A stretch of DNA of 64,000 nucleotides from Candidatus Omnitrophota bacterium (lineage in GTDB: Bacteria > Omnitrophota > Gorgyraeia > Zapsychrales > Zapsychraceae): positions 133,275 through 197,274 of the forward strand of contig JAJDCA010000068.1 in assembly GCA_029261055.1 (NCBI GenBank). Reading direction: 5' to 3'. Shown here piece by piece: positions 1 through 64,000 of the stretch. The notes beneath the pieces were generated by a model. It did no database searches. It was not told the DNA's origin and was given only the letters and a program-made list of their open reading frames with translations. Within the stretch, counting starts at the first letter, position 1. The number at the start of each line of letters is the position of its first letter. Made by a program: the position numbers and the translations under genes.

Positions 1-691
1 CTGCTTGTACAAATGCTTCGGCGATATCCGTCACATAAGTAAAATCACGCGATTGCTCGCCAGTTCCCACAACTGTGAAAGGTTTGCCCTTTAATTTTTG
101 AGCTAAAAAAACACCAAACACAGCGCCATACGTCCCCGATGTTCGAGAACGCGGACCATATACATTAAAAAGACGCAAAGAAACAACTGGCAAATTATAA
201 ACCTTACTCCAATGCAAAGCTGTTTGTTCGCCCAAATATTTTGTTAAAGCATATGGATATTCCGGATCAGTCGGAGTTGTTTCCTCTGTAGGATAATGCC
301 CCTCAGGAGGAATTCCATAACAGGAGGATGATGCCGTATACATCACTTTTTTAACCTTTGCAAGACGTGCCGCCTCGACAACATTCATGGTGCCCATGAC
401 ATTGGATGCATAATAATTACGTGGATTAACAATGGAAGGAACAATATCTGCCAAAGCCGCCATATGAAAAACTATATCTATCCCTTCAAAGTGGGAAGCA
501 ATACTGTCAAAATTAACAATATCCGCCTCTACCAGCTGAATCTTATCTTTACAATGCTTCAAATTATCAGGTCTTCCTGTCGAAAAATTATCAATCACCG
601 TAACCTTATGATTGTCTGCTAAAAGACGATCCACCAAATGACTGCCAATAAAACCAGCCCCTCCCGTAACAAGAACATTTTTTTGAGTCAT
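1..691 (-). CDS. NAD-dependent epimerase/dehydratase (UDP-glucuronate decarboxylase/UDP-sugar 4-epimerase-like). Partial: the C-terminal part runs off the window.
   Basis: Reverse translation from 691 gives MTQKNVLVTGGAGFIGSHLVDRLL..., a Rossmann GxxGxxG extended-SDR start. The gene runs past position 1. The ATG overlaps the TGA of the upstream gene (ATGA). Confidence 0.7.
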   Translation of the reverse strand, partial: MTQKNVLVTGGAGFIGSHLVDRLLADNHKVTVIDNFSTGRPDNLKHCKDKIQLVEADIVNFDSIASHFEGIDIVFHMAALADIVPSIVNPRNYYASNVMGTMNVVEAARLAKVKKVMYTASSSCYGIPPEGHYPTEETTPTDPEYPYALTKYLGEQTALHWSKVYNLPVVSLRLFNVYGPRSRTSGTYGAVFGVFLAQKLKGKPFTVVGTGEQSRDFTYVTDIAEAFVQA

Positions 692-1287
692 ACTAACATC
701 TCCTCACTCTCTTTTACCTTTCCTGCAAAAAGATCAATCCAACAATGACAAATGGCATGATGCAAAACTTCCACATAACCATATTCTGATGCAGGAAGAT
801 AAAAATTAATATCCCCTAATTGACGAAGAGGATTATCTTCCTTAAACCCAGATAGGGTAATTATTTTTATATTCTTACGTTGCGCAGCTTGTGCCCCACG
901 AAGAATATTCTCTGATTGACCGGAACTGCTAATAGCTACCAGGATATCCCCTTCATCCGCAAACATTTCAATCGGCTTTTCAAAAACATGCTTATACCCA
1001 AAATCATTTGAAATGCATGTTAGCCCTGATGAGTCATTAAATGCCATCGCGCGCACCTCGTTTGTTTTCCAAAAATCTGTAGCCATATGACTAGCAATGG
1101 AAGCACTGGCACCGTTCCCAATAAACATTAACTTGTGGTTATTTTGTTTAACATCCTTAATCACATCCAAAGTCTTAGATACTCCGTCGTCGAATGAACA
1201 AGGCGTCCCATCACAAAGACCCACCCTAATAGAATCCATTAAACTCTTTAAGGTACTCACATATTGATCAACTGAAGATTTCATCAT
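688..1287 (-). CDS. SIS-domain sugar-phosphate isomerase (phosphoheptose isomerase GmhA-like)
   Basis: ORF-track protein has a GmhA/SIS-like layout (FIGNGASASIASHMATDF..., ...LVAISSSGQSENIL). Start placed at the internal Met (1287) because a GGAGGAG RBS precedes it and it avoids overlap with the upstream gene. Confidence 0.6.
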   Translation of the reverse strand: MMKSSVDQYVSTLKSLMDSIRVGLCDGTPCSFDDGVSKTLDVIKDVKQNNHKLMFIGNGASASIASHMATDFWKTNEVRAMAFNDSSGLTCISNDFGYKHVFEKPIEMFADEGDILVAISSSGQSENILRGAQAAQRKNIKIITLSGFKEDNPLRQLGDINFYLPASEYGYVEVLHHAICHCWIDLFAGKVKESEEMLV

Positions 1288-1301
1288 ATTCTCCTCCCAC
1301 T

Positions 1302-2345
1302 CTACTCCGGTACATCCTCCATAGACCACCGGGATTCCTCAATAGAATAATCATCCGATATTTTATCAACTAAATTTTTTAAATCCTTCACCGTCATCCA
1401 GTCTGCATTACTGTCTGATGTATATCTAAAGCCTTCCGAGCATATATGCCCCTTTTCTCCAATCAGAGCTTCCTGAAGTTTTTTTCTTAACGGCCCATCT
1501 TGCTGAACAATAAAACATTCTTTAAATTCAATAGCATTACGCGCTTCATCTTCACTTATCAAAACCTCGTTTACCTTTTCTCCCGGACGAACACCAACAA
1601 CCTCTCGCTTGCATTCAGGTGCGATGGCCTGGGCTAAATCTGTAATTTTCATCGAAGGAATTCGCGGAACAAAAATTTCTCCCCCCTTGGATCTCGATAA
1701 AGAAATAAGAACAAAATGAACAGCTTGATCCAATGTAATCCAAAAACGCGTCATACTATCATCAGTTATGGGCAATACTCCTGTTTTGGCTCTTTCCTTA
1801 AAAAACGGAATGACTGAACCACGACTGCCTAAAACATTACCATAACGAACAACGGCAAATTTTGTCGTGTTATGCCTCCCAACCTGATTCTCAGCGACAA
1901 AAAGCTTATCAGAACATAATTTTGTGGCTCCATAAAGATTAATAGGATTACACGCCTTATCTGTTGACAACGCAATCACCTTCTTAACATCATTTTCAAT
2001 GGCCGCATCAATAATATTCACAGCACCCAAAACATTTGTTTTGATGTATTCTTCCGGATTACGCTCAGCCGCCGGAACCTGTTTCAATGCCGCAGCATGG
2101 ATAATGTAATCAACCCCTTTGAAAACACGCATGAGCCGATCTTTATCCCGCACATCACCCAAAACATACTCTAAACAAGGATATTTAGCAGGGCTCCACT
2201 TCTGCGTCATCTCAAATTGCTTCAATTCATCCCGACTAAATATAATAAGCCGTTTTGGCTTATATTCCGCTAATACAATCTGAATCATTTTCTTTCCAAA
2301 AGAACCTGTCCCACCTGTAATCAAAATAGATTTATTATTTAACAT
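1302..2345 (-). CDS. UDP-N-acetylglucosamine 4,6-dehydratase (PseB/CapD/FlaA1 family)
   Basis: N-terminus ILITGGTGSFGKK plus ~340 aa length are typical of the PseB/CapD polysaccharide-biosynthesis dehydratases. Confidence 0.7.
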   Translation of the reverse strand: MLNNKSILITGGTGSFGKKMIQIVLAEYKPKRLIIFSRDELKQFEMTQKWSPAKYPCLEYVLGDVRDKDRLMRVFKGVDYIIHAAALKQVPAAERNPEEYIKTNVLGAVNIIDAAIENDVKKVIALSTDKACNPINLYGATKLCSDKLFVAENQVGRHNTTKFAVVRYGNVLGSRGSVIPFFKERAKTGVLPITDDSMTRFWITLDQAVHFVLISLSRSKGGEIFVPRIPSMKITDLAQAIAPECKREVVGVRPGEKVNEVLISEDEARNAIEFKECFIVQQDGPLRKKLQEALIGEKGHICSEGFRYTSDSNADWMTVKDLKNLVDKISDDYSIEESRWSMEDVPE

Positions 2346-2373
2346 AATTACTCCAGCTAAAGATTTGTCTCAA

Positions 2374-2970
2374 TTATTTCTGGGCAAATCCACATTGAAC
2401 TTCTCGTGAGTTCCCTACATGATTCATAAAAACATCATCCTGGGCCAATGCTTCAATAAGGTTAATTGTCTGCTGAGCCTCTGGAACAGGCTTTATATTT
2501 TCTTTACATATCATTAAAACCCCATTCATCTTTTGAGAAGGAGGTTTATCAATATAGGTAATATGACAATCGCTGATGCCATTTTCTTTAAGAACCATTT
2601 CAATAAGCATGGCAAAATCCGACTTTCCAAAAATAATAAAAATCCTTTCCCCTTCTTCATAAAATTTCAGCACTATTTTTTTAATTCTTTCTTTAATAAG
2701 ACTAATGGAATTAATAGTGTTCAGGGTATACTTAACCGATTTACGCATTTTTTCCATAATTCCTTTTGGGGTAAGGAGATATTTAGCCTTTTTCTTATTA
2801 AGTTGGGTGATACGGATGAATCCTTTGGAAATAAGCCTACGAATAAGCATGTTCGTTTGACCTAAGGAAAGGTCCATCTGGAGGGATAGGTCTCGCTGAT
2901 TGGAACCCAAATGGGCACCAATAATATTGATGAGTTCAAATTCTCTTTCGTCTAAAACGTCTTTAGGCAT
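2374..2970 (-). CDS. winged-helix transcriptional regulator (MarR/Lrp-like N-terminal HTH) with a C-terminal domain of unknown function
   Basis: N-terminal SNQRDLSLQMDLSLGQTNMLIRRLISKGFI is wHTH-like. Sits inside the glycan locus. Confidence 0.4.
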   Translation of the reverse strand: MPKDVLDEREFELINIIGAHLGSNQRDLSLQMDLSLGQTNMLIRRLISKGFIRITQLNKKKAKYLLTPKGIMEKMRKSVKYTLNTINSISLIKERIKKIVLKFYEEGERIFIIFGKSDFAMLIEMVLKENGISDCHITYIDKPPSQKMNGVLMICKENIKPVPEAQQTINLIEALAQDDVFMNHVGNSREVQCGFAQK

Positions 2971-3053
2971 AAGAAGTTATCACTAAATAACACGTAATTT
3001 GTTCAATAATTGAACGTATTATAAATCCTTAATGCCTTCTGTCAAGCACAAAC

Positions 3054-4808
3054 TTAAAACACCCGTAAATTCCTCAAATGATCCGCCTTCTCTTTTGGAC
3101 GTCCCTGCAAATATTGCTGACTCAATATAAGCATCACCGCACAATCCTGATACCCCTGCTTAAGCTGATCTTGTAATACTTTCCCATCATCAATCTGTCC
3201 GGAAAGCAAAGGAAGGTAAATAATCTTGGATGAGCTAATATACTTTATAGCATGTTCTGGTTTCTGCTTTAAAGCCTTGGTAAGCACATCGACCGCCTTC
3301 GCATATTCCTTTTGTTTAAAATAAATTGTTCCCAAATTATGATAAAACCAAAAAAATCTCGGCTCCATCTCAATAGCTTTACGATAAGCCACCACAGAAC
3401 CCTCCACCTTGCCTAAATGATACAAACAAAACCCTAATACCCCATGAGCATCCGGCCGATTAGGAATATATTGAATAATTTTTTGATAATAACGTTCATA
3501 TTTTTCTAGTTTACTTTTATTTATTTCTCCTGCCATTTTCGAAATTTGAAATAAATATTCATAAGATGCCGGCTGAAGACGATTTAATGTTTGATTCCGA
3601 GCTCGTTTTTTGAAATCACCGTAATTAATTATAAAATTTCCTATTAAAAAGAAACTCATTAAAATAATGCTGCTCAACCGAATCCAGTTCCACCATGGCA
3701 TAGACTTCAGACGAAACTGCTTTATTCTTTCCCAATAAAATGGGACAGCTACTGCTAAAGAAATCATAAAAACAGGAAAAATCAATTCATAATACCGATA
3801 CTGTCGATGCGTAAAATAAACCCCCCGAGATATCGTGATATAATTAATTATCGGCGATATAAAGTATAAAATAAATATCGTTAAAAATATGACGGTATGA
3901 CTGCGCAACTTCTGATAAGAGACCGTCATAAGGATTCCTAAAAATGATAAAATTGGCACCATGCGCATTGCTTTCCAAAATTGGAAAAAATTAGCTAAAT
4001 ACTGATCAAAGCTTTCCTGTCCGGAAACATGACTATATGTTCCTACTTTTCCTAAAATGTAATACAAACAAATAATCCCCGGAAAAATAAAAATTTTTAA
4101 AATCTTTTTTACTACGTCCCAAAAATTCTCTTTATACATCAATTCGACGACCATAAAACTCAATGCAAAACTAAACATCTGAAATATTGAAACAGTTGCT
4201 GTTAAAGCCAAAAAGCTAAACAATATAATTAAAACACGATGGGCTTTTGGATAACATACATACCAGACCATCGTCAAAAACCACAATCCATTCCAAAGCG
4301 CATAAACTCTCATTTCTATAGAAAAAAAGAAATTATGTAATCGAAAATAATAATCTCCCAAAGCACACAAAAGAAGCCCTGCTTGTAAACACTTCAAGAA
4401 AAAATTCACCTTTCCCTGGCCCGGTTTAAAATATATAAGAAAAATAACAATTAATCCTGATAGTAAACTGGAAAAGATAGGGTGCAGGCGATAATACACA
4501 TTAAACGGCAAACCAAAAGAGTGCAGAGGTCCTCTTAATTGATCCCAAACCTTTAAAAAAACATAATCCAACGGTGCTGGACTTAGCTGTCCACTAGCCC
4601 CATTGACCAAAATATCCCAATAAGCAGATTTCTGAACACTATACTCCAGGCTCCAGCTTTCATCCAACCACAAATCCTTTTTCTCAGCTGAATCAAAAGC
4701 TTGCATAGCAAAAGTAACGGCTATCCAAATTGAAAAAACAAGAAACAGGCTGCCAATGTATTTACAATGGCCACCCTTCAATACTAATTTATGGTTAACT
4801 TCAGACAT
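3054..4808 (-). CDS. polytopic membrane protein (about 12 TM) with C-terminal TPR repeats; GT-C/TMTC-like glycosyltransferase candidate
   Basis: Long hydrophobic N-terminal ~430 aa with DE..Y / PLDYVFLKVW-like loop motifs seen in PMT/ArnT GT-C enzymes. C-terminal ~150 aa TPR module is paralogous to those of ORFs 12092..13099 and 38876..42103. Confidence 0.45.
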   Translation of the reverse strand: MSEVNHKLVLKGGHCKYIGSLFLVFSIWIAVTFAMQAFDSAEKKDLWLDESWSLEYSVQKSAYWDILVNGASGQLSPAPLDYVFLKVWDQLRGPLHSFGLPFNVYYRLHPIFSSLLSGLIVIFLIYFKPGQGKVNFFLKCLQAGLLLCALGDYYFRLHNFFFSIEMRVYALWNGLWFLTMVWYVCYPKAHRVLIILFSFLALTATVSIFQMFSFALSFMVVELMYKENFWDVVKKILKIFIFPGIICLYYILGKVGTYSHVSGQESFDQYLANFFQFWKAMRMVPILSFLGILMTVSYQKLRSHTVIFLTIFILYFISPIINYITISRGVYFTHRQYRYYELIFPVFMISLAVAVPFYWERIKQFRLKSMPWWNWIRLSSIILMSFFLIGNFIINYGDFKKRARNQTLNRLQPASYEYLFQISKMAGEINKSKLEKYERYYQKIIQYIPNRPDAHGVLGFCLYHLGKVEGSVVAYRKAIEMEPRFFWFYHNLGTIYFKQKEYAKAVDVLTKALKQKPEHAIKYISSSKIIYLPLLSGQIDDGKVLQDQLKQGYQDCAVMLILSQQYLQGRPKEKADHLRNLRVF

Positions 4809-5928
4809 TTAAAAAGGCAGCTTCAAAACATTCCAATGCCGCTAAAATTATTTTATCCATATCATAATAAGCATAATCGCCCAAACGACCGCCAAAAATA
4901 ACATTACCCTCTGCTTTAGCAAGCGACTTGTATTTTTTTAAATTTGATTTATCTTCCTGAGTATGAACAGGATAATAAGGTTCCATGGGATTATTACAAG
5001 ATGTTTCGAAAAAAATTAATGATTGTTTTTTTGCATAATTTCTTTCTAGATGAAGATGCTGAGGTTCGTGAATACGCGTATATGGCACATCTAAATCCGC
5101 ATAATTCATTACAGAGGTTCCTTGATAATCTTCCACATCAACAACTTTTTTCTCAAGGGATATAGATCGCCATGCCAATTTACCATATCTATAATCAAAA
5201 TAGCGATCAATCGGCCCTGTATAAATGATTTTCTTTTTCACCTTAAACTCATCACGACATTCAAAATAATCACAATTTAACCTAATACGAATGCCCGATG
5301 AATTTAACATATTCTCAAAAATCATTGTGTACCCTCCTGAAGGTACCCCCTGCCACACGGCATCATGAAAATAATCTTCGCAATAATTAAACCTGACAGG
5401 AAGACGGGCAATAATACTGGCAGGCAAATCCTGAGGATTCTTATCCCATTGCTTAATCGTATAAGATTTAATAAAAGCTTCGTAAAGAGGCCGGCCAATC
5501 AAACTGATGGCTTTTTCTTCAAAGTTCTTTGGTTCTACGATATTCTCTTTTTCAATTTCTTTCTCTATAAACCTTCTAGCTTCTGTCGGTGTAAAATTTT
5601 TTTCATAAAAAGTATTTATCGTTTCCAAATTAACAGGCATTTGGTAAACGACGCCTTTATATTTTGTTAAAACTTGGTGGTGGTACCCATTAAAAGAAGT
5701 GAACTGTGTAATGTAGTCCCAAACTTTCTGAGAAGATGTATGAAAAATATGCGTTCCATATAGATGATGTTCAATTCCTGTTTCTTGATCTTCTGCTGAA
5801 TAACAATTACCTCCAATATGATCCCGTTTATCAATAACAACAACATTAGCCCCTAATTCATTGGCAATACGTTCAGCCAAAACGCTTCCAAAAAAACCTG
5901 CCCCGACTACAAGGTAATCACATTCCAT
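4801..5928 (-). CDS. glf: UDP-galactopyranose mutase
   Basis: N-terminal FAD fold YLVVGAGFFGSVLAERIA, ~375 aa, and overall motif layout match Glf. Confidence 0.8.
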   Translation of the reverse strand: MECDYLVVGAGFFGSVLAERIANELGANVVVIDKRDHIGGNCYSAEDQETGIEHHLYGTHIFHTSSQKVWDYITQFTSFNGYHHQVLTKYKGVVYQMPVNLETINTFYEKNFTPTEARRFIEKEIEKENIVEPKNFEEKAISLIGRPLYEAFIKSYTIKQWDKNPQDLPASIIARLPVRFNYCEDYFHDAVWQGVPSGGYTMIFENMLNSSGIRIRLNCDYFECRDEFKVKKKIIYTGPIDRYFDYRYGKLAWRSISLEKKVVDVEDYQGTSVMNYADLDVPYTRIHEPQHLHLERNYAKKQSLIFFETSCNNPMEPYYPVHTQEDKSNLKKYKSLAKAEGNVIFGGRLGDYAYYDMDKIILAALECFEAAFLNV

Positions 5929-6637
5929 GCTTCAACCCCAATTTCGGACGGCACCACAATACCTGCCAGAAAGATTTTATCGCCACTCTAAAGAGCTTCC
6001 ATTTCACAATAGACACCTCACCTGTCTTCCTCCCCTCATGAAGCACAGGATATTCATAAATACGCACTCTCTCCCTAGATAATACTCCGGAAATAATGAC
6101 ATTAGGGGCAAAGATATGCGAAGGAATTTGAACAATAATTGGGTTTAAAATACTGCTTCGCATCAAACGATAAGGAACATTCACATCTGTTACACCTCGA
6201 CCAAATAATATCCGTACGCTCAATCGAGAAAAAATACTAATACACCATCGCGACACATTTTGGTCTCTCCCCTGCCTTACACCAAACAATACATCGAAAT
6301 CTTTACGTTTATGCCACAAATAAGGAAAATAATCTGGTTTGATTTCATCATCACCATCACACTGAAAAACCCATTGTGCTGTCTCTACAGCTTTTTGATA
6401 ACCTAATAATATCGTCGGCCCATGCCCACTATTTTCTTTATGAATAACCACAACATGCGAATCTCCTTTAAATGCCTCCAACGTTTCCCGCGTCCCGTCT
6501 GTTGACCCATCATTTAAAATGATAATTCGGAATTTTATTTGAAGGCAGGATAGCACGGCCTGCCAGGATTTAACAACCCTTACAACACAAGCTTCTTCGT
6601 TATAAACAGGAATAAGAACCGCAAGATCAAGGGACAT
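5918..6637 (-). CDS. family 2 glycosyltransferase
   Basis: LAVLIPVYNEE ... LNDGSTDGT ... GT-A fold signature (DxD region). Confidence 0.7.
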   Translation of the reverse strand: MSLDLAVLIPVYNEEACVVRVVKSWQAVLSCLQIKFRIIILNDGSTDGTRETLEAFKGDSHVVVIHKENSGHGPTILLGYQKAVETAQWVFQCDGDDEIKPDYFPYLWHKRKDFDVLFGVRQGRDQNVSRWCISIFSRLSVRILFGRGVTDVNVPYRLMRSSILNPIIVQIPSHIFAPNVIISGVLSRERVRIYEYPVLHEGRKTGEVSIVKWKLFRVAIKSFWQVLWCRPKLGLKHGM

Positions 6638-6646
6638 ATGATAAAT

Positions 6647-6995
6647 TCACCACTTAAATTCAACACCTTCTCGATAACATTGGGCGCACATGGGGTTGGC
6701 GGCACGGCCTTTGGTAGTCATCATTTGCCTCATGGCGATGGCGTTGGGGCCGTTCCAGACATCCATCACGTTTGTTTTTCCTACTTCAAATGTTTTATAA
6801 GGTTTACTATCACTCCAAACAACAGCATCACAACAAGGCAGAACATCGCCGTTAAAATTAACTTGCATGCCTTTCCACAACCAGTCACACGATATCTGTA
6901 AAGGAAGTGGATGGCGGCTCCTTGTCTTCCAAACCGCATTTCGGATTCCCAGGACGTATATTCATCATAAGCCCCAAATCATTACAAAATTTACC
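6647..6995 (-). pseudogene. truncated duplicate of the C-terminal SPASM region of the radical SAM gene at 7898..8926
   Basis: 77-aa ORF MWKGMQVNFNGDVLPCCDAVVWSDSKPYKTFEVGKTNVMDVWNGPNAIAMRQMMTTKGRAANPMCAQCYREGVEFKW is ~85% identical to the last 77 aa of the 342-aa rSAM. Nucleotide similarity continues upstream to ~6995 but the frame is broken by an indel (6900-6925 vs 8150-8185). Confidence 0.6.
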
Positions 6996-7016
6996 CACCT
7001 TTAAAAGGCAGATTCT

Positions 7017-7904
7017 TCACTTTTTTCTGGCAACAGAAATCATATTTTCAACGCTTAATTTAAGAGACACATTTGATAACTTTGTCAATTTTAAAAACGT
7101 CCGTAGGAGTTTCTTAAAAAATATTGGTAAGGGTAACATTCGCATAACATGATCTAACTGATACCTGTTTGCAATATTTTTTATACAGCACACTTCAAAA
7201 CCATTCTTTTCTAAAATCTTACGCATAGTTTTTTTATCCCATAAATGAATATGGGAAATATCATATGTTGATGCTTTATCCCTCAGTACCATTGGAAGAA
7301 AAGATTTAATATCATGATGAATGGCTAAAAGAATTCCGCCTTTCTTTAAATATTGATAAACTATCTGAAGAAATTGATTCGGCTTTACTATATGATCAAA
7401 AACTTGAAAAAAACAAACAGCATCAAAATATTCCCCTGGGAATATACCTTCCTTAAGCTCTGTATTCTTAATTCGATTTTGCAAAAACGAAGGTGCATTA
7501 TTATAAGCCCCCCTGCTTGGTTCAATTCCCCAAACTTCCTTGAACCCATATTTTTTTATTTTATTAAGAAAAAAGCCATCAGCACAACCGATTTCTAACA
7601 AACGCCCTTTTTCATGAATAAAATGCTGCATCTTCTCAAACTGCCCTAAATAATCGGCTACCATGTTTTTTAACTGAGGTTCTTCAATAAATTGACTTTG
7701 ACGATACAACTGCATAATTTTATTTTCCGGAATAATCGGATTAGAATAAACTAATCCGCAATCTACGCATTGAACAACACGAAAATGCATATGGTCAGGA
7801 GTCTTTCGTCCCACAAATTCTAATGATTCAATTTCAAACTTCTCTGAAAAACGCACTTTAAATTTATTTTTCTCACCACAAATAGGACAATGAATGTTTA
7901 CCAT
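7017..7904 (-). CDS. class I SAM-dependent methyltransferase with N-terminal CxxC...CxxC zinc ribbon (sugar C-methyltransferase-like family)
   Basis: HCPICGEK...CVDCGL zinc ribbon, then LLEIGCADGFF (SAM motif I) and LKKGGILLA (motif II-like). Architecture resembles TylCIII/NovU-type C-methyltransferases. Confidence 0.6.
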   Translation of the reverse strand: MVNIHCPICGEKNKFKVRFSEKFEIESLEFVGRKTPDHMHFRVVQCVDCGLVYSNPIIPENKIMQLYRQSQFIEEPQLKNMVADYLGQFEKMQHFIHEKGRLLEIGCADGFFLNKIKKYGFKEVWGIEPSRGAYNNAPSFLQNRIKNTELKEGIFPGEYFDAVCFFQVFDHIVKPNQFLQIVYQYLKKGGILLAIHHDIKSFLPMVLRDKASTYDISHIHLWDKKTMRKILEKNGFEVCCIKNIANRYQLDHVMRMLPLPIFFKKLLRTFLKLTKLSNVSLKLSVENMISVARKK

Positions 7905-8926
7905 TTAAATTCTACCCCCCGCCTATAACATTGCGCACACATGGGGTGGGCGGCACGGCCTTGGGTAGTCATCATCTTTCTCATCGCAATGGAGTTGGGA
8001 CCGTTCCACACATCCATCACGTTTGTTTTCCCCACTTCAAATATCTCATAAGGTTTACTACCGCTCCAAATAACGGTTTCACAGCAAGGAAGAATATCCC
8101 CATTAAAGTTGACTTGCATACCCTTCCACAACCAGTCACAGGATATCTGCAAAGGAAGCGGCTCCAACGATAACGGAGGCTCTTTATCTTCTAATCCACA
8201 TTTCGGATTTCCAGGGCGTATATTCATCATAAGCCCTAAATCATCACAAAACTTACGGACATCGTCTACCTGATGTTTGTTATATTGATACAGAATAAAA
8301 TCAATCAAAATAAGCATATTGTATTTTCCTTTTCTGTTAGCCCTGGCCAGCATACGAATATTTTCTTTAAGCTTCTCTACATGACCATAACGAATTTGGA
8401 TACTATAAACATCCTGCGTGAATCCGCCGAGTTGAATTTTAATAAAATCTATCCCCGCTGTTAAAATTTGGGTAATGTTTTCTTGAGTAAATTTCAATCC
8501 ATTAGTCGAAATCATCGTAGCAACCCCGCGGTCTGTCGCAAAACGGATAACCTTATGCAAGTCTTTATACAGCAATGGCTCCCCATTGGTATATAAGACA
8601 GCAATTAACACACGACTTTTGACCTGATCGATAATTTCCTGAGCCATTTCTAATGGCATCTTTCCCTTTTTAATAGCCCCTTTTGACCCTTCGGGATTTA
8701 TATCATGAATAACACCCTTAGCATCCCGACAAAACAAACAGCCGGCATTACATTCATTCCATAATTCTAAACTTAAAATAAAAGGAGACTTGGCAGATTT
8801 TTTAGATTTTAATACATAGGCGAGACTGCAAACAAAAACATTAAAAACTTTCTTTATAGTAATTTTTTTCTGCTTCAAAACCCTAAGCAATAAATTCCAT
8901 TTCAAATAATTATATCGATTACGCAT
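7898..8926 (-). CDS. radical SAM enzyme with C-terminal SPASM domain
   Basis: CNAGCLFCR (CxxxCxxC) near the N-terminus. C-terminal Cys-rich CxxxxCxxxC...C..C (..LPCCETVIW...HPMCAQCY) typical of SPASM/twitch auxiliary clusters. Confidence 0.75.
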   Translation of the reverse strand: MRNRYNYLKWNLLLRVLKQKKITIKKVFNVFVCSLAYVLKSKKSAKSPFILSLELWNECNAGCLFCRDAKGVIHDINPEGSKGAIKKGKMPLEMAQEIIDQVKSRVLIAVLYTNGEPLLYKDLHKVIRFATDRGVATMISTNGLKFTQENITQILTAGIDFIKIQLGGFTQDVYSIQIRYGHVEKLKENIRMLARANRKGKYNMLILIDFILYQYNKHQVDDVRKFCDDLGLMMNIRPGNPKCGLEDKEPPLSLEPLPLQISCDWLWKGMQVNFNGDILPCCETVIWSGSKPYEIFEVGKTNVMDVWNGPNSIAMRKMMTTQGRAAHPMCAQCYRRGVEFKW

Positions 8927-8937
8927 AGTATAATTAA

Positions 8938-9942
8938 TTACCTTTCTGCAAAATCTTCTCGCTGTATAGAAGAAGAGCTCTGCGGAAAACCAAAAGTATT
9001 TTTGATAATATAATTTGGCCGTCCCTTACTCTGTTCATAAATAGAATTTAAATATACCCCCATGATACCAATACAAAACAATTGCACCCCACCCATAAAT
9101 AACACTACAATCATCAATGGCGTCCATCTTGGGATAGAATTCCCTTGAATATAGTTAATAAATACATAACCCATAAGGACAAAATCAATGATGAGTGCCA
9201 AAAAACCCAAAAAAGAAGCTATTTTTAGTGGCGCTGAAGAAAATGAAATTAACGCCGAACCAAAAAAGTTATTCAGAACTTTCGGGCTTAAGACATGAAA
9301 TTTAGATCGGCCTGAAAAACGCGCATCCCTATCGTACTTAACATATTTCTGTTTAAATCCCAACCAACATACTAATCCGCGCATGAAAGGATGGATCTCT
9401 CGCATTTTAACAAGGTGCTCAACAGCTCGACTGGAAAGCAATTTAAAATCACCTGCTTCTACAGGGAGATATAACGATGAAAATTTATTGAGAATAAGAT
9501 AACCAATACGCGTAATAAAAAGCTTAAATCTTGATTCGCCTTTACGAGAACGCCGTACCGTATGGACAATGTCTACATCCTCTTCACTTTGCCATTCACG
9601 CAATAAATCTGAAATAACCTCAGGTGGATCCTGTAAATCCGTATCCATATAAACAACGGCATCTCCCGAAGCATACTTCATGCCAGCTAAAACACACGGT
9701 GACACGCCAAAACATCGAGACATATTAATAATACGGATATCTTCTTGTTCTTTGGAGTGTTCAATAAGAATATTTTTGGAATTATCCGTAGAATCGTCGT
9801 TAACAAAAATTAATTCATGCGATGTAATAACGCCCTTGCTCTGCTCCTGAGTAAGGACAGCGCGGACACGTTTAATTAATTCCGGAAGGACGTCTTCTTC
9901 ATTACGAAATGAAAAGACAACGGAAAGTATTTTAGAATTCAA
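8938..9942 (-). CDS. polyprenyl-phosphate glycosyltransferase (GT2, GtrB/ArnC/DPM1-like) with C-terminal TM helices
   Basis: LSVVFSFRNEE...VNDDSTDNS GT2 N-terminus, plus two C-terminal hydrophobic helices as in GtrB/ArnC. Confidence 0.7.
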   Translation of the reverse strand: MNSKILSVVFSFRNEEDVLPELIKRVRAVLTQEQSKGVITSHELIFVNDDSTDNSKNILIEHSKEQEDIRIINMSRCFGVSPCVLAGMKYASGDAVVYMDTDLQDPPEVISDLLREWQSEEDVDIVHTVRRSRKGESRFKLFITRIGYLILNKFSSLYLPVEAGDFKLLSSRAVEHLVKMREIHPFMRGLVCWLGFKQKYVKYDRDARFSGRSKFHVLSPKVLNNFFGSALISFSSAPLKIASFLGFLALIIDFVLMGYVFINYIQGNSIPRWTPLMIVVLFMGGVQLFCIGIMGVYLNSIYEQSKGRPNYIIKNTFGFPQSSSSIQREDFAER

Positions 9943-10428
9943 ATTAAATTATCCCTTTGATTCAACTCATTTCTCTCTTTATAATTATCTATTTTTTACA
10001 AAGCGTAGCATATAATACATTCAAACCAAAAGCAACGTCAAATTTCCATATATACGACTTAAAAATCATTCCTATACAAATCAAAAATAACCGGTACAAA
10101 AGCTCATGTCTACTTTGATGACCATCTCATCTCTGAGATATGAAAAAACTTAAATTTAGTCGTGTTGTTTAGGCGTCAGGGTTATTCCCATAATTTGTTT
10201 TATTTTTTTATTTATATGTTACTATGGATACACTTATACAAGTGGGGTTAGATACATTATGCATCCAATTTTAGCCCTATTTTATTTAGGATCACTAGGA
10301 TTTAACAAATTAATAACGCAAATAGAAAAACAAAAGTGGCATACCAATATCAAATGCTTAATTGTTTTTTCCCTATATATTACTTATCTCAATAAAAATA
10401 TTTTAATTATATTCAAAGGAGTCTAAAA
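9943..10428. promoter_or_regulatory. AT-rich divergent promoter region between the glycan operon (minus) and the B12-rSAM gene (plus); AAAGGAG RBS before 10429
   Basis: 486-bp non-coding, very AT-rich, flanked by divergent starts. Shine-Dalgarno aaaggagtctaaaaATG. Confidence 0.5.
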
Positions 10429-11937
10429 ATGAATATTCTCTATGTCGTTGACACATTTTCCGTTATTGAACCCATGGGTGTCTTGCATCTTTCGGCAATT
10501 TCTAAAGCCCAGGGCCATAAAAGTTTTATTGCTGCTATTGAAAAAAATAATGTCGAAGAAAAAATTGGACAACACAATATCGATTGTGTTGCCTTCAGTT
10601 TCATGTCTACCGAAGCACGAGGATTCCATCAACTAGCTGAACGCCTGCGCGCACTTCATCCTAATCTTCCCATAATCGCCGGAGGTCCTCACCCAACCTA
10701 TTACCCTCAAATCATTGATTCCTGGCCTATTGATGCTGTTATTGTTGGAGAAGGCGAAGCCGTTTATCCTGAAATAATTAAAAATTTATCTGAAGGCAAA
10801 GATATCTCCCACATTTCCAGCGTTCAAACAAAACACCATAAAAACTCTCAAAAGCTCCTTGTCGAAAATCTAGACGACATCCCTTTTGCAGACCGAGAGC
10901 TATTAAAGGATGTTGCTCCTTACAAATATGTACGCATGAAAACATTTTTTGGAACACGTGGTTGCCCATATAGCTGTAGTTATTGCTTTAACAGTGCATA
11001 TAATAAACTCTACAAAGGGAAAGGCTTAATTATCCGACGGCGATCTGTAGAGAATTTAGTAAGTGAGATTGAACAGGTCGTTCAAAAATATCCTACCGAT
11101 TTTGTCCGTTTCGGTGATGACACCTTTGTTATGAAATACGATGAATGGGTAGAAGAATTTGTAGAGAAATATAAAAAACGTGTCGGACTTCCTTTTTATT
11201 TCCTTATCCACCCAAACCTTGTTACTAAAAAACTCATCGGGGCTATGCGTGAAGCAGGCGCTCATTCTGTAATGATGGGGGTTGAATCTGGTGTGGAACG
11301 TCTTCGTCGTAAAGTCTTAGACCGATATGTCTCAGATGATACGATGGTGGAAGCTTTTAATATCCTCAGAGATAACAAAATTAAAGTTTTCAGCAACACA
11401 ATTCTGGGACTACCAGCTTCAACCTTAAAGGATGACCTTACCTCTTTAGAATTTACCTTAAAATGTAATCCAACTTATTCCGGATTTACAGTTTTCACAC
11501 CATTTCCCGGTACCGGCCTTTATAAATACAGCATTGAAAATGGTTACTTGGATGATGTTGATTCTTTCGAAGATTCTATCCCCAACAGCATGCAGCAAGG
11601 GTCTTGTTTAAAACACATTACTGACAAACAAAAAGACATCCACAAGAACATCTTAGTTCTAGCTCCCGTTGCTAACTTCATGCCATTTCTAAAAAACCTT
11701 ATTGTCAAACACCTCATTTATTGGAAACCTAATAAACTTTTTGATACTATTGGTTTTTTTGTCCGCAACTATTGCAACACACTTATTTTTCCGTTTGGAA
11801 AATCTTTATCAACATTTATCCTTCTCTTTTACAAAGTTCTTCGCATTGATAAAAAGAACTATACGACCCAAACATCTAAAAAACCTTCCGTAGAGACTTC
11901 CTCTTCTACGGCTAGTAGTCAAGAAAATCGCCTTTGA
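10429..11937 (+). CDS. cobalamin (B12)-binding domain radical SAM enzyme (class B radical SAM methyltransferase-like)
   Basis: N-terminal B12-binding Rossmann-like region (LYVVDTF...CVAFSFMSTE...PIIAGGPHPT), then the radical SAM CPYSCSYC motif. ~500 aa, as in class B rSAMs. Confidence 0.75.
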   Translation: MNILYVVDTFSVIEPMGVLHLSAISKAQGHKSFIAAIEKNNVEEKIGQHNIDCVAFSFMSTEARGFHQLAERLRALHPNLPIIAGGPHPTYYPQIIDSWPIDAVIVGEGEAVYPEIIKNLSEGKDISHISSVQTKHHKNSQKLLVENLDDIPFADRELLKDVAPYKYVRMKTFFGTRGCPYSCSYCFNSAYNKLYKGKGLIIRRRSVENLVSEIEQVVQKYPTDFVRFGDDTFVMKYDEWVEEFVEKYKKRVGLPFYFLIHPNLVTKKLIGAMREAGAHSVMMGVESGVERLRRKVLDRYVSDDTMVEAFNILRDNKIKVFSNTILGLPASTLKDDLTSLEFTLKCNPTYSGFTVFTPFPGTGLYKYSIENGYLDDVDSFEDSIPNSMQQGSCLKHITDKQKDIHKNILVLAPVANFMPFLKNLIVKHLIYWKPNKLFDTIGFFVRNYCNTLIFPFGKSLSTFILLFYKVLRIDKKNYTTQTSKKPSVETSSSTASSQENRL

Positions 11938-12002
11938 TGATAACCTAAAGGCGCATTTTCGGTGCCGATAGGAAAGTTTTACACTTTCCTAATATAGTAA
12001 AA

Positions 12003-12065
12003 AAATAAAGCCTTTCCCGGATGCCTCGCGTCTTGACGCTGAACATCCAGGAAAGGCTTTATTAT
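12003..12065. terminator. bidirectional rho-independent terminator between convergent genes
   Basis: aaaaaaataaagcctttcccggatg ... catccaggaaaggctttatt: 17-bp perfect stem flanked by A-run/T-run. Confidence 0.7.
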
Positions 12066-12091
12066 AACCTAACCATCCGCTGGATCTTTTA

Positions 12092-13099
12092 CTAAAATAT
12101 CTTGGTACCGATCTCTTCCCCTTTTGAAACTGCCGATTGCTTTGCCTTTTGCAAAAATGTTGCTTGTGATAAAAAACGTTTTGAATTTTCTTCCATTCCC
12201 ATAGCCTTAAGACTCATACCCAAATAATAAAATGGCTCATACTGACCTTTATTACTCTCAATATATTTCTGAAAGAAAACTACCGATTTTTCATGCTCCT
12301 CAAGTAAAAAAGCTGCTAACCCTGCATAATAATAAAAGAAACCCTGATCTTCTAACCCTGATGAAATCGCATAATTCGCCATTTGTACCATAACAGAAAA
12401 ATTTTTCAAATAGTACTGACTCAACAACATCAATTTAAAAGCATCTGTATAACTTGTTTTTAAACCCTGATTCATCCATCCTTCCACGTTTTCGCCTTCA
12501 CCCCATATCTGACGATAAATGCCTACTGTATTAATAATTTTTAATGTAATCGCCGGCTTTAATTGAAAAGCCTTTTGAAGTATTGCGTAGGCTTTTTCAT
12601 ACTCTTTTCCATGAAAATAAATAACGCCAAGATTATAAAATGGCCAAAAATTATGAGAGTTTAGCCTAATTGATTCTTGATAAGACTTAACCGCTTTCTC
12701 ATCCTGGCTATTATGGTAATAACAAAATCCTAAAATGTCATGAATACCTGACACGTCAGGATAAAATACAGATGCTTTTTCATAATAATCTATCCTGCTG
12801 CAAGGGCCTGTCCCGCGTAGAAAACCATGCCCTACTTTAGAATTATTGGCTATTTGTTGCACCATATGCGCAAAATTTGGTTTGGAATAGCTTAAAGTAA
12901 CAACCTTAGATTTTTCTTTAACATCATCATGCTGCTTTATAAGCCTCGAAAAACTAAAATTATTTGGAAATAATTCCTGACCTCTACTATAATGAATCAA
13001 TACATAAACAATGTAGGCCGATAAAATAAATAAAAAACAACCTATCGTGGCCCATCTGACTATATACACAATGGTTTTTAATTTTTCTTTAATTGCCAT
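12092..13099 (-). CDS. membrane-anchored TPR-repeat protein (paralogue of the C-terminal modules of 3054..4808 and 38876..42103)
   Basis: N-terminal TM helix. TPR segments YYEKASVFYPDVSGIHDILGFCYYH... closely parallel YYQKIIQYIPNRPDAHGVLGFCLYH... and YYEKINQYMPSRSAAYGLLGFCHYH... Confidence 0.6.
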   Translation of the reverse strand: MAIKEKLKTIVYIVRWATIGCFLFILSAYIVYVLIHYSRGQELFPNNFSFSRLIKQHDDVKEKSKVVTLSYSKPNFAHMVQQIANNSKVGHGFLRGTGPCSRIDYYEKASVFYPDVSGIHDILGFCYYHNSQDEKAVKSYQESIRLNSHNFWPFYNLGVIYFHGKEYEKAYAILQKAFQLKPAITLKIINTVGIYRQIWGEGENVEGWMNQGLKTSYTDAFKLMLLSQYYLKNFSVMVQMANYAISSGLEDQGFFYYYAGLAAFLLEEHEKSVVFFQKYIESNKGQYEPFYYLGMSLKAMGMEENSKRFLSQATFLQKAKQSAVSKGEEIGTKIF

Positions 13100-13115
13100 G
13101 CCCTCATTTTAAATT

Positions 13116-14558
13116 ATGCTAAAAATTTCCCGCAGCATTATCCTGGCCTTCACTTTTTCAATCTTATACTGGATTTACGTGGGGTACGTTTCCCAAATTG
13201 CGTTAGCTAATGATGCGATTGCTTACGACAACCTTGGCTCATTAATCTACAATAATGGTTGGGGCGATTTTTTTAGAACCGGCCCTCATCGGGAACCATT
13301 TTATCCTTTTCTGATATCTGTCACCATGAGCTTGGGGAAACTTTTTTCTATTTCCTATCACATTCCCCAAAAAATCATTCAGTTTTCTTTTTTACTTTTA
13401 ACACAAATTCTTTCCTTAATCATCCTTAAAAAATTAAAAATAAATAATTTTTTATGCGCCTGCATCATTTTGTACATTGGATTTTCTCCGGCTTTCGTTA
13501 ATTCATCCCTAAGTCTATTTTCTGAAATCGCTGCCTACCCTTTTATTCTACTTACCGTCATCTTTGCCAGCACAAGTTACAAAAACATCTTAATTACAAA
13601 AAAAGGTCGTTCCACCCAAAAATTATCACTGCTTTTAGCCTTCTTGTTAGGAACAAGCATCTTAATGATCACTTTTGTGAAAGGTATTTTTGAATTATTC
13701 ATCCCTTTTTTATTGATCCCTTTTTGCATTATGCTTATAAAAACATACCGGCTGAAACAAAAAGAAGCATCTAATAATATCCTTGCCTTTATTATCATTG
13801 CAGCTCTAAGCTTTTATTTACCGTTTAATGCATATAAACTAGCCAATAAAAAATATAATGGTAATTTCACATTTACAACACGCGGAAGTGAAGTTCTTTA
13901 TGCGGAAACCAAACGACGCATGGACAATTTTTCCGCAAAAAACTGGTTAACAGCCCTTGTGTACGTTCCTGGGCACAGATACTGTGAACCTCTTTTTGGT
14001 AATGCCGCTTGTGCGTACTGGACGCCTCTTATCGACATCAATAAGCTACTCTACAATCATAAAGATGAAATTTCAGACGCCCCTACCACAAGCAATGCGT
14101 TTAAAAAAATACTCCTAATGAAAACATTCAAAAGAATCTTTAAAAACCCTTTTGCCTATACCTTAATGACGGCTACGGTGGGACTAAAACTATTTTTTTG
14201 GGAATCGTCCAAACTAGGACATGTGGCTTACCCGGACTGGATGGATAAAATTTTCTGGAACCCCGGACTTGAAAATATTCTCAACTTCAGCGTTGCCTTA
14301 CTTTCTTTTCTTGCTTTTCTCTATCTAATAAAATTTATTTGGCAGCATCGCAAAAATATTTTTGCTTTCAAAACACAAAACAACGAAGTCACTTGTTACC
14401 TTTTATTTGTTTTTCTCATTCTTTCTGTATTTATGACAATCTCATCTCTCTTCATTATCCTCACCAGGTACATGCTCCCCATCGCCCCGCTTTATCTCAT
14501 CATCATTGCTTTTACTATCCAACAAATTGTAAATCGCATCAAATCCCGTCACTCCTGA
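13116..14558 (+). CDS. GT-C family glycosyltransferase (PMT_2/ArnT-like, GT39/GT83-type), 480 aa polytopic membrane protein
   Basis: Loop motif NDAIAYDNLG...GPHREPFYPFLIS resembles the DE..Y....PPLYYW first-loop signature of ArnT/PMT enzymes. At least 11 TM segments. Confidence 0.55.
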   Translation: MLKISRSIILAFTFSILYWIYVGYVSQIALANDAIAYDNLGSLIYNNGWGDFFRTGPHREPFYPFLISVTMSLGKLFSISYHIPQKIIQFSFLLLTQILSLIILKKLKINNFLCACIILYIGFSPAFVNSSLSLFSEIAAYPFILLTVIFASTSYKNILITKKGRSTQKLSLLLAFLLGTSILMITFVKGIFELFIPFLLIPFCIMLIKTYRLKQKEASNNILAFIIIAALSFYLPFNAYKLANKKYNGNFTFTTRGSEVLYAETKRRMDNFSAKNWLTALVYVPGHRYCEPLFGNAACAYWTPLIDINKLLYNHKDEISDAPTTSNAFKKILLMKTFKRIFKNPFAYTLMTATVGLKLFFWESSKLGHVAYPDWMDKIFWNPGLENILNFSVALLSFLAFLYLIKFIWQHRKNIFAFKTQNNEVTCYLLFVFLILSVFMTISSLFIILTRYMLPIAPLYLIIIAFTIQQIVNRIKSRHS

Positions 14559-14917
14559 TAATACGCACTATTACCCATTACAAGAGCCAATTCTGCTTTC
14601 TTCAATTCTTTACCTAAATAGGCTATGTGTGTTTTTTCTTCAAACCAGCCCTGTTTATGTTCTTTTTCGTATTTAAATATTTCACTGTAAATATCTTGAG
14701 CCTTTCGCCCTCGAAACACTTTAACAATATTTTGAGTTTTATTACATATGGCAACCTCAATACGAATAAGCGCAAAGTCTACTCTAATTAAAACATAATG
14801 CCCGGTTGGCTCCATGCGAAAGTCTTTATAGGGATCATACTCAGGGCAATCAATGGTTTCACAGCCCTTTACTTTCTTAGGTAATTTTGACTTTGACACA
14901 GAAAAATTCTTTTTCAT
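14549..14917 (-). CDS. small conserved hypothetical protein (122 aa)
   Basis: Uninterrupted ORF, no recognisable motif beyond a CxxxxC pair. Position between the GT-C gene and cobO. Confidence 0.35.
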   Translation of the reverse strand: MKKNFSVSKSKLPKKVKGCETIDCPEYDPYKDFRMEPTGHYVLIRVDFALIRIEVAICNKTQNIVKVFRGRKAQDIYSEIFKYEKEHKQGWFEEKTHIAYLGKELKKAELALVMGNSAYYQE

Positions 14918-14946
14918 TTATTTCCCCTCTGGTGTAATGATTGAAT

Positions 14947-15540
14947 CTAATATTCAATCCCTGGCTGAGCTTTGATGCCTTGTTGGTAAGGATGTTTAAT
15001 ACTTTGCATTTCTGTGACTAAATCAGCAATATTGATTAATTTCTTTGGCGCGCCGCCTCCGGTGAGAATAACATGCTTAAGCGGTGGCTTATTTTTTAAG
15101 GCTTCAATAATTTCATCGGGATCCAGAAAATTAAATTTCATCACATAATTAATCTCATCAAAAATTACAAGAAAATGCTCATCATCCTGCAACACCTCTT
15201 TACATTTGGCCCAAGCCTTCTTTGCCGTTTTGACATCTGCATCAAAATTTTGAGTATCCCACGTAAAACCATCACCAATGGCATGCATCTGACAAAGATC
15301 GGGAAACTTCTTAAAAAACTTGGATTCCCCTGTTTGCCACTTCCCCTTAATAAATTGAACAATCGCCACTTTCTTTCCGCGTCCCATCGCGCGTAAGGCC
15401 GTACCAAAGGCAGCTGTAGATTTCCCCTTACCGTTCCCCGTATGCACCATAATCAATCCTTTTCGAATCGACTTCTTAATGTCTTTATGTTTTCGAGGAG
15501 ATTTATCTTGAACTTTATTTTTGTTTATTTTTTGTGTCAT
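14947..15540 (-). CDS. cobO: cob(I)yrinic acid a,c-diamide / cob(I)alamin adenosyltransferase (CobA/CobO/BtuR family)
   Basis: GLIMVHTGNGKGKSTAAFGTALRAMGRGKKVAIVQFIKG is nearly the BtuR/CobA P-loop signature. Confidence 0.85.
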   Translation of the reverse strand: MTQKINKNKVQDKSPRKHKDIKKSIRKGLIMVHTGNGKGKSTAAFGTALRAMGRGKKVAIVQFIKGKWQTGESKFFKKFPDLCQMHAIGDGFTWDTQNFDADVKTAKKAWAKCKEVLQDDEHFLVIFDEINYVMKFNFLDPDEIIEALKNKPPLKHVILTGGGAPKKLINIADLVTEMQSIKHPYQQGIKAQPGIEY

Positions 15541-15543
15541 TGG

Positions 15544-16479
15544 CTACCTCCATACAACCATCATAAAACAAAATATCACTGTGACCCACGCAGAAGCCAT
15601 CATCAATCGTATGCTTTTGTTTATGTGTTCTTTACGTAAAACCTGAATATTTGAACCCAAATATGTTTTCTTTAATTCTTTTCCTTCGTAATTATTAGCG
15701 CCTCCTAATTGCACATCCAGAGCGCCGGCAAAGGCTGCTTCCGGGATATCACTAATATGCTTAATCTTAATAAACTCCTTAACTCCTTCTTTCATAGCCC
15801 CTTTAACATTATTCTTTGTCATCCATGCCGCTGCTGCAATAAAGAAATACGACAATCTCGACGGAATCCAATTAACAACATCATCGATCTTGGCGGAAAA
15901 ATAACCAAATTTGGCATAACGTTTGTTAAGATGTCCAACCATAGAGTCCAGCGTATTAACGGCTTTATACGCTAAGGCCAACGGAGCTCCGCCAATCGCC
16001 GCGTAAAATAAAGGCGCAATGATACCGTCCACGGTGCTTTCCGCTACAGTCTCAACCGTGGCTCGCACCACTTCCCTTTCATCCAAAGTCTTCGTATCCC
16101 GCCCCACGATTCTGGCAACATCCAGCCGCGCTTTTATTAAATCATTATTTTGCAAATCATTATGTATCTGAACCGCCTCTTTTCGCAAATCATGCACAGA
16201 AATAGCGGTATAAATTCCCAACATATTGACAACCCAAGCCACCGTAGGATGAATCATTGTGCCAATATGCAGAAAATAAAAAACCAACACATACACAAAA
16301 ACGGGCAAACTTATGGCTAATACACCCCCGGCTAAATATTCATTCTTTATCGCCTTCCGATAAAAATCTTCCAACTTTTCAATCGCTTGTCCAATTAGAC
16401 GCGCAGGATGAAATGCGTAAACAGGATCACCAATCCATAAATCTGTTACAAATGCAAAAAATATTCCGGATGCCATCAT
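15544..16479 (-). CDS. cbiB: adenosylcobinamide-phosphate synthase (CbiB/CobD)
   Basis: WIGDPVYAFHPARLIGQ N-terminal signature; ~310 aa membrane protein. Confidence 0.85.
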   Translation of the reverse strand: MMASGIFFAFVTDLWIGDPVYAFHPARLIGQAIEKLEDFYRKAIKNEYLAGGVLAISLPVFVYVLVFYFLHIGTMIHPTVAWVVNMLGIYTAISVHDLRKEAVQIHNDLQNNDLIKARLDVARIVGRDTKTLDEREVVRATVETVAESTVDGIIAPLFYAAIGGAPLALAYKAVNTLDSMVGHLNKRYAKFGYFSAKIDDVVNWIPSRLSYFFIAAAAWMTKNNVKGAMKEGVKEFIKIKHISDIPEAAFAGALDVQLGGANNYEGKELKKTYLGSNIQVLRKEHINKSIRLMMASAWVTVIFCFMMVVWR

Positions 16480-16481
16480 CG

Positions 16482-17573
16482 TTAAACCATCGCCTTTTCT
16501 AAAGTTTCAATCTTTTTTAATTGATCAAGAAAATACTGATTCTCTGGCCTTAACTTCAAAGCAATACGAAAATAACATGAATCTAATCCTTGAAAACCAT
16601 GAACTTCCCTTACATAAAGCCGCGCTTGTTCTAACCCCTGCATAACACACCTTTGATCCTTAACATCACTAATTTTGCATAAAAAAAAGTTAGCTAGACT
16701 TGCAAATACTTTAATAGTCGGGACAGATGACAAAACTCTCAGAAAATAAGAATGCTCTTCCTTAAACCATTGATGGGTTTCTATTTTAAAAGCTGTGTCT
16801 TCAAGCGCCACCAACCCAAGCTTTTGCGCCACCCCATTACATGACCACGTATCTTGAAAGGGGCGCATGCGATCCATAATCTCTTTATCCGCACATGCAT
16901 AGCCAATACGAATCCCAGCAAGTGCGTAAAATTTTGTTAATGATCGAATCACAATCGTCGTCCGATATTTCTGAATTAACTCAATAACAGAATACTCCGG
17001 ACACCAATCCACAAAAGCCTCATCAATAACCAAATAAACATTTTGCTTTTCGGCGCGCTGCATAAGATACTCTAATGCATTAAATGAAAGAGCTGTTCCC
17101 GTTGGATTATTCGGATGCCCCAGCACAATCATATCTATATCTTCCAGATGTGAAATAATACTCTCTATGGAAAATTGAAACTCATCTTCTGCCTTTAAAA
17201 AAATATCAATAATTTCTGCGCCCTGCAACTCTAATAAACGTCGATACTCATTAAAACAAGGTTCAATCAACAAAGCCTTTTTAGGGCGCAAAGCACGAAT
17301 TACCAACTCAATCAATGAAATAGATCCATTTCCAACCATCACATTTTCCAAATCAAGATGATGCATTGCAGAAATCTTCGCACATAATTTCTCCGCACAA
17401 GGATCAGGATAAACAGCAACTTCATTGATCGACCCAACATAAGCCTGCTTAATCGCCGCAGAAATACCCAAAGGATTAATATTGCTCGAAAAATCAATCA
17501 CCGATTCCAAAGGCACCCCAACCCTCTGCGCAAACCCTTTAATATTCCCCCCATGTATAATTTTCTTTGGCAT
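16482..17573 (-). CDS. cobD: L-threonine-O-3-phosphate decarboxylase (CobD/CobC; class I/II aminotransferase fold)
   Basis: 363-aa PLP aminotransferase-like protein (IDFSSNINPLG..., LTKFYALAGIRIGY) inside the cob cluster; typical of threonine-phosphate decarboxylase. Confidence 0.7.
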   Translation of the reverse strand: MPKKIIHGGNIKGFAQRVGVPLESVIDFSSNINPLGISAAIKQAYVGSINEVAVYPDPCAEKLCAKISAMHHLDLENVMVGNGSISLIELVIRALRPKKALLIEPCFNEYRRLLELQGAEIIDIFLKAEDEFQFSIESIISHLEDIDMIVLGHPNNPTGTALSFNALEYLMQRAEKQNVYLVIDEAFVDWCPEYSVIELIQKYRTTIVIRSLTKFYALAGIRIGYACADKEIMDRMRPFQDTWSCNGVAQKLGLVALEDTAFKIETHQWFKEEHSYFLRVLSSVPTIKVFASLANFFLCKISDVKDQRCVMQGLEQARLYVREVHGFQGLDSCYFRIALKLRPENQYFLDQLKKIETLEKAMV

Positions 17574-17594
17574 AAATTTATTACCCCTAGTGAC

Positions 17595-17709
17595 GCGAAA
17601 TCGCTTTTAAGCATAGATTAACACATTCCGCTCAGAGGAGATCTCGTTCTGCTCGATCTCCAATTCGCTGCATGCATTAATCTATGCTTGGAGCGATTAC
17701 GAATTAAGC
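17595..17709. repeat. multi-stem palindromic element A (13-bp perfect inverted repeat aagcatagattaa/ttaatctatgctt plus nested ggagatc/gatctcc hairpin)
   Basis: Read directly from sequence; lies in the 319-bp gap between cobS and cobD. Confidence 0.6.
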
Positions 17710-17744
17710 AGCAATAATTCCCTTATTTACTATGACTCTTAATC

Positions 17745-17883
17745 GGTAACCTTTCAATAAACTCGTCTTAACAAGAGTTTCTGTTAAAGCCTGTAGGCGA
17801 ATTGGACGCAACAAAAATACTGCGTCCTCTGAGCCGAAAGGTTTTAACAGAAACTCCAATAGACGAGTTTATTGAAAGGTTAC
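17745..17883. repeat. 139-bp near-perfect long hairpin element B (23-bp and 14-bp perfect stems plus inner ggacgca/tgcgtcc hairpin)
   Basis: ggtaacctttcaataaactcgtct ... agacgagtttattgaaaggttac, and gagtttctgttaaa ... tttaacagaaactc. Candidate structured RNA, attenuator or MITE-like insertion. Confidence 0.6.
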
Positions 17884-17892
17884 TTGAATAGA

Positions 17893-18648
17893 CTAGTTAG
17901 AATTTACAATCAAAACTAAATAAACAAAGACTTCTGTTAATTCTCCTGTGGCGCCGATCACATCGCCGGTGATTCCACCGATTCGTTTTTTGTAGAACTT
18001 ACTTAACAAATAAATAAAAATCCCGCTTAACAATACGGCAACAATGCCGGTGATCCCTAAAAATAAACTCACAATTAAAACAAACACTGTGCTTAGAAAA
18101 ATCTGCACTTCGGAAACAGCTCCCGCCACCTCTTGACCCAAGCCTTTTTCAGTACGCGCATACGGCAATAAAAAACAAATGAAACCATGGGCCCACCGTG
18201 ATAAGCCTATAGCCAAAATAAAACCGGCATTCTGTTGCGGCAACATGACAAGACATTCCCATTTCATCAGCAGCAAGAATACAACACTCAATGTGCCCCA
18301 CACCCCAATACGCGAATCCTTCATAACATGGAGAATATCGTGTTTATCTTTTCCCTGAAAAAAGGCATCAAAAGAATCGGCCAAACCGTCAATATGTAAT
18401 CCACCGCTTATGATGATAGGCAATAAAACTAAAAATAAACTCAATAACCGCGGTGAAAAATAATGAGAAAAAATTCCAACAATAAAAAGTGAAATTACCG
18501 CAATAAAAAAACCTACTAAAGGAAAATAGGCCATTGCTTGAGATAAAGAAATTCTTTCTTCCTTATTAGTGACAGCTAAAGGAATGATTGTTAGAAAAGA
18601 AAACGCAAGTCGTAAATTACTAAACCAATTAAAAGATTTTCCGAGCAT
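17893..18648 (-). CDS. cobS: adenosylcobinamide-GDP ribazoletransferase (cobalamin synthase CobS)
   Basis: FLTIIPLAV and multi-TM CobS architecture. Start moved to the internal ATG (MLGKS...) to avoid overlap with cobT. Confidence 0.8.
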   Translation of the reverse strand: MLGKSFNWFSNLRLAFSFLTIIPLAVTNKEERISLSQAMAYFPLVGFFIAVISLFIVGIFSHYFSPRLLSLFLVLLPIIISGGLHIDGLADSFDAFFQGKDKHDILHVMKDSRIGVWGTLSVVFLLLMKWECLVMLPQQNAGFILAIGLSRWAHGFICFLLPYARTEKGLGQEVAGAVSEVQIFLSTVFVLIVSLFLGITGIVAVLLSGIFIYLLSKFYKKRIGGITGDVIGATGELTEVFVYLVLIVNSN

Positions 18649-18667
18649 CGCATCCTCGGACAACTTC

Positions 18668-19738
18668 CTAGATGGTTTCTTTTTTATTGGCAACTTCGGC
18701 CTCCTTAAATGTGGCGACTTCATTATAAATGCGCGCGCCGGCTTCTAAAATATTAAGGGCCAAAGCAGCCCCGCTGGCTTCCCCTAATCGCATGGATAAA
18801 TTAAGTAAAGGCCGCTGCTTGAATTCTTCAAAAACGTAACGATGGCCACCTTCTTGAGATTCATGCGCTAAGAATACATAATCTAGAATTGCTGGATTTA
18901 ATCGAAAAGCAATAAGTGTCGCGGCGGCCACAATCAACCCATCCACCACAACAGGAATAGATTTATGTGCACCCGCTAAAATAGCCCCTGTCATCGCAGC
19001 AATTTCTAAACCACCTAATCTTTGTAAAACATCAAGGGGAGCATTCAATTCAGCTCTATACTTTTTTATCGCCTCATCAATAACCTTTATCTTTAATTTA
19101 AGCCCATCATCATCAACACCCGTTCCGCGCCCCGTGACTTTAGCGGCAGGAAGATTTAAAATGGCGGCAATCACCGCTGCCGCTGAGGTTGTATTGCCGA
19201 TCCCCATTTCACCTAACGCTAAAATTTTAATACTGTCTTTTTCAGCCGCCTCAACCATATCCCACCCCACCTGCAGGGCCTGATCTAATTCATCCGCAGA
19301 CATCGCCGACTCTATTTTTAAATTCCCTGTCCCTTTTCTCACTTTAGCTTTTATTAAATCCGAATGATCGTTCAAATCCCCGTCAACGCCGACATCAATT
19401 ACTTTCACATCGGCTCCGAGTTGCCGAGCCAAAGCATTAATAGTCGCGCCGCCATTAATAAAATTCAAAACCATCGCCTGAGTTACTTCACGTGGATATA
19501 AACTGACGCCCTCTTGTTCCACCCCATGATCTGCCGCAAAGACAAGAATACGTTTTTTGCTTACATCCAATCGCTCTGCTTTCTGAATAGAGACCAACTT
19601 ACAAATCATTTCTTCAAGCTGCCCCAAACTTCCTTGTGGCCGCGTTTGTTCATCTAGACGTGCTTGTCCTTTTTTTAACCAAGCGGCATCAACACGTTTA
19701 ATACACTTTGATTTCTCTATCCACTTATCACTCATCAC
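18668..19738 (-). CDS. cobT: nicotinate-nucleotide--dimethylbenzimidazole phosphoribosyltransferase
   Basis: LGEMGIGNTTSAAAV and LAHESQEGGH match CobT motifs. Confidence 0.85.
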   Translation of the reverse strand: MMSDKWIEKSKCIKRVDAAWLKKGQARLDEQTRPQGSLGQLEEMICKLVSIQKAERLDVSKKRILVFAADHGVEQEGVSLYPREVTQAMVLNFINGGATINALARQLGADVKVIDVGVDGDLNDHSDLIKAKVRKGTGNLKIESAMSADELDQALQVGWDMVEAAEKDSIKILALGEMGIGNTTSAAAVIAAILNLPAAKVTGRGTGVDDDGLKLKIKVIDEAIKKYRAELNAPLDVLQRLGGLEIAAMTGAILAGAHKSIPVVVDGLIVAAATLIAFRLNPAILDYVFLAHESQEGGHRYVFEEFKQRPLLNLSMRLGEASGAALALNILEAGARIYNEVATFKEAEVANKKETI

Positions 19739-20280
19739 TTATCACTTACCCCTTTCACCCATTGAGGAATTCCTGAAATTAACATCACCACCTCATCGCT
19801 AACAACCGCCATTCGCTGATTCACTCGCCCAAGTCTATCAGCATAACGCCGCGCTAATGTATTATCCGGCATAATACCTAAACCAACCTCATTGGTCACA
19901 ATTATGATATTGGCTCTTGGCTGCGACAAAATTTTAATAAATGCCTCTATTTGACTTTCAATAGCTGACTCATCATCCGAAAATTGATGAAAAAGATTAT
20001 TGATCCACATCGTCGCGCAATCCACTAAAATAACTTCTGTATCGGTTTGCACATTTTTTATAGCTTGCGCTAAATGCACCGATTCTTCCACTGTTTTAAA
20101 ATCCTGCCCTCGCTCTTCTTGATGCTTTCTTATTTTTATCCGCATGTGCTCGTCAAAAGCCGTTGCTGTCGCAATCATCAGCCGGCCCTCATTAAATTTA
20201 TTTGCCAAATCAAGCGCAAAACGACTCTTCCCGCTTTTAATACCACCGGTAACCAATATTACTTTCTTAGACGCATCCAT
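19735..20280 (-). CDS. cobU: adenosylcobinamide kinase / adenosylcobinamide-phosphate guanylyltransferase
   Basis: ILVTGGIKSGKSRFA P-loop; 181 aa; cob cluster context. Confidence 0.85.
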   Translation of the reverse strand: MDASKKVILVTGGIKSGKSRFALDLANKFNEGRLMIATATAFDEHMRIKIRKHQEERGQDFKTVEESVHLAQAIKNVQTDTEVILVDCATMWINNLFHQFSDDESAIESQIEAFIKILSQPRANIIIVTNEVGLGIMPDNTLARRYADRLGRVNQRMAVVSDEVVMLISGIPQWVKGVSDK

Positions 20281-20893
20281 GGGGAACGATTCCTTTTAGA
20301 GGAGTAGGGCTATTTAACAAAACAAGCTGTGTGGAATATTGATATTTACCAATCACCGTCATGGATCCCGGATCAATCCGAAATTGTGACAAATGCTGTT
20401 CACTCAGCTTTAATAATTCAAGTAAAAATATGCGGATGGGACCACCGTGGGTGACAATAATAATTTTCTTATTGTCATAATGGGATTGGCAGTACCGAAT
20501 AAAAGATTTGATACGCTTTTTAAGAGATGCAATAGATTCGCCGCCCTTCGGCGTTAGGATTTTTCCTTTAGACCATTTCTCATACGAAGCATCTTTTTCT
20601 TCTAACAATTCATTGGCTGTTTTCCCTTCCCAAACACCAAATCCCAACTCATCTAAACGCGCATCAACTTTAGGTTTTTTATTTAAAGGGGAACAAAAAA
20701 TTTTGGCGGATTCCTTACAACGATCTAACTGTGATGAAAAAATAACATCTGGCTGAAACTTAGATATTTCAGATACAAAACGACGAACCTGCCCTCGCCC
20801 CTTAGCTGTTAGTGGAGTGTTGGTCTTACCTTGATATCGCCGTTCCTTCGTCCAAAGCGTTTCCCCGTGACGAATAAGAACAAAATGAATCAT
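20267..20893 (-). CDS. cobC: alpha-ribazole-5'-phosphate phosphatase (histidine phosphatase family)
   Basis: LIRHGETLWT (RHG motif) N-terminus; 208 aa; cob cluster context. Confidence 0.75.
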   Translation of the reverse strand: MIHFVLIRHGETLWTKERRYQGKTNTPLTAKGRGQVRRFVSEISKFQPDVIFSSQLDRCKESAKIFCSPLNKKPKVDARLDELGFGVWEGKTANELLEEKDASYEKWSKGKILTPKGGESIASLKKRIKSFIRYCQSHYDNKKIIIVTHGGPIRIFLLELLKLSEQHLSQFRIDPGSMTVIGKYQYSTQLVLLNSPTPLKGIVPHGCV

Positions 20894-21588
20894 ATTTCTT
20901 TAAGCCCCATATTGTCCCAGCTGTCCCATGAAATTAATTCATCAAGAGGCATTCTCTTACGCCAACCAGATGTTTCTAACAAAGGCTTTTTATCAAATTT
21001 CGAAACATAACCTAAACATAAATACGCAATAGGTTTAATATGTTTTGGCATATTAAGAACTTTTTTAAGAAGCCCATTATTAATAATACTCACCCATCCA
21101 ACACCAATACCTTCGGCACGCGCCGCCAACCATAAATTTTGAACTGCACAACACGTACTGAACATATCCGTTTCCTTGATAGTATTCCGTCCCAAAACAT
21201 GCTTTCCGCCACGACTAGAATCACACGTAATACAAATATTCACCGGTGATTCTTCTATGCCTTCCAATTTAAACGAACCGTACATTTCCTTTGCCTTACC
21301 GCTGTAATTAGATTTTGCTTTTTCATTTTCTTTAACAAAAACACCCTTAATTTTTTTCTTAATCTTCACATCCTCAATCACAATAAAATTCCATGGCTGC
21401 ATAAAACCAACCGAGCCGGCATGATGCGCTGCATTAAGAAGCTTCAGAAGAATTTTTCTAGAAATTTTCCGCGGTAAGAATTCCTTACGAACATCCCGTC
21501 GTTCATGAATAGCGCGATACACCCCTTTTTTTTCTGCATCATCAAAAGCGTGTTCATTTACATTTTCATTCATAATCTTTATCTCCAC
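20890..21588 (-). CDS. bluB: 5,6-dimethylbenzimidazole synthase (BluB, flavin-destructase nitroreductase family)
   Basis: YRAIHERRDVRKEFLPRKI...AAHHAGSVGFMQPWNFIVIED closely parallels the BluB signature (RRDVRDEF...APSVGFMQPWNF). Confidence 0.8.
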   Translation of the reverse strand: MEIKIMNENVNEHAFDDAEKKGVYRAIHERRDVRKEFLPRKISRKILLKLLNAAHHAGSVGFMQPWNFIVIEDVKIKKKIKGVFVKENEKAKSNYSGKAKEMYGSFKLEGIEESPVNICITCDSSRGGKHVLGRNTIKETDMFSTCCAVQNLWLAARAEGIGVGWVSIINNGLLKKVLNMPKHIKPIAYLCLGYVSKFDKKPLLETSGWRKRMPLDELISWDSWDNMGLKEI

Positions 21589-21608
21589 GCACTGATTTCT
21601 TCAAAAAT

Positions 21609-22289
21609 TTACGCCCCATTGCTTTTCTTCCATCGTTCAACACCCTGATGAATAACCTCATAAACAACCGCCCCTATGAGATACCCTACATCTGTATGTT
21701 TCCCCGCATACTTTCTTTGACTTTCTAAATCTGTAATCGGCGCAGCAATTCCAATGCAATCTGTTCCTGTTCCGGTAGCAGGCAAACCACTATGACTACT
21801 TGGATATTGAGAATCTAATATGGCCGCAGTTCTTGCTTCGGCGGCTATAGAAATAGCCTCAACCATAGCCTCATCGGATAAGGCCGTTGACAACTGGACA
21901 ATAAGATTAATCGTCCCGATATGATCTGCAGAACCTGGTAAATCCCCGACACGTAATGCATTTGTCATGCCTACTGTCGCAATGCAACGCGCTAAATTTT
22001 GGCAAAAATCCTTTTCGATGTCAATAAAAGTTTCCAGCTCAGCACTGGTTAATAACCCGACAGCCTCTTCCAGCCCCTTTTGTTTTAGCTTTTCTTGTAA
22101 AAATAAGCCCGGGTTAACATCCCGACCGATCTCTTGATCCTCAACTCTGTACCAAGCAAATTGACGTGACTGCCGCATCCCCCCATTTAAAACCGCCCAA
22201 CTTAACACTTTATGCGGCTGTTCAAACGCCACTGTAAGCCAATTTCCTTCTTGAATAATTTCAGTTTGCATAGGTTTTTTCCAAATCAA
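21609..22289 (-). CDS. cbiZ: adenosylcobinamide amidohydrolase
   Basis: ~225 aa with the GLPATGTGTDCIG segment characteristic of CbiZ; cob salvage context. Confidence 0.6.
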   Translation of the reverse strand: MIWKKPMQTEIIQEGNWLTVAFEQPHKVLSWAVLNGGMRQSRQFAWYRVEDQEIGRDVNPGLFLQEKLKQKGLEEAVGLLTSAELETFIDIEKDFCQNLARCIATVGMTNALRVGDLPGSADHIGTINLIVQLSTALSDEAMVEAISIAAEARTAAILDSQYPSSHSGLPATGTGTDCIGIAAPITDLESQRKYAGKHTDVGYLIGAVVYEVIHQGVERWKKSNGA

Positions 22290-23883
22290 GTATTTCCTCT
22301 AACACCTTCATATCCATATGCTTTTCAAATTCATTGGCTAATCGATCATAAGGCGAAGCCTCATTTAATTCTGTATTTTCAAACGACTCAATAGGGAATA
22401 GACTGGCTGAAACACGAATTTTATTAATAAAATACCGCCGAAAATCATCCTTTTCAAACAATCCATGAATGTATGTTCCCCATATGCAATCTCTATGATA
22501 TCCTTCGCCCCCTTCAGCAGGTTTACCCTCACGCTCTATAATTTGAAAAAACGGCTCTGCCTTGTTTAGATAATGCGTCTGCCCCATATGAATTTCATAC
22601 CCTTCCACAGGCAATTGACTTTCCACATGAACACCCTTAACTTGCACCGTTATTTTTTCTTTAGAAAAAGCTGTCGTCATAGGAATCAATTGCAGCCCCT
22701 CTGTAACCTTTGTATTTGATTCAACCGCATACGGATCTTCAATAGCTTGCCCCAACATTTGATAACCGCCACATATACCCAATACAGATGATCCTGCACG
22801 TAAACAGCGTTGAATATGTTCACCAAATCCTGTTCGTTTTAAGAAATCTAAATCACTAATCGTATTTTTTGTCCCCGGAATAATCAAAAGGTCAGGAATA
22901 ATATTACGATCGGGCCTTTCGATAAAATCCAACATAATATCTTGCTCTTTATTTAAATGATCAAAATCTGTAAAGTTAGATATGCGCGGCAAACGGATGA
23001 CATGAACTAATAAATTGGTCCGCGGGTCCTGCCGCATCCAATCGTTCGCGGGCCCCTCCGCCCGGTGTGGATCCTCCCGCTCACTGGATTGGCCGCGCCA
23101 CCCGCTAGATGCAATCGAAGTTTTGGGATAGCTTCTATGCTGAAATCCTTTTTTCTTCTCAAGAACAACCGCATCCTCTTGTTCAATATCTAAATTTGGA
23201 AACATCGGAAGGACCCCCAGAGACTTTCTTTGTATTTTATTTTCTATCCATTCTAAACCAGATATAAAAAGATCTTTATCTCCACGAAATTTATTAATAA
23301 TAAATGTTTTGACCAAATTTTTTTCTTCTTCATCAAAAAGATCAAACGTCCCCACGATTTGCGCAAATACCCCGCCTTTATCAATATCCCCGACTAAAAT
23401 CACAGGCGACTTAACCGCCTTAGCCACCGACATATTCACAATATCTTTATCTTTAATATTCACTTCCGCCGGGCTTCCCGCACCTTCAATCACCACAATA
23501 TCATAATCCTGCCGTAATTGATTCAAGGCCTCATGAGCCCGTTCCATCAAAATCTGCCGTCTTTGATAATAATCCTTAGCCTCAAGCGTATCAAAAACCT
23601 TACCCATCACAATCACCTGTGACGTCTTGTCTGTATTAGGTTTTAACAAAATAGGATTCATAAACACGGTAGGTTCAATCCCGCAAGCCTCAGCCTGCAC
23701 AGCCTGCGCCCGTCCAATCTCACCACCGCCTGCCGTGACATAAGAATTATTAGACATATTCTGCGCCTTAAACGGCGCCACCCGAAACCCCCGCCGTTTT
23801 AACAAACGACAAATAGCGGTAGCCACAACACTCTTCCCCACATCCGACCCCGTCCCCTGAACCATGATTGTTTTAGCTAACAT
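22261..23883 (-). CDS. cobQ: cobyric acid synthase (CobQ/CbiP), carrying an extra ~40-aa hydrophilic insert in the inter-domain linker
   Basis: TIMVQGTGSDVGKSV N-terminus; C-terminal glutamine amidotransferase domain (LGICGGYQMLG, IHGLFE). Confidence 0.85.
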   Translation of the reverse strand: MLAKTIMVQGTGSDVGKSVVATAICRLLKRRGFRVAPFKAQNMSNNSYVTAGGGEIGRAQAVQAEACGIEPTVFMNPILLKPNTDKTSQVIVMGKVFDTLEAKDYYQRRQILMERAHEALNQLRQDYDIVVIEGAGSPAEVNIKDKDIVNMSVAKAVKSPVILVGDIDKGGVFAQIVGTFDLFDEEEKNLVKTFIINKFRGDKDLFISGLEWIENKIQRKSLGVLPMFPNLDIEQEDAVVLEKKKGFQHRSYPKTSIASSGWRGQSSEREDPHRAEGPANDWMRQDPRTNLLVHVIRLPRISNFTDFDHLNKEQDIMLDFIERPDRNIIPDLLIIPGTKNTISDLDFLKRTGFGEHIQRCLRAGSSVLGICGGYQMLGQAIEDPYAVESNTKVTEGLQLIPMTTAFSKEKITVQVKGVHVESQLPVEGYEIHMGQTHYLNKAEPFFQIIEREGKPAEGGEGYHRDCIWGTYIHGLFEKDDFRRYFINKIRVSASLFPIESFENTELNEASPYDRLANEFEKHMDMKVLEEILDLEKTYAN

Positions 23884-24244
23884 TTTTTTTAAACCCAACT
23901 TTTAATCCTAGAGATGTTCCATTTAACTTCTTGTCCAGGGACCAAAGCACTGCATTTGAAAGAAAGGTTGCAGCAAGCAGGTGCACATCAATATAACCTA
24001 AACCTTTTCCCATCAATTTCTTATTTTCAATAAATTCTAAAACTTCTTGATGATTGGCCTGAATGGCTTTTGGAAGTGCCAGCAACAAAGAAAGTATTTC
24101 TTTTCTATTCTTAATATTTCCACAAGCAAGTTCACCGATAATATAATGATGACATATAACATCACCCTCATTGAGCAACTTGACAAGTTGGGCATTTCCG
24201 GTCCGGAAATGATCAATCCATACGGATGTATCTACAAGAACCAT
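23873..24244 (-). CDS. vapC: PIN-domain toxin (VapC family)
   Basis: MVLVDTSVWIDHFR... with conserved acidic residues; 123 aa; paired with the upstream VapB. Confidence 0.75.
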   Translation of the reverse strand: MVLVDTSVWIDHFRTGNAQLVKLLNEGDVICHHYIIGELACGNIKNRKEILSLLLALPKAIQANHQEVLEFIENKKLMGKGLGYIDVHLLAATFLSNAVLWSLDKKLNGTSLGLKVGFKKNVS

Positions 24245-24256
24245 TTATTAATCCCT

Positions 24257-24442
24257 TCATTTTCTTCTTGGAATTGATTGTAGTTTCTTTTCGGACCCCC
24301 CTAATTTTGCCAATCTATGACCGCTTTCCAATGATATCAAAGCTTCTAAACCACGCTTAATAAGATAAGTTTTTTCCTTAATTCCTGTTAACTGCGAAGC
24401 TCTCTTGAGCAATGCGTCTTCAATATTCAATGTAGTTCTCAT
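24257..24442 (-). CDS. vapB: VapB-family antitoxin (PSK/Rv0623-like)
   Basis: MRTTLNIEDALLKRASQLTGIKEKTYLIKRGLEALISLESGHRLAKLGGSE matches the type II VapB (PSK trans-factor) consensus. Confidence 0.7.
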   Translation of the reverse strand: MRTTLNIEDALLKRASQLTGIKEKTYLIKRGLEALISLESGHRLAKLGGSEKKLQSIPRRK

Positions 24443-24454
24443 ATCACCCCTCCT

Positions 24455-24500
24455 TTCAAATATGCAATATTATATGCATAAGTATGCATTATTAATGCAT
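24455..24500. promoter_or_regulatory. putative vapBC operator: three TATGCAT/ATGCATA half-sites (atatgcataagtatgcattattaatgcatacatg)
   Basis: Repeated palindromic hexamers immediately upstream of vapB, consistent with TA autoregulation. Confidence 0.35.
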
Positions 24501-24525
24501 ACATGTCAAAGAGTATTTCTCATAA

Positions 24526-25938
24526 TTATTTTTTGTTAGCCCTTTTCATATAATCCCGTGCTCGCTGAATAAGCATGTGCGCCCTTTTGGGATATGATAA
24601 AAAATGACAGTGGACGTAGCTCGCCAAAACATTATTCGAGCAATATCCTTCCAGCCGCTGGGACCGTCTTCTTTTCTTCTTAACTTCATGAATTGAATGC
24701 GTGCCTTCATCCGACCAACGTGAATAGTGAAATTCATGCCCTCGAAAGGAATCTCCCGCATCGCCTAAAAAACACTTTTTTAAAATTTGATTTTCACAAT
24801 AACCAAAATGGACAAGCTTTTCTGTCATTTCGATTTGGCCGGAAATAATACCTGCCATATTGTAAACTTCACCGCTTAACACCTTCACAGATTCTGCCAA
24901 ATAAATAAGCCCTCCACATTCTGCATAAGTCGGTATTCCTTGTTTAATCAAATTTTGTACAGACTCTCGCATAGACACATTTTCTTCAATCTCTTTTGCA
25001 TAAACTTCCGGAAAGCCTCCCCCAAAATAAAGCGCACCAATATCCTCAGGAAGCTGCGTGTCGTTTAAAGGACTAAAAGGTATCAATGTTGCGCCACATG
25101 ATTCCAGAAAATCTAAATTGGCCTGATAATAAAACTGAAAGGCCTTATCCTTGGCATACGCAATACGCACAGATTTTTTTAATGTTCTCTGAGGAGAAAT
25201 CGCGTCTGACTTAAAAAAAAAATTATTCTTACTTTCTTGCGCAATTTTAAGAATCTTATTTAAATTGATCTGCGTTGAATCATTATCGTCTTCTGTGGTT
25301 GTATATTTCTTAAGTTCATTCAAACATGTTTTCAAATCATCATTTTCCGATGCCGTCGTTAAACCTAAATGCCGTTCCGGAATAAAAATTGTTTCATCTT
25401 TAAAAATAACTCCGAGCACGGGGATCTGATTATAAAACTGAACCGACTCTTTGAGCATATCTAAATGCCCTTGGCTAGCCACACGATTTAAAATAACGCC
25501 GCAAATATGAATATCGGAATCTAATGTTTGATATCCTTTAATAACAGCTGCCACCGACCGCGCCATTCTTCCGGCATCCACAACTAAAATGACAGGGGCT
25601 TGAAGAATCTTCGCAATATTTGCCGTGCCTCCTTCATCGCTTGTGTTAGAGAAACCATCAAACAATCCCATCACCCCCTCGATAACGGCAATATCACATC
25701 CAACTGTTTCTTTCTGAAATAATGCACAGACTTGTTCTTTTCCCATCATCCAATCATCTAAATTATGTGACGGCAACCCCGTTGCGACAGCATGATAGCT
25801 TGGATCAATGTAGTCAGGGCCAACTTTGAAAGCCCGAACCTTAATCCCCATACCCCGAAATCCCTGCATAATACTTAATGCAACCGATGTTTTTCCTACA
25901 CCGCTATGAGTTCCGGCAATAATAATTTTAGTCTGCAT
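24526..25938 (-). CDS. cbiA: cobyrinic acid a,c-diamide synthase (CbiA/CobB)
   Basis: IIIAGTHSGVGKTSVALSIM N-terminus; C-terminal GATase domain; 470 aa. Confidence 0.85.
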   Translation of the reverse strand: MQTKIIIAGTHSGVGKTSVALSIMQGFRGMGIKVRAFKVGPDYIDPSYHAVATGLPSHNLDDWMMGKEQVCALFQKETVGCDIAVIEGVMGLFDGFSNTSDEGGTANIAKILQAPVILVVDAGRMARSVAAVIKGYQTLDSDIHICGVILNRVASQGHLDMLKESVQFYNQIPVLGVIFKDETIFIPERHLGLTTASENDDLKTCLNELKKYTTTEDDNDSTQINLNKILKIAQESKNNFFFKSDAISPQRTLKKSVRIAYAKDKAFQFYYQANLDFLESCGATLIPFSPLNDTQLPEDIGALYFGGGFPEVYAKEIEENVSMRESVQNLIKQGIPTYAECGGLIYLAESVKVLSGEVYNMAGIISGQIEMTEKLVHFGYCENQILKKCFLGDAGDSFRGHEFHYSRWSDEGTHSIHEVKKKRRRSQRLEGYCSNNVLASYVHCHFLSYPKRAHMLIQRARDYMKRANKK

Positions 25939-25942
25939 AATT

Positions 25943-26728
25943 CTAAACGGTTGTTTCTGTAGGATGATACTCAGGATACCTCTCCTGAATCACTTTACGC
26001 GAATACGAATAATGATGAACAATCTGTTCTGTGGTGTATTTATGTTCACGGGCATACGGGCAGGCTAATCGGGCAAGACAACGATCTTGGCAAATCGAGT
26101 TTTCTTCTAGGCGAAATGGCAGGCATGTCTTTTTGTTAAAATCACCTAATGTTTCCGCAATTTCGGATACAGCCCCGGACGGACAGGCCTTTATGCAAGG
26201 TTTATCTTCACACGTCGCACACGGTGAGTTGAAAATTTGACGTGATGTTTCCGGCAAATTGAGTGTGGCTAAGAAAACAGATCGATACGCATGCCACACT
26301 CCAAATTCTTTATGAATATTTTTACCTAAAGGGGTCGGATGTGTCCATCCAAGCCAATGCGTAAATGTTTGAATAGGAAAACGTGGCAATCTTTTAGGAA
26401 ATAAAGGAACAATTTCACTTCCTTTTAAATACGTTTTAATAAACTCAGGCACAATCCTTTCTGTAAAACAATTAACCGGATCAATAGGGTCTCGATTTTC
26501 ATTATCTAAAGCCTTCCAAAGCTGCCTTCCACCGCTGCCAATGGTAATAAGCGAAGAGAATTTCCCAAAATCGATATTCTGTGCGGCTAAATCATCTAGA
26601 ATATCTTGCGGAAGTGATGAGCTAGCTGTAATAGAAAATAAATTGTATCCGTTTTGTGATAAAAATTGAACTCCTTGAGATAGATGCTCTTTCATCACAC
26701 CTTTTCCTTTTTTTGAACCCGACCCCAT
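25943..26728 (-). CDS. Cys-rich ferredoxin-like Fe-S protein of unknown function embedded in the corrinoid cluster
   Basis: C-terminal CATCEDKPCIKACP and CQDRCLARLACP motifs (Cys spacings not canonical CxxCxxCxxxCP); 261 aa. Confidence 0.4.
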   Translation of the reverse strand: MGSGSKKGKGVMKEHLSQGVQFLSQNGYNLFSITASSSLPQDILDDLAAQNIDFGKFSSLITIGSGGRQLWKALDNENRDPIDPVNCFTERIVPEFIKTYLKGSEIVPLFPKRLPRFPIQTFTHWLGWTHPTPLGKNIHKEFGVWHAYRSVFLATLNLPETSRQIFNSPCATCEDKPCIKACPSGAVSEIAETLGDFNKKTCLPFRLEENSICQDRCLARLACPYAREHKYTTEQIVHHYSYSRKVIQERYPEYHPTETTV

Positions 26729-27486
26729 GGCACGACATAAAATCCTTCTTTACCCTGACCATACTTGGCTGTAATCCCATAAGCGGTTTCCAAATTCTTA
26801 GATGTTAAAACTTCTTTGGGCGTCCCCGAAACGAGAATTTTACCTTCATTCAACAAATACAATTTGTGACAATACCGTGCCGCTAAGGATAGATCATGCA
26901 AAACAACCGCAACGCCCCGGCCATCCTCAGCCATTTTACGTAATAATTGCATCACCTGAATTTGGTGATTTGGATCTAATCCGGAAACAGGCTCATCTGC
27001 CAAAAGAATATTTGACTGAACAGCAATAGCCCGCGCCAACATCACAAGTCGCTTTTCTCCGCCGGATAATTTTGTTACCGTTCGTCCACTCAGATGATCT
27101 ATTTCTGCTAATGCCATAGATTGTTGAATAGCCGCAGCATCTTGCTGAGATAATTGTTGCCATGCCGAAAGATGCGGTAGGCGACCAAGCGCCACCACTT
27201 TTTCTACTTTTAATGGCCAATGAATAGTATCTCCTTGCGCCATGTAACTTAAAGACTGACTTAATGCCTTGTGCGTAATATCCTTTAATGGATGTCCTGA
27301 CAATTCAATATCTCCACTCTTAAAAGGAAGCAACCTGGCCAAACTTTTTAACAATGTTGTTTTCCCCGTTCCGTTTGAACCAATGATTCCGATTAATTCA
27401 CCTTTTTGAATTTTGAGACTTACATCTTTGACAATCAAATGATCGCCCAAATAAACAGAAATATTTTTGGCTTCTAATAAAGTCAT
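26695..27486 (-). CDS. ABC transporter ATP-binding protein (BtuD/FecE-type, corrinoid/iron-chelate importer)
   Basis: Walker A GSNGTGKTT, signature LSGGEKRLV, Walker B LLADEP. Confidence 0.8.
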   Translation of the reverse strand: MTLLEAKNISVYLGDHLIVKDVSLKIQKGELIGIIGSNGTGKTTLLKSLARLLPFKSGDIELSGHPLKDITHKALSQSLSYMAQGDTIHWPLKVEKVVALGRLPHLSAWQQLSQQDAAAIQQSMALAEIDHLSGRTVTKLSGGEKRLVMLARAIAVQSNILLADEPVSGLDPNHQIQVMQLLRKMAEDGRGVAVVLHDLSLAARYCHKLYLLNEGKILVSGTPKEVLTSKNLETAYGITAKYGQGKEGFYVVPWGRVQKKEKV

Positions 27487-28502
27487 ACCATATCTTTTTT
27501 CATTTTGTAAATCAGCATTAAGAAAAAGGGTGCCCCGATCATGGATGTTAAAACCCCAATTTTCAATTCAACCCCTGTCGACAATAAACGCACTGCCAAA
27601 TCGGCCCACAAAAGAAGAATAGCGCCTGCAATAGCACTGACCCCCAATAATTTTGAAGGATCATTCCCTACAAAAGGACGTAAAATGTGTGGCACCACCA
27701 ATCCAATAAAACCAATACTACCTGTAACAGATACGGCAGCACCAACAGAAAGCATCGTGCCTAAAACAAGCCGCAGCTTAACCATCTTCATATGAAAACC
27801 CAACGTGGAGGCGGTTTCTTCGCCTAAGGTTAAAGCACGCAAGGCGCGCGCATCCCAAAAAATAAGCACCCAACCCGTCAACATAATCGGTAAAGCCATC
27901 ATCACATGATCAAAACTGCGATTAGCCAAAGAACCCATTTGCCAAAAAATAATTTCAATGGCCGCATGCGGATCCGCCGAGAGATTAAGAGCTAATGATG
28001 TCGCTGCCACAGAAAAACTATTAACCGCAACCCCGGCTAGAATTAAAGTTTGCACACTACTATTCATACCGGCAAATATGTAAATTAAAATAATCGCTAA
28101 CAATGCACCCATCATACCTCCCAAAGGCAAAGCCAGTGGAAAGGCTTTCGCCAATCCAGTGTACATAACCAAAACAGCGCCAAAAGAAGCCCCTCCGGAA
28201 ACGCCTAAAACACCTGGTGAGGCCAATGGGTTACGTAGCAAACCCTGCATCGCTGCGCCAGCCAAACCAAGCGTAGCACCTACTAAAATACCGAGTAATG
28301 TTCGCGGAAATCGAATTTCCCAAAGAATTAAAACAGCTTGTGAAAAATTTCTTTTAAATAGCTGATCTAGCGTTTCAAACAAAGGAAACTTTGCACTGCC
28401 GATTGCCAAAGAGCACAAACAGGTTATACCGAGGACAAAAAGTAAAACAGGAATAAGAGCTCTTTCTTTTTTCTGAGGAGTTTGTTTTAATAATTGAGTC
28501 AT
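27483..28502 (-). CDS. ABC transporter permease, FecCD/BtuC family
   Basis: 339 aa with ~9-10 TM segments; family-typical length and hydrophobic pattern; operon position. Confidence 0.75.
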   Translation of the reverse strand: MTQLLKQTPQKKERALIPVLLFVLGITCLCSLAIGSAKFPLFETLDQLFKRNFSQAVLILWEIRFPRTLLGILVGATLGLAGAAMQGLLRNPLASPGVLGVSGGASFGAVLVMYTGLAKAFPLALPLGGMMGALLAIILIYIFAGMNSSVQTLILAGVAVNSFSVAATSLALNLSADPHAAIEIIFWQMGSLANRSFDHVMMALPIMLTGWVLIFWDARALRALTLGEETASTLGFHMKMVKLRLVLGTMLSVGAAVSVTGSIGFIGLVVPHILRPFVGNDPSKLLGVSAIAGAILLLWADLAVRLLSTGVELKIGVLTSMIGAPFFLMLIYKMKKDMV

Positions 28503-28512
28503 ATTTTCATTG

Positions 28513-29460
28513 TCATTCCCGCGAAAGCGGGAATCCAGTTGAAGAATATGTATCCCCGGCTAAAATATTCGGGGATGACAATTCCGTAAGATTATCCTGA
28601 ACGTATTGAGATAAAATTTCCGCAGCCTCAATGGTAGCCGGAGAAGGACATATCAAAAGCCCTGATGGAAGATAGACTGTCTGAAGCCCAGGGAATCCTT
28701 TTTTAATCGCTGGATGAGATAAAACATCCCGACGAACCGTTGGCGTATCCACTCTGTAATCAGAAAAGATAATAAGCTCCGGATCCCGCATAATAAGATT
28801 TTCTAATTCCAAATAACGATTACTTCTGGCATGCGATTGCAGCGCAATATTCTCAACACCGGCAGCTTCCATCATAGAATTAATAATGGAATTTGGCCCT
28901 GCTGTCAGCCCACCTGGCCTGTAAAAAACAGATTTAACAGGATTGGACTTTTGGGCATAGAGCCTCTTCAGTCGATCTTCCATATCTTTAATCAAGATTT
29001 CTCCCCGATCATTTTCGTTAATAGCCTCTGCCACACCCCGAATTTGATCTTTAAGTTCACTAAAATTCTTAGCCGTATTAATAACATGCACCTTAATGCC
29101 AAGCTTTTTAAGCATATTTATTTTTTGACGATCATATCTTCCCGTGATGACAATGTCAGGATCGAGAATTAAAACTTCTTCGATTGTACCTGCGGTGGTT
29201 TTAATCCCTTCAGCCAAATCAGCGACACTTGATATGTAAGGAAGCAGTGCTCCTTTCGTAACCGCGGCTATCCTTTTCCGATCAGCTAATCGAAGAACCA
29301 ATTCATCACTGCAAAGATTCATGGAGACAATTCGAGCAGGTTTGGCGAACACCTCATTAACGAGGCTTAATAAAAAAAGAAAACATATCGCAATAAAAAC
29401 AATCCTCGGGGGTTTGGCTTTTTCAATCCCCCGAGGTTTGTTTGCGGTTGATTTAACCAT
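28513..29460 (-). CDS. periplasmic substrate-binding protein, BtuF/FhuD class III SBP
   Basis: Signal peptide then class III SBP-like body. Start chosen at MVKSTANKPRGIEKAKPPRIVFIAIC...; the basic n-region is encoded by a REP hairpin, so the start is uncertain. Confidence 0.6.
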   Translation of the reverse strand: MVKSTANKPRGIEKAKPPRIVFIAICFLFLLSLVNEVFAKPARIVSMNLCSDELVLRLADRKRIAAVTKGALLPYISSVADLAEGIKTTAGTIEEVLILDPDIVITGRYDRQKINMLKKLGIKVHVINTAKNFSELKDQIRGVAEAINENDRGEILIKDMEDRLKRLYAQKSNPVKSVFYRPGGLTAGPNSIINSMMEAAGVENIALQSHARSNRYLELENLIMRDPELIIFSDYRVDTPTVRRDVLSHPAIKKGFPGLQTVYLPSGLLICPSPATIEAAEILSQYVQDNLTELSSPNILAGDTYSSTGFPLSRE

Positions 29461-29520
29461 GAACAAACCTCGGGGGATTGCTTGTTTTCTTGAATGCAAA
29501 CCCCCGAGGTTTATTTTTAT
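29401..29520. repeat. two tandem REP-family palindromes (cctcgggggtttg / caaacccccgagg cores) between tonB and the btuF-like gene
   Basis: Same core as the REPs flanking the RAYT gene at 52.6-53.5 kb. Confidence 0.7.
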
Positions 29521-29527
29521 TTTCATC

Positions 29528-30163
29528 TCACACACCATCCAACCTAAAAACAAACGGCATCTTCACAACACTCTGAACAGATACACCAAAACGCTGTGCC
29601 GGCTGAAACCGCCACTTCTTTGCGGCCTTGACGGCACTTTGATCAAGAATATCGTATCCAGAAAATTGAACAATAACAACCTTATCTACAAAACCTGTTT
29701 TCGTAATCGAAATATTTAAAATCACCTTACCTTCATAACCTTGCTTCCGTGCTGCACGAGGATATGTCGGCGGTTTATTGTAATATTCATTTACTTTTGC
29801 TTCAACAAATGCACCACTCTTAGAATTTTGTAATGCATTTATATCTACTTTTTCTTTTTTCTTTTTCACTTCACCCTTAATAACCTCATCATTCTTAGGC
29901 TTCGCAGGCTGATCACCTTTCTTCTTTTCTATTTGAATCTGACCTGTCTTGGAAATTGCTACCTTGGGCGTCTCAATTTTTGAAACTTCGATCTTAGCAG
30001 GTTTAACCTTGGGAGCTTTAACAGAAACAAGCGAAATTTCCAAACTCGATGGGGCGGCAATCACATTAAAATCATGCGGTTTAACCCACTGAGCTAAATT
30101 CACCAAAAGCGCAGCATGAATACCCACGGCCCCCACTAATCCCGCCTTTAACTCATTGGTCAT
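29528..30163 (-). CDS. tonB: TonB energy transducer (C-terminal TonB domain; Lys/Pro/Glu-rich spacer)
   Basis: N-terminal anchor, KPAKIEVSKIETPKV... spacer, C-terminal PPTYPRAARKQGYEGKVIL... TonB-C signature. Confidence 0.8.
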   Translation of the reverse strand: MTNELKAGLVGAVGIHAALLVNLAQWVKPHDFNVIAAPSSLEISLVSVKAPKVKPAKIEVSKIETPKVAISKTGQIQIEKKKGDQPAKPKNDEVIKGEVKKKKEKVDINALQNSKSGAFVEAKVNEYYNKPPTYPRAARKQGYEGKVILNISITKTGFVDKVVIVQFSGYDILDQSAVKAAKKWRFQPAQRFGVSVQSVVKMPFVFRLDGV

Positions 30164-30572
30164 CGTCTTTCTTTTCCGTTTCGATAAATACTTTTTCTAT
30201 GCCAGCTTTACGCACCAAATCAAATACTTCAATAACACGCCCATGCGAAGCCGCCTTGTCACCATAAATGTACAAATGATTTTTTTGAGCTTCAAAAGAA
30301 GGCTTTAGCAGCTTAAGACGTGCACTTAATTCTTTTTTTGTAATTTTTTGTTTATCTAAGAATATGTCGCCTTCTTTGGTAATACTTATCCCGACATGTT
30401 CCTTTTTTTGTTCAACAGCGGTTGTGGCTTGTGGTAAAGATAAAGGCACTCCTTTATGAACCGACATGGATAAAAAGGCATAGATAAAATACACAAGAAT
30501 AAGAAAAAATGAATCAATCAAAGGCATCATTTCAATCCTGGCTTTTTTGATCGATACCTCGCGTATTTTCAT
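30153..30572 (-). CDS. exbD: ExbD/TolR biopolymer transport protein
   Basis: 139 aa, single N-terminal TM (MMPLIDSFFLILVYF), ExbD-like periplasmic domain. Confidence 0.8.
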   Translation of the reverse strand: MKIREVSIKKARIEMMPLIDSFFLILVYFIYAFLSMSVHKGVPLSLPQATTAVEQKKEHVGISITKEGDIFLDKQKITKKELSARLKLLKPSFEAQKNHLYIYGDKAASHGRVIEVFDLVRKAGIEKVFIETEKKDDDQ

Positions 30573-30573
30573 A

Positions 30574-31203
30574 TCAACGCTTTCCCTTTACCCCATGCAT
30601 TTGCGGCAGCTTTTCCATAATGATTTCAAAAACAGAACACACACTTTCCAATTCTTCAACAGCCCTTTGATAACATGTTTGGAAAATGTTGTACGGAATG
30701 AGCGTCATCAAAGCGATGGTTAACCCAAAAGCCGTCGTAATCAATGCCTCTGAAATCCCCCTGGTTACCGCCATAGGATCATTAATCCCTTGATTACCTA
30801 AAATATCAAAAGAAGAAATAATCCCGATAACAGTTCCTAATATGCCCAAAAGAGGGGCTGCCGTAATAACCGTATCGAGAACGGGCAAGTATTTCTTCAT
30901 CCGACGCAACTCAATTAGAGCCTGCGTTTCCAATGCTCTCGATAAAGAATATTCTCTGTGCACCAGGCCATTAAGGAGGGTGCGCGCGATGAAATCCTTA
31001 TTAGAACGCTTAGCCATATCTGTTGCCTCTTCTAATTTTCCTTTTTCTGCAAAAGACAATATACGTTGCGTATCACGCGGCTTTCTTTTTTGTGATTCCC
31101 GCCAAAAGAAAACACTTCTCTCAATGATAAATGTGACAGATACAAAAGACAGCAAAATCAACGGTCCCATCACAATGCCGCCTTTTTCAAATAAGGTTAT
31201 CAT
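30574..31203 (-). CDS. exbB: ExbB/TolQ/MotA-family proton channel
   Basis: Three TM helices plus conserved ...AAPLLGILGTVIGI... / ...ALITTAFGLTIAL... segments. Confidence 0.8.
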   Translation of the reverse strand: MITLFEKGGIVMGPLILLSFVSVTFIIERSVFFWRESQKRKPRDTQRILSFAEKGKLEEATDMAKRSNKDFIARTLLNGLVHREYSLSRALETQALIELRRMKKYLPVLDTVITAAPLLGILGTVIGIISSFDILGNQGINDPMAVTRGISEALITTAFGLTIALMTLIPYNIFQTCYQRAVEELESVCSVFEIIMEKLPQMHGVKGKR

Positions 31204-31215
31204 TTTATTTCCCCT

Positions 31216-33111
31216 TTAATATGTAATATCCGCCCCTACACGAAACAAGCGAGGTGCATTAGAAAAACCTCTAAGTTCCTGATAAGTTTCATTAAACATA
31301 TTTTCTATTTTCAAAAATGTTTTAACATTCTTATTATGCGCATAGTTAAGCGCCATATCAACCACCGTGTAATCTTTTAACCTGGTCAGTGCAGGATCAT
31401 ACGTCTTAAGATTACGCGTAACATTGACATTCCAATTAAATTTTTCCCAAAAAGAAAAATCAAAATTTATGTTATGTTTCAAGTTAGGACGTCGTCTAAG
31501 GTAGACATCGTTCTGTAAATCCCTAGCCTCCAAATATGTAAAACCATAACTTAAATACAAATTATCCATGGGAGAATATTTGATTTCAGATTCAACCCCG
31601 CTTGTCCTTGCGGATCCAATATTCATATACTTAAACGCCCCTAAATCAAATTCAATCAAATCTTTGAACCTTTGTAAAAAGAATACAGAACTCAACGTTA
31701 ATTTTTGGTCAAATAATTCTTGTTCCAATCCAACATCATAACTCCATGATTTTTCTGCATTTAAAGTACTATCCCCAAAGGATGAAAATAACTGAAACAA
31801 GGAAGGTGCATTAAACCCCGTACCATAACTTCCCTTTAGCCGCGTTTGCGTATCAAACAAATACGAAACCGTTGTCCGCCCTGTTGTATTAACTCCAAAT
31901 CGGGAATGGTCATCGGCACGAAAAGCTAATGTCCAAAACAATTTATCATCCAGCCCTATTTTGTTCTGAACATAATATCCTAAATTTTCCGTACTTACCC
32001 TTGGCGTATTGCTTCCCCGGCTTGAACTTGATTTTCCGGATTCATGGTCGTACTGAAAACCAAAAAGTAATATGTCCTCAATATTGTCATTGAGAGAAAG
32101 TAATTCTCCCACATTCACATCATGCTGCCAATCCGCTTCCTGTAACCACCCTTTAAAGACCGCACGATGGGCCTCGGTTGTGTCTACCGCATCCGCATCA
32201 TCCGAATCCTGACGGACATTCCTGAACCAGGAATAGTTCAATTTTTGATTCCATACATCATTAACATCGTGCTTGGCTGATAAAGCAACAAGACTTTGTT
32301 CAGCTTCAAACAATCGGTTGGGATCATCTTGAAAGGCCCCATCATCACCTTCTGTTCTAGCCGAAAGATACATACCTTGTAGACCAAGTTCTAAATTATC
32401 GGTCGCCTGATAATTCATTCTGGAATTCACTGAACTCCTTGCGTAAGAATCCTCTTCCTGACCATCCCGTGCTTTTGAAATACCATCGCTGTCCTGCCGT
32501 GACATAGCAAAAGAATAGTTCAGCTTACCTGCACTACCTCGCCCTCCCAGAGATTCGGTGTATGTATCCTTGGTGGCCACTTCTGCAGAAGCAAAAAAGC
32601 TCGGTTTCCCTTCCCCCTTTTTTGTAATAATATTGATCACCCCGCCCATCGCATCTGATCCGTAAAGAGAACTTTGCGGTCCTTTAATAATTTCAATACG
32701 CTCCACATTATCCAAAGGCAAATGGGCTAAATCATAATTAGCATCCGCTGTGATCGCGTCATAGATTTTAACCCCGTCGATCATCACAAGTGTATGCGCA
32801 GCATTAGCCCCCCGGATAAAAATGTCATTACCGCCTCCGAACGGACCGTTTGAAAAAGAACCTATCCCAACCTGTCTCTTGACAGCCTCTAAAACCGATC
32901 CGTATTGTCGTTTTTCCATCTCTTCACTTGTAATAACAATAACCGAACTCCCTGTTTGAGACACAGGTTCTTCCAACTTTGAGGCTGTAATAATAACTTC
33001 CTTAGACAAAGAAGGCTGATCATCCTGAGCAAGCCCCAAGTCCGCACCTAACCAAAAAACACTCATGCCTAAAAATAATTTTACCCAAGAATTTCTTTCC
33101 ATCTTTTTCAT
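31216..33111 (-). CDS. TonB-dependent outer-membrane receptor (BtuB-like cobalamin receptor candidate)
   Basis: Signal peptide, TonB box/plug (VIITASKLEEPVSQTGSSVIVITSEEMEKRQYGSVLEAV), C-terminal beta-barrel. Lies downstream of a cobalamin riboswitch. Start set at the ATG preceded by GAAAGGAAAG (the track's 33126 start is a TTG). Confidence 0.8.
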   Translation of the reverse strand: MKKMERNSWVKLFLGMSVFWLGADLGLAQDDQPSLSKEVIITASKLEEPVSQTGSSVIVITSEEMEKRQYGSVLEAVKRQVGIGSFSNGPFGGGNDIFIRGANAAHTLVMIDGVKIYDAITADANYDLAHLPLDNVERIEIIKGPQSSLYGSDAMGGVINIITKKGEGKPSFFASAEVATKDTYTESLGGRGSAGKLNYSFAMSRQDSDGISKARDGQEEDSYARSSVNSRMNYQATDNLELGLQGMYLSARTEGDDGAFQDDPNRLFEAEQSLVALSAKHDVNDVWNQKLNYSWFRNVRQDSDDADAVDTTEAHRAVFKGWLQEADWQHDVNVGELLSLNDNIEDILLFGFQYDHESGKSSSSRGSNTPRVSTENLGYYVQNKIGLDDKLFWTLAFRADDHSRFGVNTTGRTTVSYLFDTQTRLKGSYGTGFNAPSLFQLFSSFGDSTLNAEKSWSYDVGLEQELFDQKLTLSSVFFLQRFKDLIEFDLGAFKYMNIGSARTSGVESEIKYSPMDNLYLSYGFTYLEARDLQNDVYLRRRPNLKHNINFDFSFWEKFNWNVNVTRNLKTYDPALTRLKDYTVVDMALNYAHNKNVKTFLKIENMFNETYQELRGFSNAPRLFRVGADITY

Positions 33112-33130
33112 ATTCTTTCCTTTCAATAAA

Positions 33131-33345
33131 AAAACCCTTTTTCGTCTTCCGAACCTACAGGAAAGAAAAAGGGCACATACAACACATCATAACTTTTTAC
33201 CTCTGCTCGGAGATTTTATTCATAAACAGGTTGTGTTCTGACTATGCAAGTTATGGAACATAACTTGCTTACAGTGGCGGCACCGTGGAGTTCTCCGCTT
33301 AATGCAAATAGCGAATCCTCACTTTCCAACCTGTTCCCTAAAACT
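33131..33345 (-). ncRNA. cobalamin (B12) riboswitch with intrinsic-terminator expression platform
   Basis: Minus strand reads ...AGGGAACAGGTTGGAAAGTGAGGATTCGC...GGTGCCGCCACTGTAAGC... (B12 box GCCACTG). Then GCCCTTTTTC...GAAAAAGGGTTTTTTT terminator just 5' of the btuB-like RBS. Confidence 0.7.
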
Positions 33346-33428
33346 TTAAAGATCAATAAACCCAACGCGCGCTAATATATCATGATTTTTAAAATAGTCA
33401 AATTTTAAAATGCCCAACAATAAACGCA

Positions 33429-35084
33429 CTATCGCCGAAGGCTTCCCCCATATGGGGTTTTAATTTTAAATTTTTTACTCAGACCTATGATTTCCTGAAT
33501 AAGCGCCTCATTATTTTCATCGGATTCTAAAAGGCTAATCAAGTGGTAAATTTTATTAAAGGCCCAATTACGGGCAATGGATTCGTCTCCGCCCATAGAC
33601 TCTTCAAAGCTACCTTTAATAATAAATTCATTGACCTTATTATCTCCCTCACCCAAAATCTGCCAGGCAAAATCTTGTTCATCGGTGTACTTGCCGTACA
33701 ATGTAAATTCTGTATTACGGAAAAGATCTGGTAATATTTTTGGAAAAATATTGTCGTCATTCAATCCACTTACATGATATTTCAATTTTAACAATAAAGG
33801 ATCTTTGATCTTTTCGTACATGCTGGACAAATTTCTTCCGATAAAATGTGATCGATAGGAATATTCAGACCAACCTCGATTCTTGTAGGCAATAAAATCT
33901 AAAAGATACCGGTTAACACTCAACCCGCCACTAAAAGTAAAAATAGAAACCTGCCCATTATTCAACGCGGAAATATCATTAATAAGTTTGCGCGAATCGG
34001 TTACACCCCGCGTCGGGTGTCCATCACTGAGAAGAATAATGTAACTCGGCGACTTTATTTCTTCATCCGCAATACTCTTGTAAAGAGCATTGTACGTGTC
34101 TGTTTTTTCACCGGACGTAAGATTCTCAACAAACTTTAAAGCTTCCTGCACATTTTCATCGGTCGGCTCGACCGATGAAGATCGAAATTTATCAGTCGTT
34201 TTCTTAAAGGCTAATATGTTAAATGTATCTTGTGGATTCAGACGATTTAAACTGTATTTAATCCCTTTTTTAAATTCATCCAAACGCTCTCGCTGCGTAC
34301 TCAATGAACAATCGACCAAGAAAATAATTTCTTTCGGTATGGTTGCAAGACGCACACCATCGTCACCGACTTTAATACTGATTTTGTAATACTTTTGCCC
34401 ATCCTCAAGATCTTCATACGTAAACAAAACACTATCGAAAAACCTTTTGAGATTCCCAAGGCGTCTTTTTCGTTTAATAGTTCCTTTGCCTTTTGCCGTT
34501 TCATCCCCTTTTGAAACAGATTCGGAAATAGCCGTCTTTAACTGTGGTGTAAACCCCGGCATTTTGTCAAAGAAATCACCCTCTTCATCCCCGGCATCAA
34601 AAACTTCGTCTGAACCAGCCGTAATATCCATATCCGGTTGTTCGGCAATCTTAACAAGCGCTTCTCTCGTTTTTCGCTTGGCTTTTGGCATCAAATCCTT
34701 GTAATTTTTTCGATCCTCTTCAATCAAGTCAATCTCTTTACGTTTAGAAATAACAGCAGGTTCTTTGACCTTTGCCACTGGTTTATGCAGTTCTGTTTTC
34801 TGTTCAACGTCTATCTGCGCATCAATGGAGGCAATGGTCAACCCTGAATTGGAAAGTGGGCTCTGAAATCTGAGCATCTCTACATACGTCTCTTTTTCTT
34901 TAGCTTGAACTTTGCGGGCAGGCAATGTTGTTTTAAGACTTTTAATCCGAAATAATTTCTTAGATTGAACAACCGGCGTGTAAATAGCTTTAATATCCAT
35001 ATGCGTTGAGGATACAAAAAAAAGCCCGTGGAGCAACAAAGAAATACCGATAGAAAAAAATATTGTTTTTTGATTTCGATTCAT
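33429..35084 (-). CDS. membrane-anchored von Willebrand factor A (vWA) domain protein (551 aa; N-terminal TM, Lys/Glu-rich spacer, vWA, C-terminal domain)
   Basis: MIDAS motif IIFLVDCSLST...; later ...ILLSDGHPT...; N-terminal hydrophobic anchor. BatA/BatB-like architecture. Confidence 0.6.
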   Translation of the reverse strand: MNRNQKTIFFSIGISLLLHGLFFVSSTHMDIKAIYTPVVQSKKLFRIKSLKTTLPARKVQAKEKETYVEMLRFQSPLSNSGLTIASIDAQIDVEQKTELHKPVAKVKEPAVISKRKEIDLIEEDRKNYKDLMPKAKRKTREALVKIAEQPDMDITAGSDEVFDAGDEEGDFFDKMPGFTPQLKTAISESVSKGDETAKGKGTIKRKRRLGNLKRFFDSVLFTYEDLEDGQKYYKISIKVGDDGVRLATIPKEIIFLVDCSLSTQRERLDEFKKGIKYSLNRLNPQDTFNILAFKKTTDKFRSSSVEPTDENVQEALKFVENLTSGEKTDTYNALYKSIADEEIKSPSYIILLSDGHPTRGVTDSRKLINDISALNNGQVSIFTFSGGLSVNRYLLDFIAYKNRGWSEYSYRSHFIGRNLSSMYEKIKDPLLLKLKYHVSGLNDDNIFPKILPDLFRNTEFTLYGKYTDEQDFAWQILGEGDNKVNEFIIKGSFEESMGGDESIARNWAFNKIYHLISLLESDENNEALIQEIIGLSKKFKIKTPYGGSLRR

Positions 35085-35189
35085 TTTAATTAAACCTCGC
35101 TATCGCTCAGCGACTCTTAGTCATCAGTATTTTTTACTGATGTCTGAAGACTGATAGCTGATGACTAACATTTAAATTCCTAAACATTC

Positions 35190-37589
35190 TTACTCTTCAC
35201 TTAAACTCTTAACTTTTCCCTTCGCCTGTTCTGCAACATGGCTTTTTTCATACATACTAAGAATTTCGGTAAAAACTTTTAAAGCTTCATCATTCTTTTG
35301 TAATTGTTCAAAAATTTCCCCAGCCCTAAAAAGCGACTCTGGACAATAATACTCATCACCGTACAATACGGCGACCAACATGTAATATTTTGTGGCCTCC
35401 TCAGGATTTCCCTTCATATGCTCGACGTTGGCAATCTCAAATCTGGCCCGCATAGCAATAGTTGTATCCTCAGCATAATCAAGTAAGGCTGCGTCAAATT
35501 CCTGCCGCGCTTTGTCCAGCTCATTCATCTTAATCAAACTTTCCCCTTTACCAATATGTGCCGCTCCGCCTTTGATCCCGACCTCAGAACTAGAAAGAAC
35601 AATATCGTAGTATTCCACAGCGTCTGCATACTGCATCAACCCCTTGTAAGCCTCTGCCCTTAAATAAGCTATTTGCATTATCACATCTTCGCTCTGTTCC
35701 CCCTGGTTCACCTTCCCTAAAATACGCAAGACATCATCAAATTGTTTTTCCCCTAAATACACATCCGTAATCCAAAGATATGTATTGATATCTAAATCTG
35801 CTTTATCAAAATCTGTAATAATCTTGTCAAAGATTTTAATCGCTTCATCATCTTTTTTTTGATTCAAATAAATCAACCCTCTATTCTTAAGAGAAGAATA
35901 ATATCTCTTCGTATCATTTTCTTGAGGCGTAATTTTTTCATAATAGGTTAATGCCTCATCGGGTTGCTCTGCTAACTGTAGATTGTACGCGAGAAGAAAA
36001 TAAACATCTTCAATACGCTTACTATTTGAATGCTCCTTCTCGTACCGTTTTAAAATATCAACCGCCATGCCATGCCTCTTTGCTGCCGAATAAAGACCCC
36101 CCAAATGAAATAACACCTTCTCCGTACGCTTATCTTTCGGGAATGTCAGCAAATACATTTCGCTATGCGCAACCGCTGTTTGAAGATTACCCAGCTCTTT
36201 ATGGATTAAAATTTCATTAAAAAGAGCTTCTTTTTGCTTATCCTCATCCTCACCTTTTTCAAAATATTGATAAAACAAATCGCCAGCTTCTTTTACTTTG
36301 CCTAAAGAATTTTGGGCATGCGCCATTCCATAAATAGCATCCTGCGCATATTTTGACTCCGGAAATTCTGTAGCTAATTTTTGATATGCTACAAAAGCAG
36401 AATCAAAGGCTTTCATCCCATAATGGGCTTCGCCTTCAAGAAAAATAAGCTGTGCTTTATCCACGGTAGCATCCAGACTATTCGATTTTATGAGCGTAAG
36501 GGCTTCTTCAAATTGCGCTGCACGCACTTTAACCTCAGCCTTTTTGAGAAGAATCTTTTGTTGGTCTTCAGCCGGCAACGAAGGCATGGCGGATATTTTT
36601 TCCAGAAGCGCCAACGCCTCATCAGAACGTTTAAGTTCGGCATAAGCACTCGCCACAGTAAAACGAAGACTAAAAAACTTTTGATCCTCCGATACAATAC
36701 CTTGATACCCCTGGTAACTTTCAATCAAGGCCTCATATTTAGCCAAATTAAATTGCGCTAAAATAAGATTAGTGAAAGCATCCTTAGCCATAGCAAGATC
36801 AGCATACTTCTCTAAGAATTCCTGAAACGTCTTCACCGCATAGGTGTAGTTCTTTGTTAAAAACTGTGCCTCACCTTTTTTGTACAAAACCAAACTTTTT
36901 AAGTCAACCGTCTCAGCAACTTCATAGGCCCTGTCATAATAGTCTATCGCCTTGAAATTTTTTCCTTCATGTGCAAACATATCTCCCAGCTCAAGCAAGG
37001 CATGGATGGTCCGCTTACTGGTCTTTAACACACTTTCCGTTTTTTCAAAATACTCCATCGCCTTGGCAATTTCCCCCTGAGCCTTGTATGTCTTACCTTT
37101 GTAAAAATACAATATTTGGATAAAATCTTTATCGAGACCATCGATAGTAACAGCCTCAAAGGAAGATAAAGCTTGCGAATATTGACCCGTAAAAAAATAA
37201 CACTGCCCCAGGCGTAACATTGTTAAAATCTTTTTAGAAGATTCAGGAAACAATATTTTGTATTTCATGTAAGCCTTAATGGCCTCAGCGTAGGTCTTAG
37301 AAAAAAATAAACTTTCTCCAATCGCAAAATAGGCCTCATGCAAATCCGGACTATCTGAGAAAAGCTTAATAAATTTCTCATACTCCGCAATCGCCATCGG
37401 ATAAAGTTCACGTTGAAAAAGTCCATGTGCAAAGTCAAGCTGCTCAATATCCTTAGCCACTTCTTTAACCTCGCCGGCACTAACATTTTCATTTGCAAAA
37501 ATCGGAGATACTCCAAAAGAAACCATACCCACAACAAATAGCCCCGTCGCCAGTATCATCAAATATTGCTGTCTTATTTTCTCTTTCAT
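35190..37589 (-). CDS. large TPR-repeat protein (799 aa) with N-terminal signal/anchor
   Basis: About 15 recognisable TPR-like 34-residue repeats (AxxYxxxG/A..A...F pattern) throughout. Confidence 0.65.
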   Translation of the reverse strand: MKEKIRQQYLMILATGLFVVGMVSFGVSPIFANENVSAGEVKEVAKDIEQLDFAHGLFQRELYPMAIAEYEKFIKLFSDSPDLHEAYFAIGESLFFSKTYAEAIKAYMKYKILFPESSKKILTMLRLGQCYFFTGQYSQALSSFEAVTIDGLDKDFIQILYFYKGKTYKAQGEIAKAMEYFEKTESVLKTSKRTIHALLELGDMFAHEGKNFKAIDYYDRAYEVAETVDLKSLVLYKKGEAQFLTKNYTYAVKTFQEFLEKYADLAMAKDAFTNLILAQFNLAKYEALIESYQGYQGIVSEDQKFFSLRFTVASAYAELKRSDEALALLEKISAMPSLPAEDQQKILLKKAEVKVRAAQFEEALTLIKSNSLDATVDKAQLIFLEGEAHYGMKAFDSAFVAYQKLATEFPESKYAQDAIYGMAHAQNSLGKVKEAGDLFYQYFEKGEDEDKQKEALFNEILIHKELGNLQTAVAHSEMYLLTFPKDKRTEKVLFHLGGLYSAAKRHGMAVDILKRYEKEHSNSKRIEDVYFLLAYNLQLAEQPDEALTYYEKITPQENDTKRYYSSLKNRGLIYLNQKKDDEAIKIFDKIITDFDKADLDINTYLWITDVYLGEKQFDDVLRILGKVNQGEQSEDVIMQIAYLRAEAYKGLMQYADAVEYYDIVLSSSEVGIKGGAAHIGKGESLIKMNELDKARQEFDAALLDYAEDTTIAMRARFEIANVEHMKGNPEEATKYYMLVAVLYGDEYYCPESLFRAGEIFEQLQKNDEALKVFTEILSMYEKSHVAEQAKGKVKSLSEE

Positions 37590-38005
37590 TCATCCTTCCT
37601 TGTCGCAAACGAAATATTCCAAATGTTCGCTTTCGCGCAAGCGTCTAAAACGTTCACTACGGATTCATGGTATGTTTTTTCATCCGCGCGAATAATCACC
37701 GGCTGACTCGGAAATAAAGATGCAATTTTCTGCAACATTGCTTCTAATTCCACAATGGCTAACTTTTTTTGATTAACGATCACAGCACCATCTTTGGCCA
37801 CATTAATAATAATTTCGCCAGGACTTCTAACCGCTTCTTTAGCTTCTTGCGCCTTGGGTACGCTGATACTGATTTCTGTTTCCTGTTGATTAAAGATCGA
37901 AAGCGTCATAAAAAAAACTAATGTCAAAAACACAATATCGATCAACGGTGCCATTTGAATTAAAGGTCTTTGTTTTTGATATTCGGATATGGTAAATCGC
38001 GCCAT
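37586..38005 (-). CDS. ExbD/TolR-family protein (second copy)
   Basis: 139 aa, N-terminal TM (PLIDIVFLTLVFFM), ExbD-like domain. 4-nt overlap with the downstream TPR gene. Confidence 0.75.
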   Translation of the reverse strand: MARFTISEYQKQRPLIQMAPLIDIVFLTLVFFMTLSIFNQQETEISISVPKAQEAKEAVRSPGEIIINVAKDGAVIVNQKKLAIVELEAMLQKIASLFPSQPVIIRADEKTYHESVVNVLDACAKANIWNISFATRKDE

Positions 38006-38763
38006 TATTTTTCTCCTAATTCTTCGACAAGCTTAACAATATCACCGCTGTAAGTTTCGACAGCATCAGAAATTTCCTGAACCCTTCCTCTAAAATATGT
38101 GTAAAACAACATGACTGGAATCGCAACAATTAAACCAGCGGCGGTTGTGACCATAGCTTTAGAAACACCCCCAGCCAACAAAATAGGTTTAACTACCGCG
38201 GACTGAAAAGCAATCACATTAAACGCCTGAATCATGCCCAAAACCGTTCCTAAAAGACCGATCAATGGGGCTACAGCGGCGATGTCAGCCAAATAACTAA
38301 TATTTTGCCAAAGACGTGCCACTTCTTTTTGCGCACAATTTTCCATGGCCTCACGCGCGAAAACCTTACCTCTTCCCTTCTTTTCTATTCCAGCAATAAC
38401 AATTCGGCTAATCAAATTATGTTTACTGGAATAACACTGCCCCTTTACGCTACGCTCTTCGTTATCTTCTAATTTCTGAATAATTTCTTCCGTAAATTTT
38501 TGTGGAAGGATTTTACTCATTTTCAATGTCATAAAATTATAAACAATAAAAGATAAAGACACAAAAGAAAGAACCCCCAAAACAATCATGATGAAACCGC
38601 CGGTTTTAATTGTCTCCCACAGAGTCATCCCTTCTTTAGTCTGCTCTAAAGATTCAATGTACGGCTGCACATCTCCCGTCGCGCTAAAGACCTCTTGCCC
38701 TCCGACAAAAAATAGCAATCCCCCTAAAACTAAAACCATTAAATTTTTAAAACTCATCCTCAA
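38005..38763 (-). CDS. ExbB/TolQ/MotA-family proton channel (second copy, with N-terminal periplasmic extension)
   Basis: Signal/anchor, then three TM helices with ...APLIGLLGTVLGMI... and ...AMVTTAAGLIVAIP... conserved stretches. Confidence 0.75.
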   Translation of the reverse strand: MRMSFKNLMVLVLGGLLFFVGGQEVFSATGDVQPYIESLEQTKEGMTLWETIKTGGFIMIVLGVLSFVSLSFIVYNFMTLKMSKILPQKFTEEIIQKLEDNEERSVKGQCYSSKHNLISRIVIAGIEKKGRGKVFAREAMENCAQKEVARLWQNISYLADIAAVAPLIGLLGTVLGMIQAFNVIAFQSAVVKPILLAGGVSKAMVTTAAGLIVAIPVMLFYTYFRGRVQEISDAVETYSGDIVKLVEELGEK

Positions 38764-38875
38764 GCTCCTTTCAAGTTCCGCTATTTTAAACGGAAAATTT
38801 TAGTCATCAGACTTCAGACACCAGTCGTCAGTATTTTGTTTTCACTGATGCCTGATGGCTGACGACTTAAAGTTC

Positions 38876-41800
38876 CTAATAAATATTCAACCTAATTTCT
38901 TCTTTCACAGATGGTGTAGGGCCATTAATCTTATGAACATGCGTGGCTCTTTCCAAAAATATTACCGATTGTTTCTCATGCCCCAGCGCCTTCAGACTTA
39001 ATCCCAAATGATAATACGCTTCCGCATGATGTGAATTCTTATTAAGACATTCTTGAAAATAAAAAACAGCTTTCTTAAATTGTTTAAGCTTGAATGCCGT
39101 AATACCTAAATAATAATAGAAAAAATCTTCTTCACTAAACCCTGACGATGTAGCATACTCCGCAATACGCACGACTTCCGCATAATTTTTAAGTTGAAGT
39201 TGGCTTAAAATAAGCATCTTGTAACAGTCTCGATAACCTTCTTTTAGTTGATTTTTTAATTGTTCCCTATCCGTTATTCTTTGCGCCGATAAAATAGGCC
39301 GATACACCTTAGACTCCTGAACAAACTGCGAAGTTTTTCCTACATCGCTCGTCACAGCTTTACCAAGAGAAACGGCAGCTTCTTGATATTGATCATTTTT
39401 AAAATACACAACGCCTAAATTGTACCAGAACCAAAAGAAATCAGGATTTAAATAAATAGCCTTATTGTAATAATCTATCGCTTTATCATAATTCCCTAAA
39501 TGGTAATGACAAAAACCGAGAAGGCCGTAAGCTGCAGACCGTGAAGGCATGTATTGATTAATTTTTTCATAATATTTAACCTGCTTTTTTAACTCTTCCT
39601 TATCAAAGTTTTTTTGATTCTTAAAAACATAAGCTAAGTAATCAGGATTAACATAGAATTCATTTAATTCTTTTACTTTATTCTGCGCCTTTACCTTTTT
39701 TTTGTCAAATACAGCATACGCTATCAAAAACATCACCACATACAATATCACCACACGCTTGCCAATACAGGCAACCGCACGAATAACCTTATTATTTCTC
39801 CATTTCGATGATCCTATTTTTCCCGCCACACCCTCTGATTCCAATAAAACGTCTTCACTCTCTTCTTCCACTAAAGCTGCAGACTTTTTCCGCATAACAT
39901 AACTCTTCCCCGCAAGAAAAAATAGAGCTAAACAAACGCCAAGAGACACAAAGATATTAACATAATTCAAAGTATGCCGCCAAATCGATCCAAAACGCAA
40001 ATGCACGACATTTTTACCAGCGGGAACCCATACCCCTTTAAACGCAATATTGGCCCGCCAGATAGAAGTTTTTTCCCCGTTAACAAAAGCATTCCACCCT
40101 CTATGGTAAACATCATTGTAAACAAGAAATTTTCGCGTATCAAAATCAGTTTCAAATTTAATAAAATTTACACCGTAACTCACAAGAGCTTCGTCTGACA
40201 AAAACTGTGGATGGGGATCAACAGGGGCCACATCTTTATTCAGATAGTGTTCCTGATGGTCGTCAAAAACAAAAGCTACATTTTCATATTGTTCAAAAGC
40301 CCGTTCAATCCGTTTATGGTCTAATTGCTTCTCATTGACAACTTCGACACGATCATAAACCCGTAACTTTGCTCTTTTAAGCGCCTCGATAGATTTAGAA
40401 TTAAAATCTCTGTGTAACGAATCCCACCATCTCATCCCAAAATAAATAGGAAAAGTTTTTTTAATCTTAGGCTCTAAAGGGTCGATCTTAAGATTTTTTA
40501 TTTTTTCCTCTACGGAGAATAGATACTCTTTACTTTCAAAAGGATTTTCTAAATATGGCATTAAATAAGGACCATATCGAAAATTTTGTCGGTCAATTTT
40601 AGTCGCATTGTCCTGGTAGTAATGAAAAACTTGCAAAGGTTGCATCACAATAAGAATAAATAAAGGAAAAATAAAGAAAAATACGCCTTTTTTACCACTC
40701 CAGACGTAATACATAAAATACAAACAACTTAAAAAAAGTACGCCATATGTCGTGACAATAGCATTTTTCTGAGCGTAAACCATAAAGGCAACTAAGACGT
40801 GCAGAAAAATAAGCACAGCTAAACAACCATATTTGGCCTTTTTAGTCTGAGGACGATAGTGGATAAGTAAACGAAATTGTTCGACCAAAAATAATATGGT
40901 CACAGGCAACATCAATAACCACAAAAAATTGGTTAAATTACGAAAATATCTAAAAAAGAAAACATGTTTATGTAAAAAAGCAAAAAAAGGTGCTTCAGTA
41001 GAACTTATTAAAAAAGTTCCAAACCCTAAAAGAGCAAAGAAAATAAGCCTTCGATTTACAGAAAGACCCAGACCAAATACAAAAATCAGCAAAGCAAATA
41101 ACGGGACATACAACATTTCAAGGTTTGCTTTATGTAAATCAGGAAAAATTTTCTCAAATTGAAGCTTCGTAATAATCCCCGGTTCTGTGACCCTACGCGT
41201 TGACACCTCCAAAACATTCATATCCAACAGCCCAACCTTGCCAATAAAATCAGCCGCCTGTCGACCCGCGAGGACAAAATCGCCCTTTCCTCCATCCAAA
41301 TAAAAAAGAACCCCTGGAAGAAGAGACAAAATAAAAGCCACCAAACAACAACAAACAAAAATTTTATTACTCTTCAAAAACTGAAAACACCGCAGAATAA
41401 ATTCCTTTAAATACCGAAAATACACAAGCGCAAAAACAATCAAAAACGACAAAAAAATCGTCAAAAAGTAAAAAGGAATGTATGTCGAGATGATGAGCAT
41501 TGAACAAAACGTCAACCCGAGAAAATTCTGTTTCTCCTGTTTTTCAAAAAATGCCATCAGAAAATAAAAAAACCACACAAAGGGAACGAACAAAAGAATA
41601 ATGTAGTTAAAAAAAAGTAAGGTTCCTAAACTAGAAAATAATAAAAGTAAAAAAGCTGTTATGGCTGCATAGGTATCACGAAAAATACGCCTTGCTAAAA
41701 GGTAAAAACCTATCATTCCGATAAAAAAATAAATCGCTAAAAACCAAAGGTATCCATAAGTGTACGGGATATCAGCGCTATTGTTCGCTGCCCTATCCAC

Positions 41801-42103
41801 AAAACAGTCAAAGAATGCCTCTAAAGGAATGATTAAAAAAAAGAAAGGATTCGGGGCTCCGATCCTACGCATAAAAAATTCGGCAGGGACGCCTCCTTGC
41901 CGAGTAGATTCCCACATAGGATAAATACCTCGACGGATATTTTCTATGTAAAAATCAATATGTTCGTAATAAGAAATGGCATCTGCAACAAGAGGAGATT
42001 TATTGAAGAAATAATTGCGGAACGAAAATGCCCACAAAACAAAAGAAAAAACGATCAAAACCCAAATGGCTTTGGAATGATTGGAATGGAAAGACAACTT
42101 CAT
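38876..42103 (-). CDS. 1075-aa polytopic membrane protein (~700 aa, at least 14 TM) fused to C-terminal TPR module; GT-C/TMTC-like glycosyltransferase candidate
   Basis: Hydrophobic N-terminal two thirds. C-terminal TPR block paralogous to 3054..4808 and 12092..13099. 4-nt ATGA overlap with the upstream PKD gene. Confidence 0.5.
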   Translation of the reverse strand: MKLSFHSNHSKAIWVLIVFSFVLWAFSFRNYFFNKSPLVADAISYYEHIDFYIENIRRGIYPMWESTRQGGVPAEFFMRRIGAPNPFFFLIIPLEAFFDCFVDRAANNSADIPYTYGYLWFLAIYFFIGMIGFYLLARRIFRDTYAAITAFLLLLFSSLGTLLFFNYIILLFVPFVWFFYFLMAFFEKQEKQNFLGLTFCSMLIISTYIPFYFLTIFLSFLIVFALVYFRYLKEFILRCFQFLKSNKIFVCCCLVAFILSLLPGVLFYLDGGKGDFVLAGRQAADFIGKVGLLDMNVLEVSTRRVTEPGIITKLQFEKIFPDLHKANLEMLYVPLFALLIFVFGLGLSVNRRLIFFALLGFGTFLISSTEAPFFAFLHKHVFFFRYFRNLTNFLWLLMLPVTILFLVEQFRLLIHYRPQTKKAKYGCLAVLIFLHVLVAFMVYAQKNAIVTTYGVLFLSCLYFMYYVWSGKKGVFFFIFPLFILIVMQPLQVFHYYQDNATKIDRQNFRYGPYLMPYLENPFESKEYLFSVEEKIKNLKIDPLEPKIKKTFPIYFGMRWWDSLHRDFNSKSIEALKRAKLRVYDRVEVVNEKQLDHKRIERAFEQYENVAFVFDDHQEHYLNKDVAPVDPHPQFLSDEALVSYGVNFIKFETDFDTRKFLVYNDVYHRGWNAFVNGEKTSIWRANIAFKGVWVPAGKNVVHLRFGSIWRHTLNYVNIFVSLGVCLALFFLAGKSYVMRKKSAALVEEESEDVLLESEGVAGKIGSSKWRNNKVIRAVACIGKRVVILYVVMFLIAYAVFDKKKVKAQNKVKELNEFYVNPDYLAYVFKNQKNFDKEELKKQVKYYEKINQYMPSRSAAYGLLGFCHYHLGNYDKAIDYYNKAIYLNPDFFWFWYNLGVVYFKNDQYQEAAVSLGKAVTSDVGKTSQFVQESKVYRPILSAQRITDREQLKNQLKEGYRDCYKMLILSQLQLKNYAEVVRIAEYATSSGFSEEDFFYYYLGITAFKLKQFKKAVFYFQECLNKNSHHAEAYYHLGLSLKALGHEKQSVIFLERATHVHKINGPTPSVKEEIRLNIY

Positions 42104-43842
42104 CGAATGGTAAATACCGGTACTGGTGTTGTGTTCACCTCAGCCACAAAACTTGATGAAGACTGGCTACAAGAGGTGCCTGAATTATCATCTACGGTTA
42201 ATGTAATATTGTACGTCCCACTTTTCACATACGTATGCCCAACGGCAACACCGTTGGTTTTGGCACCATCGCCAAAATCCCAAGAATATGTCAAGTGGTC
42301 TCCATCGGGGTCACTTGATGCAGAAGCGTTAAACCGGGTCGCAACTCCGACACAACAGGCTAGATTTGGACCGATGTCTGCCACAGGGGGTGTATTAACT
42401 TTAATCGTAGCCGCAGCAGTAGCCGTAGAACAAGCTGAACCTCTTCCATCATCCACAATCACGCTAACCCGGTAATTACCGCCCTGCTTGTAATCATGGG
42501 CCACTTTCGCACCCCCATGTAAAATGGTGCCGTCGCCAAAGCTCCAATAATACTCTAAAGCATCGCCATCCGGATCAGAGGCTGAGGTTGCATCAAAGAA
42601 AACCTGATTCCCCAAACACACCGACTCAACTGTTTTAATGGAAACCGAAGGGGCTGCATTTACCGTTACCGTCCGGGTATCTCTTGATGGCGGACACATG
42701 GTATTCAATTCATTAGCTATTGAAACGCTGGCCTGATATTGACCGGGTTTCTTGTATCGGTAGCTCACTTTTAATCCTTCTGCTGACTTTCCATCTCCAA
42801 AAAACCACTTCGCTGACAGGGTTCCTTTTTTGTAAGCATACGAGCTCGTCCCATCAAAAAGAACATCTTCACCGCTACAAACCGTCACATCATCACCGGC
42901 ATGGGCTTCCGGAGCTTTATTTAATTTAACAGTCACAAAATCTACGCCTGTGCCACATTCCAAATTTGTATTATCTTTTACAATAAGCTTTGCATCGTAA
43001 TTGCCTAACTGAGAATATTTATGTGTTACCTTAACCCCTGTGTCTTTATGCCCATCTCCAAAATCCCACAAATAAATTAATGTGTCATTATTCGCATCAC
43101 GCGTCCCGGAAGCATCAAAGGATACCGTCATATCTTTTTCAGCACTAACACATTTAAAAACTTGTTCTTCACCCGCTTCGGCAACCGGAGGCTCATTCAC
43201 ATTAATAACCTTCTCTACCGTGTGACGGCTGCAGTCGGTATTTGCTTTATCATCTACAGTTAAAGTCACCTTGTATTTACCGCCCCGCACAAAAGATTTT
43301 GTTACACGTTTTTTTCCTTTTAATAGAGTGCCATCTCCTAAATCCCATTCATAAGCTAATTTTCTACGCCCATCATCGTAACTATCCCCGGCATCTAAAA
43401 CAATAGATTGATTAACACAAGCAAATTCATCCGCAGAAAAAGCCGCAAAAGGAGGAATATTCGCCCTTACTGTTTGAGTACTTTTAGCTACACTACATTC
43501 CAACCCGGAGTTATCTGCAATACTTAACACCACTTTGTAATCTCCTGATTTTTCGTAGACATGTGTAGCAACGGGTTGTGTACTTGTGTTGCCGTCTCCA
43601 AAATTCCAGAAAAAAGAAATCTCCTCTTTATCCGGGTCATACGAACTGCTGGCATCAAACGTAAATTCATTACATTTTAAAGAAGTGATGGGTTGACTGG
43701 AGACCCCTTGATTCCGCTTGCTTACTTGCGCAAAGGCTGCAGTGTGAAGAGTTAAAAATGTACTGCTTAAAAATAAAATTACTAAAAAATTATTAAATAA
43801 ATTTAAATTGCGTTTCATAAAAACCTCTCTGCTATTTTTCAT
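42100..43842 (-). CDS. secreted protein with six tandem PKD domains
   Basis: Signal peptide. Six repeats of W(x)FGDG...H.Y...G.Y.V.L.V.D (e.g. FWNFGDGNTSTQPVATHVYEKSGDYKVVLSIADNSG). Confidence 0.75.
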   Translation of the reverse strand: MKNSREVFMKRNLNLFNNFLVILFLSSTFLTLHTAAFAQVSKRNQGVSSQPITSLKCNEFTFDASSSYDPDKEEISFFWNFGDGNTSTQPVATHVYEKSGDYKVVLSIADNSGLECSVAKSTQTVRANIPPFAAFSADEFACVNQSIVLDAGDSYDDGRRKLAYEWDLGDGTLLKGKKRVTKSFVRGGKYKVTLTVDDKANTDCSRHTVEKVINVNEPPVAEAGEEQVFKCVSAEKDMTVSFDASGTRDANNDTLIYLWDFGDGHKDTGVKVTHKYSQLGNYDAKLIVKDNTNLECGTGVDFVTVKLNKAPEAHAGDDVTVCSGEDVLFDGTSSYAYKKGTLSAKWFFGDGKSAEGLKVSYRYKKPGQYQASVSIANELNTMCPPSRDTRTVTVNAAPSVSIKTVESVCLGNQVFFDATSASDPDGDALEYYWSFGDGTILHGGAKVAHDYKQGGNYRVSVIVDDGRGSACSTATAAATIKVNTPPVADIGPNLACCVGVATRFNASASSDPDGDHLTYSWDFGDGAKTNGVAVGHTYVKSGTYNITLTVDDNSGTSCSQSSSSFVAEVNTTPVPVFTIR

Positions 43843-43900
43843 AAAATCCCTTCATAATCTTGCCCCAGTATACCATAAAATTTTTAAAGTCTACTTAAAA

Positions 43901-45184
43901 TTATTTTAAAATTCCTTCAACATTATCGTCTAAAATTTTTTGAAATTCAACGGGGCACACTTTATTTGTTAGGTCTTGTGCGGCAAGGACATTGACGCGT
44001 ACATAATTATCCGTCAACCCTGTCCAGGCGCCTTTTTTCTGCTGTTCAAAGAGTACATTTTGTGTTGTGCCGCATAAAGAGGAATAAAAAAGATGACGTT
44101 TGCGCTGACTTAATGTACGTAAAATTTTACTGCGCTGACTAATTAGAGAAGAAGGAACTTCTCCTGCCAGCTTTCTTCCCTTAGCCATATTCCGCTTTGA
44201 ATAGCTGAAAACGTGAAAATACTGCATCGGTAAATCTTTGATCTGCCTAACGGCCCCCTCAAAAAGAGACTCTGTTTCCCCTGGAAAACCGACAATAATG
44301 TCCGTACCTAAACAAATTTGGGGAATAGCCGCATGAGCGGCCGTAATCCAATCCTTAAATTGGTCAAATGTGTAATTGCGTTTCATGGACTTTAGAATAA
44401 CATCCTGACTACTCTGTAAAGGAATATGCAAATGCCGACACAACTTGGTTCTCCCGGCCATTTTGGCAATCAATTTCTCAGGAATCGTTGTGGGTTCAAT
44501 TGATGAAATACGGATCCTTTCGACACCTGAAATCTGCTCTAAAGATTCAATGACATCCATCAAAGTAAACCCCTTGTAGCCGTACGTGCCCACATTAATA
44601 CCTGTAATGACCAATTCTTTGTGCCCGGCTGCTGCTAAGATCGTCGCTTCTTTAGAAATATCCTCAAACACGCGACTTCGTGCTCGACCACGCGCATAGG
44701 GAATCTCACAAAATGAACAAAAAAAGTCGCACCCATCCTGAATTTTAATATTAACCCGCGTATGTTTACGATCAATACCTGCCATTGGAATCGTAAAACT
44801 GTCTTTCCCTATTGGAGGCGTAATGACTTCCGGCGGAGCGTCTAAGTCTGCATCTTTGAGAATATGGACAATGTCCATTTTGCGGGCATTGCCCACCACC
44901 CAACGGACATTCGGTAACTTGGTCAATTGTTCGCGTTGAACCTGAGCCTGACATCCCACAAGCGCAATACGGGCTTTGGGATTAATACGGTTCACTTTGT
45001 TCACAAGACGTCGCGTGTCGGCGTCGCCATTTTCCGTGACTGTGCAGGTATTAATCACCACCACATCGGCTGGCTCCTGAAAATCTACAATACGATATCC
45101 CACCGACTCAAACGTCCGCTCAATCACCGCCGTCTCACTCTGATTCAAACGACAGCCTAATGTGTAAAAAGATATTTTATTCAT
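43901..45184 (-). CDS. MiaB-like tRNA methylthiotransferase (MtaB/RimO family radical SAM)
   Basis: N-terminal MTTase domain (FYTLGCRLNQSE), radical SAM CDFFCSFC, C-terminal TRAM-like region; 427 aa fits MtaB. Confidence 0.7.
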   Translation of the reverse strand: MNKISFYTLGCRLNQSETAVIERTFESVGYRIVDFQEPADVVVINTCTVTENGDADTRRLVNKVNRINPKARIALVGCQAQVQREQLTKLPNVRWVVGNARKMDIVHILKDADLDAPPEVITPPIGKDSFTIPMAGIDRKHTRVNIKIQDGCDFFCSFCEIPYARGRARSRVFEDISKEATILAAAGHKELVITGINVGTYGYKGFTLMDVIESLEQISGVERIRISSIEPTTIPEKLIAKMAGRTKLCRHLHIPLQSSQDVILKSMKRNYTFDQFKDWITAAHAAIPQICLGTDIIVGFPGETESLFEGAVRQIKDLPMQYFHVFSYSKRNMAKGRKLAGEVPSSLISQRSKILRTLSQRKRHLFYSSLCGTTQNVLFEQQKKGAWTGLTDNYVRVNVLAAQDLTNKVCPVEFQKILDDNVEGILK

Positions 45185-45191
45185 AAATTAA

Positions 45192-45260
45192 TGGGCATGA
45201 TGACTCCTGCCCCTACGAACGACTCGCCCCACCCTGCGTACGGGCATGATTCATCATGCC
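45192..45260. repeat. 65-69 bp palindromic element (gggcatgatga.tc.tgcccctac ... gtacgg.catgattcatcatgccc), copy 1
   Basis: Near-identical copy at 46589..46651 in the same orientation; the two copies bracket gene 45263..46549. Confidence 0.7.
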
Positions 45261-45262
45261 CA

Positions 45263-46549
45263 TTATTGATTAATTATTCCTCTAATCCACTCAATCCCCT
45301 TTGTAATCCCCGCACACGTCGCCTTCACACAAGAATCAAATGGCGCATAGGACGTCTTACCTTTAGTGTGGTACTCTTCTATTAAGTGGATATTTTCTTC
45401 CATTGAAGGGTTTTCTAATCTTTCCTCAATGGCAGCTTCTTTCCCTAAATATTCTTCCCCATAAAATTTTATTTCTTCCCGCACGTACGTCCCATCTTTC
45501 TGTTTTACAGAACACAAGATTTTCACGGCCCGTTGAATCGGAAAGGCCAACGTCCCCTCTAACCCATTGCGAATAATGATGATACCAGGGAAACCTGCTC
45601 GTTCGGCAATAGTCAACATTTTTTCACCATATGGAGGATGAAAGGCCGAGGCAATAACAATTTGGGCATTCACAGGATTCACAAACCGTTCCAATGTAGA
45701 CATAAACGGACGTTTGACAGTTTGCCGCCGTAGATCCACCCACCGGTCCATGGCCTGGGACATGTCCAATTGATGAAGATACCAACCAAAGGATGGTTTA
45801 GCTTTTGCCAACCCCTTCCTACTCTTTAATCTCAATGTCGCATCCAGATCCTGTTGCGCATCTACAAAACCCGACAAATTATTTCCAAACTTTGGCCCGC
45901 TATTGCGCCCCATCAAATTCACCACGCGGTAACCCAAACCTTGCACATGACGTGCCAATAGCGGCGTGACAAAATACGAACGTTTCACACCATCAAAAGG
46001 TTCTGCAATCTGAACAATCGGTTCGCCGTCTGGAATTTCTTCCTGAAAAGGTAATTCAATCGTTGTCTGCAAACTCGCTAAAAGCCCTTCAAATTCATCC
46101 GGCGTTTCGTAACGGACACGCAAAACACTTGCCGCCAATCCTCTCAATCCATCACCAGGCAATGCGGAAAAAAGAAAATCCCCCAATTGTTGAGATGTAT
46201 CCTTGTCTAAAGTTTCTTTTTTTAAAATACGCGCACACAAAGCTTGGATATTAGCCGGGGCATCCGATGCAAGAGCTTTGACAAAAATAGAGTAATCTTC
46301 AAACGCTCCCGCAGGAAAAGCATCAGCCAAAAATTTTTCCTCTTCGGTAACACCCTTAATAAATAAAGCCCCAAAAAAAGCTCCCTTAGCTGCGGCCAGC
46401 ACATGCCCCTCTCTAAACTCACCCAAAATACGCTGAACAAGTTCCGCCGAAAGCGATTTACTCCCGCGCTTGCCCACACCAATTGTCTTTATCCCTTCGA
46501 CGACGGCTGATTGTAAATTTTCTTGAAACATGGGGCCTATTTTACGCAT
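45263..46549 (-). CDS. TrpD-like (glycosyl transferase family 3 fold) protein lacking the canonical GTGGD motif; function unknown
   Basis: N-terminal helical domain LSAELVQRILGEFREGHVLAAAKGAFFGALFIKGVTEEE resembles the TrpD/YbiB N-domain. No obvious catalytic GTGGD. Confidence 0.35.
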   Translation of the reverse strand: MRKIGPMFQENLQSAVVEGIKTIGVGKRGSKSLSAELVQRILGEFREGHVLAAAKGAFFGALFIKGVTEEEKFLADAFPAGAFEDYSIFVKALASDAPANIQALCARILKKETLDKDTSQQLGDFLFSALPGDGLRGLAASVLRVRYETPDEFEGLLASLQTTIELPFQEEIPDGEPIVQIAEPFDGVKRSYFVTPLLARHVQGLGYRVVNLMGRNSGPKFGNNLSGFVDAQQDLDATLRLKSRKGLAKAKPSFGWYLHQLDMSQAMDRWVDLRRQTVKRPFMSTLERFVNPVNAQIVIASAFHPPYGEKMLTIAERAGFPGIIIIRNGLEGTLAFPIQRAVKILCSVKQKDGTYVREEIKFYGEEYLGKEAAIEERLENPSMEENIHLIEEYHTKGKTSYAPFDSCVKATCAGITKGIEWIRGIINQ

Positions 46550-46588
46550 ATTAATGGATAAAGCAAATAATTTAATAAAGACCTTTAA

Positions 46589-46651
46589 AGGGCATGATGA
46601 ATCATGCCCCTACAAGCGACATTCCCCGTACGGTCATGATTCATCATGCCC
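46589..46651. repeat. 65-bp palindromic element, copy 2
   Basis: See 45192..45260. Confidence 0.7.
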
Positions 46652-46671
46652 TAATATTGACACCTACCCAT

Positions 46672-46828
46672 GAAATTGCCCCGTGGGGCAAAAACACAAC
46701 TTAGACAAACATCTACATCTAAGAAATACAGATGCGCGTACGAACTTTCTAAAAAACTAAAGCTCCGTCGCTATTACTGTAAGTTATTACTACGAATACA
46801 TTCCTTAGTTGTGAAATTGCCCCGCGGG
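46672..46828. repeat. two copies of a 20-bp palindrome gaaattgccccg(t/c)ggggcaa, 135 bp apart, upstream of dusB
   Basis: 46672-46695 and 46806-46828. A third partial gaattgcccc lies at 46951 just before the dusB ATG. Confidence 0.6.
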
Positions 46829-46961
46829 GCAACTTCATATCTACATAAAATAAATAAATATTTGTAAATATTTAGCAGATAGCGTGAAAAATGGCTTAGA
46901 CAATCCTCCGAGAATTTGTTTACGGTTGCAATTCTCTACACATTCCATTAGAATTGCCCCC

Positions 46962-47921
46962 ATGAAAATCGGTAATATTGATATTCAAAATCCCCTTGCC
47001 CTGGCCCCCATGGAAGACGTGTCAGATACGGCTTTCCGATTAACGTGTAAACGTTTTGGCGCTGACCTGCTGTACACGGAATTTACCAGTAGCGACGCCT
47101 TGATCCGCGACATCCCTAAGGCCATTGACAAAATCAAAGTCACCGCGGAAGAACGACCTGTTGGCATTCAAATATTTGGAGCCAATGAAGACACCATGAA
47201 AGAAGCGGCTCAAAAAGCCGAAAATTTTCATCCTGATTTTATTGACATCAACTGCGGATGTTGGGTACGCAACCACGTGGCCCGTGGACAAGGCGCAGCC
47301 CTTCTCAAAAATTTGCCTAAAATGGAAAGAATCGTTAAAGCTACGGTCGATGCCACATTTTTGCCTGTCACCGTAAAAACCCGCCTGGGGTGGGATCACG
47401 ACAATATTGTCATCTGCGATGTTGCCAAAATGGTTGAACAAGCCGGCGCCAAGGCTCTTACGGTGCACTGTCGCACACGAAACCAAGCCTACAAAGGAGA
47501 CGCCGATTGGAGTTGGCTGGAAAAAATTAAAAAGGCAACGAACATCCCTGTCATTGGTAATGGAGATGTCACATCTGCGGAAGATGCGAAAAAAATGTTG
47601 GCAACCGGCTGCGATGGGGTTATGATTGGACGCGGTGCCATTGGGAATCCATGGATTTTTAAACACATTAAACATTACCTCGCAACGGGTAAACACCTTC
47701 CGGAGCCTACATTAAGAGAAAGAATTGAGGCGTGCATTACACATTTAAAATTAAGTGTTCAATACAAAGGGACTAAAAACGGAATCATTCCATTCCGAAA
47801 ATATTACGCAGGTTATTTTAAAGGTATTCCGAACTCAGCAAAACTAAGGGCTGACCTGATGCAGCTGGTAGATTTGGAAAAAATTACTGAACGCCTTAAT
47901 CAATTTTTAGAAAAACCTTAA
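46962..47921 (+). CDS. tRNA-dihydrouridine synthase (DusB-like)
   Basis: MKIGNIDIQNPLALAPMEDVSDTAFR matches the Dus N-terminus; FMN/TIM-barrel motifs (INCGC, GNGD) present. The track's earlier start is likely spurious. Confidence 0.8.
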   Translation: MKIGNIDIQNPLALAPMEDVSDTAFRLTCKRFGADLLYTEFTSSDALIRDIPKAIDKIKVTAEERPVGIQIFGANEDTMKEAAQKAENFHPDFIDINCGCWVRNHVARGQGAALLKNLPKMERIVKATVDATFLPVTVKTRLGWDHDNIVICDVAKMVEQAGAKALTVHCRTRNQAYKGDADWSWLEKIKKATNIPVIGNGDVTSAEDAKKMLATGCDGVMIGRGAIGNPWIFKHIKHYLATGKHLPEPTLRERIEACITHLKLSVQYKGTKNGIIPFRKYYAGYFKGIPNSAKLRADLMQLVDLEKITERLNQFLEKP

Positions 47922-47946
47922 ACAGACCTCGTAGGTCTGTTTAAGG
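47916..47946. terminator. REP-variant hairpin aaacagacctcgtaggtctgttt between dusB and the lpd-like gene
   Basis: 11-bp stem with a cgta loop; same cctcg.agg core as the REP family. Confidence 0.5.
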
Positions 47947-47949
47947 TTC

Positions 47950-49374
47950 ATGCATATGAAAAAATACGACGTTATTGTCATTGGTTCTGGAGGCGGGTCA
48001 AAAATTACATCGCCGGCAGCACGACTTGGATTAAAGGTCGCCTGTATTGAACGTTCTGCTCTCGGTGGTACTTGCCTTAACCGCGGATGTATCCCCTCGA
48101 AAATGCTCATCCATCCGGCGGATGTGGCCACGGCCATTAAAGATGCCGGTAAATTCGACATTGCGGTGAATCCATTTTTTGAAGTTAACTTCCCTAATCT
48201 TGTCCAACGCATTTCCCAAACAGTAGACAAAGATTCCTCCAGCATTGCGGCCGGTTATGCACGTAATCCGAATATTGATTTCTATCCTCATGAAGCCAAA
48301 TTTGTTGCTAACAAAATCATTGAAGTCAACGGGGAACAACTCACGTCAGATAAAATTTTTATTGCCGTTGGCGCCCGACCACATATTCCGTCTATTGAAG
48401 GCTTAGCGAATACACCTTACATGACAAGTACTGAAGCTTTGCGCAACACAGATTTGCCTCAAAAAATGATTGTCATCGGCGCAGGTTACATTGCCGTGGA
48501 ACTCGGACATGCTTACGGAGCACTCGGTACCGAAGTGCACTTTCTCGTGCGCAGCCGATTCTTACGTCATGAAGACAGTGAAGTCGCGGCAGAATTTACC
48601 AAGGCCTTTTCCGAACGTTATAATGTTCATATGCAGGCTGTGCCCCAACGCGTTCAATATGCTAATGGTCAATTTTCACTTATTTACCAAAATCAAGACG
48701 GACAGCCTCACAACATTACGGCCGATGCTCTTTTAGTGGCTACTAGCATCACATCTAATACAGACAGTTTAAATTTAGAAAGTACCGACATTGCCGTCGA
48801 TGACAAAGGTCTCATCCAAGTCAATGACCGTTTAGAAACGAATGTTGCAGGTGTTTACGCCATGGGGGACTGTGTCGGTAATTATTATTTTCGACATACG
48901 GTTAATTTCGAAGGCGAATACCTTTTCCATCGTGTTTTTGGCAACGCGCCTGATGAAGCAATCCAATACCCTCCCGTACCTCATGCCGTTTTTTCGTACC
49001 CACAAATTGCTGGCGTTGGAAAAACCGAAGACGAACTCAAACAAGAAGGCATCGACTACGTCGTAGGCCTCAACCACTACCGCCAAAGTGGCATGGGTAT
49101 GGCCCTGCTCTCTGATTACGGATTTTGCAAAATCCTGATTGAACGCAACACTCGAAAAATTCTTGGCGCACACATCGTTGGCGACGAAGCCTCAAATATG
49201 ATTCACATGCTCATTGCCTTTATGAACAAAGAAGGAACACTAGACGATCTCTTAAACATGATTTACATCCACCCCGCGCTACCGGAAATTGTACGTAATG
49301 CAGCACGGAAAGCGGAAATAAACTGGTTAGAAGTAGAGAAACAAGAAACAAAGAAGCAAGAAGTAAAGAAATAA
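47950..49374 (+). CDS. pyridine nucleotide-disulfide oxidoreductase (dihydrolipoyl dehydrogenase family)
   Basis: YDVIVIGSGGGS FAD motif; redox-active GGTCLNRGCIPSK; central NAD motif MIVIGAGYIAVELG; 474 aa. Confidence 0.75.
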   Translation: MHMKKYDVIVIGSGGGSKITSPAARLGLKVACIERSALGGTCLNRGCIPSKMLIHPADVATAIKDAGKFDIAVNPFFEVNFPNLVQRISQTVDKDSSSIAAGYARNPNIDFYPHEAKFVANKIIEVNGEQLTSDKIFIAVGARPHIPSIEGLANTPYMTSTEALRNTDLPQKMIVIGAGYIAVELGHAYGALGTEVHFLVRSRFLRHEDSEVAAEFTKAFSERYNVHMQAVPQRVQYANGQFSLIYQNQDGQPHNITADALLVATSITSNTDSLNLESTDIAVDDKGLIQVNDRLETNVAGVYAMGDCVGNYYFRHTVNFEGEYLFHRVFGNAPDEAIQYPPVPHAVFSYPQIAGVGKTEDELKQEGIDYVVGLNHYRQSGMGMALLSDYGFCKILIERNTRKILGAHIVGDEASNMIHMLIAFMNKEGTLDDLLNMIYIHPALPEIVRNAARKAEINWLEVEKQETKKQEVKK

Positions 49375-49379
49375 AAGGC

Positions 49380-49475
49380 AAAAAAATAAGAAGCACAGGA
49401 ATAAGAAGCAAAGATTAAAAACAAAAATTACTTTTTTACATCTTGCATCTCTACACCTCTGCTTCTTGCCTCTTA
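49380..49475. repeat. imperfect inverted-repeat element (gaagcacaggaataagaagcaaaga ... tctctacacctctgcttcttgcctctta); related copy at 63775..63865
   Basis: Direct sequence comparison of the two loci. Confidence 0.5.
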
Positions 49476-49509
49476 CTTTTCTAGCTCTTTAACTTTAATT
49501 CTAAAAACT

Positions 49510-50238
49510 ATGCGTAATTCTGAAACAGCCATCTCGATTAAAGGCCTCACAAAATTTTACGGTAAATTCCGAGCCTTAAACAATGTTGCTTTTGAAGTCA
49601 AACGTGGCGATTTCTTTGCATTCTTAGGCCCCAACGGTGCAGGCAAGACCACGACCATCAATGTGCTTACAGGTCTTTCGAATTACCAATCTGGTAAAGT
49701 CAACATATTTGGATACGATACCAGCTCCGAATATCTGTTATCCCGTCGACTTATTGGTCTATGCGCCCAGGAATTTAACTTTGACCCGTTTCTAACGATT
49801 CACCAACTCCTTGTGTACCAGGCTGGCTATTTTGGTATTCCACCGAAAAAAGCCACCCGTAATGCGGAAGCCCTTTTAGAACGTTTTCAATTGATTGAGA
49901 AACGCCACGTTAAACATCGCGCCTTATCCGGCGGAATGAAAAAACGCCTGCTACTCTGCCGCGCCCTTATCCACGACCCGGAAATTCTCATCCTGGACGA
50001 ACCTACGGCCGGCTGCGATTTGGAATTAAAATTTCTCATTTGGGATTACCTCACCCAATTAAATAAAGAAGGTAAAACTATTTTTCTTACAACCCATTAC
50101 ATGGAAGAAGCCGAAAAACTCTGCAAAACCATCGGCATCATCAATCAGGGACACATCGTACGTATTGGCGAAAAGAAAAACATATTACAAGACAAGTCTT
50201 TAGAAACCGTATTTTTAGAAGTCACAGGACCAGAGTAG
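49510..50238 (+). CDS. ABC transporter ATP-binding protein (ABC-2/DrrA-type)
   Basis: Walker A GPNGAGKTT, signature LSGGMKKRL, Walker B ILILDEPT. Confidence 0.8.
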   Translation: MRNSETAISIKGLTKFYGKFRALNNVAFEVKRGDFFAFLGPNGAGKTTTINVLTGLSNYQSGKVNIFGYDTSSEYLLSRRLIGLCAQEFNFDPFLTIHQLLVYQAGYFGIPPKKATRNAEALLERFQLIEKRHVKHRALSGGMKKRLLLCRALIHDPEILILDEPTAGCDLELKFLIWDYLTQLNKEGKTIFLTTHYMEEAEKLCKTIGIINQGHIVRIGEKKNILQDKSLETVFLEVTGPE

Positions 50239-50308
50239 TCGCTCGTCGCCAGTGGCTCGTGACTCGTTTTTTTTTTACGAGCGACGCATCACTAGCGACG
50301 AGCCACGT
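50238..50308. terminator. palindromic element with T-run (gtcgctcgtcgccagtggctcgtgactcgTTTTTTTTTTacgagcgacg...cgacgagccacg); family shared with 53800..53893
   Basis: Inverted repeats around a T10 tract directly after the ABC ATPase stop. Confidence 0.55.
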
Positions 50309-50313
50309 TAATT

Positions 50314-51084
50314 ATGATTACAAACCCAATCGGTGTCTTATCTTTATCTAAACGTGAAATTCTGCGATTTTTGTCTGTATCGACACAGACAATTTTCCCT
50401 CCATTGATTACGTCCACCCTCTTTATGTTTATCTTTGGCGTGGCTATTGGGAGCCGTATTGACTTTAGCTCGACCGGCCTGTCTTATTTAGGATTTATTG
50501 TGCCTGGATTAATGACCATGCATTTAATTTCAAGTTCCTATGAAAACACCAGTGCCTCTCTTTTTATTGCCCGCTGGCATAACCACATCCAGGAGGTTCT
50601 CCTTGCGCCGCTTTCTTATTTTGAAATGGTCCTTGGGCTTTTAGCCGGTGGCGTGGTGCGCGGTACCATCGTCTGCTTGGGCGTTTACTTGGTTTCTCTT
50701 TTCTTTGGCCCAACATCCATTCAGCATCCGCTGCTTCTGGCCTATTTTATTGTGACGATATCTGTTATTTTTTCGTGTGCCGGCATGCTGGGCGCGCTGT
50801 GGGCAGAAGATTTTGGCATGTTAAATATGTGGAACATTTATGGCATTGTTCCGTTGGTGTTTATGGGCGGCGTCTTTCATCCGGTCTCTATGTTGCCGCA
50901 AATCGTACAAACAATTTCGAAATTTAACCCGATGTTTTATTTAGTACAAGGCATTCGTTTTAGCGTTACGGGCATAAGCGACGTACCCGTCATCATTGCG
51001 GCTAGCGCTTCTTTTGTTCTTTCTACTGGGGTCTTTTTCCTTACCGTTCATTTATTCAAAATCGGATACAAGCTACGAACCTAA
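50314..51084 (+). CDS. ABC-2 family transporter permease
   Basis: 256 aa, six TM segments, follows the ABC ATPase. Confidence 0.7.
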   Translation: MITNPIGVLSLSKREILRFLSVSTQTIFPPLITSTLFMFIFGVAIGSRIDFSSTGLSYLGFIVPGLMTMHLISSSYENTSASLFIARWHNHIQEVLLAPLSYFEMVLGLLAGGVVRGTIVCLGVYLVSLFFGPTSIQHPLLLAYFIVTISVIFSCAGMLGALWAEDFGMLNMWNIYGIVPLVFMGGVFHPVSMLPQIVQTISKFNPMFYLVQGIRFSVTGISDVPVIIAASASFVLSTGVFFLTVHLFKIGYKLRT

Positions 51085-52619
51085 GCTTTAAAAATCCTTC
51101 GCCAACGAATTCCAAACAACAGCAAAATGACGATGTAATATCCCAGTACCCACCTCGTAGAAATATTGGGAACATTTACATTCGCGTACGGCACCTTACT
51201 AAATACATAAATAACCCCGACCATTACATTAAGCAAAAACTTAAGGCAGGCCGCGCATACCCACAGACCAAACGGCCAAAACCCCCCGACGGACAGCAAC
51301 CCCAACCCCAAAACAACCACGCCGGAAATAAGAGGCACAACGATCAGGTTAGCGACAATGGCAATAGGCGCAACCACATCAAAGTGATAAGCAATCAGCC
51401 CTGTTGAGCCGATCCAGACGGACAAAGATACACTTAATGAATCAATAAATACTTTTGTCAATTTCAACGTTTTATTAGACTCAATCTTAAAACATTTCTG
51501 CAAAATAATTTTTATTTTTGCGCTAAACATGATGATCGACACAACACAAGCAAAAGACAACTGAAAGCCAATATCAAAAAGATTAAATGGATTGAACAAT
51601 AAAATAACCAAAGCTGCAAAACTGAGTGTATTAATAGAGTCTGATTCTTTTTCCAAAATAAAACTCATCAAAAACACACAAATCATCACCGAGGCACGTA
51701 CAACCGAAGGGCGTCCACCTGTTAAAAAAGAATACCCGATTAATAATAAAATTGTCATGCCTAATTGCCACCGACGTCCGATCGGAAACATTTTCAGAAA
51801 AATAAAAAATAACCCAGACACGGCCCCCACATGCAAACCACTAATGGCTAAAATGTGTGCCGTCCCTGTCTGTACAAATAATGTGCGAACATGCTTAGGA
51901 ATTTGTGAACGATCGCCGAGCAAAACGGCCTGCATAATCCCGGATTCATTTTTCGAAAGCGCTTGGTGTAAAATTGCCTTCAACTTATTTCTTAATATTA
52001 ACGAAACACTCCTGAAATAATTTCCTTTCCCTTTTGCAACCACCGTCATTGGAGAATCCTTTTTTACACTTAAAATCAAATGTATGCCGCGCCTCTTGAG
52101 ATACTCTCGATAGGAAAACCGTTCTTCTGGTGCAAAATTGTAAGGATAGTGCAACTTGCCTTCCAACAAAAGATAATCCCCATAAACCACATTAGCCTCA
52201 CAAAAAATATTCACCAAAACCTTCCCTGATTTTTTCCTCCACCCCCACGGTGAACGAACTCGCTTAACCTGTAACGTAAACATAGTCTTTTTACCTTTAA
52301 AAAAATTCCGTTTTTCAACATCCGACACCACAACACCTTCAAGACGAACAGGATTTTTTCGATGATATCTAGCCACATGCACAATATCCCCGGAAGCTAA
52401 TGTTTGATAATTCCTCACAAAAACCATTCCAAGAAGAACAAACACCATCAAAAGCACAATCGACGATAAAAAAGGCTTTCGAAAAACAACAGCATAGATC
52501 ATCATCAAAACAAAAACCGTAAACACGACCAACGTGAACGGCACAACAACATACACCCCACCCCCAATCCCAACCCCAAAAGCCAAAACAATCCACAAAA
52601 ATGGTCGATACGTATGCAT
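51081..52619 (-). CDS. ComEC/Rec2-family competence protein (DUF4131 + competence domain; no metallo-beta-lactamase domain)
   Basis: VQTGTAHILAISGLHVGAV competence-domain signature; polytopic. Start set at MHTYRPF...; the track's longer N-terminus reads through a REP. Confidence 0.65.
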   Translation of the reverse strand: MHTYRPFLWIVLAFGVGIGGGVYVVVPFTLVVFTVFVLMMIYAVVFRKPFLSSIVLLMVFVLLGMVFVRNYQTLASGDIVHVARYHRKNPVRLEGVVVSDVEKRNFFKGKKTMFTLQVKRVRSPWGWRKKSGKVLVNIFCEANVVYGDYLLLEGKLHYPYNFAPEERFSYREYLKRRGIHLILSVKKDSPMTVVAKGKGNYFRSVSLILRNKLKAILHQALSKNESGIMQAVLLGDRSQIPKHVRTLFVQTGTAHILAISGLHVGAVSGLFFIFLKMFPIGRRWQLGMTILLLIGYSFLTGGRPSVVRASVMICVFLMSFILEKESDSINTLSFAALVILLFNPFNLFDIGFQLSFACVVSIIMFSAKIKIILQKCFKIESNKTLKLTKVFIDSLSVSLSVWIGSTGLIAYHFDVVAPIAIVANLIVVPLISGVVVLGLGLLSVGGFWPFGLWVCAACLKFLLNVMVGVIYVFSKVPYANVNVPNISTRWVLGYYIVILLLFGIRWRRIFKA

Positions 52620-52633
52620 GATTTTTTCTCTAA

Positions 52634-52702
52634 CCGTACACAAACCTCGGGGGTTTGTATTGGTTAACCCGTACAAACCCCCGAGGCTTGTTTACGGTTA
52701 AT
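52634..52702. repeat. REP doublet (gtacacaaacctcgggggtttgta ... gtacaaacccccgaggcttgtttac) flanking the 3' side of the RAYT gene
   Basis: Inverted pair of 24-nt REPs. Confidence 0.75.
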
Positions 52703-53378
52703 CTTCTAATGTTAAATGTTTAATTTCCTCTAATTCCCTTTGATACCCAACCCTGTCTTCCACAAACTTCTTGTACTCCCTTGGCAAAATATCCAAAATA
52801 TTATCCCAATACGCAATCGATTTCTTTCGATCATTTATTTTCAAATATTCTAAATAAGAAGAATACGCCCAATCTTCCGGTTTTTCGACTAAGATTGCTG
52901 TCGTTGGATTCAAATGTACATACCGCGTCAAATGCAAAAGCTGCTCATAGGACTCAACCAAAACATTTTTAAATCGTCCAGCCCAAAGAGGCCCCAGCCT
53001 TTTGTATTTCTTGTTAAAAAATCGGGCGTAGCTGTTCAAAACATTTCCCATAAAAATAGATATTCCATCATCAATCAACTGCTTGAGAACAAAGTGAACA
53101 TGTGTAGGCATGAGGCAATAAGAAATAATTTCTACCAATTTGTCTTTTGGATCCGCTACAGAAGAAAGACAACAATCAAAACCTATCTTCTCTACTTGAG
53201 GTAAACGAATAAATTGAGAAAAAGCATAGGGCATATTCTTAAATTGGTAATAACGAATAACATTTAGCATTCTCATAAATTCTGCATTTCCATTAAAAAT
53301 TTTAAACCTTGCAATGCTCTTATTAAACACGTGGTAGCATTCATCTGTAACTAACGGATCTTTCCTTATTATTGCCAT
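52698..53378 (-). mobile_element. REP-associated tyrosine transposase (RAYT; IS200/IS605-like Y1 HuH transposase)
   Basis: YHVFNKSIARFKIF, HuH motif LMPTHVHFVL, catalytic Tyr motif YVHLNPTTAILVEKPEDWAYSSY. Flanked on both sides by REP doublets. Confidence 0.75.
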
Positions 53379-53791
53379 TTGCTTTTCTCCTGTGGAACCG
53401 TAAACAAACCTCGGGGGTTTGTATTTGAACCCCATACAAACCACCGAGGTTTGTTTACGGTTAAGTACCTGTAAAATTTTTCGTAATTTTTGTCGCGGAT
53501 GCCTTTTACAGATTTAATTTGTTCGATTTTTGTAAAGGGTCCATTTATTTGGCGGTATTGTACGATGTTTTTGGCTGTGTATTCGCCGATGTACGGGACT
53601 GTCACTAATTCTTCGGCAGAGGCGGCATTAATGTCGACTTTGGGATAAATGCGGTCGCTGTCAATGAGATTGACAATATCGCGTAGCTGTGGATATTTTT
53701 TAAGGGCATACTGCAGCACTGACCCCGTGAGAATAATCACGGCTAACATTAATAAAACAATTTTTTCTTGTTTTGTAAAATGCATCATCAA
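53369..53791 (-). CDS. ComEA-like helix-hairpin-helix DNA-binding competence protein
   Basis: N-terminal TM, then VDINAASAEELVTVPYIGEYTAKNIVQYRQINGPFTKIEQIKSVKGI (HhH ComEA signature). The last ~20 codons are encoded by the REP. Confidence 0.65.
   Translation of the reverse strand: MMMHFTKQEKIVLLMLAVIILTGSVLQYALKKYPQLRDIVNLIDSDRIYPKVDINAASAEELVTVPYIGEYTAKNIVQYRQINGPFTKIEQIKSVKGIRDKNYEKFYRYLTVNKPRWFVWGSNTNPRGLFTVPQEKSKWQ
53398..53466. repeat. REP doublet (ccgtaaacaaacctcgggggtttgta ... atacaaaccaccgaggtttgtttacgg) on the 5' side of the RAYT gene
   Basis: Same family as 52634..52702, 29401..29520 and 62994..63052. Confidence 0.75.
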
Positions 53792-53799
53792 ATTAGGCC

Positions 53800-53893
53800 T
53801 CGCTTCGCTCGGCGACTTTTAGTGGCTCGTGACACGTGGCGCATCGTTCATAAAAACCGAATCACGAGCCACGCGTCACAAGCGACGAGTCAC
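53800..53893. repeat. palindromic element of the gtggctcgtgac/gtcacgagccac family
   Basis: Shares arms with 50238..50308. Confidence 0.5.
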
Positions 53894-54035
53894 TTTAAAA
53901 TTTTTAAACTAATGGGGAAATCGGGTATTTGGGGAAATACTTCTCTACGGGGATAAAATCCTTCAACGCGCTCGCTCTCGTTCGCTTGCTCAGGATATGG
54001 TGAGCAAGGCCACCGTAGGTGGCTGCGTCGAACCA

Positions 54036-56516
54036 CTAAATAACAATATTCGCCAATTTTCCGGGAATGAAAATAAATCGGCGTAACGGTTTACCGTCAA
54101 CAAAACTTTGAATTTTGGCATCAGCCAAAACTAATTCTTTTACTTCAGCCTCAGTAATGGATGCGGCCACCTGAAATTTAGCCCGCAACTTACCATTCAC
54201 CTGCGCAATAATTTGAACTGTCTCCTGCTTTAAAGCACCTTCATCACATATTGGCCACGGAGACGCAATAATACTCTTTTCTTTATTTCCAAATTTCTGC
54301 CACAACTCTTCACTCATATGCGGCGTAAAGGGCGACAATAAAATAACCAAAGTCTTAATCACTCTGTTTAAAATACCTTGCTTAATCGCACTACCTTCTG
54401 CAAATTTGTACTTATCCACGCTGTTCATCAAAATCATCATACTGCTAATGGCCGTATTAAATTTGTACTTCTCAATATCTTCTGTCACTTTTTTAATCGT
54501 AACATTTCTTTCACGCTCAAGATCCGCATCCGCTTGATCCATCTGATCTTTCGTAATATTGTCATCAACACCATCGACATATCGATTATGCACAAGGTTC
54601 CAAATACGACTTAAGAATTTCCATGAACCGTCGACCGCATTGTCATTCCATTCCAACTGATCTTCGGGTGGCGCCGCAAACAGAATACACAAACGCAAAG
54701 AATCAGCTCCATATCGTGCAATAATACTGTCTGGGTCTACCGTATTACCTCTGGATTTCGACATCACTTCCCCGTCTTTAAGCACCATGCCTTGCGTTAA
54801 CAAACGTACAAACGGTTCATCAAAATCCACCAGACCTAAATCTTTAAAAAACTTTGTAAAAAATCGTGAATACAATAAATGTAAAATCGCATGCTCAATC
54901 CCGCCAATGTATTGATCCACCGGCATCCAATACGCCGCCTCTTTTTTGTCAAAAACCTCTTTGTCATTCTTCGCCGAACAATATCGCAAATAATACCAAG
55001 ACGAATCAAAAAATGTCGCCATCGTATCTGTTTCCCGTCGGGCATCGGCCTGACATTTGGGACACTGCACATTCACAAACTCTGGACATTGCGCCAAAGG
55101 ACTACCACCTTCACCGGTAATTTTAATATCCTGCGGCAACTCAACCGGTAGCTGATCTTCCGGCACAGGCACCACCCCGCAAGCTTCACAATAAATCACA
55201 GGAATAGGCGTGCCCCAATATCTCTGACGAGAAATCAACCAATCCCGCAAACGCCAATGAACGGTCATCTTACCGGCTCCTTCTTGCTCCATCCACTCAC
55301 CAATCGACTTAATCGCGGCACGACTATTAACCCCATCAAACTGCCCTGAATTCACCAGAGCCCCTTCTTCCTCAAATGCACACGTCATATCCTTCTCGGT
55401 CAAATCCGAATTCTTCGCATCCTGAATCACAATCCGCTTAGCCAAACCATGCTCCGTGGCAAACAAAAAATCTCTCTGATCATGCGTCGGCACCGCCATA
55501 ATCGCGCCCGTCCCATAATCCATCAATACATAATCCGCAATCCAAATCGGAACCGCTTCATTGTTCACTGGATTAATCGCGTAACGTCCGGTAAAAGTCC
55601 CTTCCTTTTTCTGATCCCCGGACATACGCAAACTTTTACTTTCCTTGCCAACCTTTTCAATAAACGCTCGAATCTTATCCTCATCTGCCGATCCCTGAAT
55701 CAATCCATCCACCAACGGATGTTCCGGTGCTAGCACCACATACGTCGCCCCAAAAATCGTATCCGGCCGCGTCGTAAACACCGTAATCGTTTCCTCCGCA
55801 TCCTTCACATTAAAATACATATCCACCCCGTAACTTTTGCCAATCCAGTTTTCCTGCATCGCAATCACACGGCTAGGCCAATGTTCAAGTGTCTTTAAAT
55901 CTTCCAGCAGCTTTTCATTGTATTCGGTAATCTTCAAATACCATTGATTCAAATCCTTCTGGGTCACCTCTGTCTTACATCGCCAACACTGATCCTGAAT
56001 CACCTCTTCATTAGCTAACGTCGTCTCACATTGCGGGCACCAATTAACAGACGAGGTCTTTTTGTATGCCAACCCACGCTCCATCATCTTGGTAAAAATC
56101 CACTGATTCCACCGGTAATACTCCTTGTCACACGTCGCCAACTCCCGATTCCAATCATACGAAAACCCCATGCGTTTTAATTCTACCCGCATCTGATCCA
56201 TACACGCATACGTCCACTTCGCCGGATCCGTATTATGTTTAATCGCCGCATTCTCTGCCGGCTGCCCAAACGCATCATAGCCCATCGGATGTAGCACATT
56301 AAACCCCTGCGCCATCTTAAACCGCGCCATACAATCCGCAATCGTGTAATTACGCACATGTCCCATATGAATCTTACCGGAAGGATACGGAAACATCTCC
56401 AGACAGTAATATTTCGGTTTGGATGCATCTTGGTCCGCCTTAAAAATCTTTTGCGCATCCCAAAACTTCTGCCATTTCTCTTCGAGTTCTTTAATTGTGT
56501 GTGTGTTGTAAGTCAT
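54036..56516 (-). CDS. leuS: leucine--tRNA ligase
   Basis: HMGHVRNY (HIGH), KMSKSRGN (KMSKS), 826 aa, CP1 editing domain present. Confidence 0.9.
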   Translation of the reverse strand: MTYNTHTIKELEEKWQKFWDAQKIFKADQDASKPKYYCLEMFPYPSGKIHMGHVRNYTIADCMARFKMAQGFNVLHPMGYDAFGQPAENAAIKHNTDPAKWTYACMDQMRVELKRMGFSYDWNRELATCDKEYYRWNQWIFTKMMERGLAYKKTSSVNWCPQCETTLANEEVIQDQCWRCKTEVTQKDLNQWYLKITEYNEKLLEDLKTLEHWPSRVIAMQENWIGKSYGVDMYFNVKDAEETITVFTTRPDTIFGATYVVLAPEHPLVDGLIQGSADEDKIRAFIEKVGKESKSLRMSGDQKKEGTFTGRYAINPVNNEAVPIWIADYVLMDYGTGAIMAVPTHDQRDFLFATEHGLAKRIVIQDAKNSDLTEKDMTCAFEEEGALVNSGQFDGVNSRAAIKSIGEWMEQEGAGKMTVHWRLRDWLISRQRYWGTPIPVIYCEACGVVPVPEDQLPVELPQDIKITGEGGSPLAQCPEFVNVQCPKCQADARRETDTMATFFDSSWYYLRYCSAKNDKEVFDKKEAAYWMPVDQYIGGIEHAILHLLYSRFFTKFFKDLGLVDFDEPFVRLLTQGMVLKDGEVMSKSRGNTVDPDSIIARYGADSLRLCILFAAPPEDQLEWNDNAVDGSWKFLSRIWNLVHNRYVDGVDDNITKDQMDQADADLERERNVTIKKVTEDIEKYKFNTAISSMMILMNSVDKYKFAEGSAIKQGILNRVIKTLVILLSPFTPHMSEELWQKFGNKEKSIIASPWPICDEGALKQETVQIIAQVNGKLRAKFQVAASITEAEVKELVLADAKIQSFVDGKPLRRFIFIPGKLANIVI

Positions 56517-56522
56517 TTTTTT

Positions 56523-56768
56523 CTACACTTCTTTTGCACATTTGTAACCGTCTATGGCAAATGCAACTATGTAAAAAACACCCGATAGAATTACCCATGG
56601 ATTTTCTAAAATCAAGGATGCTTCAGAATCAGTAAAAAGCCAAACATAAGAAAGCACCTCACCAATAATTAATAATGCTCCGAATAAAATTCGTTTGCCA
56701 ACATAAATATATCCTAATCCAACCAGCAAAATGTTTAATACTGCAGCAAGCCACGGCTTTTTTTTCAT
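56523..56768 (-). CDS. small membrane protein (81 aa, 2-3 TM)
   Basis: Hydrophobic ORF with no recognisable motif. Confidence 0.3.
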   Translation of the reverse strand: MKKKPWLAAVLNILLVGLGYIYVGKRILFGALLIIGEVLSYVWLFTDSEASLILENPWVILSGVFYIVAFAIDGYKCAKEV

Positions 56769-56816
56769 ATTATCTTATCTCCTGCTTTATTTCAGATATC
56801 TAATGAAGAATCGTTC

Positions 56817-57014
56817 CTATTGCACAAATAACAAAATAAACGCCAATAATACAATTAAAACCAAAACAATCCAAATAATTTTCGGACTTGGATACCGAAT
56901 TTTCCCAATCGGCCCTTTACTCGACCGCCGCAAACTCCCCCCACAAAAATGACACAACAACGCATCATCGTCATAAATAGGATTTTTGCAGTTTGGACAA
57001 ATAAATTCGCTCAT
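56817..57014 (-). CDS. zinc-ribbon small membrane protein (65 aa; CPNC...CHFC + C-terminal TM)
   Basis: Two CxxC pairs followed by a hydrophobic tail. Confidence 0.35.
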   Translation of the reverse strand: MSEFICPNCKNPIYDDDALLCHFCGGSLRRSSKGPIGKIRYPSPKIIWIVLVLIVLLAFILLFVQ

Positions 57015-57160
57015 CGCAGGCGCACATTATGCCATCAGAATAATTGAGAGTCAAAGATATTTATCGAGTGGAATAAATGCTGTTTTTGATTCAGATAACG
57101 CTTGAGTTCACCAATGTAAACCGCAAACAAACGTCCAGTGAAGTGATTGGATACGTATAC

Positions 57161-57814
57161 TTATGGAATCTTCGACGGTTTCACTTCCCCCCGCAAAGCT
57201 TTCTGACTAACTTCTTTAATTTGCTTCTCCATTTTCAACAATTTGTCATGCTGATATTCATCAGAATTAAAATAACTATTAAGGCTTCTACGAAGAACAA
57301 TACTAATCGCTATTGCTGCAGCACAGTTATTCCGAACAGTACTAACAAACTCATCATTTTGCGAATCTCTCTTGAAATGAACACTAAATAAATAATCACT
57401 GTAAGTATCTAGCGATTGGTTAAGCGTATCCATACTTTCAATGTAGGACTTAATCAGCGACACTTTATGGAATGGAAGCAATTTGAACAAATTACCATCC
57501 TCGAAGGCTATTCTTGCTGCCGTACTATCGACACGCTTTATACTAAAACACATTGAATTGATGTTAGAATATACCTTCAATACTTCGTGTGCTATAGAAC
57601 CATTGTATTGTGACTCTAGTACAACAAGATGCAGCCTGTGTTTTGTAATTTTATCCTGATAATTTTGATGCCAAAAATCATTTAGCCAAAAGGCAACAAG
57701 GACTCCCAGCATTGTTGCAACAAATGAAATAAGAAAATCCCGGTTACTAATAAATCTCCATAATAGTTTACACTTTTTAATAACAGTCGATATTCTCATT
57801 GTCATTCTTTTCAT
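57161..57814 (-). CDS. hypothetical membrane-anchored protein (217 aa)
   Basis: N-terminal TM (FLISFVATMLGVLVAFWL), soluble remainder without recognisable motifs. Confidence 0.35.
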   Translation of the reverse strand: MKRMTMRISTVIKKCKLLWRFISNRDFLISFVATMLGVLVAFWLNDFWHQNYQDKITKHRLHLVVLESQYNGSIAHEVLKVYSNINSMCFSIKRVDSTAARIAFEDGNLFKLLPFHKVSLIKSYIESMDTLNQSLDTYSDYLFSVHFKRDSQNDEFVSTVRNNCAAAIAISIVLRRSLNSYFNSDEYQHDKLLKMEKQIKEVSQKALRGEVKPSKIP

Positions 57815-58163
57815 TTAATAATTACTCTGTGTCTGCCCCGTTTTTTTTCCACTTAGGACACCTCTGGATAAAACCACTTAATTTCCCCATCATTCTACTC
57901 ATTAATACATTATGCAACAACAAATAACTTCAGTCTATCCTGGTGATCTTCCGAATCATAACTATGCCTAATTTGTATGCTTTCCTCGAATTCTCAAACG
58001 ACAATAGCAAAATTCCATGATTACCCCATTCATTACCCTATTACAAGAATTATTACCCCATTAACCCATCCCGAACTTCGTCACCCACATTTTTTGGCAA
58101 GACATTAAAAAAAATGTTATCCTTTATGTATCTTTCTTTAATATTAGTAAGAATTTATTTTTT

Positions 58164-60551
58164 ATGAAAAATGCACCTCACAATTTATCCAGCCGGTTTG
58201 TGGCTGTAATTACGGTAATTAGCTTTCTATTTAGCATGTTACTACCGTCTCATTCCTCCTACGCCCAAACATCACCGGCTAAATTTAATTTGCCGGCGTC
58301 CGGAACGCTTGTTTCTCTAAGCCAAGACTTCAATCCTGCTGTTATTAAAGGGCTTAAGGTTTTTCCGGACAATCCGTTTCGATTCGATTTTGTGATGGAT
58401 ACGGCAGATTCTGCTTTGGAAGGAGACCATCTTAAGCAAGAATCCGAACGGCTCATCAAATACTTCCTAGCCGCGCTTACAGTGCCGGAAGACGACCTTT
58501 GGGTCAATCTCAGCCCTTATGAGGCTGACCGCATTATCCCCGAAGCCTTTGGCCAAACTGAAATGGGCCGAGACCTCCTGGCACAAGACTTTATCCTCAA
58601 ACAGCTCACCGCCAGCTTGATGTACCCTGAAGATGAATTAGGTGAAAAATTCTGGGACCGCGTGTATGAAAAAGCCCATGCAGAATACGGCCATACGGAT
58701 ATCCCGGTCAACACCTTCAACAAAGTCTGGATTGTCCCGGAAAAGGCGGTGGTGTATGAAAATGCAAAAACTAATACCGCGTTTGTGATGGAAAGCAGAC
58801 TTAAGGTGATGTTGGAAGAGGACTACGAAGCGTTGAACAAAAATAAAATCAACGCTGAGTCCCGAGCAACCTCTGGTGAAGACCAGTTGCGAGGGATCTC
58901 CACGAATATTATCCGCGAAGTGATCATCCCCGCCATAGAACACGAAGTCAACGAAGGGACTCATTTTGCCAAACTCCGCCAAATCTACCATTCCATGATC
59001 CTCGCGACGTGGTTTAAGCGTAACCTAAAACAAAATCTACTCAACAAAATGTATGTCGACCAAAATAAAATCCCCGGTGTTGACATCGAAGACACACAGG
59101 CCAAACAAAAAATCTACAATAAGTACCTCCAAGCCTTCAAAACAGGCGCCTACGATTACATCAAAGAAGAATACGACCCCGCAACGCAGCAAATCATCCC
59201 TAAAAAATATTTCTCAGGAGGAATTCAAGGGCTTAAATTTTCCGATGATGCTATGATTGAAACAGCTCAAAATAATATTTTTGATAAAGATACTTTAACC
59301 CATACGAAATATGTGCACATTAAAGGCGGCTTACTAAGCATTACTCCCAATAAATCAAAAGACAAAGCAACCCTGAGTTCTACCGTTAATAAAACCAATC
59401 ACAATCAACCAAAAATCAGCGTTATTATTCCTAGTTACAATATGGGGAAGACCTTAGAAAAAGCAATAAATAGCGTTTTAAGGCAGACAAACAAAAATAC
59501 TGAAATCATTATTGTGGATGACGGATCGAAAGACAATACAGCAGACGTGATGAGTAGAATTATTCAAGCACACCCCAATATCATTTACATAAAAATGAAA
59601 AAAAACGGAGGCAGATCAGTTGCTTTAAACCATGCTCTAAATCTATTTACCGGTGAATACGTAGCATTCCTTGATGCCGATGATACATTTCCTGACGATA
59701 GTTTAGAGGTACGCTTAAAAGATTTCCAAGATAATCCTGATGTAGATTTTATTTACACGTCTTCCGTTAATCAAACAAACGGTGTAACACGGAGCGTTAA
59801 AAAAGTCAGGTCCATGGAAAGTTCAAGACAACTAGCCATCGCAGCATTGACAGAACTAACAACTCCAACGGCCGTGCCTACATTGATGTATAAAAGAGCC
59901 ATCTTTGATAAAACTAACCCACAACACATTCGATTTGACCCTACAGTGAGGAGATCTCAAGATTACGAATTATTATTTCAGCTTGCTGAAAAAGGATACA
60001 AATCAAAATCTCTTGATAAAATTACGTACAACTATTCACAAGATTATCACGATTTAAAAACAAGACTTAAAAATAGATTATTGACTGTAAAACCGCATAT
60101 AAAAATAACATTACGCTATGAAAAAAACTTTTTTCGTAGAATTTATTATTTTTTACTCATCTTTCGAGAAACTGCACTTAAACTTATCTGGGAGGCTATT
60201 TTCGAAAATAATGATTTTGGGCTTGATAAAAATGCAAAGAATTTAGATAAGTCTGCTCTGACCAAAAAAACCGGCGCCGATCTTGCATTATTAACGACCC
60301 CTGGAGGGATTGACCTTACACCCAATAACCTCGACCTTCAGACCCAAGGCCAAGGCGGGGATTTTGACTTTCCGTTTGCCGAGATTCCCTGTCTAGATGA
60401 TGATACGAAAGGGGCTTGCGAACGAATTAATATTGAAGAACTTGAAAACATGGACATTAACGGTCTGTCTCCTGTGATCTTCCAAATCATACCTATGCCC
60501 AATTTGCATGATTTTCTCGGCCTTGCGAATGATAATGACACAGTTTCCTGA
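58164..60551 (+). CDS. 795-aa multidomain protein: N-terminal signal/anchor plus ~400-aa unknown domain, central GT2 glycosyltransferase domain, acidic C-terminal tail
   Basis: GT-A signature ISVIIPSYNMGKTLEKAI...IIVDDGSKDNT...AFLDADD in the middle. N-terminal hydrophobic FVAVITVISFLFSMLLPSHSSYAQ. Confidence 0.55.
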   Translation: MKNAPHNLSSRFVAVITVISFLFSMLLPSHSSYAQTSPAKFNLPASGTLVSLSQDFNPAVIKGLKVFPDNPFRFDFVMDTADSALEGDHLKQESERLIKYFLAALTVPEDDLWVNLSPYEADRIIPEAFGQTEMGRDLLAQDFILKQLTASLMYPEDELGEKFWDRVYEKAHAEYGHTDIPVNTFNKVWIVPEKAVVYENAKTNTAFVMESRLKVMLEEDYEALNKNKINAESRATSGEDQLRGISTNIIREVIIPAIEHEVNEGTHFAKLRQIYHSMILATWFKRNLKQNLLNKMYVDQNKIPGVDIEDTQAKQKIYNKYLQAFKTGAYDYIKEEYDPATQQIIPKKYFSGGIQGLKFSDDAMIETAQNNIFDKDTLTHTKYVHIKGGLLSITPNKSKDKATLSSTVNKTNHNQPKISVIIPSYNMGKTLEKAINSVLRQTNKNTEIIIVDDGSKDNTADVMSRIIQAHPNIIYIKMKKNGGRSVALNHALNLFTGEYVAFLDADDTFPDDSLEVRLKDFQDNPDVDFIYTSSVNQTNGVTRSVKKVRSMESSRQLAIAALTELTTPTAVPTLMYKRAIFDKTNPQHIRFDPTVRRSQDYELLFQLAEKGYKSKSLDKITYNYSQDYHDLKTRLKNRLLTVKPHIKITLRYEKNFFRRIYYFLLIFRETALKLIWEAIFENNDFGLDKNAKNLDKSALTKKTGADLALLTTPGGIDLTPNNLDLQTQGQGGDFDFPFAEIPCLDDDTKGACERINIEELENMDINGLSPVIFQIIPMPNLHDFLGLANDNDTVS

Positions 60552-60625
60552 GAATATTTAAATTATTCCCCTCCCTCATTATTTTCATTTGCATTTTGAA
60601 AACAACTGGTCTAATATTATCCATC

Positions 60626-61600
60626 ATGAAAATACAGCTAAATGGAACAAATAAAGAGTACGTCGCCTCCCAGAATTTGAAACAATTGATTACCCAAAAT
60701 TGCAAAACGCCTACCGGGATTATTGCGGAAATTAATGGTGACATTGTCAAAGCCCCTCAATGGGAAGAAACGGTGATCAAAGACGGGGATACTGTGGAAC
60801 TGATTGCTTTTGTTGGGGGCGGATGTGGACCTGATATACCTTTAACTATTGCGGATAAAACCTTTACCAGTCGATTTTTTCTCGGTACTGGGAAGTTTAA
60901 AAATAAAACGGATCTCAGCGAAAGTATTACGGCTTCCGGCACAGAAATCGTGACCGTTGCCCTTCGCCGTATTGACTTGGAACGTCACGAAGAAAATATT
61001 CTGGAATACATTCCTAAAAATGTCACTTTATTAACCAATACCTCTGGTGCCCGTACCGCAGACGAAGCGATTCGCCTGGCCCGCCTGGCTCGTGAATCTG
61101 GTTATGGTAACTGGGTTAAAATTGAAGTCATCAATGACTCTAAATATCTATTGCCGGACAATCAAGAAACAATCAAGGCTACCGCAATTCTAGCTAAAGA
61201 AGGATTTGTAGTATTACCGTATGTAACGGCGGATCTGTATGTCGCTCGGGAGTTGGTCAAAGTTGGTGCAGCCACCATCATGCCATTAGGTTCACTCATC
61301 GGCAGCAATCAAGGATTAAAGGCTAAGGAATTTATTAAAGTCCTCATTCAAGAAATTGATATCCCTATCGTTGTGGATGCCGGCATAGGGGCTCCATCGC
61401 AGGCGGCGGAAGCTATGGAACTGGGCGCTGATGCTGTATTAGTTAATACAGCCGTGGCCACGGCAGAACATCCTGCCTTACTCGCCGAAGCCTTTGCCAT
61501 GGCCGTTAAAGCAGGACGTAAAGGTTTCTTAAGTAATCTTCCCGCACAAAAAGACATGGCTAATGCTTCGTCTCCTTTGACGGGATTTCTTTATGAATAA
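60626..61600 (+). CDS. thiG: ThiS-ThiG fusion (sulfur carrier + thiazole synthase)
   Basis: N-terminal ~66 aa ThiS ending ...VELIAFVGGG, then ThiG TIM barrel (KIEVINDSKYLLPD..., IMPLGSLIGS, VDAGIGAPSQAA). Confidence 0.75.
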   Translation: MKIQLNGTNKEYVASQNLKQLITQNCKTPTGIIAEINGDIVKAPQWEETVIKDGDTVELIAFVGGGCGPDIPLTIADKTFTSRFFLGTGKFKNKTDLSESITASGTEIVTVALRRIDLERHEENILEYIPKNVTLLTNTSGARTADEAIRLARLARESGYGNWVKIEVINDSKYLLPDNQETIKATAILAKEGFVVLPYVTADLYVARELVKVGAATIMPLGSLIGSNQGLKAKEFIKVLIQEIDIPIVVDAGIGAPSQAAEAMELGADAVLVNTAVATAEHPALLAEAFAMAVKAGRKGFLSNLPAQKDMANASSPLTGFLYE

Positions 61601-61603
61601 ACT

Positions 61604-62626
61604 ATGATCACCCTTTCTGAAATCCAAAATACTCTTGATAACTCCGACCCGGCGTTTACCGAACAATTAGCCCAAAAAGCCCAGAGCCTTACAGAACAAT
61701 ATTTTGGCCGGACCATTTCTCTTTACGCTCCCATCTACCTTTCCAATTATTGCAGCAGCCATTGCACTTACTGCGGATTCAATAGTCACAATCGTATTGA
61801 ACGCATGAAACTTACCGCTGAGCAAATGCATAAAGAAATGGCGCATGTCGCGCAAACCGGCATTGAAAATATTTTATTGCTTACTGGAGAATCTTACAAA
61901 GCAACCCCACCTTCTTATCTAAAAGAAGCCGTCTACATTGCCAAACAATATTTTACAAGCATAAGCCTGGAAGTTCATCCGATGGATACCGATGAATATC
62001 ACGAACTGTTTCTTTCCGGCGTGGACGGCATTGCGATTTATCAAGAAACATACGATCGTAACCGTTATGCCGAAGTTCACCTGAGCGGAAAAAAGAAAGA
62101 TTATGATTATCGCTGCACAACCCCGCAACGTATTGCACAATCAGGGATACGGCAAATCTCCATGGGCATTCTCCTCGGCCTCAGCACGCCTGCCGAAGAT
62201 CTCTTAGCGTTGTACACGCATTTACGCACAATGGAAAAAGACTATCCTGGCGTCGAATACAGCCTCTCTTTCCCACGCTTACGTAAAATCAAAGGCGAGG
62301 CGTATGCCTTAAGCCCTATTGACGACATCACCTTAATCAAAATAATTTGCCTCACCCGAACACTTTTTCCACGCGTCGGAATCAACTTATCCACACGGGA
62401 AAATGCTGCTCTACGTGATCATGCGATTAAACTTGGTATTACGCGCATCTCCGCCGGATCCAACACATCTGTTGGCGGTTATGATTTAAAAGATTCTAAA
62501 GATCAAGATCCTCAATTTGATATTGCCGATACCCGTTCCGTTGAAGATATGATTCAATATTTAAAACATGAAAACTTTGATCCTATTCTCACAGACTGGC
62601 GACCTGTAGAAACCGAAAACGTTTAA
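61604..62626 (+). CDS. thiH: 2-iminoacetate synthase (tyrosine lyase) ThiH, radical SAM
   Basis: YLSNYCSSHCTYCGF radical SAM motif in ThiH-specific context, downstream of thiSG. Confidence 0.75.
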   Translation: MITLSEIQNTLDNSDPAFTEQLAQKAQSLTEQYFGRTISLYAPIYLSNYCSSHCTYCGFNSHNRIERMKLTAEQMHKEMAHVAQTGIENILLLTGESYKATPPSYLKEAVYIAKQYFTSISLEVHPMDTDEYHELFLSGVDGIAIYQETYDRNRYAEVHLSGKKKDYDYRCTTPQRIAQSGIRQISMGILLGLSTPAEDLLALYTHLRTMEKDYPGVEYSLSFPRLRKIKGEAYALSPIDDITLIKIICLTRTLFPRVGINLSTRENAALRDHAIKLGITRISAGSNTSVGGYDLKDSKDQDPQFDIADTRSVEDMIQYLKHENFDPILTDWRPVETENV

Positions 62627-62642
62627 TGACCCCATACAAAAA

Positions 62643-62987
62643 ATGACTCTACTAAAAAATATTCTTAATTGGATTCTTCCAAACACACAAAACAAAACTT
62701 CTACTCGATCAAAAGAAGAACAAGACCTTATGGACCAAAAAACAGCCTCTCTGGCCCTTTATCATTTCGCCACCTGCCCTTATTGCCTCAAAGTCCGGCA
62801 TGCAATAAAACAATTGAATCTTAATATTGAATTACGTGATACCAGACAAAACAAAACATTTGCCGAAGAATTAATTCAAAGCGGAGGGAAACGACAAGTC
62901 CCCTGCTTAAGAATCACCAAAGACGATGAAAGCGTGCAGTGGATGTATGAGTCGTCGGATATTATCGACTATCTTCAAAAACAATAA
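62643..62987 (+). CDS. glutaredoxin-family protein
   Basis: CPYC active site (YHFATCPYCLKV) and ...QVPCLRI...; 114 aa. Confidence 0.65.
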   Translation: MTLLKNILNWILPNTQNKTSTRSKEEQDLMDQKTASLALYHFATCPYCLKVRHAIKQLNLNIELRDTRQNKTFAEELIQSGGKRQVPCLRITKDDESVQWMYESSDIIDYLQKQ

Positions 62988-62993
62988 TCTCAA

Positions 62994-63052
62994 CCGTAAA
63001 CGAACCTCGTAGGTTCGGGAATCCGAACCTACGAGGTTCGTTTACGGTTAAA
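62994..63052. repeat. REP-variant doublet (ccgtaaacgaacctcgtaggttcg ... cgaacctacgaggttcgtttacgg) between glutaredoxin and radC
   Basis: Same ccgtaaac...gtttacgg frame as the other REPs, with a variant core. Confidence 0.65.
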
Positions 63053-63749
63053 GCAGTCCTTCATCTAAAAAGCTGTAATATTTATTATCCCCAATAATCA
63101 CATGATCCAACAACGGAACTTGCATTATTTTTCCGGCTTTGTGGAGCTCTTCGGTGAAGTATTTATCCTGCGGACTTGGAGTTACACTCCCGGAGGGGTG
63201 GTTATGGACACAAATCAAAGCAATAGCAAAATGCTGCAAAGCTTTTTGGAAAATTTCACGGATAAAAGGATTAACCTGATCAACGGTGCCTTCGGCCTCA
63301 TCAATAATCGTGATGATTTCATGTTGCCTGTTCAGAAATACTAGTTTAAAAACTTCTCGTTTCAAATCCCGCATACGCGGCATGAGAATTTCAACAATTT
63401 CTGTAGCAGATTCAATCTTACGCGGTTTTTCCCGAATTTCATTTTCCCGGAACCGACGTCCGATTTCAATGGCTGCCTTAATCTGTGCAATTTTAGCGGC
63501 CCCCAACCCTTTAAACCGCCGCCACTGCGCTACATCCACATCACTCATATTCCGAAATGTCTTAAATTCATGAAGCATGCTACGCGCCAAATCAATAGCA
63601 CTGTTACCTTTTGTCCCGGTCCTCAACAAAATTGCTAAAAGCTCCGAATTACTTAATGTATGCTCCCCATCCCTTAATAACTTCTCTCGCGGCCTATCCT
63701 CGACCGGCCATTCATTAATCGCACTAACATAATGCCCTATTTTTTCCAT
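63048..63749 (-). CDS. radC: RadC-family JAB/MPN-domain protein (UPF0758)
   Basis: HhH region ...LLAILLRTGTKGNSAIDLA...; JAMM motif HNHPSGSVTPSPQD. Start set at MEKIGHY. Confidence 0.75.
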   Translation of the reverse strand: MEKIGHYVSAINEWPVEDRPREKLLRDGEHTLSNSELLAILLRTGTKGNSAIDLARSMLHEFKTFRNMSDVDVAQWRRFKGLGAAKIAQIKAAIEIGRRFRENEIREKPRKIESATEIVEILMPRMRDLKREVFKLVFLNRQHEIITIIDEAEGTVDQVNPFIREIFQKALQHFAIALICVHNHPSGSVTPSPQDKYFTEELHKAGKIMQVPLLDHVIIGDNKYYSFLDEGLL

Positions 63750-63774
63750 AGCTTCCCCTCTTTTAAAGATGCAG

Positions 63775-63865
63775 AGAAGCATAGGAATAAGATGCAAAGA
63801 AAAAAATAAATTAATTACTTTTTATCTCTCTACTTCTTACTTCTATGCTTCTTTCTTCTTCATAG
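63775..63865. repeat. second copy of the gaagcataggaataagatgcaaaga ... tctctacttcttacttctatgcttc inverted-repeat element
   Basis: Compare with 49380..49475. Confidence 0.45.
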
Positions 63866-64000
63866 TGAGACTTCTAAAGGGATGAGAACCGGGTGGGGAA
63901 AAATTATCTTACACAAACATGCGGAAGTAGTAAATAATTTTTTTACCTCTTACCACTTAACAAGCATTTTCCGAATTTCCTGCTGACAATTTTTTGTCTT

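Follow-up and report, generated by a model that had tools for sequence, protein, structure and literature searches.

Radical SAM enzymes that carry SPASM or twitch domains mostly mature peptides. To our knowledge, radical SAM enzymes that modify sugars come almost exclusively from antibiotic pathways, where their substrates are soluble, and the Gtr/Arn-type lipid-carrier glycosylation systems that we know of use conventional tailoring enzymes. Precedents for tailoring a sugar while it is attached to its lipid are the ArnD deformylase and the DprE (mycobacterial DprE1/DprE2) and ORF13 epimerases. ArnA and ArnB, which feed ArnC, are the model for a role in supplying the donor. Radical SAM enzymes are also known to act on other isoprenoids (Tes/GDGT-MAS, HpnH, HpnP, and HpnR). 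PseB yields a 4-keto sugar, and TcaB9-like enzymes use substrates of this type. In three-component systems, auxiliary enzymes act on the lipid-linked sugar, and polyprenyl-phosphoribose systems with auxiliary epimerases have been described (PMC11127046). Two radical SAM enzymes, Cds and HpnJ, have been assigned to lipid-linked sugars on genetic grounds (PMC13459092). Full-text literature searches turned up no paper in which GtrB, Und-P, or GT-C pathways are connected with radical SAM enzymes.

The locus described here lies in a 64-kb stretch of DNA (the window) from a Candidatus Omnitrophota bacterium. The original prediction singled out two minus-strand genes, and both lie at exactly the coordinates it gave: one for a radical SAM enzyme of 342 aa (7898..8926) and one for a methyltransferase of 295 aa (7017..7904), overlapping by 7 nt as proposed (…AAATGGTAA…). 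The operon was also said to be tightly packed. This is not uniformly so, as a 379-bp spacer (6638..7016) separates the methyltransferase gene from the next GT2 gene. The neighbors named at that time (Glf, PseB, a SIS protein, and two GT2s) were recovered by Pfam and NCBIfam searches. Glf, PseB, and the SIS protein make a weak argument for function, since their genes are not conserved with the radical SAM family. Overlooked at that stage were the gene for a putative GtrB-type GT2 upstream, a B12 radical SAM gene, and a decayed 3′ copy of the radical SAM gene at 6646..6994.

The 342-aa protein matches the Pfam models Radical_SAM (PF04055, residues 55-207, E = 6.7e-14, 52.8 bits versus a cutoff of 29.5) and SPASM (residues 263-334, E = 8.6e-10). 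In an alignment of 26 family sequences the CX3CX2C motif (C59/C63/C66) does not vary, which places the protein in the radical SAM superfamily, and the NGEP SAM motif is also invariant. Six conserved cysteines follow the radical SAM core (C227, C263, C281, C282, C330, and C333). The auxiliary-cluster cysteines C263, C281, C330, and C333 are invariant in the same alignment and form a BtrN-like C…C…CxxC pattern, and C227 and C282 are extra invariant cysteines. The protein ends 9 residues past C333, much as BtrN does, and belongs to the twitch subclass. A full SPASM domain of the seven- or eight-cysteine kind is absent: There is no CX2CX5CX3C motif and nothing beyond the 9 residues that follow CxxC. 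The Pfam SPASM match arises because only the portion common to twitch domains scores. Of the earlier label “radical SAM/SPASM,” the first half therefore stands (Pfam, CX3CX2C), whereas the second gives way to a truncated BtrN-type twitch domain. Residues 1-48 form a conserved basic N-terminal extension of two helices that are only moderately amphipathic, and no transmembrane segment was found in the protein.

When the family profile was searched against the PDB, BtrN was the best solved match (E = 4.5e-11, 45.6 bits), and the alignment extends over the core as well as the twitch domain. Residues 261-339 align with residues 186-260 of the BtrN chain in the twitch region, and the auxiliary-cluster ligands coincide. 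The carbohydrate-modifying role suggested in the original prediction gains support, in that the carbohydrate dehydrogenase BtrN is the closest solved relative by profile and all four auxiliary-cluster cysteines align. The kinship is distant and visible at the profile level only, which leaves the enzyme outside the BtrN orthologous group, and the window contains no 2-DOS or butirosin genes. An AF2 model of the enzyme (pLDDT 83.6) shows alternating β/α elements. Foldseek searches with this model place the peptide-modifying enzyme SuiB level with DesII, BlsE, and BtrN (E about 1e-9, TM 0.5-0.6). In NCBIfam scans, neither the enzyme nor ten deeper relatives reach a curated cutoff. At least 158 full-length homologs share 52-68% identity with the enzyme, mostly from Omnitrophota MAGs, which far exceeds chance. 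A GT2-GT2-radical SAM/SPASM protein (P0330) was considered as family evidence and rejected as too distant (136 bits). Judged from sequence, 7898..8926 encodes a twitch enzyme that resembles BtrN and has a single auxiliary cluster, and none of the 158 close homologs in its family is characterized.

Directly upstream of the twitch gene, on the same minus strand, lies the gene for a 334-aa GT2 (8938..9942). Its product matches GtrB (5EKP) over the full length (residues 6-319, E = 4.4e-65) and ArnC with E = 2e-27, and its NCBIfam matches to PgfS and ArnC fall below cutoff. Two C-terminal TM helices are indicated by strongly hydrophobic segments (residues 236-266 and 273-299). The protein is a predicted polyprenyl-phosphate glycosyltransferase of the GtrB/ArnC type. 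A GtrB-type GT2 is encoded in 24 of 27 non-redundant loci of the radical SAM family, and in 21 its gene is directly upstream of the radical SAM gene and on the same strand. All other neighbors of this GT2-radical SAM pair vary among loci. Because a GT2 for lipid-carrier loading almost always precedes the radical SAM gene, the enzyme most likely tailors a surface sugar, rather than maturing a peptide.

A second radical SAM enzyme (502 aa) is encoded divergently from the twitch gene, on the plus strand (10429..11937). It matches the Pfam models B12-binding (E = 1.4e-17; PF02310, 64.1 bits, cutoff 32.1) and Radical_SAM (E = 2e-19; PF04055, 70.8 bits), and is a predicted class B (cobalamin-dependent) radical SAM enzyme. 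No equivalog model in NCBIfam reaches its cutoff with this protein; HpnJ is the second-best model (100 versus a 578-bit cutoff), and HpnR is also matched. Orthologs with 55-64% identity adjoin the pair in four further non-redundant loci (L003/L004, L017, L018, and L022). In several loci (L003 and L033), the pair is accompanied by membrane proteins and the B12 radical SAM enzyme only, and other nucleotide-sugar genes are absent. The two radical SAM enzymes are also found as one polypeptide. P0251 (831 aa, full length) is an in-frame fusion of the B12 and twitch enzymes, and P0258 is a second case that has no Met at the junction. A further apparent fusion, P0243, was downgraded as a possible artifact, since its contig carries an obvious frameshift. 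In the fusion proteins the basic N-terminal helices of the twitch enzyme directly adjoin the hydrophobic tail at the C terminus of the B12 part, which hints at an assembly at the membrane surface. From neighborhoods and fusions, we conclude that the B12 radical SAM gene belongs to the same system as the twitch enzyme. An 18-kb cobalamin salvage and uptake cluster (cofactor supply) adjoins the locus.

The 295-aa product of 7017..7904 is an accessory member of the system. It matches Methyltransf_23 (Pfam, E = 2e-21), has a conserved LEIGC SAM motif, and ends about 45 residues past its class I SAM domain. The zinc ribbon expected from the original prediction is real, because the four N-terminal cysteines (C6, C9, C46, and C49) are invariant or nearly so across 27 homologs. 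The earlier label “C-methyltransferase-like” has a basis as well, since the family profile matches TcaB9, KijD1, and TylC3 over about 210 residues. In the alignment with TcaB9 (3NDI; query residues 37-248), DHI pairs with CHI and YDIEH with YD-EH, so that H171 of the family corresponds to TcaB9 H181 and YDIEH to Y222/E224/H225. The motif Glu of TcaB9 is replaced by Ser in the copy from the window. The best solved match is 3CC8, a methyltransferase with no characterized function. Neither PF08484 (NDP-sugar-binding) nor PF08421 matches the protein at E < 0.01, and it is therefore not filed as a TcaB9-type member and only resembles that family. The missing NDP-sugar domain fits a substrate other than a nucleotide sugar. 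The order GT2, radical SAM gene, methyltransferase ortholog recurs in L032 and L033, both of which lack PseB, and a Methyltransf_23 gene is directly 3′ of a deep-branching fused enzyme in L036. The closest homolog (63%) comes from a nucleotide-sugar locus (L034), where its neighbor is a radical SAM enzyme of another type. A methyltransferase is present in only a subset of the radical SAM family loci, and most lack one. Since the B12 enzyme and the methyltransferase each occur in a minority of loci, they cannot define the core reaction.

The decayed copy lies on the minus strand (6646..6994) and was recognized from direct repeats, alignment, reading frames, and substitution rates. It corresponds to codons ∼226-342 of a second radical SAM allele, is truncated at its 5′ end, and is frameshifted by an 11-nt deletion. 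The direct repeats (D1/D2) share 83-87% nucleotide identity, and divergence from the intact gene is almost all synonymous (dS 1.28, dN 0.053, dN/dS 0.04 over 113 codons). This pseudogene remnant is the scar of a recent recombination, in which the methyltransferase was introduced through replacement of a cassette. The methyltransferase and the present radical SAM allele appear to have come jointly as a foreign cassette that displaced the resident allele. We asked whether a 77-aa ORF (6647..6880) within the 379-bp spacer might encode a precursor peptide or a twitch protein of its own, and rejected both, because it is the out-of-frame tail of this truncated copy.

Several other genes of the locus encode membrane proteins. 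The product of 13116..14558 (plus strand, 480 aa) has about 10-11 TM helices and no Pfam match. Its AF2 model (pLDDT 89) gives 16 top Foldseek PDB matches that are all GT-C proteins (AglB, Pmt, ArnT, and STT3), with probabilities of 0.98-1.0, but their E-values (1e-3 or worse) and TM scores are weak. D33 in the first loop is invariant among homologs, and homologs adjoin the pair in L014 and L026. On the model, this protein is a candidate user of the lipid-linked sugar, and thus a candidate periplasmic transferase, with a predicted GT-C-like fold. The product of 3054..4808 (minus strand, 584 aa), with at least seven hydrophobic segments and C-terminal TPR repeats (hydropathy and Pfam), is a candidate second periplasmic transferase; hhalign finds no relation between the two protein families. 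Large polytopic membrane proteins are encoded within 6 kb of the pair in 22 of 30 loci. A single-pass TPR protein of 335 aa (12092..13099, minus strand; TPR by Pfam), anchored by one N-terminal TM segment, has weak homologs in L024 and L026 and is a possible acceptor-binding or scaffold component.

Glf, a UDP-galactopyranose mutase (4801..5928, minus strand), scores 352 bits with TIGR00031 versus a cutoff of 303.75, and PseB scores 485 bits with TIGR03589 versus a cutoff of 408. A short soluble GT2 of 239 aa (5918..6637, minus strand; Glycos_transf_2, 3e-19), whose gene overlaps glf, resembles ArnC (9e-16) and PpgS (2.7e-07), with all NCBIfam matches below cutoff. Its gene is the first of a second sub-module. 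A MarR-family EPS-associated regulator (2374..2970, minus strand; TIGR04176, 2.3e-14, below cutoff) has homologs with 50-54% identity near the pair in L007 and L026. Further neighbors are a GmhA-like SIS protein and a UXS-like SDR at the start of the window. No flippase of the GtrA, MATE, or ArnEF type was found among the ORFs between 0.7 and 15 kb, and one may be encoded elsewhere. The unassigned ORFs of 80-150 aa in this region are antisense inside other genes or DUF4346 only. Scans for promoters and terminators gave chance-level results, Rfam detected no cobalamin riboswitch and no other RNA family, and ARAGORN detected no tRNA.

We consider the chances about even that the twitch enzyme tailors a sugar linked to its carrier lipid in a periplasmic glycosylation pathway of the Gtr/Arn style. 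If this hypothesis is true, then the GtrB-type GT2, whose class is assigned by homology, would work on the cytoplasmic side of the membrane and charge polyprenyl (undecaprenyl) phosphate with a hexose taken from a UDP-sugar. The twitch enzyme would cleave SAM reductively and take a hydrogen atom from a C-H of the lipid-linked monosaccharide. A second electron could then pass to the auxiliary [4Fe-4S] cluster, which would leave a keto-sugar; alternatively, a hydrogen returned by one of the conserved free cysteines (C227 or C282) would yield an epimer. The B12 radical SAM enzyme might act on the same substrate, most plausibly by C-methylation of an unactivated carbon, and the TcaB9-like methyltransferase might methylate the carbon beside the new keto group via an enolate. 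The modified sugar would finally be flipped and passed by GT-C-type proteins (13116..14558 and possibly 3054..4808, with fold support that covers the former only) to a periplasmic glycan or protein. The absence of a visible gene for a GtrA- or MATE-type flippase in the locus counts against a pathway of this style. A bolder version, which we offer tentatively and regard as somewhat doubtful, is that the twitch and cobalamin enzymes, sometimes fused, together rebuild a monosaccharide on polyprenyl phosphate for GT-C transfer to the Omnitrophota surface. The product of such paired radical tailoring could be a keto, epimerized, C-methyl-branched, or even ring-contracted sugar.

Other substrates have to be weighed against a lipid-linked sugar. 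It is rather unlikely that the twitch enzyme works on a soluble nucleotide sugar (UDP-Glc or UDP-GlcNAc) and supplies the GT2 with its donor, but adjacency of the two genes fits donor synthesis equally well. The best-scoring sugar-acting relatives, BtrN, DesII, and BlsE, all use soluble substrates, the twitch enzyme has no TM segment, and PseB, Glf, and the UXS-like SDR bring nucleotide-sugar genes into the locus. Donor supply is harder to reconcile with the pairs in L003 and L033 that lack other nucleotide-sugar genes, with the loss of the NDP-sugar-binding domain in the associated methyltransferase family, and with the meeting of basic helices and hydrophobic tail in the fusions. An isoprenoid carrier is central to the proposed pathway, and the two radical SAM enzymes might instead methylate, cross-link, or adenosylate the polyprenyl chain. 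The twitch enzyme has weak sub-threshold likeness to Tes (7e-12), HpnH (2.6e-07), and GDGT-MAS (PDB 7TOL, 2.3e-06), and HpnJ and HpnR are among the models matched by its B12 partner. Lipid enzymes resemble it no more strongly than do dozens of unrelated radical SAM families, however, and all fall far below curated cutoffs. The best solved match is a sugar enzyme, twitch domain included, and the many invariant residues with polar or aromatic side chains (Y, W, R, D, N, Q, and E) would be expected more in a pocket for a carbohydrate than in a tunnel for a hydrocarbon. As the co-occurring TcaB9-like methyltransferase also points toward sugar chemistry, modification of the chain seems very improbable.

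A peptide or protein substrate is hardly credible, whether the enzyme is pictured as a RiPP maturase, an anSME-like formylglycine generator, or a maturase of the neighboring glycosyltransferase. Peptide maturation is the role of most SPASM/twitch enzymes, the highest-ranking structural neighbors include SuiB, SkfB, PqqE, and EpeE, and one homolog is auto-annotated “AslB” by JGI. In the model-based comparison, Foldseek does not set sugar enzymes apart from SuiB, which counts against the lipid-linked-sugar reading. The 77-aa ORF just 3′ of the methyltransferase gene derives from the enzyme's own gene, of which it is a frameshifted remnant, and small ORFs outside the coding regions show no conservation in 30 loci, in agreement with the original prediction that a precursor peptide is lacking; all apparently conserved small ORFs are alternative-frame artifacts within the radical SAM and GT2 genes. 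PqqD/RRE Pfam models do not match at E < 0.01, and RiPP maturase models stay far below cutoff. As to an anSME with a sulfatase target, a counter-case named earlier, about 50 ORFs of the window contain no sulfatase domain, and anSME is absent from the best 25 of 46 sub-threshold NCBIfam hits. With a glycosyltransferase as the sole conserved neighbor, the peptide-maturase reading is already largely refuted. A separate doubt concerns the methyltransferase, which may be a chance neighbor that acts on a different sugar, such as the 4-keto product of PseB. This substrate is of the type used by TcaB9-like enzymes, the remnant shows that the methyltransferase was inserted recently, most family loci lack one, and the closest homolog lies beside another radical SAM type. 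Against these points stand the same gene order in L032 and L033 without PseB, the Methyltransf_23 gene after the fused enzyme in L036, the apparent arrival of the gene in one cassette with the present radical SAM allele, and the overlap of its start with the radical SAM stop codon. We therefore regard a chance association as decidedly unlikely.

Should the twitch and cobalamin enzymes indeed rebuild a lipid-linked sugar together, radical SAM chemistry would enter Gtr/Arn-type lipid-carrier pathways for the first time, as a kind of glycan tailoring not described before, and would yield sugars beyond the reach of nucleotide-sugar enzymology. A conserved module of GtrB-type synthase and twitch enzyme, with or without the B12 enzyme or the methyltransferase, would bring radical chemistry to the decoration of periplasmic glycans. 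Such a module predicts unusual branched or oxidized surface sugars in an uncultured phylum with host-dependent lifestyles. The set of two to four genes is compact and suited to heterologous expression. No curated model covers the family, whose close members number at least 158, so that one function would annotate many genes.

Among solved enzymes, the closest counterpart is BtrN, the 2-deoxy-scyllo-inosamine dehydrogenase of butirosin biosynthesis (PDB 4M7T). In both proteins the radical SAM core leads into a twitch domain at the C terminus, which has one auxiliary [4Fe-4S] cluster, their C-x17/18-C … CxxC ligands align, and both end soon past CxxC. BtrN has a substrate that is not a peptide, which is probably also true of the window enzyme. 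Sequence similarity is low, the basic 48-residue extension and the cysteines C227 and C282 distinguish the window family, and Foldseek does not place BtrN above DesII, BlsE, or SuiB. BtrN belongs to an aminoglycoside cluster, whereas the setting of the window family is a surface-glycan locus that also encodes a polyprenyl-phosphate GT2. The NDP-sugar 3-C-methyltransferases TcaB9, KijD1, and TylC3 share with the window methyltransferase an N-terminal Cys4 zinc ribbon, a class I SAM domain, a catalytic His, and the Y-D-E-H motif. They have an additional C-terminal NDP-sugar domain of ∼160 residues (PF08484) that is missing here, and are accordingly longer (about 415 versus 295 aa).

The three-component systems (GtrA/GtrB/GtrC and ArnC/ArnD/ArnEF/ArnT) resemble the locus in having a GT2 of the GtrB/ArnC type for the loading of polyprenyl phosphate with a monosaccharide; large polytopic membrane proteins, one of them with a predicted GT-C-like fold, are encoded alongside. 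They differ in that the candidate tailoring enzymes of the window are radical SAM proteins (twitch and B12), a kind that full-text literature searches did not turn up for any such system, and in that no flippase gene is recognized in the locus. HpnJ (hopanoid cyclitol ether) and Cds (calditol synthase), both assigned genetically, parallel the proposed pathway in applying radical chemistry to a sugar head group attached to an isoprenoid, with HpnJ acting downstream from the GT2 HpnI. Hopanoid and GDGT genes are absent from the locus. In contrast to the membrane lipid end products of HpnJ and Cds, the carrier here would be polyprenyl phosphate, a donor from which the tailored sugar is transferred.

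The radical SAM enzyme gene (7898..8926, 342 aa) and the methyltransferase gene that follows it (7017..7904, 295 aa) are both on the minus strand and overlap by 7 nt, so that the methyltransferase start codon falls within the final codons of the gene before it. These positions are exactly as originally predicted, and so are the neighboring genes: Glf and PseB homologs that score above NCBIfam equivalog cutoffs, a GmhA-like SIS protein, and two GT2 glycosyltransferases. A MarR-EPS regulator is also present nearby. Just upstream of its gene is a perfect 12/12 sigma-70 consensus (TTGACA, 16 nt, TATAAT; 3018..3045, minus strand), in a region where the promoter-like count is at chance level. Immediately downstream of the SIS gene is the start of an NAD-dependent sugar epimerase/dehydratase gene (1..687, minus strand, beginning MTQKNVLVTGGAGFIGSHLV…), which is cut off by the window start, so the glycan locus reaches beyond the window.

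The 342-aa protein matches Pfam Radical_SAM (6.7e-14) and SPASM (8.6e-10), and every curated NCBIfam model stays far below its cutoff (top match 55.8 bits versus a cutoff of 170). A database search yielded 158 full-length homologs with 52–68% identity, many from Omnitrophota MAGs and all unnamed or generically named. Scanning GTDB species representatives gave 25 loci with the enzyme, labeled Omnitrophota, “uncultured Planctomycetales/Planctomycetia” and, in one instance, Peribacteria. The CX3CX2C motif (C59/C63/C66), an NGEP motif and six later cysteines (C227, C263, C281, C282, C330, and C333) are invariant in a 26-sequence alignment. When the family profile was compared with all PDB sequences, the top match was BtrN (4M7T, E=4.5e-11) in two stretches, one corresponding to the radical SAM core and the other to the twitch domain. 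C263, C281, and C330/C333 align with cysteines of the BtrN SC…PC…LCKNC segments, which are its auxiliary-cluster ligands. This homology identifies the predicted product of 7898..8926 as a BtrN-like twitch radical SAM enzyme. Because the chain ends nine residues past the CxxC, the domain originally labeled SPASM is assigned instead as a twitch domain with a single auxiliary cluster.

An AF2 model of the enzyme is confident (pLDDT 83.6), and Foldseek searches with it do not discriminate among SuiB, DesII, BlsE, BtrN, SkfB, PqqE, and EpeE (∼1e-9 to 1e-7, TM 0.5–0.6). Residues 1–48 form two conserved basic helices that are confidently modeled, and no transmembrane segment was found in the protein. 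Three distant relatives of the twitch family recovered from a representative library (P0319, P0335, and P0340; 1143–1444 aa) are tandem multi-radical-SAM polypeptides, each with four or five separate radical SAM/twitch-like stretches.

The gene neighborhoods of 27 non-redundant loci from other genomes reveal a sole reliable companion, a GT2 of about 325–335 aa with 52–63% identity to the product of 8938..9942 (minus strand). It occurs in 24 of these loci, in 21 of them immediately upstream in the same orientation; two of the three loci that lack it are contigs ending at the radical SAM gene. The 8938..9942 protein matches GtrB over its full length (5EKP, E=4.4e-65; ArnC, 2e-27) and carries two C-terminal TM helices, which together identify it by homology as a predicted polyprenyl-phosphate monosaccharide synthase. 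Comparative genomics establishes synthase and twitch enzyme as an obligate gene pair. The original prediction had argued for action on a carbohydrate from Glf, PseB, and SIS, none of which is conserved with the radical SAM family in the 27 loci. One locus (L005/L006/L012, the context of P0027) is an unusually radical-SAM-rich glycan locus, in which the GT2–twitch pair is accompanied by three different B12 radical SAM paralogs, two short GT2s, a split transketolase, a Methyltransf_23 enzyme, and a YfhO-like membrane protein.

A divergently transcribed gene (10429..11937, plus strand) encodes a cobalamin-binding radical SAM protein, which by homology is a predicted class B radical SAM enzyme. 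Its orthologs (55–64% identity) adjoin the GT2–twitch pair in L003/L004, L017, L018, and L022. A profile search run exhaustively against 1.84 billion representatives returned 184 proteins with E≤1e-30. One of these, P0251 (831 aa, full length), is an in-frame fusion of a B12 radical SAM enzyme with a twitch enzyme of this family, and its B12 part is 31% identical to the 10429..11937 product over 481 residues. P0258 is a second such fusion, whose junction lacks a Met. A third, P0243, was discounted because its contig carries a frameshift. The fusions provide comparative genomic evidence that the two enzymes are functionally coupled.

Directly abutting the glycan locus is an ∼18-kb cluster for cobalamin salvage, remodeling, and uptake (14947..33126, minus strand). 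It encodes CobA/BtuR, CobD, a CobC-like aminotransferase, CobS, CobT, CobU, a phosphatase, a BluB-like nitroreductase, CbiZ, CobQ, CbiA, a BtuCDF-like ABC transporter, TonB, ExbB, and a TonB-dependent receptor. Its presence fits with a B12-dependent partner enzyme. No cobalamin riboswitch was detected in the window at the Rfam gathering threshold.

The 295-aa protein matches Methyltransf_23 (2e-21). In L032 (an 880-kb Omnitrophota contig) and L033, the gene immediately after the radical SAM gene encodes an ortholog with 57–59% identity. Three further cases of this arrangement are suggested by contigs of equal length among the radical SAM and methyltransferase homologs. A Methyltransf_23 gene is also next after the fused enzyme in L036, and comparative genomics thus shows a recurrent succession of twitch enzyme and Methyltransf_23 enzyme. 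The closest methyltransferase homolog (63%) is encoded in L034, a sugar locus with a PMT_2 GT-C gene, after a different radical SAM enzyme of AprD4/HpnJ-like type. No B12-binding Pfam match is recorded for this 414-aa radical SAM enzyme. Upstream are genes for a TPP-dependent enzyme, a DegT aminotransferase, and a GHMP kinase, and an RmlC-like isomerase is encoded just downstream. The segment (L034 5961..9885) is another uncharacterized sugar-tailoring cassette with a radical SAM enzyme and a methyltransferase.

The methyltransferase family conserves the SAM motif and four zinc-ribbon cysteines. Its profile matches best the uncharacterized methyltransferase 3CC8, followed by the NDP-sugar 3-C-methyltransferases TcaB9, KijD1, and TylC3 over ∼210 residues from within the zinc domain. 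In the profile alignment, an invariant “DHI” histidine falls on TcaB9 “CHI” and “YDIEH” on TcaB9 “YD-EH”; the TcaB9 residues matched include the catalytic H181 and Y222/E224/H225 reported from mutagenesis. The homology indicates a putative class I methyltransferase with TcaB9-like motifs. The window copy has Ser in place of the motif Glu. However, the C-terminal NDP-sugar domain of TcaB9-type enzymes is missing (no PF08484 or PF08421 in Pfam). The protein is therefore predicted to resemble C-methyltransferases at the active-site level while falling outside the TcaB9-type family.

A feature missed originally lies in the 379-bp “spacer” that separates the methyltransferase from the next GT2: a 5′-truncated copy of the last ∼117 radical SAM codons (6646..6994, 84% identical), interrupted by an 11-nt deletion. 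Of the 54 differences in the 113 codons compared, 40 are at third positions (dS 1.28, dN 0.053, dN/dS 0.04). This mostly synonymous divergence indicates that the two copies were functional genes of different lineages while they diverged and that one was truncated only later. The simplest history has a foreign radical SAM–methyltransferase cassette recombining into a resident radical SAM–GT2 arrangement, leaving the resident 3′ end behind. A 77-aa ORF in the spacer was considered as a precursor peptide and rejected, since the remnant explains it.

In 22 of 30 loci, one or more genes within 6 kb, often several, encode polytopic proteins of at least 380 aa with at least 7 TM segments. The 480-aa example in the window (13116..14558, plus strand) has no Pfam or PDB sequence match. 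The top 16 PDB matches of its AF2 model (pLDDT 89) are all GT-C glycosyltransferases (AglB, Pmt1/2/4, ArnT, and STT3), with weak E-values, and its first-loop aspartate is invariant. What looks like a second lipid-carrier module (3054..6637, minus strand) comprises a short soluble GT2 (ArnC/PpgS-like, 239 aa), Glf, and a 584-aa polytopic membrane protein with TPR repeats, with mutual overlaps of 11 and 8 nt. It possibly makes and transfers polyprenyl-phosphate-galactofuranose. A “WLDESW” segment after TM1 of the 584-aa protein recalls GT-C loop-1 motifs.

Several features lie farther away. A six-tandem-PKD protein gene (42100..43842, minus strand) overlaps that of a 1075-aa TPR protein (38876..42103, minus strand) by 4 nt; with ExbB-like and VWA proteins nearby, this region is a possible surface or adhesion module. 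At 52698..53444 (minus strand), an ORF that weakly matches an IS200-like Y1 transposase (9.3e-07) adjoins a ComEC-like competence protein gene, and a single ORF that fuses ThiS and ThiG domains (60596..62626, plus strand) is followed by a ThiH/BioB-like radical SAM protein with a BATS domain.

The locus is best explained as a Gtr/Arn-type lipid-carrier glycosylation pathway in which the sugar is tailored by radical SAM enzymes. The twitch enzyme would abstract a hydrogen from an Und-P-linked hexose, giving a keto sugar as for BtrN, or else an epimer if C227 or C282 donates a hydrogen. Once a keto group is present, the methyltransferase could C-methylate the sugar through an enolate. Methylation of an unactivated carbon, or a ring rearrangement, would fall to the B12 enzyme, and GT-C proteins would transfer the modified sugar in the periplasm. 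The main rival is that the radical SAM enzyme acts on a nucleotide sugar, before the GT2 step. Tailoring of lipid-linked sugars has precedent in auxiliary epimerases of three-component pentofuranose systems (PMC11127046), and the radical SAM enzymes Cds and HpnJ are assigned genetically to lipid-linked sugars (PMC13459092). Radical SAM enzymes with SPASM or twitch domains usually mature peptides. Outside coding sequence, the 30 loci share no conserved small ORF, in agreement with the original claim that a precursor peptide is absent, and neither an RRE domain (Pfam) nor, anywhere in the 64-kb window, a sulfatase was found. A peptide maturase is therefore very unlikely.

Full-text literature searches found no paper that joins radical SAM enzymes to GtrB, undecaprenyl-phosphate, or GT-C pathways, and polyprenyl carriers are unmentioned in a review from 2026 on radical SAM enzymes that modify lipids. 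The lipid-carrier module proposed here, whose support is entirely genomic, would combine two known kinds of system: twitch radical SAM enzymes that act on sugars and three-component glycosylation.

Follow-up and report, generated by a model that had tools for sequence, protein, structure and literature searches.

What fills the one wide gap in an otherwise closely packed cobalamin (cob) operon, and how did it come to lie there? In the 64-kb window (the whole stretch of DNA that was analysed, 64,000 nucleotides), cobC, cobU, cobT, cobS, cobD, cbiB, cobA/btuR and a DUF4346 gene follow one another in this order on the - strand, and every junction from cobC to the DUF4346 gene is tight with the sole exception of that between cobS and cobD. 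The first-pass annotation placed a gap of 319 bp at this junction, and the coordinates of the two genes bear this out exactly (Table 1). The position is extragenic and downstream of a coding region, between an intact cobS, which ends in a TAG stop codon at 17893-17895 and whose product is 251 aa as called by Logan, and an intact cobD, which from the names of its homologues (threonine-phosphate decarboxylase) appears to encode a CobD of the Salmonella type. Two small ORFs that lie within the gap, of 51 and 29 aa, were considered as genes and rejected, being mirror products of a palindrome with nothing in their support.

Table 1. Positions within the 64-kb window of the hairpin insert, its component parts and the neighboring cob genes
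Feature	Position	Strand	Evidence or remark
cobC (His_Phos_1)	20267-20893	-	
cobU	19735-20280	-	
cobT	18668-19738	-	
cobS (cobalamin-5-phosphate synthase)	17893..18723, longest ORF	-	PF02654, E 6e-51
CTAGT, right copy of possible target-site duplication, overlapping cobS stop codon	17893..17897		
cobS-cobD gap, 319 bp	17574-17892		
Element B, three-layer hairpin, 138 nt	17746..17883	.	outer 23-bp perfect stem 17746-17768 / 17861-17883
B middle palindrome GAGTTTCTG-TTAA...TTAA-CAGAAACTC, around core	17775..17856	.	14-bp perfect arms 17775-17788 / 17843-17856
B REP-like core CCT-GTAG-GC-GAATT-GGACGCA-loop-TGCGTCC-TCTGA-GCC-GAA-AGG	17790..17841	+	covariance model 58.3 bits, E 7.5e-14; structural alignment
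B tag GTAG, directly 5' of core palindrome	17793..17796	+	read from sequence
A/B spacer, forms a weak hairpin	17702..17745	.	z -1.4; 21/200 shuffles fold equally well, not significant
Element A, complete nested hairpin, 106 nt	17596..17701	.	fold -41.8 (+) / -47.5 (-) kcal/mol as RNA
A host palindrome AAGCATAGA-TTAA...TTAA-TCTATGCTT, around core	17609..17689	.	13-bp perfect arms 17609-17621 / 17677-17689
A REP-like core CAT-GCAG-C-GAATT-GGAGATC-loop-GATCTCC-TCTGA-GC-GGA-ATG	17624..17674	-	covariance model 62.3 bits, E 5.5e-15; structural alignment
GCAG tag of A (fits GYAG, a variant of GTAG), directly 5' of core palindrome	17668..17671	-	read from sequence
CTAGT, left copy of possible target-site duplication	17587..17591		
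GGGG, putative motif of Shine-Dalgarno type, 10 nt upstream of cobD ATG	17584..17587	-	read from sequence
cobD (threonine-phosphate decarboxylase, aminotransferase class I/II)	16482..17573	-	PF00155, E 1.3e-43
cbiB	15544-16479	-	
cobA/btuR	14947-15540	-	

A comparison of the junction across related genomes had been proposed as a check, and it was informative. The order cobC-cobU-cobT-cobS-cobD-cbiB recurs in three independent relatives, in each of which the gap is missing and cobS overlaps cobD by 1-8 nt; the nearest relative is about 50% identical at the protein level, and the comparison is one between distant genomes. The C terminus of CobS and the N terminus of CobD align end to end with those of the relatives, and both ORFs are full length. 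Because the genes overlap in the relatives and the flanking ORFs are complete here, the ~300 bp constitute a lineage-specific insert between intact genes. The closest homologue of this CobD besides itself is about 50-52% identical among 5.8 billion clustered proteins, and the named homologues, at about 40-44% identity, come mostly from Candidatus Omnitrophota MAGs. Without the insert the junction would span ...TCTAACTAGGGGTAATAAATTTATG....

The insert is built of two nested hairpins, A and B, on either side of a short spacer. The first-pass annotation had described element A as a 13-bp perfect inverted repeat enclosing a 7-bp hairpin, and element B as a 139-bp sequence with perfect stems of 23 and 14 bp and an inner 7-bp hairpin; all of these stems were recovered, and the one correction needed was to the length of B, which is 138 bp. 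The inner stems read GGAGATC/GATCTCC in A and GGACGCA/TGCGTCC in B, and in A a further outer stem stretches the element to its full 106 nt. The prediction that B would form a very stable RNA also held when both strands were folded, with -80.1 (+) and -75.7 (-) kcal/mol at z-scores of -16.9 and -14.5, and with z about -14 as single-stranded DNA. For A, the corresponding z-scores were -7.0 (+) and -7.5 (-) as RNA and -4.8 and -6.2 as single-stranded DNA, and for the whole gap they were -12.3 (+) and -13.7 (-). Both elements thus qualify as imperfect palindromes, with z between -5 and -17 whichever strand is folded and whether it is taken as RNA or ssDNA; no shuffle matched the real sequence in any of the tests on the gap, A or B, and a sliding fold placed B as the most stable 140-nt fold of the 64-kb window. 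In each element a REP-like core sits in the middle of a host palindrome, and both host palindromes would be perfect and TTAA-centered if the cores were removed.

The relation between the two hairpins, which the first-pass annotation had missed, is one of homology, with the two lying in opposite orientations. When the + strand of A is set beside the - strand of B, both show the arrangement GCTCAGAGGA-[stem-loop]-TCCAATTCGC, which matches twice in the window and not once in 100 shuffles, and by local alignment the homology covers about 65 nt with TTAA at either end. MAFFT alignments of the cores came out of register, and the alignment used here was made by hand on the basis of structure. The two elements are collinear throughout: from the outside inward, both have a 9-bp outer stem, TTAA, a 2x2 mismatch, a 3-bp stem and a 3x3 loop that has a pair at its center, followed by a G-C stem of 2-3 bp, a 5x5 internal loop, the 7-bp stem and a terminal loop of 10-11 nt. 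The 5x5 internal loop, which on A+ and B- reads UCAGA/AAUUC, is identical at 10 of 10 nucleotides, as are the pyrimidine-pyrimidine mismatches that flank it, and the terminal loops differ. Among the 23 base pairs that can be compared, 12 are identical and 11 have changed on both sides and yet remain paired; one-sided changes and broken pairs are both absent. On this comparison, A and B are one element family in two orientations, the structure of which is actively maintained.

Eleven double compensatory changes that preserve the stems while the loops stay invariant are the signature expected of a functional RNA, and we asked whether the insert might be a selected cis-acting element of the cob mRNA that sets the cobS:cobD ratio, through RNase III or RNase E, as a barrier to 3'-exonucleases or by stalling ribosomes at the cobS stop, with the conserved internal loop as a protein-binding site. 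The placement would suit such a role, since B begins 9 nt past the cobS stop codon and both elements are extremely stable as RNA; REPs near stop codons reportedly lower translation of the upstream gene. The insert must also be transcribed through, because it lies inside the operon and has neither a terminator nor a promoter: no intrinsic terminator was found in the gap on either strand, with no T-run after A or B, and no convincing promoter was found there either. Correia (CREE) elements offer a documented parallel in that their hairpins bind RNase III, which cleaves or protects them (PMC2649163). Against a selected RNA stands the opposite orientation of the two copies, by which the mRNA would display the conserved loop in B and its complement in A, together with the missing gap in the three relatives that share the gene order and the lack of any Rfam match. 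Compensatory changes on both sides of the hairpin are, moreover, common in REPINs (Bertels and Rainey 2011, PMC3116915), for which compensation along with a conserved motif has been reported, so that the signature is shared with selfish repeats, and an inserted repeat that was later exapted would look the same in sequence. We consider a selected RNA of this kind unlikely.

The same observations bear on two narrower proposals of the first-pass annotation. An attenuator that splits the operon is not supported, given the lack of a U-tract after either hairpin on either strand and of a convincing promoter. A riboswitch or other known noncoding RNA is not supported either, given the copies on opposite strands, the relatives that lack the gap and the Rfam searches, in which no family reached its gathering score anywhere in the window, a permissive scan of the gap returned only noise (E > 2) and a permissive scan of 22000-38500 returned nothing at E <= 0.1. 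The earlier statement that the gap holds no B12 box agrees with these results.

Conserved unpaired positions between variable stems are also found in integron attC sites, which have variable stems and conserved unpaired spacers within 57-141 nt, and a folded single-strand recombination site of this or another type (Xer/dif-like, or a rolling-circle origin) was considered alongside the chance that the palindromes, which can be chimeras, are an artefact of assembly. The arms of A (GATTAAC/ATTAATC) and of B (GTTAAAG/TTTTAAC) do not fit the R-box consensus RYYYAAC/GTTRRRY, by which an attC site was rejected; no integron-like cassette array is apparent, and the flanking cob genes are conserved in synteny. 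As to an artefact, an independent Logan assembly (run SRR15505515) reproduces both arms exactly, with a sequence identical to that of the window, and the flanking ORFs are intact. Two of the Logan contigs stop at the apex of B (17812 / 17824), as would be expected because short-read assemblers break at long palindromes. Between them, a recombination site and an artefact seem to us highly improbable.

If A and B are members of a repeat family, further copies might be present elsewhere. We built a covariance model from hand-edited A and B cores, the B core having been shortened by one base pair and the A core by one base of its loop, and used it solely as a search device. With filters off, it found no third copy of the core in the 64 kb, and the next match after A and B (14.9 bits) lies inside a coding region. 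String searches, a loop-plus-stem descriptor run with shuffles, and blastn-short likewise returned no core in the window besides A and B, and no empty copies of either host palindrome were present within it. Beyond the window, the exact pattern GCTCAGAGGA-N10-35-TCCAATTCGC gave 9, 18 and 0 matches in genome, metagenome and viral collections, respectively, all of them chance matches that form no hairpin; none of these 27 sequences exceeds 27 bits under the core model, as against 58-62 bits for A and B. A blastn comparison of the gap with annotated plasmids and phages gave no match.

That just two copies occur in the window, adjacent and inverted, would also be expected if the insert had arisen on the spot, its palindromes grown by template switching or inverted duplication and A and B being the diverged halves of a local inverted duplication. 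The layered and almost perfectly symmetrical architecture is in keeping with this. A derivation of the B arms from the 3' end of cobS was nevertheless rejected as not above chance: against the flanking cobS and cobD sequence, 131/500 and 327/500 shuffles, respectively, score as well as the real arms. Divergence with perfect compensation would, in addition, require selection or arm-to-arm conversion, and the tag and the genomic context described below fit the biology of REPs. A purely local origin without mobility is in our judgment very unlikely.

The first-pass annotation also listed a MITE-type insertion among its possibilities. Insertion as such is supported by the gap-free relatives, the inverted copies and the REP/Y1 background of the window, and the part that fares worse is the classical MITE with terminal inverted repeats (TIR) and a target-site duplication (TSD). 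The most specific version of this idea is that a single transposase-mobilized MITE of ~301 bp, IS5- or IS630-like, inserted at CTAG and carried A and B as parts of one composite element. The sequence CTAGT does bracket the insert exactly, and it is rare: CTAG occurs 50 times in the window as against about 220 expected (4.4-fold under-represented), and two of the 7 occurrences of CTAGT in the 64 kb are those at the insert borders. Deleting 17592-17897 would give a compact junction, restoring TAG-GGGGTAATAAATTT-ATG. On sequence grounds, then, the CTAGT pair could be a target duplication. In a generic test, however, some shared 5-mer between the border zones appeared in 43% of shuffles, which is not significant, and the two termini of the 301-bp segment do not form an inverted repeat. 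A and B fold separately and differ in their outer stems, the searches of the window and the collections gave no further copy, and no IS5 or IS630 transposase was seen. Element B alone does have 23-bp terminal inverted repeats, but these have no flanking direct repeat. To our knowledge, REP/RAYT-type insertion makes no target duplications, so the CTAGT repeat may be a coincidence or a target preference. We give a composite MITE at CTAG little chance, and a palindromic repeat of the REP/BIME type suits the sequence features of the insert better than a classical TIR+TSD MITE does.

Palindromic repeats abound in the window. The ORF at 52698-53444 encodes a Y1 (IS200-like) transposase domain, Y1_Tnp, above the Pfam cut-off, and it is bracketed by doublets of a REP family, AACCGTAAACAAACCTCGGGGGTTTG..., that has 12 arms in the window; by analogy, this ORF and its bracketing doublets would be a RAYT with its REPs. 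A cluster of the AACCGTAAACAAACCTCGGGGGTTTG family at 29392-29521, at another operon junction (TonB / periplasmic binding protein), takes the form of a doublet within a doublet and ranks second in fold stability across the window. Hairpins tagged with GTAG/GTAC make up a second family, arranged as inverted pairs with the tags inward (45189-45265 and 46589-46652). As the first-pass annotation had noted, A and B stand outside these families, and the profile of the main REP family gives no match to them even at E <= 100. The one Y1_Tnp gene of the window is flanked by REPs of a family other than A/B. That the outer hairpin of B might belong to the AACCGTAAAC REP family and have diverged from it was rejected, the family profile having no match even at E <= 100.

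The remaining large gap of the cob cluster, at 23899-24525 between cbiA and cobQ, holds a VapB/VapC (PIN) module, and in a relative two CbiA-family amidase genes overlap. Because of the A/B insert and the VapBC module, the cob operon would seem to have picked up selfish inserts more than once.

Within A and B themselves, the shared core of about 50 nt comprises a GYAG tag, a short G-C stem, the 5x5 loop, the 7-bp stem and the terminal loop. The tag is GTAG in B and GCAG in A, both of which fit GYAG; it was noticed post hoc, with a chance of ~1-2% by our own estimate. The two tags are in opposite orientation and face inward (TT), 121 nt apart. A reading of the elements by CGTC tags (GACG left of A, CGTC in the outer stem of B) was tried and rejected, their stems and loops being a misfit to the published CGTC families, which have 8-9 bp stems and 4-5 nt loops.

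Taken together, we think it probable that A and B form a tail-to-tail REP/BIME-like heterodimer nested in palindromes, a selfish insert specific to this lineage. The element has not been described previously and is most likely selfish repeat DNA rather than a B12 riboswitch or a purpose-built regulator. A and B are known from two adjacent copies in 64 kb, and repetitiveness is the defining property of REPs. A bolder proposal is that the shared core is no decaying repeat but a new structured recognition module under selection, either the substrate of a Y1-type enzyme that targets the centers of palindromes or a protein-binding RNA that partitions the cob operon of this deep-branching, uncultivated lineage. 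A Y1-type enzyme inserting into palindrome centers would account for the layered growth; all the same, we regard a new module of either kind as distinctly unlikely.

With the tail-to-tail repeat pair as the preferred reading, a course of events can be proposed. A cluster of non-autonomous selfish DNA with maintained structure would have inserted into a compact and probably translationally coupled cobS-cobD junction. A Y1 (RAYT-type) transposase, for which the unpaired tag and loop could serve as recognition features, may have mobilized the unit as a hairpin of single-stranded DNA, and the nested layers might stem from insertion into, or co-mobilization with, longer palindromes. Once in place, the insert would be co-transcribed with the cob genes and fold to duplexes of about 50-56 bp; the translational coupling of cobS and cobD would be lost, and cobD would now have a ribosome-binding site of its own in the GGGG motif. 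Element B, with its near-perfect duplex of 23 + 15-18 bp, could plausibly be cleaved by RNase III or hold up exonucleases. Behavior of this kind is known from E. coli REPs. Such RNA-level effects, plausible as they are, are regarded here as by-products and not as the reason for the element's existence, and a later exaptation of the inserted repeat is possible.

If this reading is true, its value lies mainly in annotation, in that a pair of large hairpins within a B12 operon might otherwise pass for a riboswitch or an attenuator. It would further extend tagged, nested REP-like elements to a lineage without close sequenced relatives, and would provide a clean natural case of a repeat that splits a translationally coupled gene pair. 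With their invariant loops and fully compensated stems, A and B would be good candidate substrates for learning how Y1 transposases read irregularities in hairpins. As an object, the insert is of an ordinary kind, a palindromic repeat cluster that is unusually elaborate and unusually placed.

How far, then, do A and B resemble the systems already known? To integron attC sites the likeness is one of principle only, in the variable stems, the conserved unpaired positions, the presumed recognition of a folded strand and the length; unlike attC sites, A and B have no R-box consensus, cassette array or integrase context. The hairpin MITEs that act in mRNA (Neisseria Correia/CREE, enterobacterial ERIC and cyanobacterial Nezha) resemble A and B in being near-perfect palindromes of 100-150 bp that are co-transcribed and predicted to form long dsRNA. 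A and B differ from these in that neither element singly has the signature of terminal inverted repeats plus a target duplication, in that there is no family of near-identical copies, and in that their sequences have diverged while the structure was kept.

Among REPs, precedents exist for the irregular features of A and B. One end of a REP bears an unpaired tag, GTAG or CGTC, and in some families GTAG has decayed to GYAG, GTRG and the like; their dimers have the tags either outside (HH) or inside (TT), and heterodimers with different stems and loops are common (PMC3733652). Some families have long stems broken by mismatches, family size ranges from <20 to thousands of copies, and tagged REPs are present in the PVC superphylum (PMC3733652). 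Cleavage by the E. coli RAYT needs both GTAG and unpaired residues near the loop (recounted in PMC3733652). In A. variabilis, T. roseum and H. neapolitanus, REPs or their dimers are found inside longer palindromes, which in the first and last of these species never occur empty (PMC3733652). A and B match these nested REPs in the central position of the unit within a longer palindrome and in the lack of empty copies in the window. They depart from them in enclosing single units instead of dimers, in the additional 23-bp layer of B and in having host palindromes that differ in sequence between A and B.

The closest likeness is to the GTAG-tagged REPs, BIMEs and REPINs with their RAYTs (Nunvar 2010; PMC3116915; Di Nocera et al. 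2013, PMC3733652). A and B differ from these in a core of ~50 nt with a 5x5 loop, longer and more bulged than the usual REP of 20-40 nt, in the 121 nt between the tags as against the usual 20-100, and in being known from two copies. They agree with them in being extragenic imperfect palindromes with a partly unpaired GTAG/GYAG tag, and in forming an inverted heterodimer with inward tags, compensated hairpins and a site in an operon downstream of a coding region. They agree also in their setting, a genome that has a Y1/RAYT-like transposase and other REP families. On this comparison, each unusual feature of A and B finds a published precedent among REP families.

The cbiA-type and cobQ-type genes of the cob cluster are separated by an insert encoding VapB and VapC, and the pair of CbiA-family genes overlaps in a relative, L036. 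No Pfam match was found for the 480-aa ORF at 13116-14558, to whose protein cluster other sources contribute 51-aa fragments only. Genes for B12 biosynthesis, salvage and transport abound in the window, as do B12-dependent radical SAM genes; no cobalamin riboswitch, other Rfam family or tRNA was found across positions 1-64000. Over the same span CTAG is strongly avoided (50 occurrences versus ~220 expected from base composition), C strongly exceeds G on the plus strand (23.6% versus 15.9%), and most genes lie on the minus strand.

Logan contigs of run SRR15505515 from the same organism (L001, L029 and L030) end at long palindromes, namely at 17812/17824, the apex of hairpin B in the cobS-cobD gap, and at 63051, directly past the hairpin at 62992-63049. 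Because Logan assembly breaks at long palindromes, contig ends can mark such elements in assemblies of this kind. The hairpin with 29-bp arms at 12004-12063 could act as a terminator in both directions or represent a further palindromic element. The core pattern common to hairpins A and B also matched two alphaproteobacterial MAG contigs (L003, 4188-4235; L010, 7554-7591), where the matches belong to a local repeat of AATTCGCT(CAGA/GT) words present in both contigs, unrelated and without a hairpin.

Features of the window, with positions and strands
Feature	Position	Strand	Remarks
Radical SAM/B12-binding gene	10429-11937	+	beside 29-bp-arm hairpin
Hairpin, 29-bp arms (AATAAAGCCTTTCCCGGATGCC...)	12004-12063		intergenic, convergent gene pair
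TPR gene	12092-13099	-	beside 29-bp-arm hairpin
480-aa ORF	13116-14558	+	divergent from cob genes
cobQ-type gene	22261-23898		
VapB/VapC insert	23873-24442		
VapC toxin, PIN-domain	23873-24244		PF01850
VapB antitoxin	24257-24442		PF09957
cbiA-type gene	24526-25938		
Additional AACCGTAAACAAACCTCGGGGGTTTG-family arms	29392-29521; 46900-46927; 47914-47939; 62992-63049		profile search
Second REP family, GTAG/GTAC + GGGCATGAT-N2-ATCATGCCC	45189-45265; 46589-46652		tail-to-tail inverted doublets
ORF with Y1/IS200-like transposase domain	52698-53444	-	248 aa; PF01797, 29.4 bits vs cut-off 23

Doublets of the second, GTAG/GTAC-tagged REP family flank the ORF at 45263-46549 on both sides. For the AACCGTAAACAAACCTCGGGGGTTTG family, a profile search gave 12 arms in total in the window. 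One of its doublets is nested inside another at the TonB/periplasmic-binding-protein junction, a single arm lies at each end of the Dus gene, and a hairpin with perfect 27-bp arms adjoins the RadC-like gene. The family also forms inverted doublets on either side of the Y1 ORF (region 52631-53462), and the ORF together with these flanking doublets has a RAYT/REPtron-like layout.

Follow-up and report, generated by a model that had tools for sequence, protein, structure and literature searches.

The window analysed here, meaning the whole stretch of 64,000 nucleotides from a Candidatus Omnitrophota bacterium, contains a cassette of four genes on the minus strand that encode, in the direction of reading, an ExbB-family protein (ExbB2), an ExbD-family protein (ExbD2), a large TPR protein, and a protein with a vWA domain (table 1). 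All four open reading frames were found where an earlier note, made from the sequence alone, had placed them, and the coordinates agree with that note in that base 38005 is common to the stop codon of exbB2 and the start codon of exbD2 and that exbD2 and the TPR gene overlap by 4 nt (37586–37589). In Pfam searches, the four proteins matched the MotA_ExbB (PF01618), ExbD (PF02472), TPR, and VWA families, and none of them matched TonB_C, in line with the claim that the cassette lacks a gene with a TonB C-terminal domain. The neighbors of the cassette in the window encode a PKD protein, a polytopic membrane/TPR protein, and BtuB.

Table 1. Features of the four-gene cassette and its intergenic gaps (positions counted from the first letter of the window).
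Feature	Position	Strand	Evidence
exbB2, MotA/TolQ/ExbB-family stator subunit	38005..38763	-	PF01618, E 4.7e-32
exbD2, ExbD/TolR-family stator subunit, 139 aa	37586..38005	-	PF02472, E 3.1e-27
TPR protein, 799 aa, predicted periplasmic	35190..37589	-	many Pfam TPR families
vWA protein, 551 aa, putative force transducer	33429..35084	-	VWA_3 E 1.3e-12, VWA E 8e-9, aa 252-406
Transmembrane helix of vWA protein, aa 3-28	35001..35078	-	translation RNQKTIFFSIGISLLLHGLFFVSS; AlphaFold2 helix 3-28
Post-helix motif [KR]-x-hydrophobic-F-x-[VI]-K of vWA protein, aa 43-49 'KLFRIKS', candidate ExbD-binding 'motor box'	34938..34958	-	
Linker of vWA protein, Lys/Glu/Asp-rich, predicted disordered, aa 29-210	34455..35000	-	pLDDT <50
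Head of vWA protein, aa 211-551: vWA + beta-sandwich + helical region	33432..34454	-	Foldseek, PDB profile search
Palindromic 'CATCAG'-repeat hairpin, 112-nt gap upstream of exbB2	38795..38880	-	RNA fold -35 kcal/mol, z = -7.2
Second 'CATCAG' palindromic element, 105-nt TPR-vWA gap	35090..35175	-	RNA fold -24 kcal/mol, z = -3.35

ExbB2 is 252 aa long when read from a TTG codon and 250 aa from the ATG two codons further in, at which the gene caller starts, and its signal-peptide-like N-terminus is followed by a short predicted periplasmic extension ahead of TM1. In an alignment to Escherichia coli TolQ (8odt), Lys202 in TM3 lies under the Glu of 'GIAEAL', the conserved glutamate of TolQ and ExbB; 60 of 61 orthologs have Lys at this position, the cassette of Candidatus Hydrogenedens has Thr, and that of an unclassified MAG has Gln. 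In the mutagenesis literature, the TM3 glutamate is described as important for function in both ExbB and TolQ. Because it is replaced by Lys, Thr, or Gln, the ExbB2 motor may not work like that of canonical ExbB. The threonine of 'GLLGT' in TM2 and the second of the two TM3 threonines ('TT') are retained. The transmembrane Asp23 of ExbD2 aligns with the Asp of 'TPFIDV' in E. coli ExbD and is at least 90% conserved among 64 family members, so the conserved ExbD aspartate to which the earlier note had drawn attention is present; the stretch QMAPLIDIVFLTLVFFM recurs unchanged in the Hydrogenedens cassette. ExbB2 and ExbD2 are closer to the corresponding pair from a vWA locus of Tichowtungia (34% identity and 112 bits for ExbB; 81 bits for ExbD) than to the Ton pair encoded 7 kb from the cassette in the same window (30% identity and 78 bits; 56 bits), which points to a motor lineage that is probably dedicated to vWA partners. 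PADLOC returned only a marginal match of ExbB2 to ZorA (E 1.2e-4, 19 bits) and none for ExbD2 or the vWA protein, and Zorya-type anti-phage defence was rejected as an identification on these grounds.

YbgF/CpoB-type repeats span the whole TPR protein, and six stretches of it match the NCBIfam model TIGR02795 (tol_pal_ybgF, E 1.1e-48) with a score that, summed over the six stretches, is above the cutoff of the model; a BamD-subfamily match was also obtained. The N-terminus has the appearance of a signal peptide without a lipobox, as have those of the orthologs, only one of 67 TPR proteins having a lipobox, and a conserved 'DFAxGLxxRxxY' marks the mature N-terminus of these proteins.

The vWA protein begins with a single helix, one face of which carries S15, H19, F22, and S26 and includes a TonB-like Ser15-x3-His19. 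S15 is present in 27 of 28 aligned sequences and H19 in all 28 (both at least 90% conserved), and [SA]xxxH occurs in 108 of 118 close homologs, which bears out the TonB-like anchor that had been suspected here; the other ten begin without an N-terminal hydrophobic segment and are apparently N-terminally truncated gene calls. A sister clade has Tyr in place of the helix His. Of the SHLS motif of TonB only the Ser-His half is matched, with Ser26 at the position equivalent to TonB Leu27. The post-helix motif lies about 15 residues past the helix, and its columns have F45 in 22 of 29 sequences, Val, Ile, Leu, or Met at position 47 in 29 of 29, and K48 in 22 of 29; similar segments ('LFHIKTV' and 'LFKVKV') are found in sister proteins of Hydrogenedentota and others. 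The concept of a motor box is taken from an earlier genome analysis (PMC12204202), and because AlphaFold2 predicts no strand at aa 43–49 we only infer its assignment to this motif.

According to AlphaFold2, pLDDT is below 50 for almost all of aa 31–208 and about 90 for aa 210–551. The linker has a length of 175–197 aa (median 184) in 29 diverse homologs and contains a second motif, 'FxDKMPGFTP' (aa 171–180), with F171 in 28 and K174 in 25 of 29 sequences. It had been described as a Lys/Glu/Pro-rich spacer; Lys (14.8%) and Glu (8.8%) are indeed abundant and the linker is also Asp-rich, but with 4.9% Pro it is not proline-rich.

The head contains a complete MIDAS (D258-x-S260-x-S262, T328, and D354), and the vWA assignment of the earlier note holds; 'DCSLS' at aa 258–262 is encoded at nt 34299–34313. 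The MIDAS residues are invariant in the alignment, and all 118 close homologs have DxSxS. A Foldseek search with the head retrieved ITIH1 (6fpy, E 3.1e-25, 342 columns) as well as other vWA structures, a PDB profile search matched ITIH4 over aa 244–546 (E 2.5e-35), and TIGR03788 was matched at E 2e-32, which is below the cutoff of that model. The C-terminal domain, previously termed unknown, is homologous, together with the vWA domain, to inter-alpha-trypsin-inhibitor heavy chains. A divergent TonB with a cryptic TonB_C was rejected since neither Pfam nor NCBIfam matches TonB to the vWA protein and the fold of aa ~210–551 is of the ITIH/vWA type.

The two palindromic elements in the gaps of the cassette have a common core, and a 26-nt degenerate pattern has three matches in the window versus none expected, all of them inside these two gaps. 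The hairpin upstream of exbB2 may be the terminator of the upstream gene or a regulatory hairpin that marks the 5' edge of the cassette. Because the gap between the TPR and vWA genes is ~0–20 nt in most other loci, the element located there does not belong to what is conserved in the system.

More than 120 full-length homologs of the vWA protein with 36–52% identity were found, and those with a source name are from Omnitrophota/Omnitrophica, with the exception of one entry from a hydrothermal-vent metagenome. To determine gene order, we used 80 related loci and regarded as informative those with at least 4.3 kb of sequence upstream of the vWA gene. The order ExbB-ExbD-TPR-vWA, on the same strand, is present in all 55 informative Omnitrophota loci, 53 of which were identified by script while the remaining two (L053 and L076) were flagged by the script and have all genes in order on inspection. 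Two loci beyond the listed Omnitrophota set, from Candidatus Hydrogenedens and the unclassified MAG, have the same order. TPR orthologs are encoded directly upstream of the vWA gene in 78 of the 80 loci, and a single ExbD-like gene is present in each of the 80 loci and likewise in those of Hydrogenedens and the unclassified MAG. Only the four families of the cassette itself are conserved across the 80 loci; beyond it, no family is kept in more than 19 loci, and ten recurrent plus-strand families were annotated as glycosyltransferase, HemE, HemH, and other unrelated functions. Nor do the 80 loci share a gene near the cassette for an outer-membrane or other partner. The four genes therefore form a real and tightly conserved module of Omnitrophota, and because all 55 informative loci keep the four genes in this order and on a single strand, the arrangement is far from chance; the possibility that they do not co-occur in related genomes, to which the earlier note had exposed its reading, did not materialize.

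What was observed above is which genes the cassette contains, how well it is conserved, and which folds and motifs its proteins have; from this we infer all of the protein–protein contacts and the use of force in the following scheme, in which the four genes would act together as a single conserved module, a dedicated motor that is driven by the proton-motive force and has a force transducer of its own other than TonB (probability roughly 0.6). Judging by family membership, ExbB2 and ExbD2 would assemble into a stator of the ExbB5-ExbD2 type in the inner membrane. The vWA protein would be inserted in the inner membrane with its N-terminus inside and, as its SxxxH suggests, use its Ser15/His19 face to dock against the outer surface of the ExbB pentamer in the manner of TonB and TolA, and the hydrophobic motif at aa 43–49 is a candidate for capture by the periplasmic domain of ExbD. 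The disordered linker, with its conserved length of ~184 residues, could act as a tether able to span the periplasm, and the ITIH/integrin-like head would bind a carboxylate of a partner via the invariant metal site of the MIDAS, so that motor action would pull on that partner. The secreted TPR protein may serve as an obligatory periplasmic scaffold or adaptor, comparable with CpoB of Tol-Pal and TtpD of Vibrio TonB2, and adhesion, envelope tethering, or surface remodeling are candidate cellular processes. The size of the head argues against this scheme, as at ~38 kDa it is much bigger than the C-terminal domains of TonB and TolA and its passage through peptidoglycan to the outer membrane is questionable. 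The replaced TM3 Glu of ExbB2, the half match to SHLS, the Tyr of the sister clade, the lack of a predicted strand at aa 43–49, and the lack of a conserved partner gene nearby likewise count against it. A motor with the vWA protein as its energised output, as the earlier note had envisaged, is nevertheless the best-supported reading because S15 and H19 are conserved and [SA]xxxH is widespread among homologs; drawn from motifs and synteny, it is a probable one. The strict gene order with its overlapping start and stop codons, the post-helix motif, the near-constant linker length, the invariant MIDAS in an ITIH-like head, and the closeness of ExbB2 and ExbD2 to the Tichowtungia pair also speak for it.

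Other arrangements of the same parts have to be weighed. A complete canonical Ton/B12-uptake cluster, whose TonB is encoded at 29528–30163 (TonB_C E 6e-23), lies immediately downstream of the cassette in the window, and it might suggest a local build-up of Ton-related genes in which a spare Ton motor came to lie beside unrelated envelope genes with no joint function. Synteny effectively refutes this highly improbable reading, as the cassette is intact in 55 of 55 loci and in Hydrogenedens, whereas BtuB is found in 1 and TonB in 0 of the 80 related loci; in addition, the btuB operon is equipped with a promoter-like site and a riboswitch-like leader of its own. Because no flanking gene is conserved, the btuB-exbB-exbD-tonB neighborhood is incidental, and no significance attaches to this adjacency. 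Pairs of vWA and TPR proteins are typical of Bat-type operons. It is conceivable, if unlikely, that the vWA protein and the TPR protein build a scaffold of the Bat type (BatA-E), in the periplasm or the membrane, that is mechanically uncoupled from the motor. ExbB2 and ExbD2 would then energise something else, such as the TPR protein or a TonB-like protein encoded elsewhere, and co-transcription would be regulatory only. That the vWA helix touches the motor is itself a prediction from sequence, which leaves room for such uncoupling, and the TPR protein has a weak match to the BatC TPR model (E 0.0013, below the cutoff of 175 bits). However, the ten annotated recurrent families include neither MoxR nor DUF58, the SxxxH conserved in the one N-terminal helix of the vWA protein would be needless for a passive anchor, and the gene order is strict, with overlapping reading frames, in every informative locus examined. 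Membership in a Bat (BatA-E) operon was rejected on the basis of the weakness of this BatC match, of the genes that neighbor the cassette in the window, and of the four families that alone are conserved in the 80 loci.

The cassette could also be a divergent Tol-Pal-type system for envelope tethering or cell division, with a role in outer-membrane stabilisation or constriction, in which TolQ-like and TolR-like proteins would work with a protein of TolA topology bearing a vWA C-terminal domain and with a CpoB-like TPR protein of giant size; mechanically, it would not differ from the force-transducer scheme. The best NCBIfam matches of ExbB2 and ExbD2 are tolQ (1.1e-27) and tolR (7.3e-15), next to the tol_pal_ybgF match of the TPR protein, the top PDB matches of ExbB2 are TolQ chains, and the predicted topology of the vWA protein resembles that of TolA and TonB. 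However, the tolQ and tolR matches are far below their equivalog cutoffs, and they do not discriminate because the canonical Ton ExbB and ExbD of the window likewise score best against tolQ and tolR. Given further that no TolB- or Pal/OmpA-like family is conserved in the 80 loci or in the Hydrogenedens loci and that the head is an ITIH-like MIDAS domain rather than TolA domain III, we consider this reading quite unlikely and retain the dedicated motor with a non-TonB force transducer.

Such a motor shares with canonical Ton systems a stator pair of the same Pfam families and a partner whose single N-terminal helix, bearing SxxxH, is joined to a globular head at the C-terminus by a long spacer that is not globular. 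In contrast to Ton, the cassette has no TonB_C, its head is a domain of ~340 aa with a MIDAS rather than a strand-addition domain of ~90 aa, an 800-aa TPR gene is obligatory, the TM3 Glu of ExbB is replaced, and no TonB-dependent receptor is linked to it (BtuB in 1 of 80 loci). The resemblance to Tol-Pal with CpoB/YbgF consists in a TolQ/TolR-like motor, a TolA-like partner topology with a charged, non-proline-rich spacer, and a predicted periplasmic TPR protein with YbgF-type repeats, whereas the TPR protein is about three times the length of CpoB, the head is of another kind, and TolB and Pal are absent from the loci. Membership in Tol-Pal was rejected on the finding that no tolB or pal is linked at the loci examined, a statement about loci rather than whole genomes.

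The TonB2 system of Vibrio is also a Ton-type motor operon that includes a TPR protein, the 425-aa TtpD2, which is encoded with ExbB and ExbD and reported to be essential (PMC6957404); unlike the cassette, it has a normal TonB C-terminal domain, TtpB, and TtpC and has no vWA protein. In Myxococcus, the Agl-Glt gliding machinery with CglB combines a TolQR-type proton-motive-force motor, TonB-like inner-membrane proteins, TPR proteins, and a MIDAS vWA adhesin as the force-bearing output (PMC9946355, PMC11761067). The likeness of the cassette to this combination of motor, TPR, and MIDAS-bearing vWA output is at the level of domains. In Myxococcus the parts are distributed over individual proteins of a complex with at least 17 members, CglB being an outer-membrane lipoprotein, whereas the cassette has four genes and a vWA head fused to a TonB-like anchor. 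The head (aa ~244–546) is homologous in sequence and fold, including the MIDAS and the post-vWA region, to ITIH1, ITIH4, and bacterial VIT-vWA proteins. However, ITIH proteins are secreted, whereas the vWA protein has a TonB-like helix and linker that are predicted to hold it in the inner membrane; because Pfam detects no VIT domain in it and the helix and linker take the position of VIT, it is not of the ITIH type in architecture.

The closest counterparts are the 'vWA force transducers' that were proposed from genome analysis beside tolQ, tolR, and TPR genes (PMC12204202, Mol Biol Evol 2025), and the kind of system encoded by the cassette, which the earlier note had held not to be described, had therefore already been put forward. 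That study suggested the same mechanism for an analogous family and reports AlphaFold3 models in which the helix of the transducer occupies the motor site used by TonB; according to its authors, deletion phenotypes have yet to be reported, and Omnitrophota and Hydrogenedentota are absent from its list of phyla. The vWA protein has three features of this class, namely a single helix with Ser/His, a vWA-fold head, and clustering with motor and TPR genes. In the TPH-vWA type of Idiomarina (PMC12204202), the vWA protein itself carries an ExbD-like trans-pore helix with a conserved Asp and the locus is devoid of exbD/tolR; this type was rejected as an assignment since an ExbD2 with Asp23 is present and the vWA helix TIFFSIGISLLLHGLFFVSS has no Asp. 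Transducers of the Tichowtungia aerotolerans type resemble the vWA protein in a single N-terminal helix with conserved Ser-x3-His (S31/H35 there, S15/H19 here), a linker predicted to be disordered in which a motif past the helix is conserved, and a head of vWA fold that, in either family, finds its best PDB matches among ITIH vWA domains. The loci likewise cluster one MotA/ExbB gene, one or more ExbD genes, and a large TPR gene (800–940 aa), and the ExbB proteins, 34% identical over the full length, both have an N-terminal extension with a signal-peptide-like hydrophobic start.

The differences from the Tichowtungia type are nonetheless considerable. The authors of PMC12204202 delimit their family by homology to the Tichowtungia transducer. 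In hhalign, the single Tichowtungia transducer sequence is matched with 17% probability, and a profile–profile comparison reaches 87% (E 3.9e-6) over only 72 columns of the vWA core; none of the listed proteins of that family has a precomputed Pfam match, and its listed homologs, where named, are from Tichowtungia, Kiritimatiellales, Pontiella, and Verrucomicrobia. On these findings, we regard the two as the same kind of system but different families. The MIDAS DxSxS is not conserved in the Tichowtungia family ('LDANK' in the reference), the model of which has helical insertions and no beta-sandwich C-terminal region. The Tichowtungia locus is organized as TPR-(262 aa)-ExbB-ExbD-ExbD-vWA-vWA, with two ExbD and two tandem transducers, whereas the Omnitrophota cassette has single copies, and the Tichowtungia ExbB keeps the TM3 Glu that is Lys in ExbB2. 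Tichowtungia has been reported to be without discernible TonB and TolA (PMC12204202), whereas the genome studied here encodes a canonical TonB next to the cassette. With its intact MIDAS, ITIH-like head, one ExbD, different gene order, and TM3 Lys, the cassette is a distinct lineage of the kind of system described in PMC12204202.

All four co-directional genes that the earlier note had placed beside the canonical Ton set are present at exactly the coordinates claimed, and their overlaps were given correctly as well, with one base common to the ExbB-like and ExbD-like genes and 4 nt common to the ExbD-like and TPR genes. We refer to these genes as the cassette, and to their products as ExbB2, ExbD2, the TPR protein, and the vWA protein. 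As the note also held, none of the four proteins contains a TonB_C domain; the genuine TonB of the window is encoded within the downstream btuB-exbB-exbD-tonB-btuF cluster. The remainder of the window consists of cobalamin-biosynthesis and housekeeping genes; a 480-aa ORF lying among such genes has no Pfam match at E ≤ 1e-5.

Positions of the cassette genes and of other features discussed in the text (window coordinates)
Feature	Position	Strand	Remarks
ExbB-like protein (ExbB2)	38005-38763	-	PF01618, E 4.7e-32
ExbD-like protein (ExbD2)	37586-38005	-	PF02472, E 3.1e-27
799-aa protein	35190-37589	-	TPR over whole length
551-aa vWA protein	33429-35084	-	VWA_3/VWA at aa 252-406
TM3 Glu position of ExbB2	about 38158-38160	-	codon of aa 202
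'FxDKMPGFTP' motif of vWA protein	34545-34574	-	aa 171-180
Palindromic 'CATCAG'-repeat element	38795-38880	-	upstream of exbB2; RNA hairpin -35 kcal/mol, z -7.2
Palindromic 'CATCAG'-repeat element	35090-35175	-	TPR-vWA gap; RNA hairpin -24 kcal/mol, z -3.35
btuB leader region	33125-33401	-	hairpin, then T-run, just before btuB start
Promoter-like site	33401-33374	-	in 300-nt gap between vWA stop and btuB
AdoCbl riboswitch match, full-length, sub-threshold	33188-33353	-	23 bits against gathering threshold of 50, E 0.054
TonB	29528-30163		btuB-exbB-exbD-tonB-btuF cluster
1075-aa protein	38876-42103	-	directly upstream of cassette
580-aa protein	42100-43842	-	six PKD domains
480-aa ORF	13116-14558	+	

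For the neighbourhood scan one genome per species was retained, resulting in a set of 80 related loci. In tblastn searches with the proteins of the window, the order ExbB-ExbD-TPR-vWA on one strand was recovered in all 55 loci with 4.3 kb or more of upstream sequence; a scripted tally gave 53 of 55, and the two loci that it flagged (L053 and L076) are in order in the raw listing, the difference being an issue of gene-start estimates. The claim that the four genes belong together therefore survives in related genomes, and this synteny effectively excludes a mere juxtaposition of genes. Unbiased clustering of all ORFs from the 80 loci returned the four cassette genes as the only conserved families. 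No conserved downstream partner gene was found among these loci, where other plus-strand families are each present in 19 or fewer, and the ten annotated recurrent plus-strand clusters have unrelated functions including glycosyltransferase, HemE, HemH, GST, and ABC ATPase. A second ExbD is never present (0/80), and near the cassette BtuB is encoded in one and TonB in none of the 80 loci. Because of these neighbourhood counts, we consider the cassette a discrete unit and its adjacency to the canonical Ton set incidental; a functional tie to the adjacent btuB-exbB-exbD-tonB cluster was rejected on the same counts and on the leader signals that btuB has of its own.

Directly upstream of the cassette lies the gene for the 1075-aa protein, whose N-terminal part is a long hydrophobic stretch, apparently polytopic, and which has TPRs at its C-terminus; this gene overlaps that of the PKD protein by 4 nt. 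In 5 of the 80 loci relatives of the 1075-aa protein are encoded near the cassette, with no fixed position and in some cases downstream, and the PKD protein is found in none; both were rejected as members of the system. A reading as a defence system was likewise rejected, as PADLOC returned nothing meaningful.

When 1.84 billion representative proteins were searched by profile, about 100 full-length vWA-protein clusters were identified, together with a sister group of 575–615-aa proteins, some of which are named Candidatus Hydrogenedentota. The identical cassette order is present in one Hydrogenedens locus and one unclassified-MAG locus (ExbB of 244 and 281 aa, ExbD of 161 and 143 aa, TPR protein of 797 and 848 aa, and vWA protein of 607 and 618 aa, respectively), revealing that the module occurs in at least two phyla. 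No mention of the cassette was found in the searchable Omnitrophota literature.

The gap between the vWA gene and btuB carries a promoter-like site and a match to the AdoCbl riboswitch that includes a B12-box-like GCCACTG motif. Rfam at gathering thresholds has zero matches in the window, and the leader probably represents a divergent form of the cobalamin riboswitch, scoring below this threshold. Given these features, the B12-uptake operon appears to have transcription and regulation of its own. In the cassette, each of the two larger intergenic gaps contains one copy of a stably folding palindrome made up of 'CATCAG' heptads, the two copies sharing the core AAAATACTGAYGACT. A 26-nt degenerate pattern derived from the two copies matched no further copy in the 64-kb window, and the element is not conserved in the other loci; because the TPR-vWA gap is nearly absent there, it is probably local to this genome, where it may be a REP-like or a regulatory/terminator element.

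For the vWA protein there are more than 120 full-length homologues with 36–52% identity; those named by source are labelled Omnitrophota or Omnitrophica except for one hydrothermal-vent metagenome entry, which assigns the window to an Omnitrophota bacterium. Its architecture was analyzed with an alignment of 29 diverse members, from which AlphaFold2 predicts a helix at aa 3–28, a segment at aa 31–208 that is nearly all below pLDDT 50, and a head at aa 210–551 with pLDDT of approximately 90. In the helix Ser15 and His19 are at least 90% conserved in the alignment, and in a wider census 108 of 118 close homologues have [SA]xxxH, the other ten starting without the helix as apparently N-terminally truncated gene calls. 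The SHLS motif of the TonB helix is only half matched, and the sister clade, which has the same four-gene cassette, often has Tyr for the His ('xxYAGL'; members P0304, P0322, P0334, P0341, P0343, P0362, and others; loci L083 and L085). Approximately 15 residues past the helix is a conserved motif, [KR]-x-hydrophobic-F-x-[VI]-K (aa 43–48), and the linker from helix to head has a length of 175–197 residues (median 184). A second linker motif, 'FxDKMPGFTP', which is replaced by 'FLDKS...' in one subclade, has its F171 in 28 of 29 sequences and a short predicted strand at aa 178–180; the TPR protein or some other partner could bind here.

In the head, the MIDAS metal site of the vWA domain is intact: D258-x-S260-x-S262, T328, and D354 are invariant in the alignment, and DxSxS is present in 118 of 118 close homologues. 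Conservation is also high in the C-terminal region, whose last two residues are an invariant Pro-Tyr, in most cases with Thr before it. The best PDB match of the head is ITIH1, an inter-alpha-trypsin-inhibitor heavy chain (Foldseek E 3.1e-25 over 342 aligned columns), with other vWA proteins also matched; a profile search of PDB sequences matched ITIH4 over aa 244–546 (E 2.5e-35), and aa 229–545 resemble the VIT-vWA 'sortase target' model of NCBIfam at a score below its cutoff. The MIDAS-containing vWA domain described in the earlier note is thus real, and the C-terminal domain that it called unknown is, by the ITIH1 and ITIH4 matches, the post-vWA region of an ITIH-type module. A cryptic TonB_C fold, which would have made the protein a divergent TonB, was rejected by Pfam, NCBIfam, AlphaFold2 with Foldseek, and the PDB profile search.

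The repeats of the TPR protein are of the YbgF/CpoB type (NCBIfam TIGR02795, E 1.1e-48, six stretches). Because its orthologues of approximately 790 aa have signal-peptide-like N-termini, with a lipobox-like motif in just 1 of 67, the protein is most likely soluble and periplasmic. A 'DFAxGLxxRxxY' motif is conserved at the mature N-terminus; a conserved acidic C-terminal tail, as a possible MIDAS ligand, was sought among the orthologues and not found.

ExbD2 has kept the transmembrane Asp (D23), which is at least 90% conserved in 64 sequences, and the ExbD helix QMAPLIDIVFLTLVFFM is identical in the window and the Hydrogenedens locus. In ExbB2 the threonine of TM2 'GLLGT' and the second threonine of TM3 'TT' are also kept at 90% or more. 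The conserved TM3 glutamate of TolQ/ExbB proteins ('GIAEAL' in Escherichia coli TolQ, 'GISEAL' in the window's own Ton ExbB) is replaced by Lys in 60 of 61 Omnitrophota cassette ExbB proteins, by Thr in the Hydrogenedens cassette, and by Gln in the unclassified-MAG cassette, suggesting that the ion pathway of the cassette stator may differ from the canonical one. It is retained in the ExbB of the Tichowtungia locus (L081), the vWA force-transducer locus that we used for comparison. The cassette motor resembles that of this locus more closely than it does the Ton motor encoded 7 kb away: ExbB2 scores 112 bits (34% identity) against the Tichowtungia ExbB and 78 bits (30%) against the local Ton ExbB, and the corresponding values for ExbD2 are 81 and 56 bits.

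Starting from the gene content, conservation, folds, and motifs that we observe, we infer a set of contacts and a use of force, and consider the following mechanism the most likely, with a probability of about 0.6. ExbB2/ExbD2 would be a stator driven by the proton motive force (PMF), the helix of the vWA protein would bind the periphery of this stator through its S15/H19 face, and ExbD may be contacted by the post-helix motif. The linker, constant in length, would span the periplasm and the MIDAS head would hold a partner that is pulled as the motor turns, with the TPR protein as periplasmic scaffold. Against this mechanism, the 38-kDa head may be too big for the peptidoglycan layer; the half-matched SHLS motif, the His-to-Tyr change in the sister clade, the loss of the ExbB Glu to Lys, and the lack of a conserved partner gene also count against it. 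Less likely rival readings are a Bat-like scaffold that is uncoupled from the motor and a role in Tol-Pal-like tethering or division. There are no Tol-Pal genes in the rest of the window.

Ton and Tol are the two long-established routes by which inner-membrane energy is sent through the diderm periplasm by a TonB/TolA-type tether. Going beyond the PMF-driven mechanism, the cassette might represent a third class of envelope machine, widespread and proton-driven, whose TonB-like tether pulls an integrin-like MIDAS head and thereby puts metal-dependent binding under mechanical load from the cell interior; we regard this as an unlikely extension. Such a machine could serve these nanobacteria, which are often host-dependent, in attaching to hosts or surfaces or in remodelling of an unusual envelope, and the substitution of the TM3 Glu by Lys, Thr, or Gln would then mark an altered chemistry of the ion pathway. 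Confirmation of the PMF-driven mechanism proposed above would establish that an ExbB/ExbD motor can drive integrin-like, metal-dependent binding, and would provide a handle on the envelope biology of the Omnitrophota, which are largely uncultured. For researchers of stator mechanisms, the Glu-to-Lys change poses a concrete additional question.

The earlier note's reading of a motor with a vWA output is reasonable and the finding itself is real; contrary to what the note held, the system is not without precedent, because the idea was published in 2025. In that work (PMC12204202, Mol Biol Evol 2025), vWA-headed transducers were proposed as a third output from genome analysis only, as proteins with an SHLS helix, a disordered 'motor box' linker, and a vWA C-terminal domain; AlphaFold3 models put the transducer helix at the TonB site, a phenotype is not known, and Omnitrophota and Hydrogenedentota are not in the list of phyla. 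Taking the reference Tichowtungia sequence from the supplement of PMC12204202, we found that these transducers match the cassette vWA family with 87% profile-profile probability, the aligned part being limited to 72 columns of the vWA core. The best PDB matches of the Tichowtungia transducer are again ITIH vWA domains, but its model contains helical insertions and lacks a beta-sandwich region. The named members of its family belong to Kiritimatiellales and relatives (Tichowtungia, Pontiella, and a Verrucomicrobia isolate), and the proteins listed for it are all without a precomputed Pfam match. The family alignment shows no conserved MIDAS DxSxS (reference 'LDANK'), whereas the MIDAS of the cassette is intact. 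The Tichowtungia locus has the order TPR-(262 aa)-ExbB-ExbD-ExbD-vWA-vWA with more TPR and vWA-like genes upstream. In Tichowtungia aerotolerans (CP047593.1; L081) the locus also encodes a 781-aa transducer paralogue at 809–3154 (+) (P0220 family, 31% identity) and has a second large TPR gene, and the 262-aa protein between the TPR gene and exbB, at 6057–6845 (+), has no Pfam match; with these genes the system is larger than the text of PMC12204202 would indicate.

The cassette thus has its logic in common with the published vWA transducers, and its motor, which forms a lineage of its own, is probably related to theirs, but its transducer is of a different family with an intact MIDAS, which suggests an identifiable ligand, and an ITIH-like head. 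Consisting of four genes under strict conservation and present in no fewer than two phyla, it is the cleanest example of a vWA transducer so far and lends itself well to heterologous reconstitution and structural study. Within a third class of envelope motor that is still poorly understood, it is a compact form with several specific, testable features. Compared with the published system, its layout is simpler and its conservation stricter. It is encoded alongside a canonical Ton system and so does not merely take the place of TonB.
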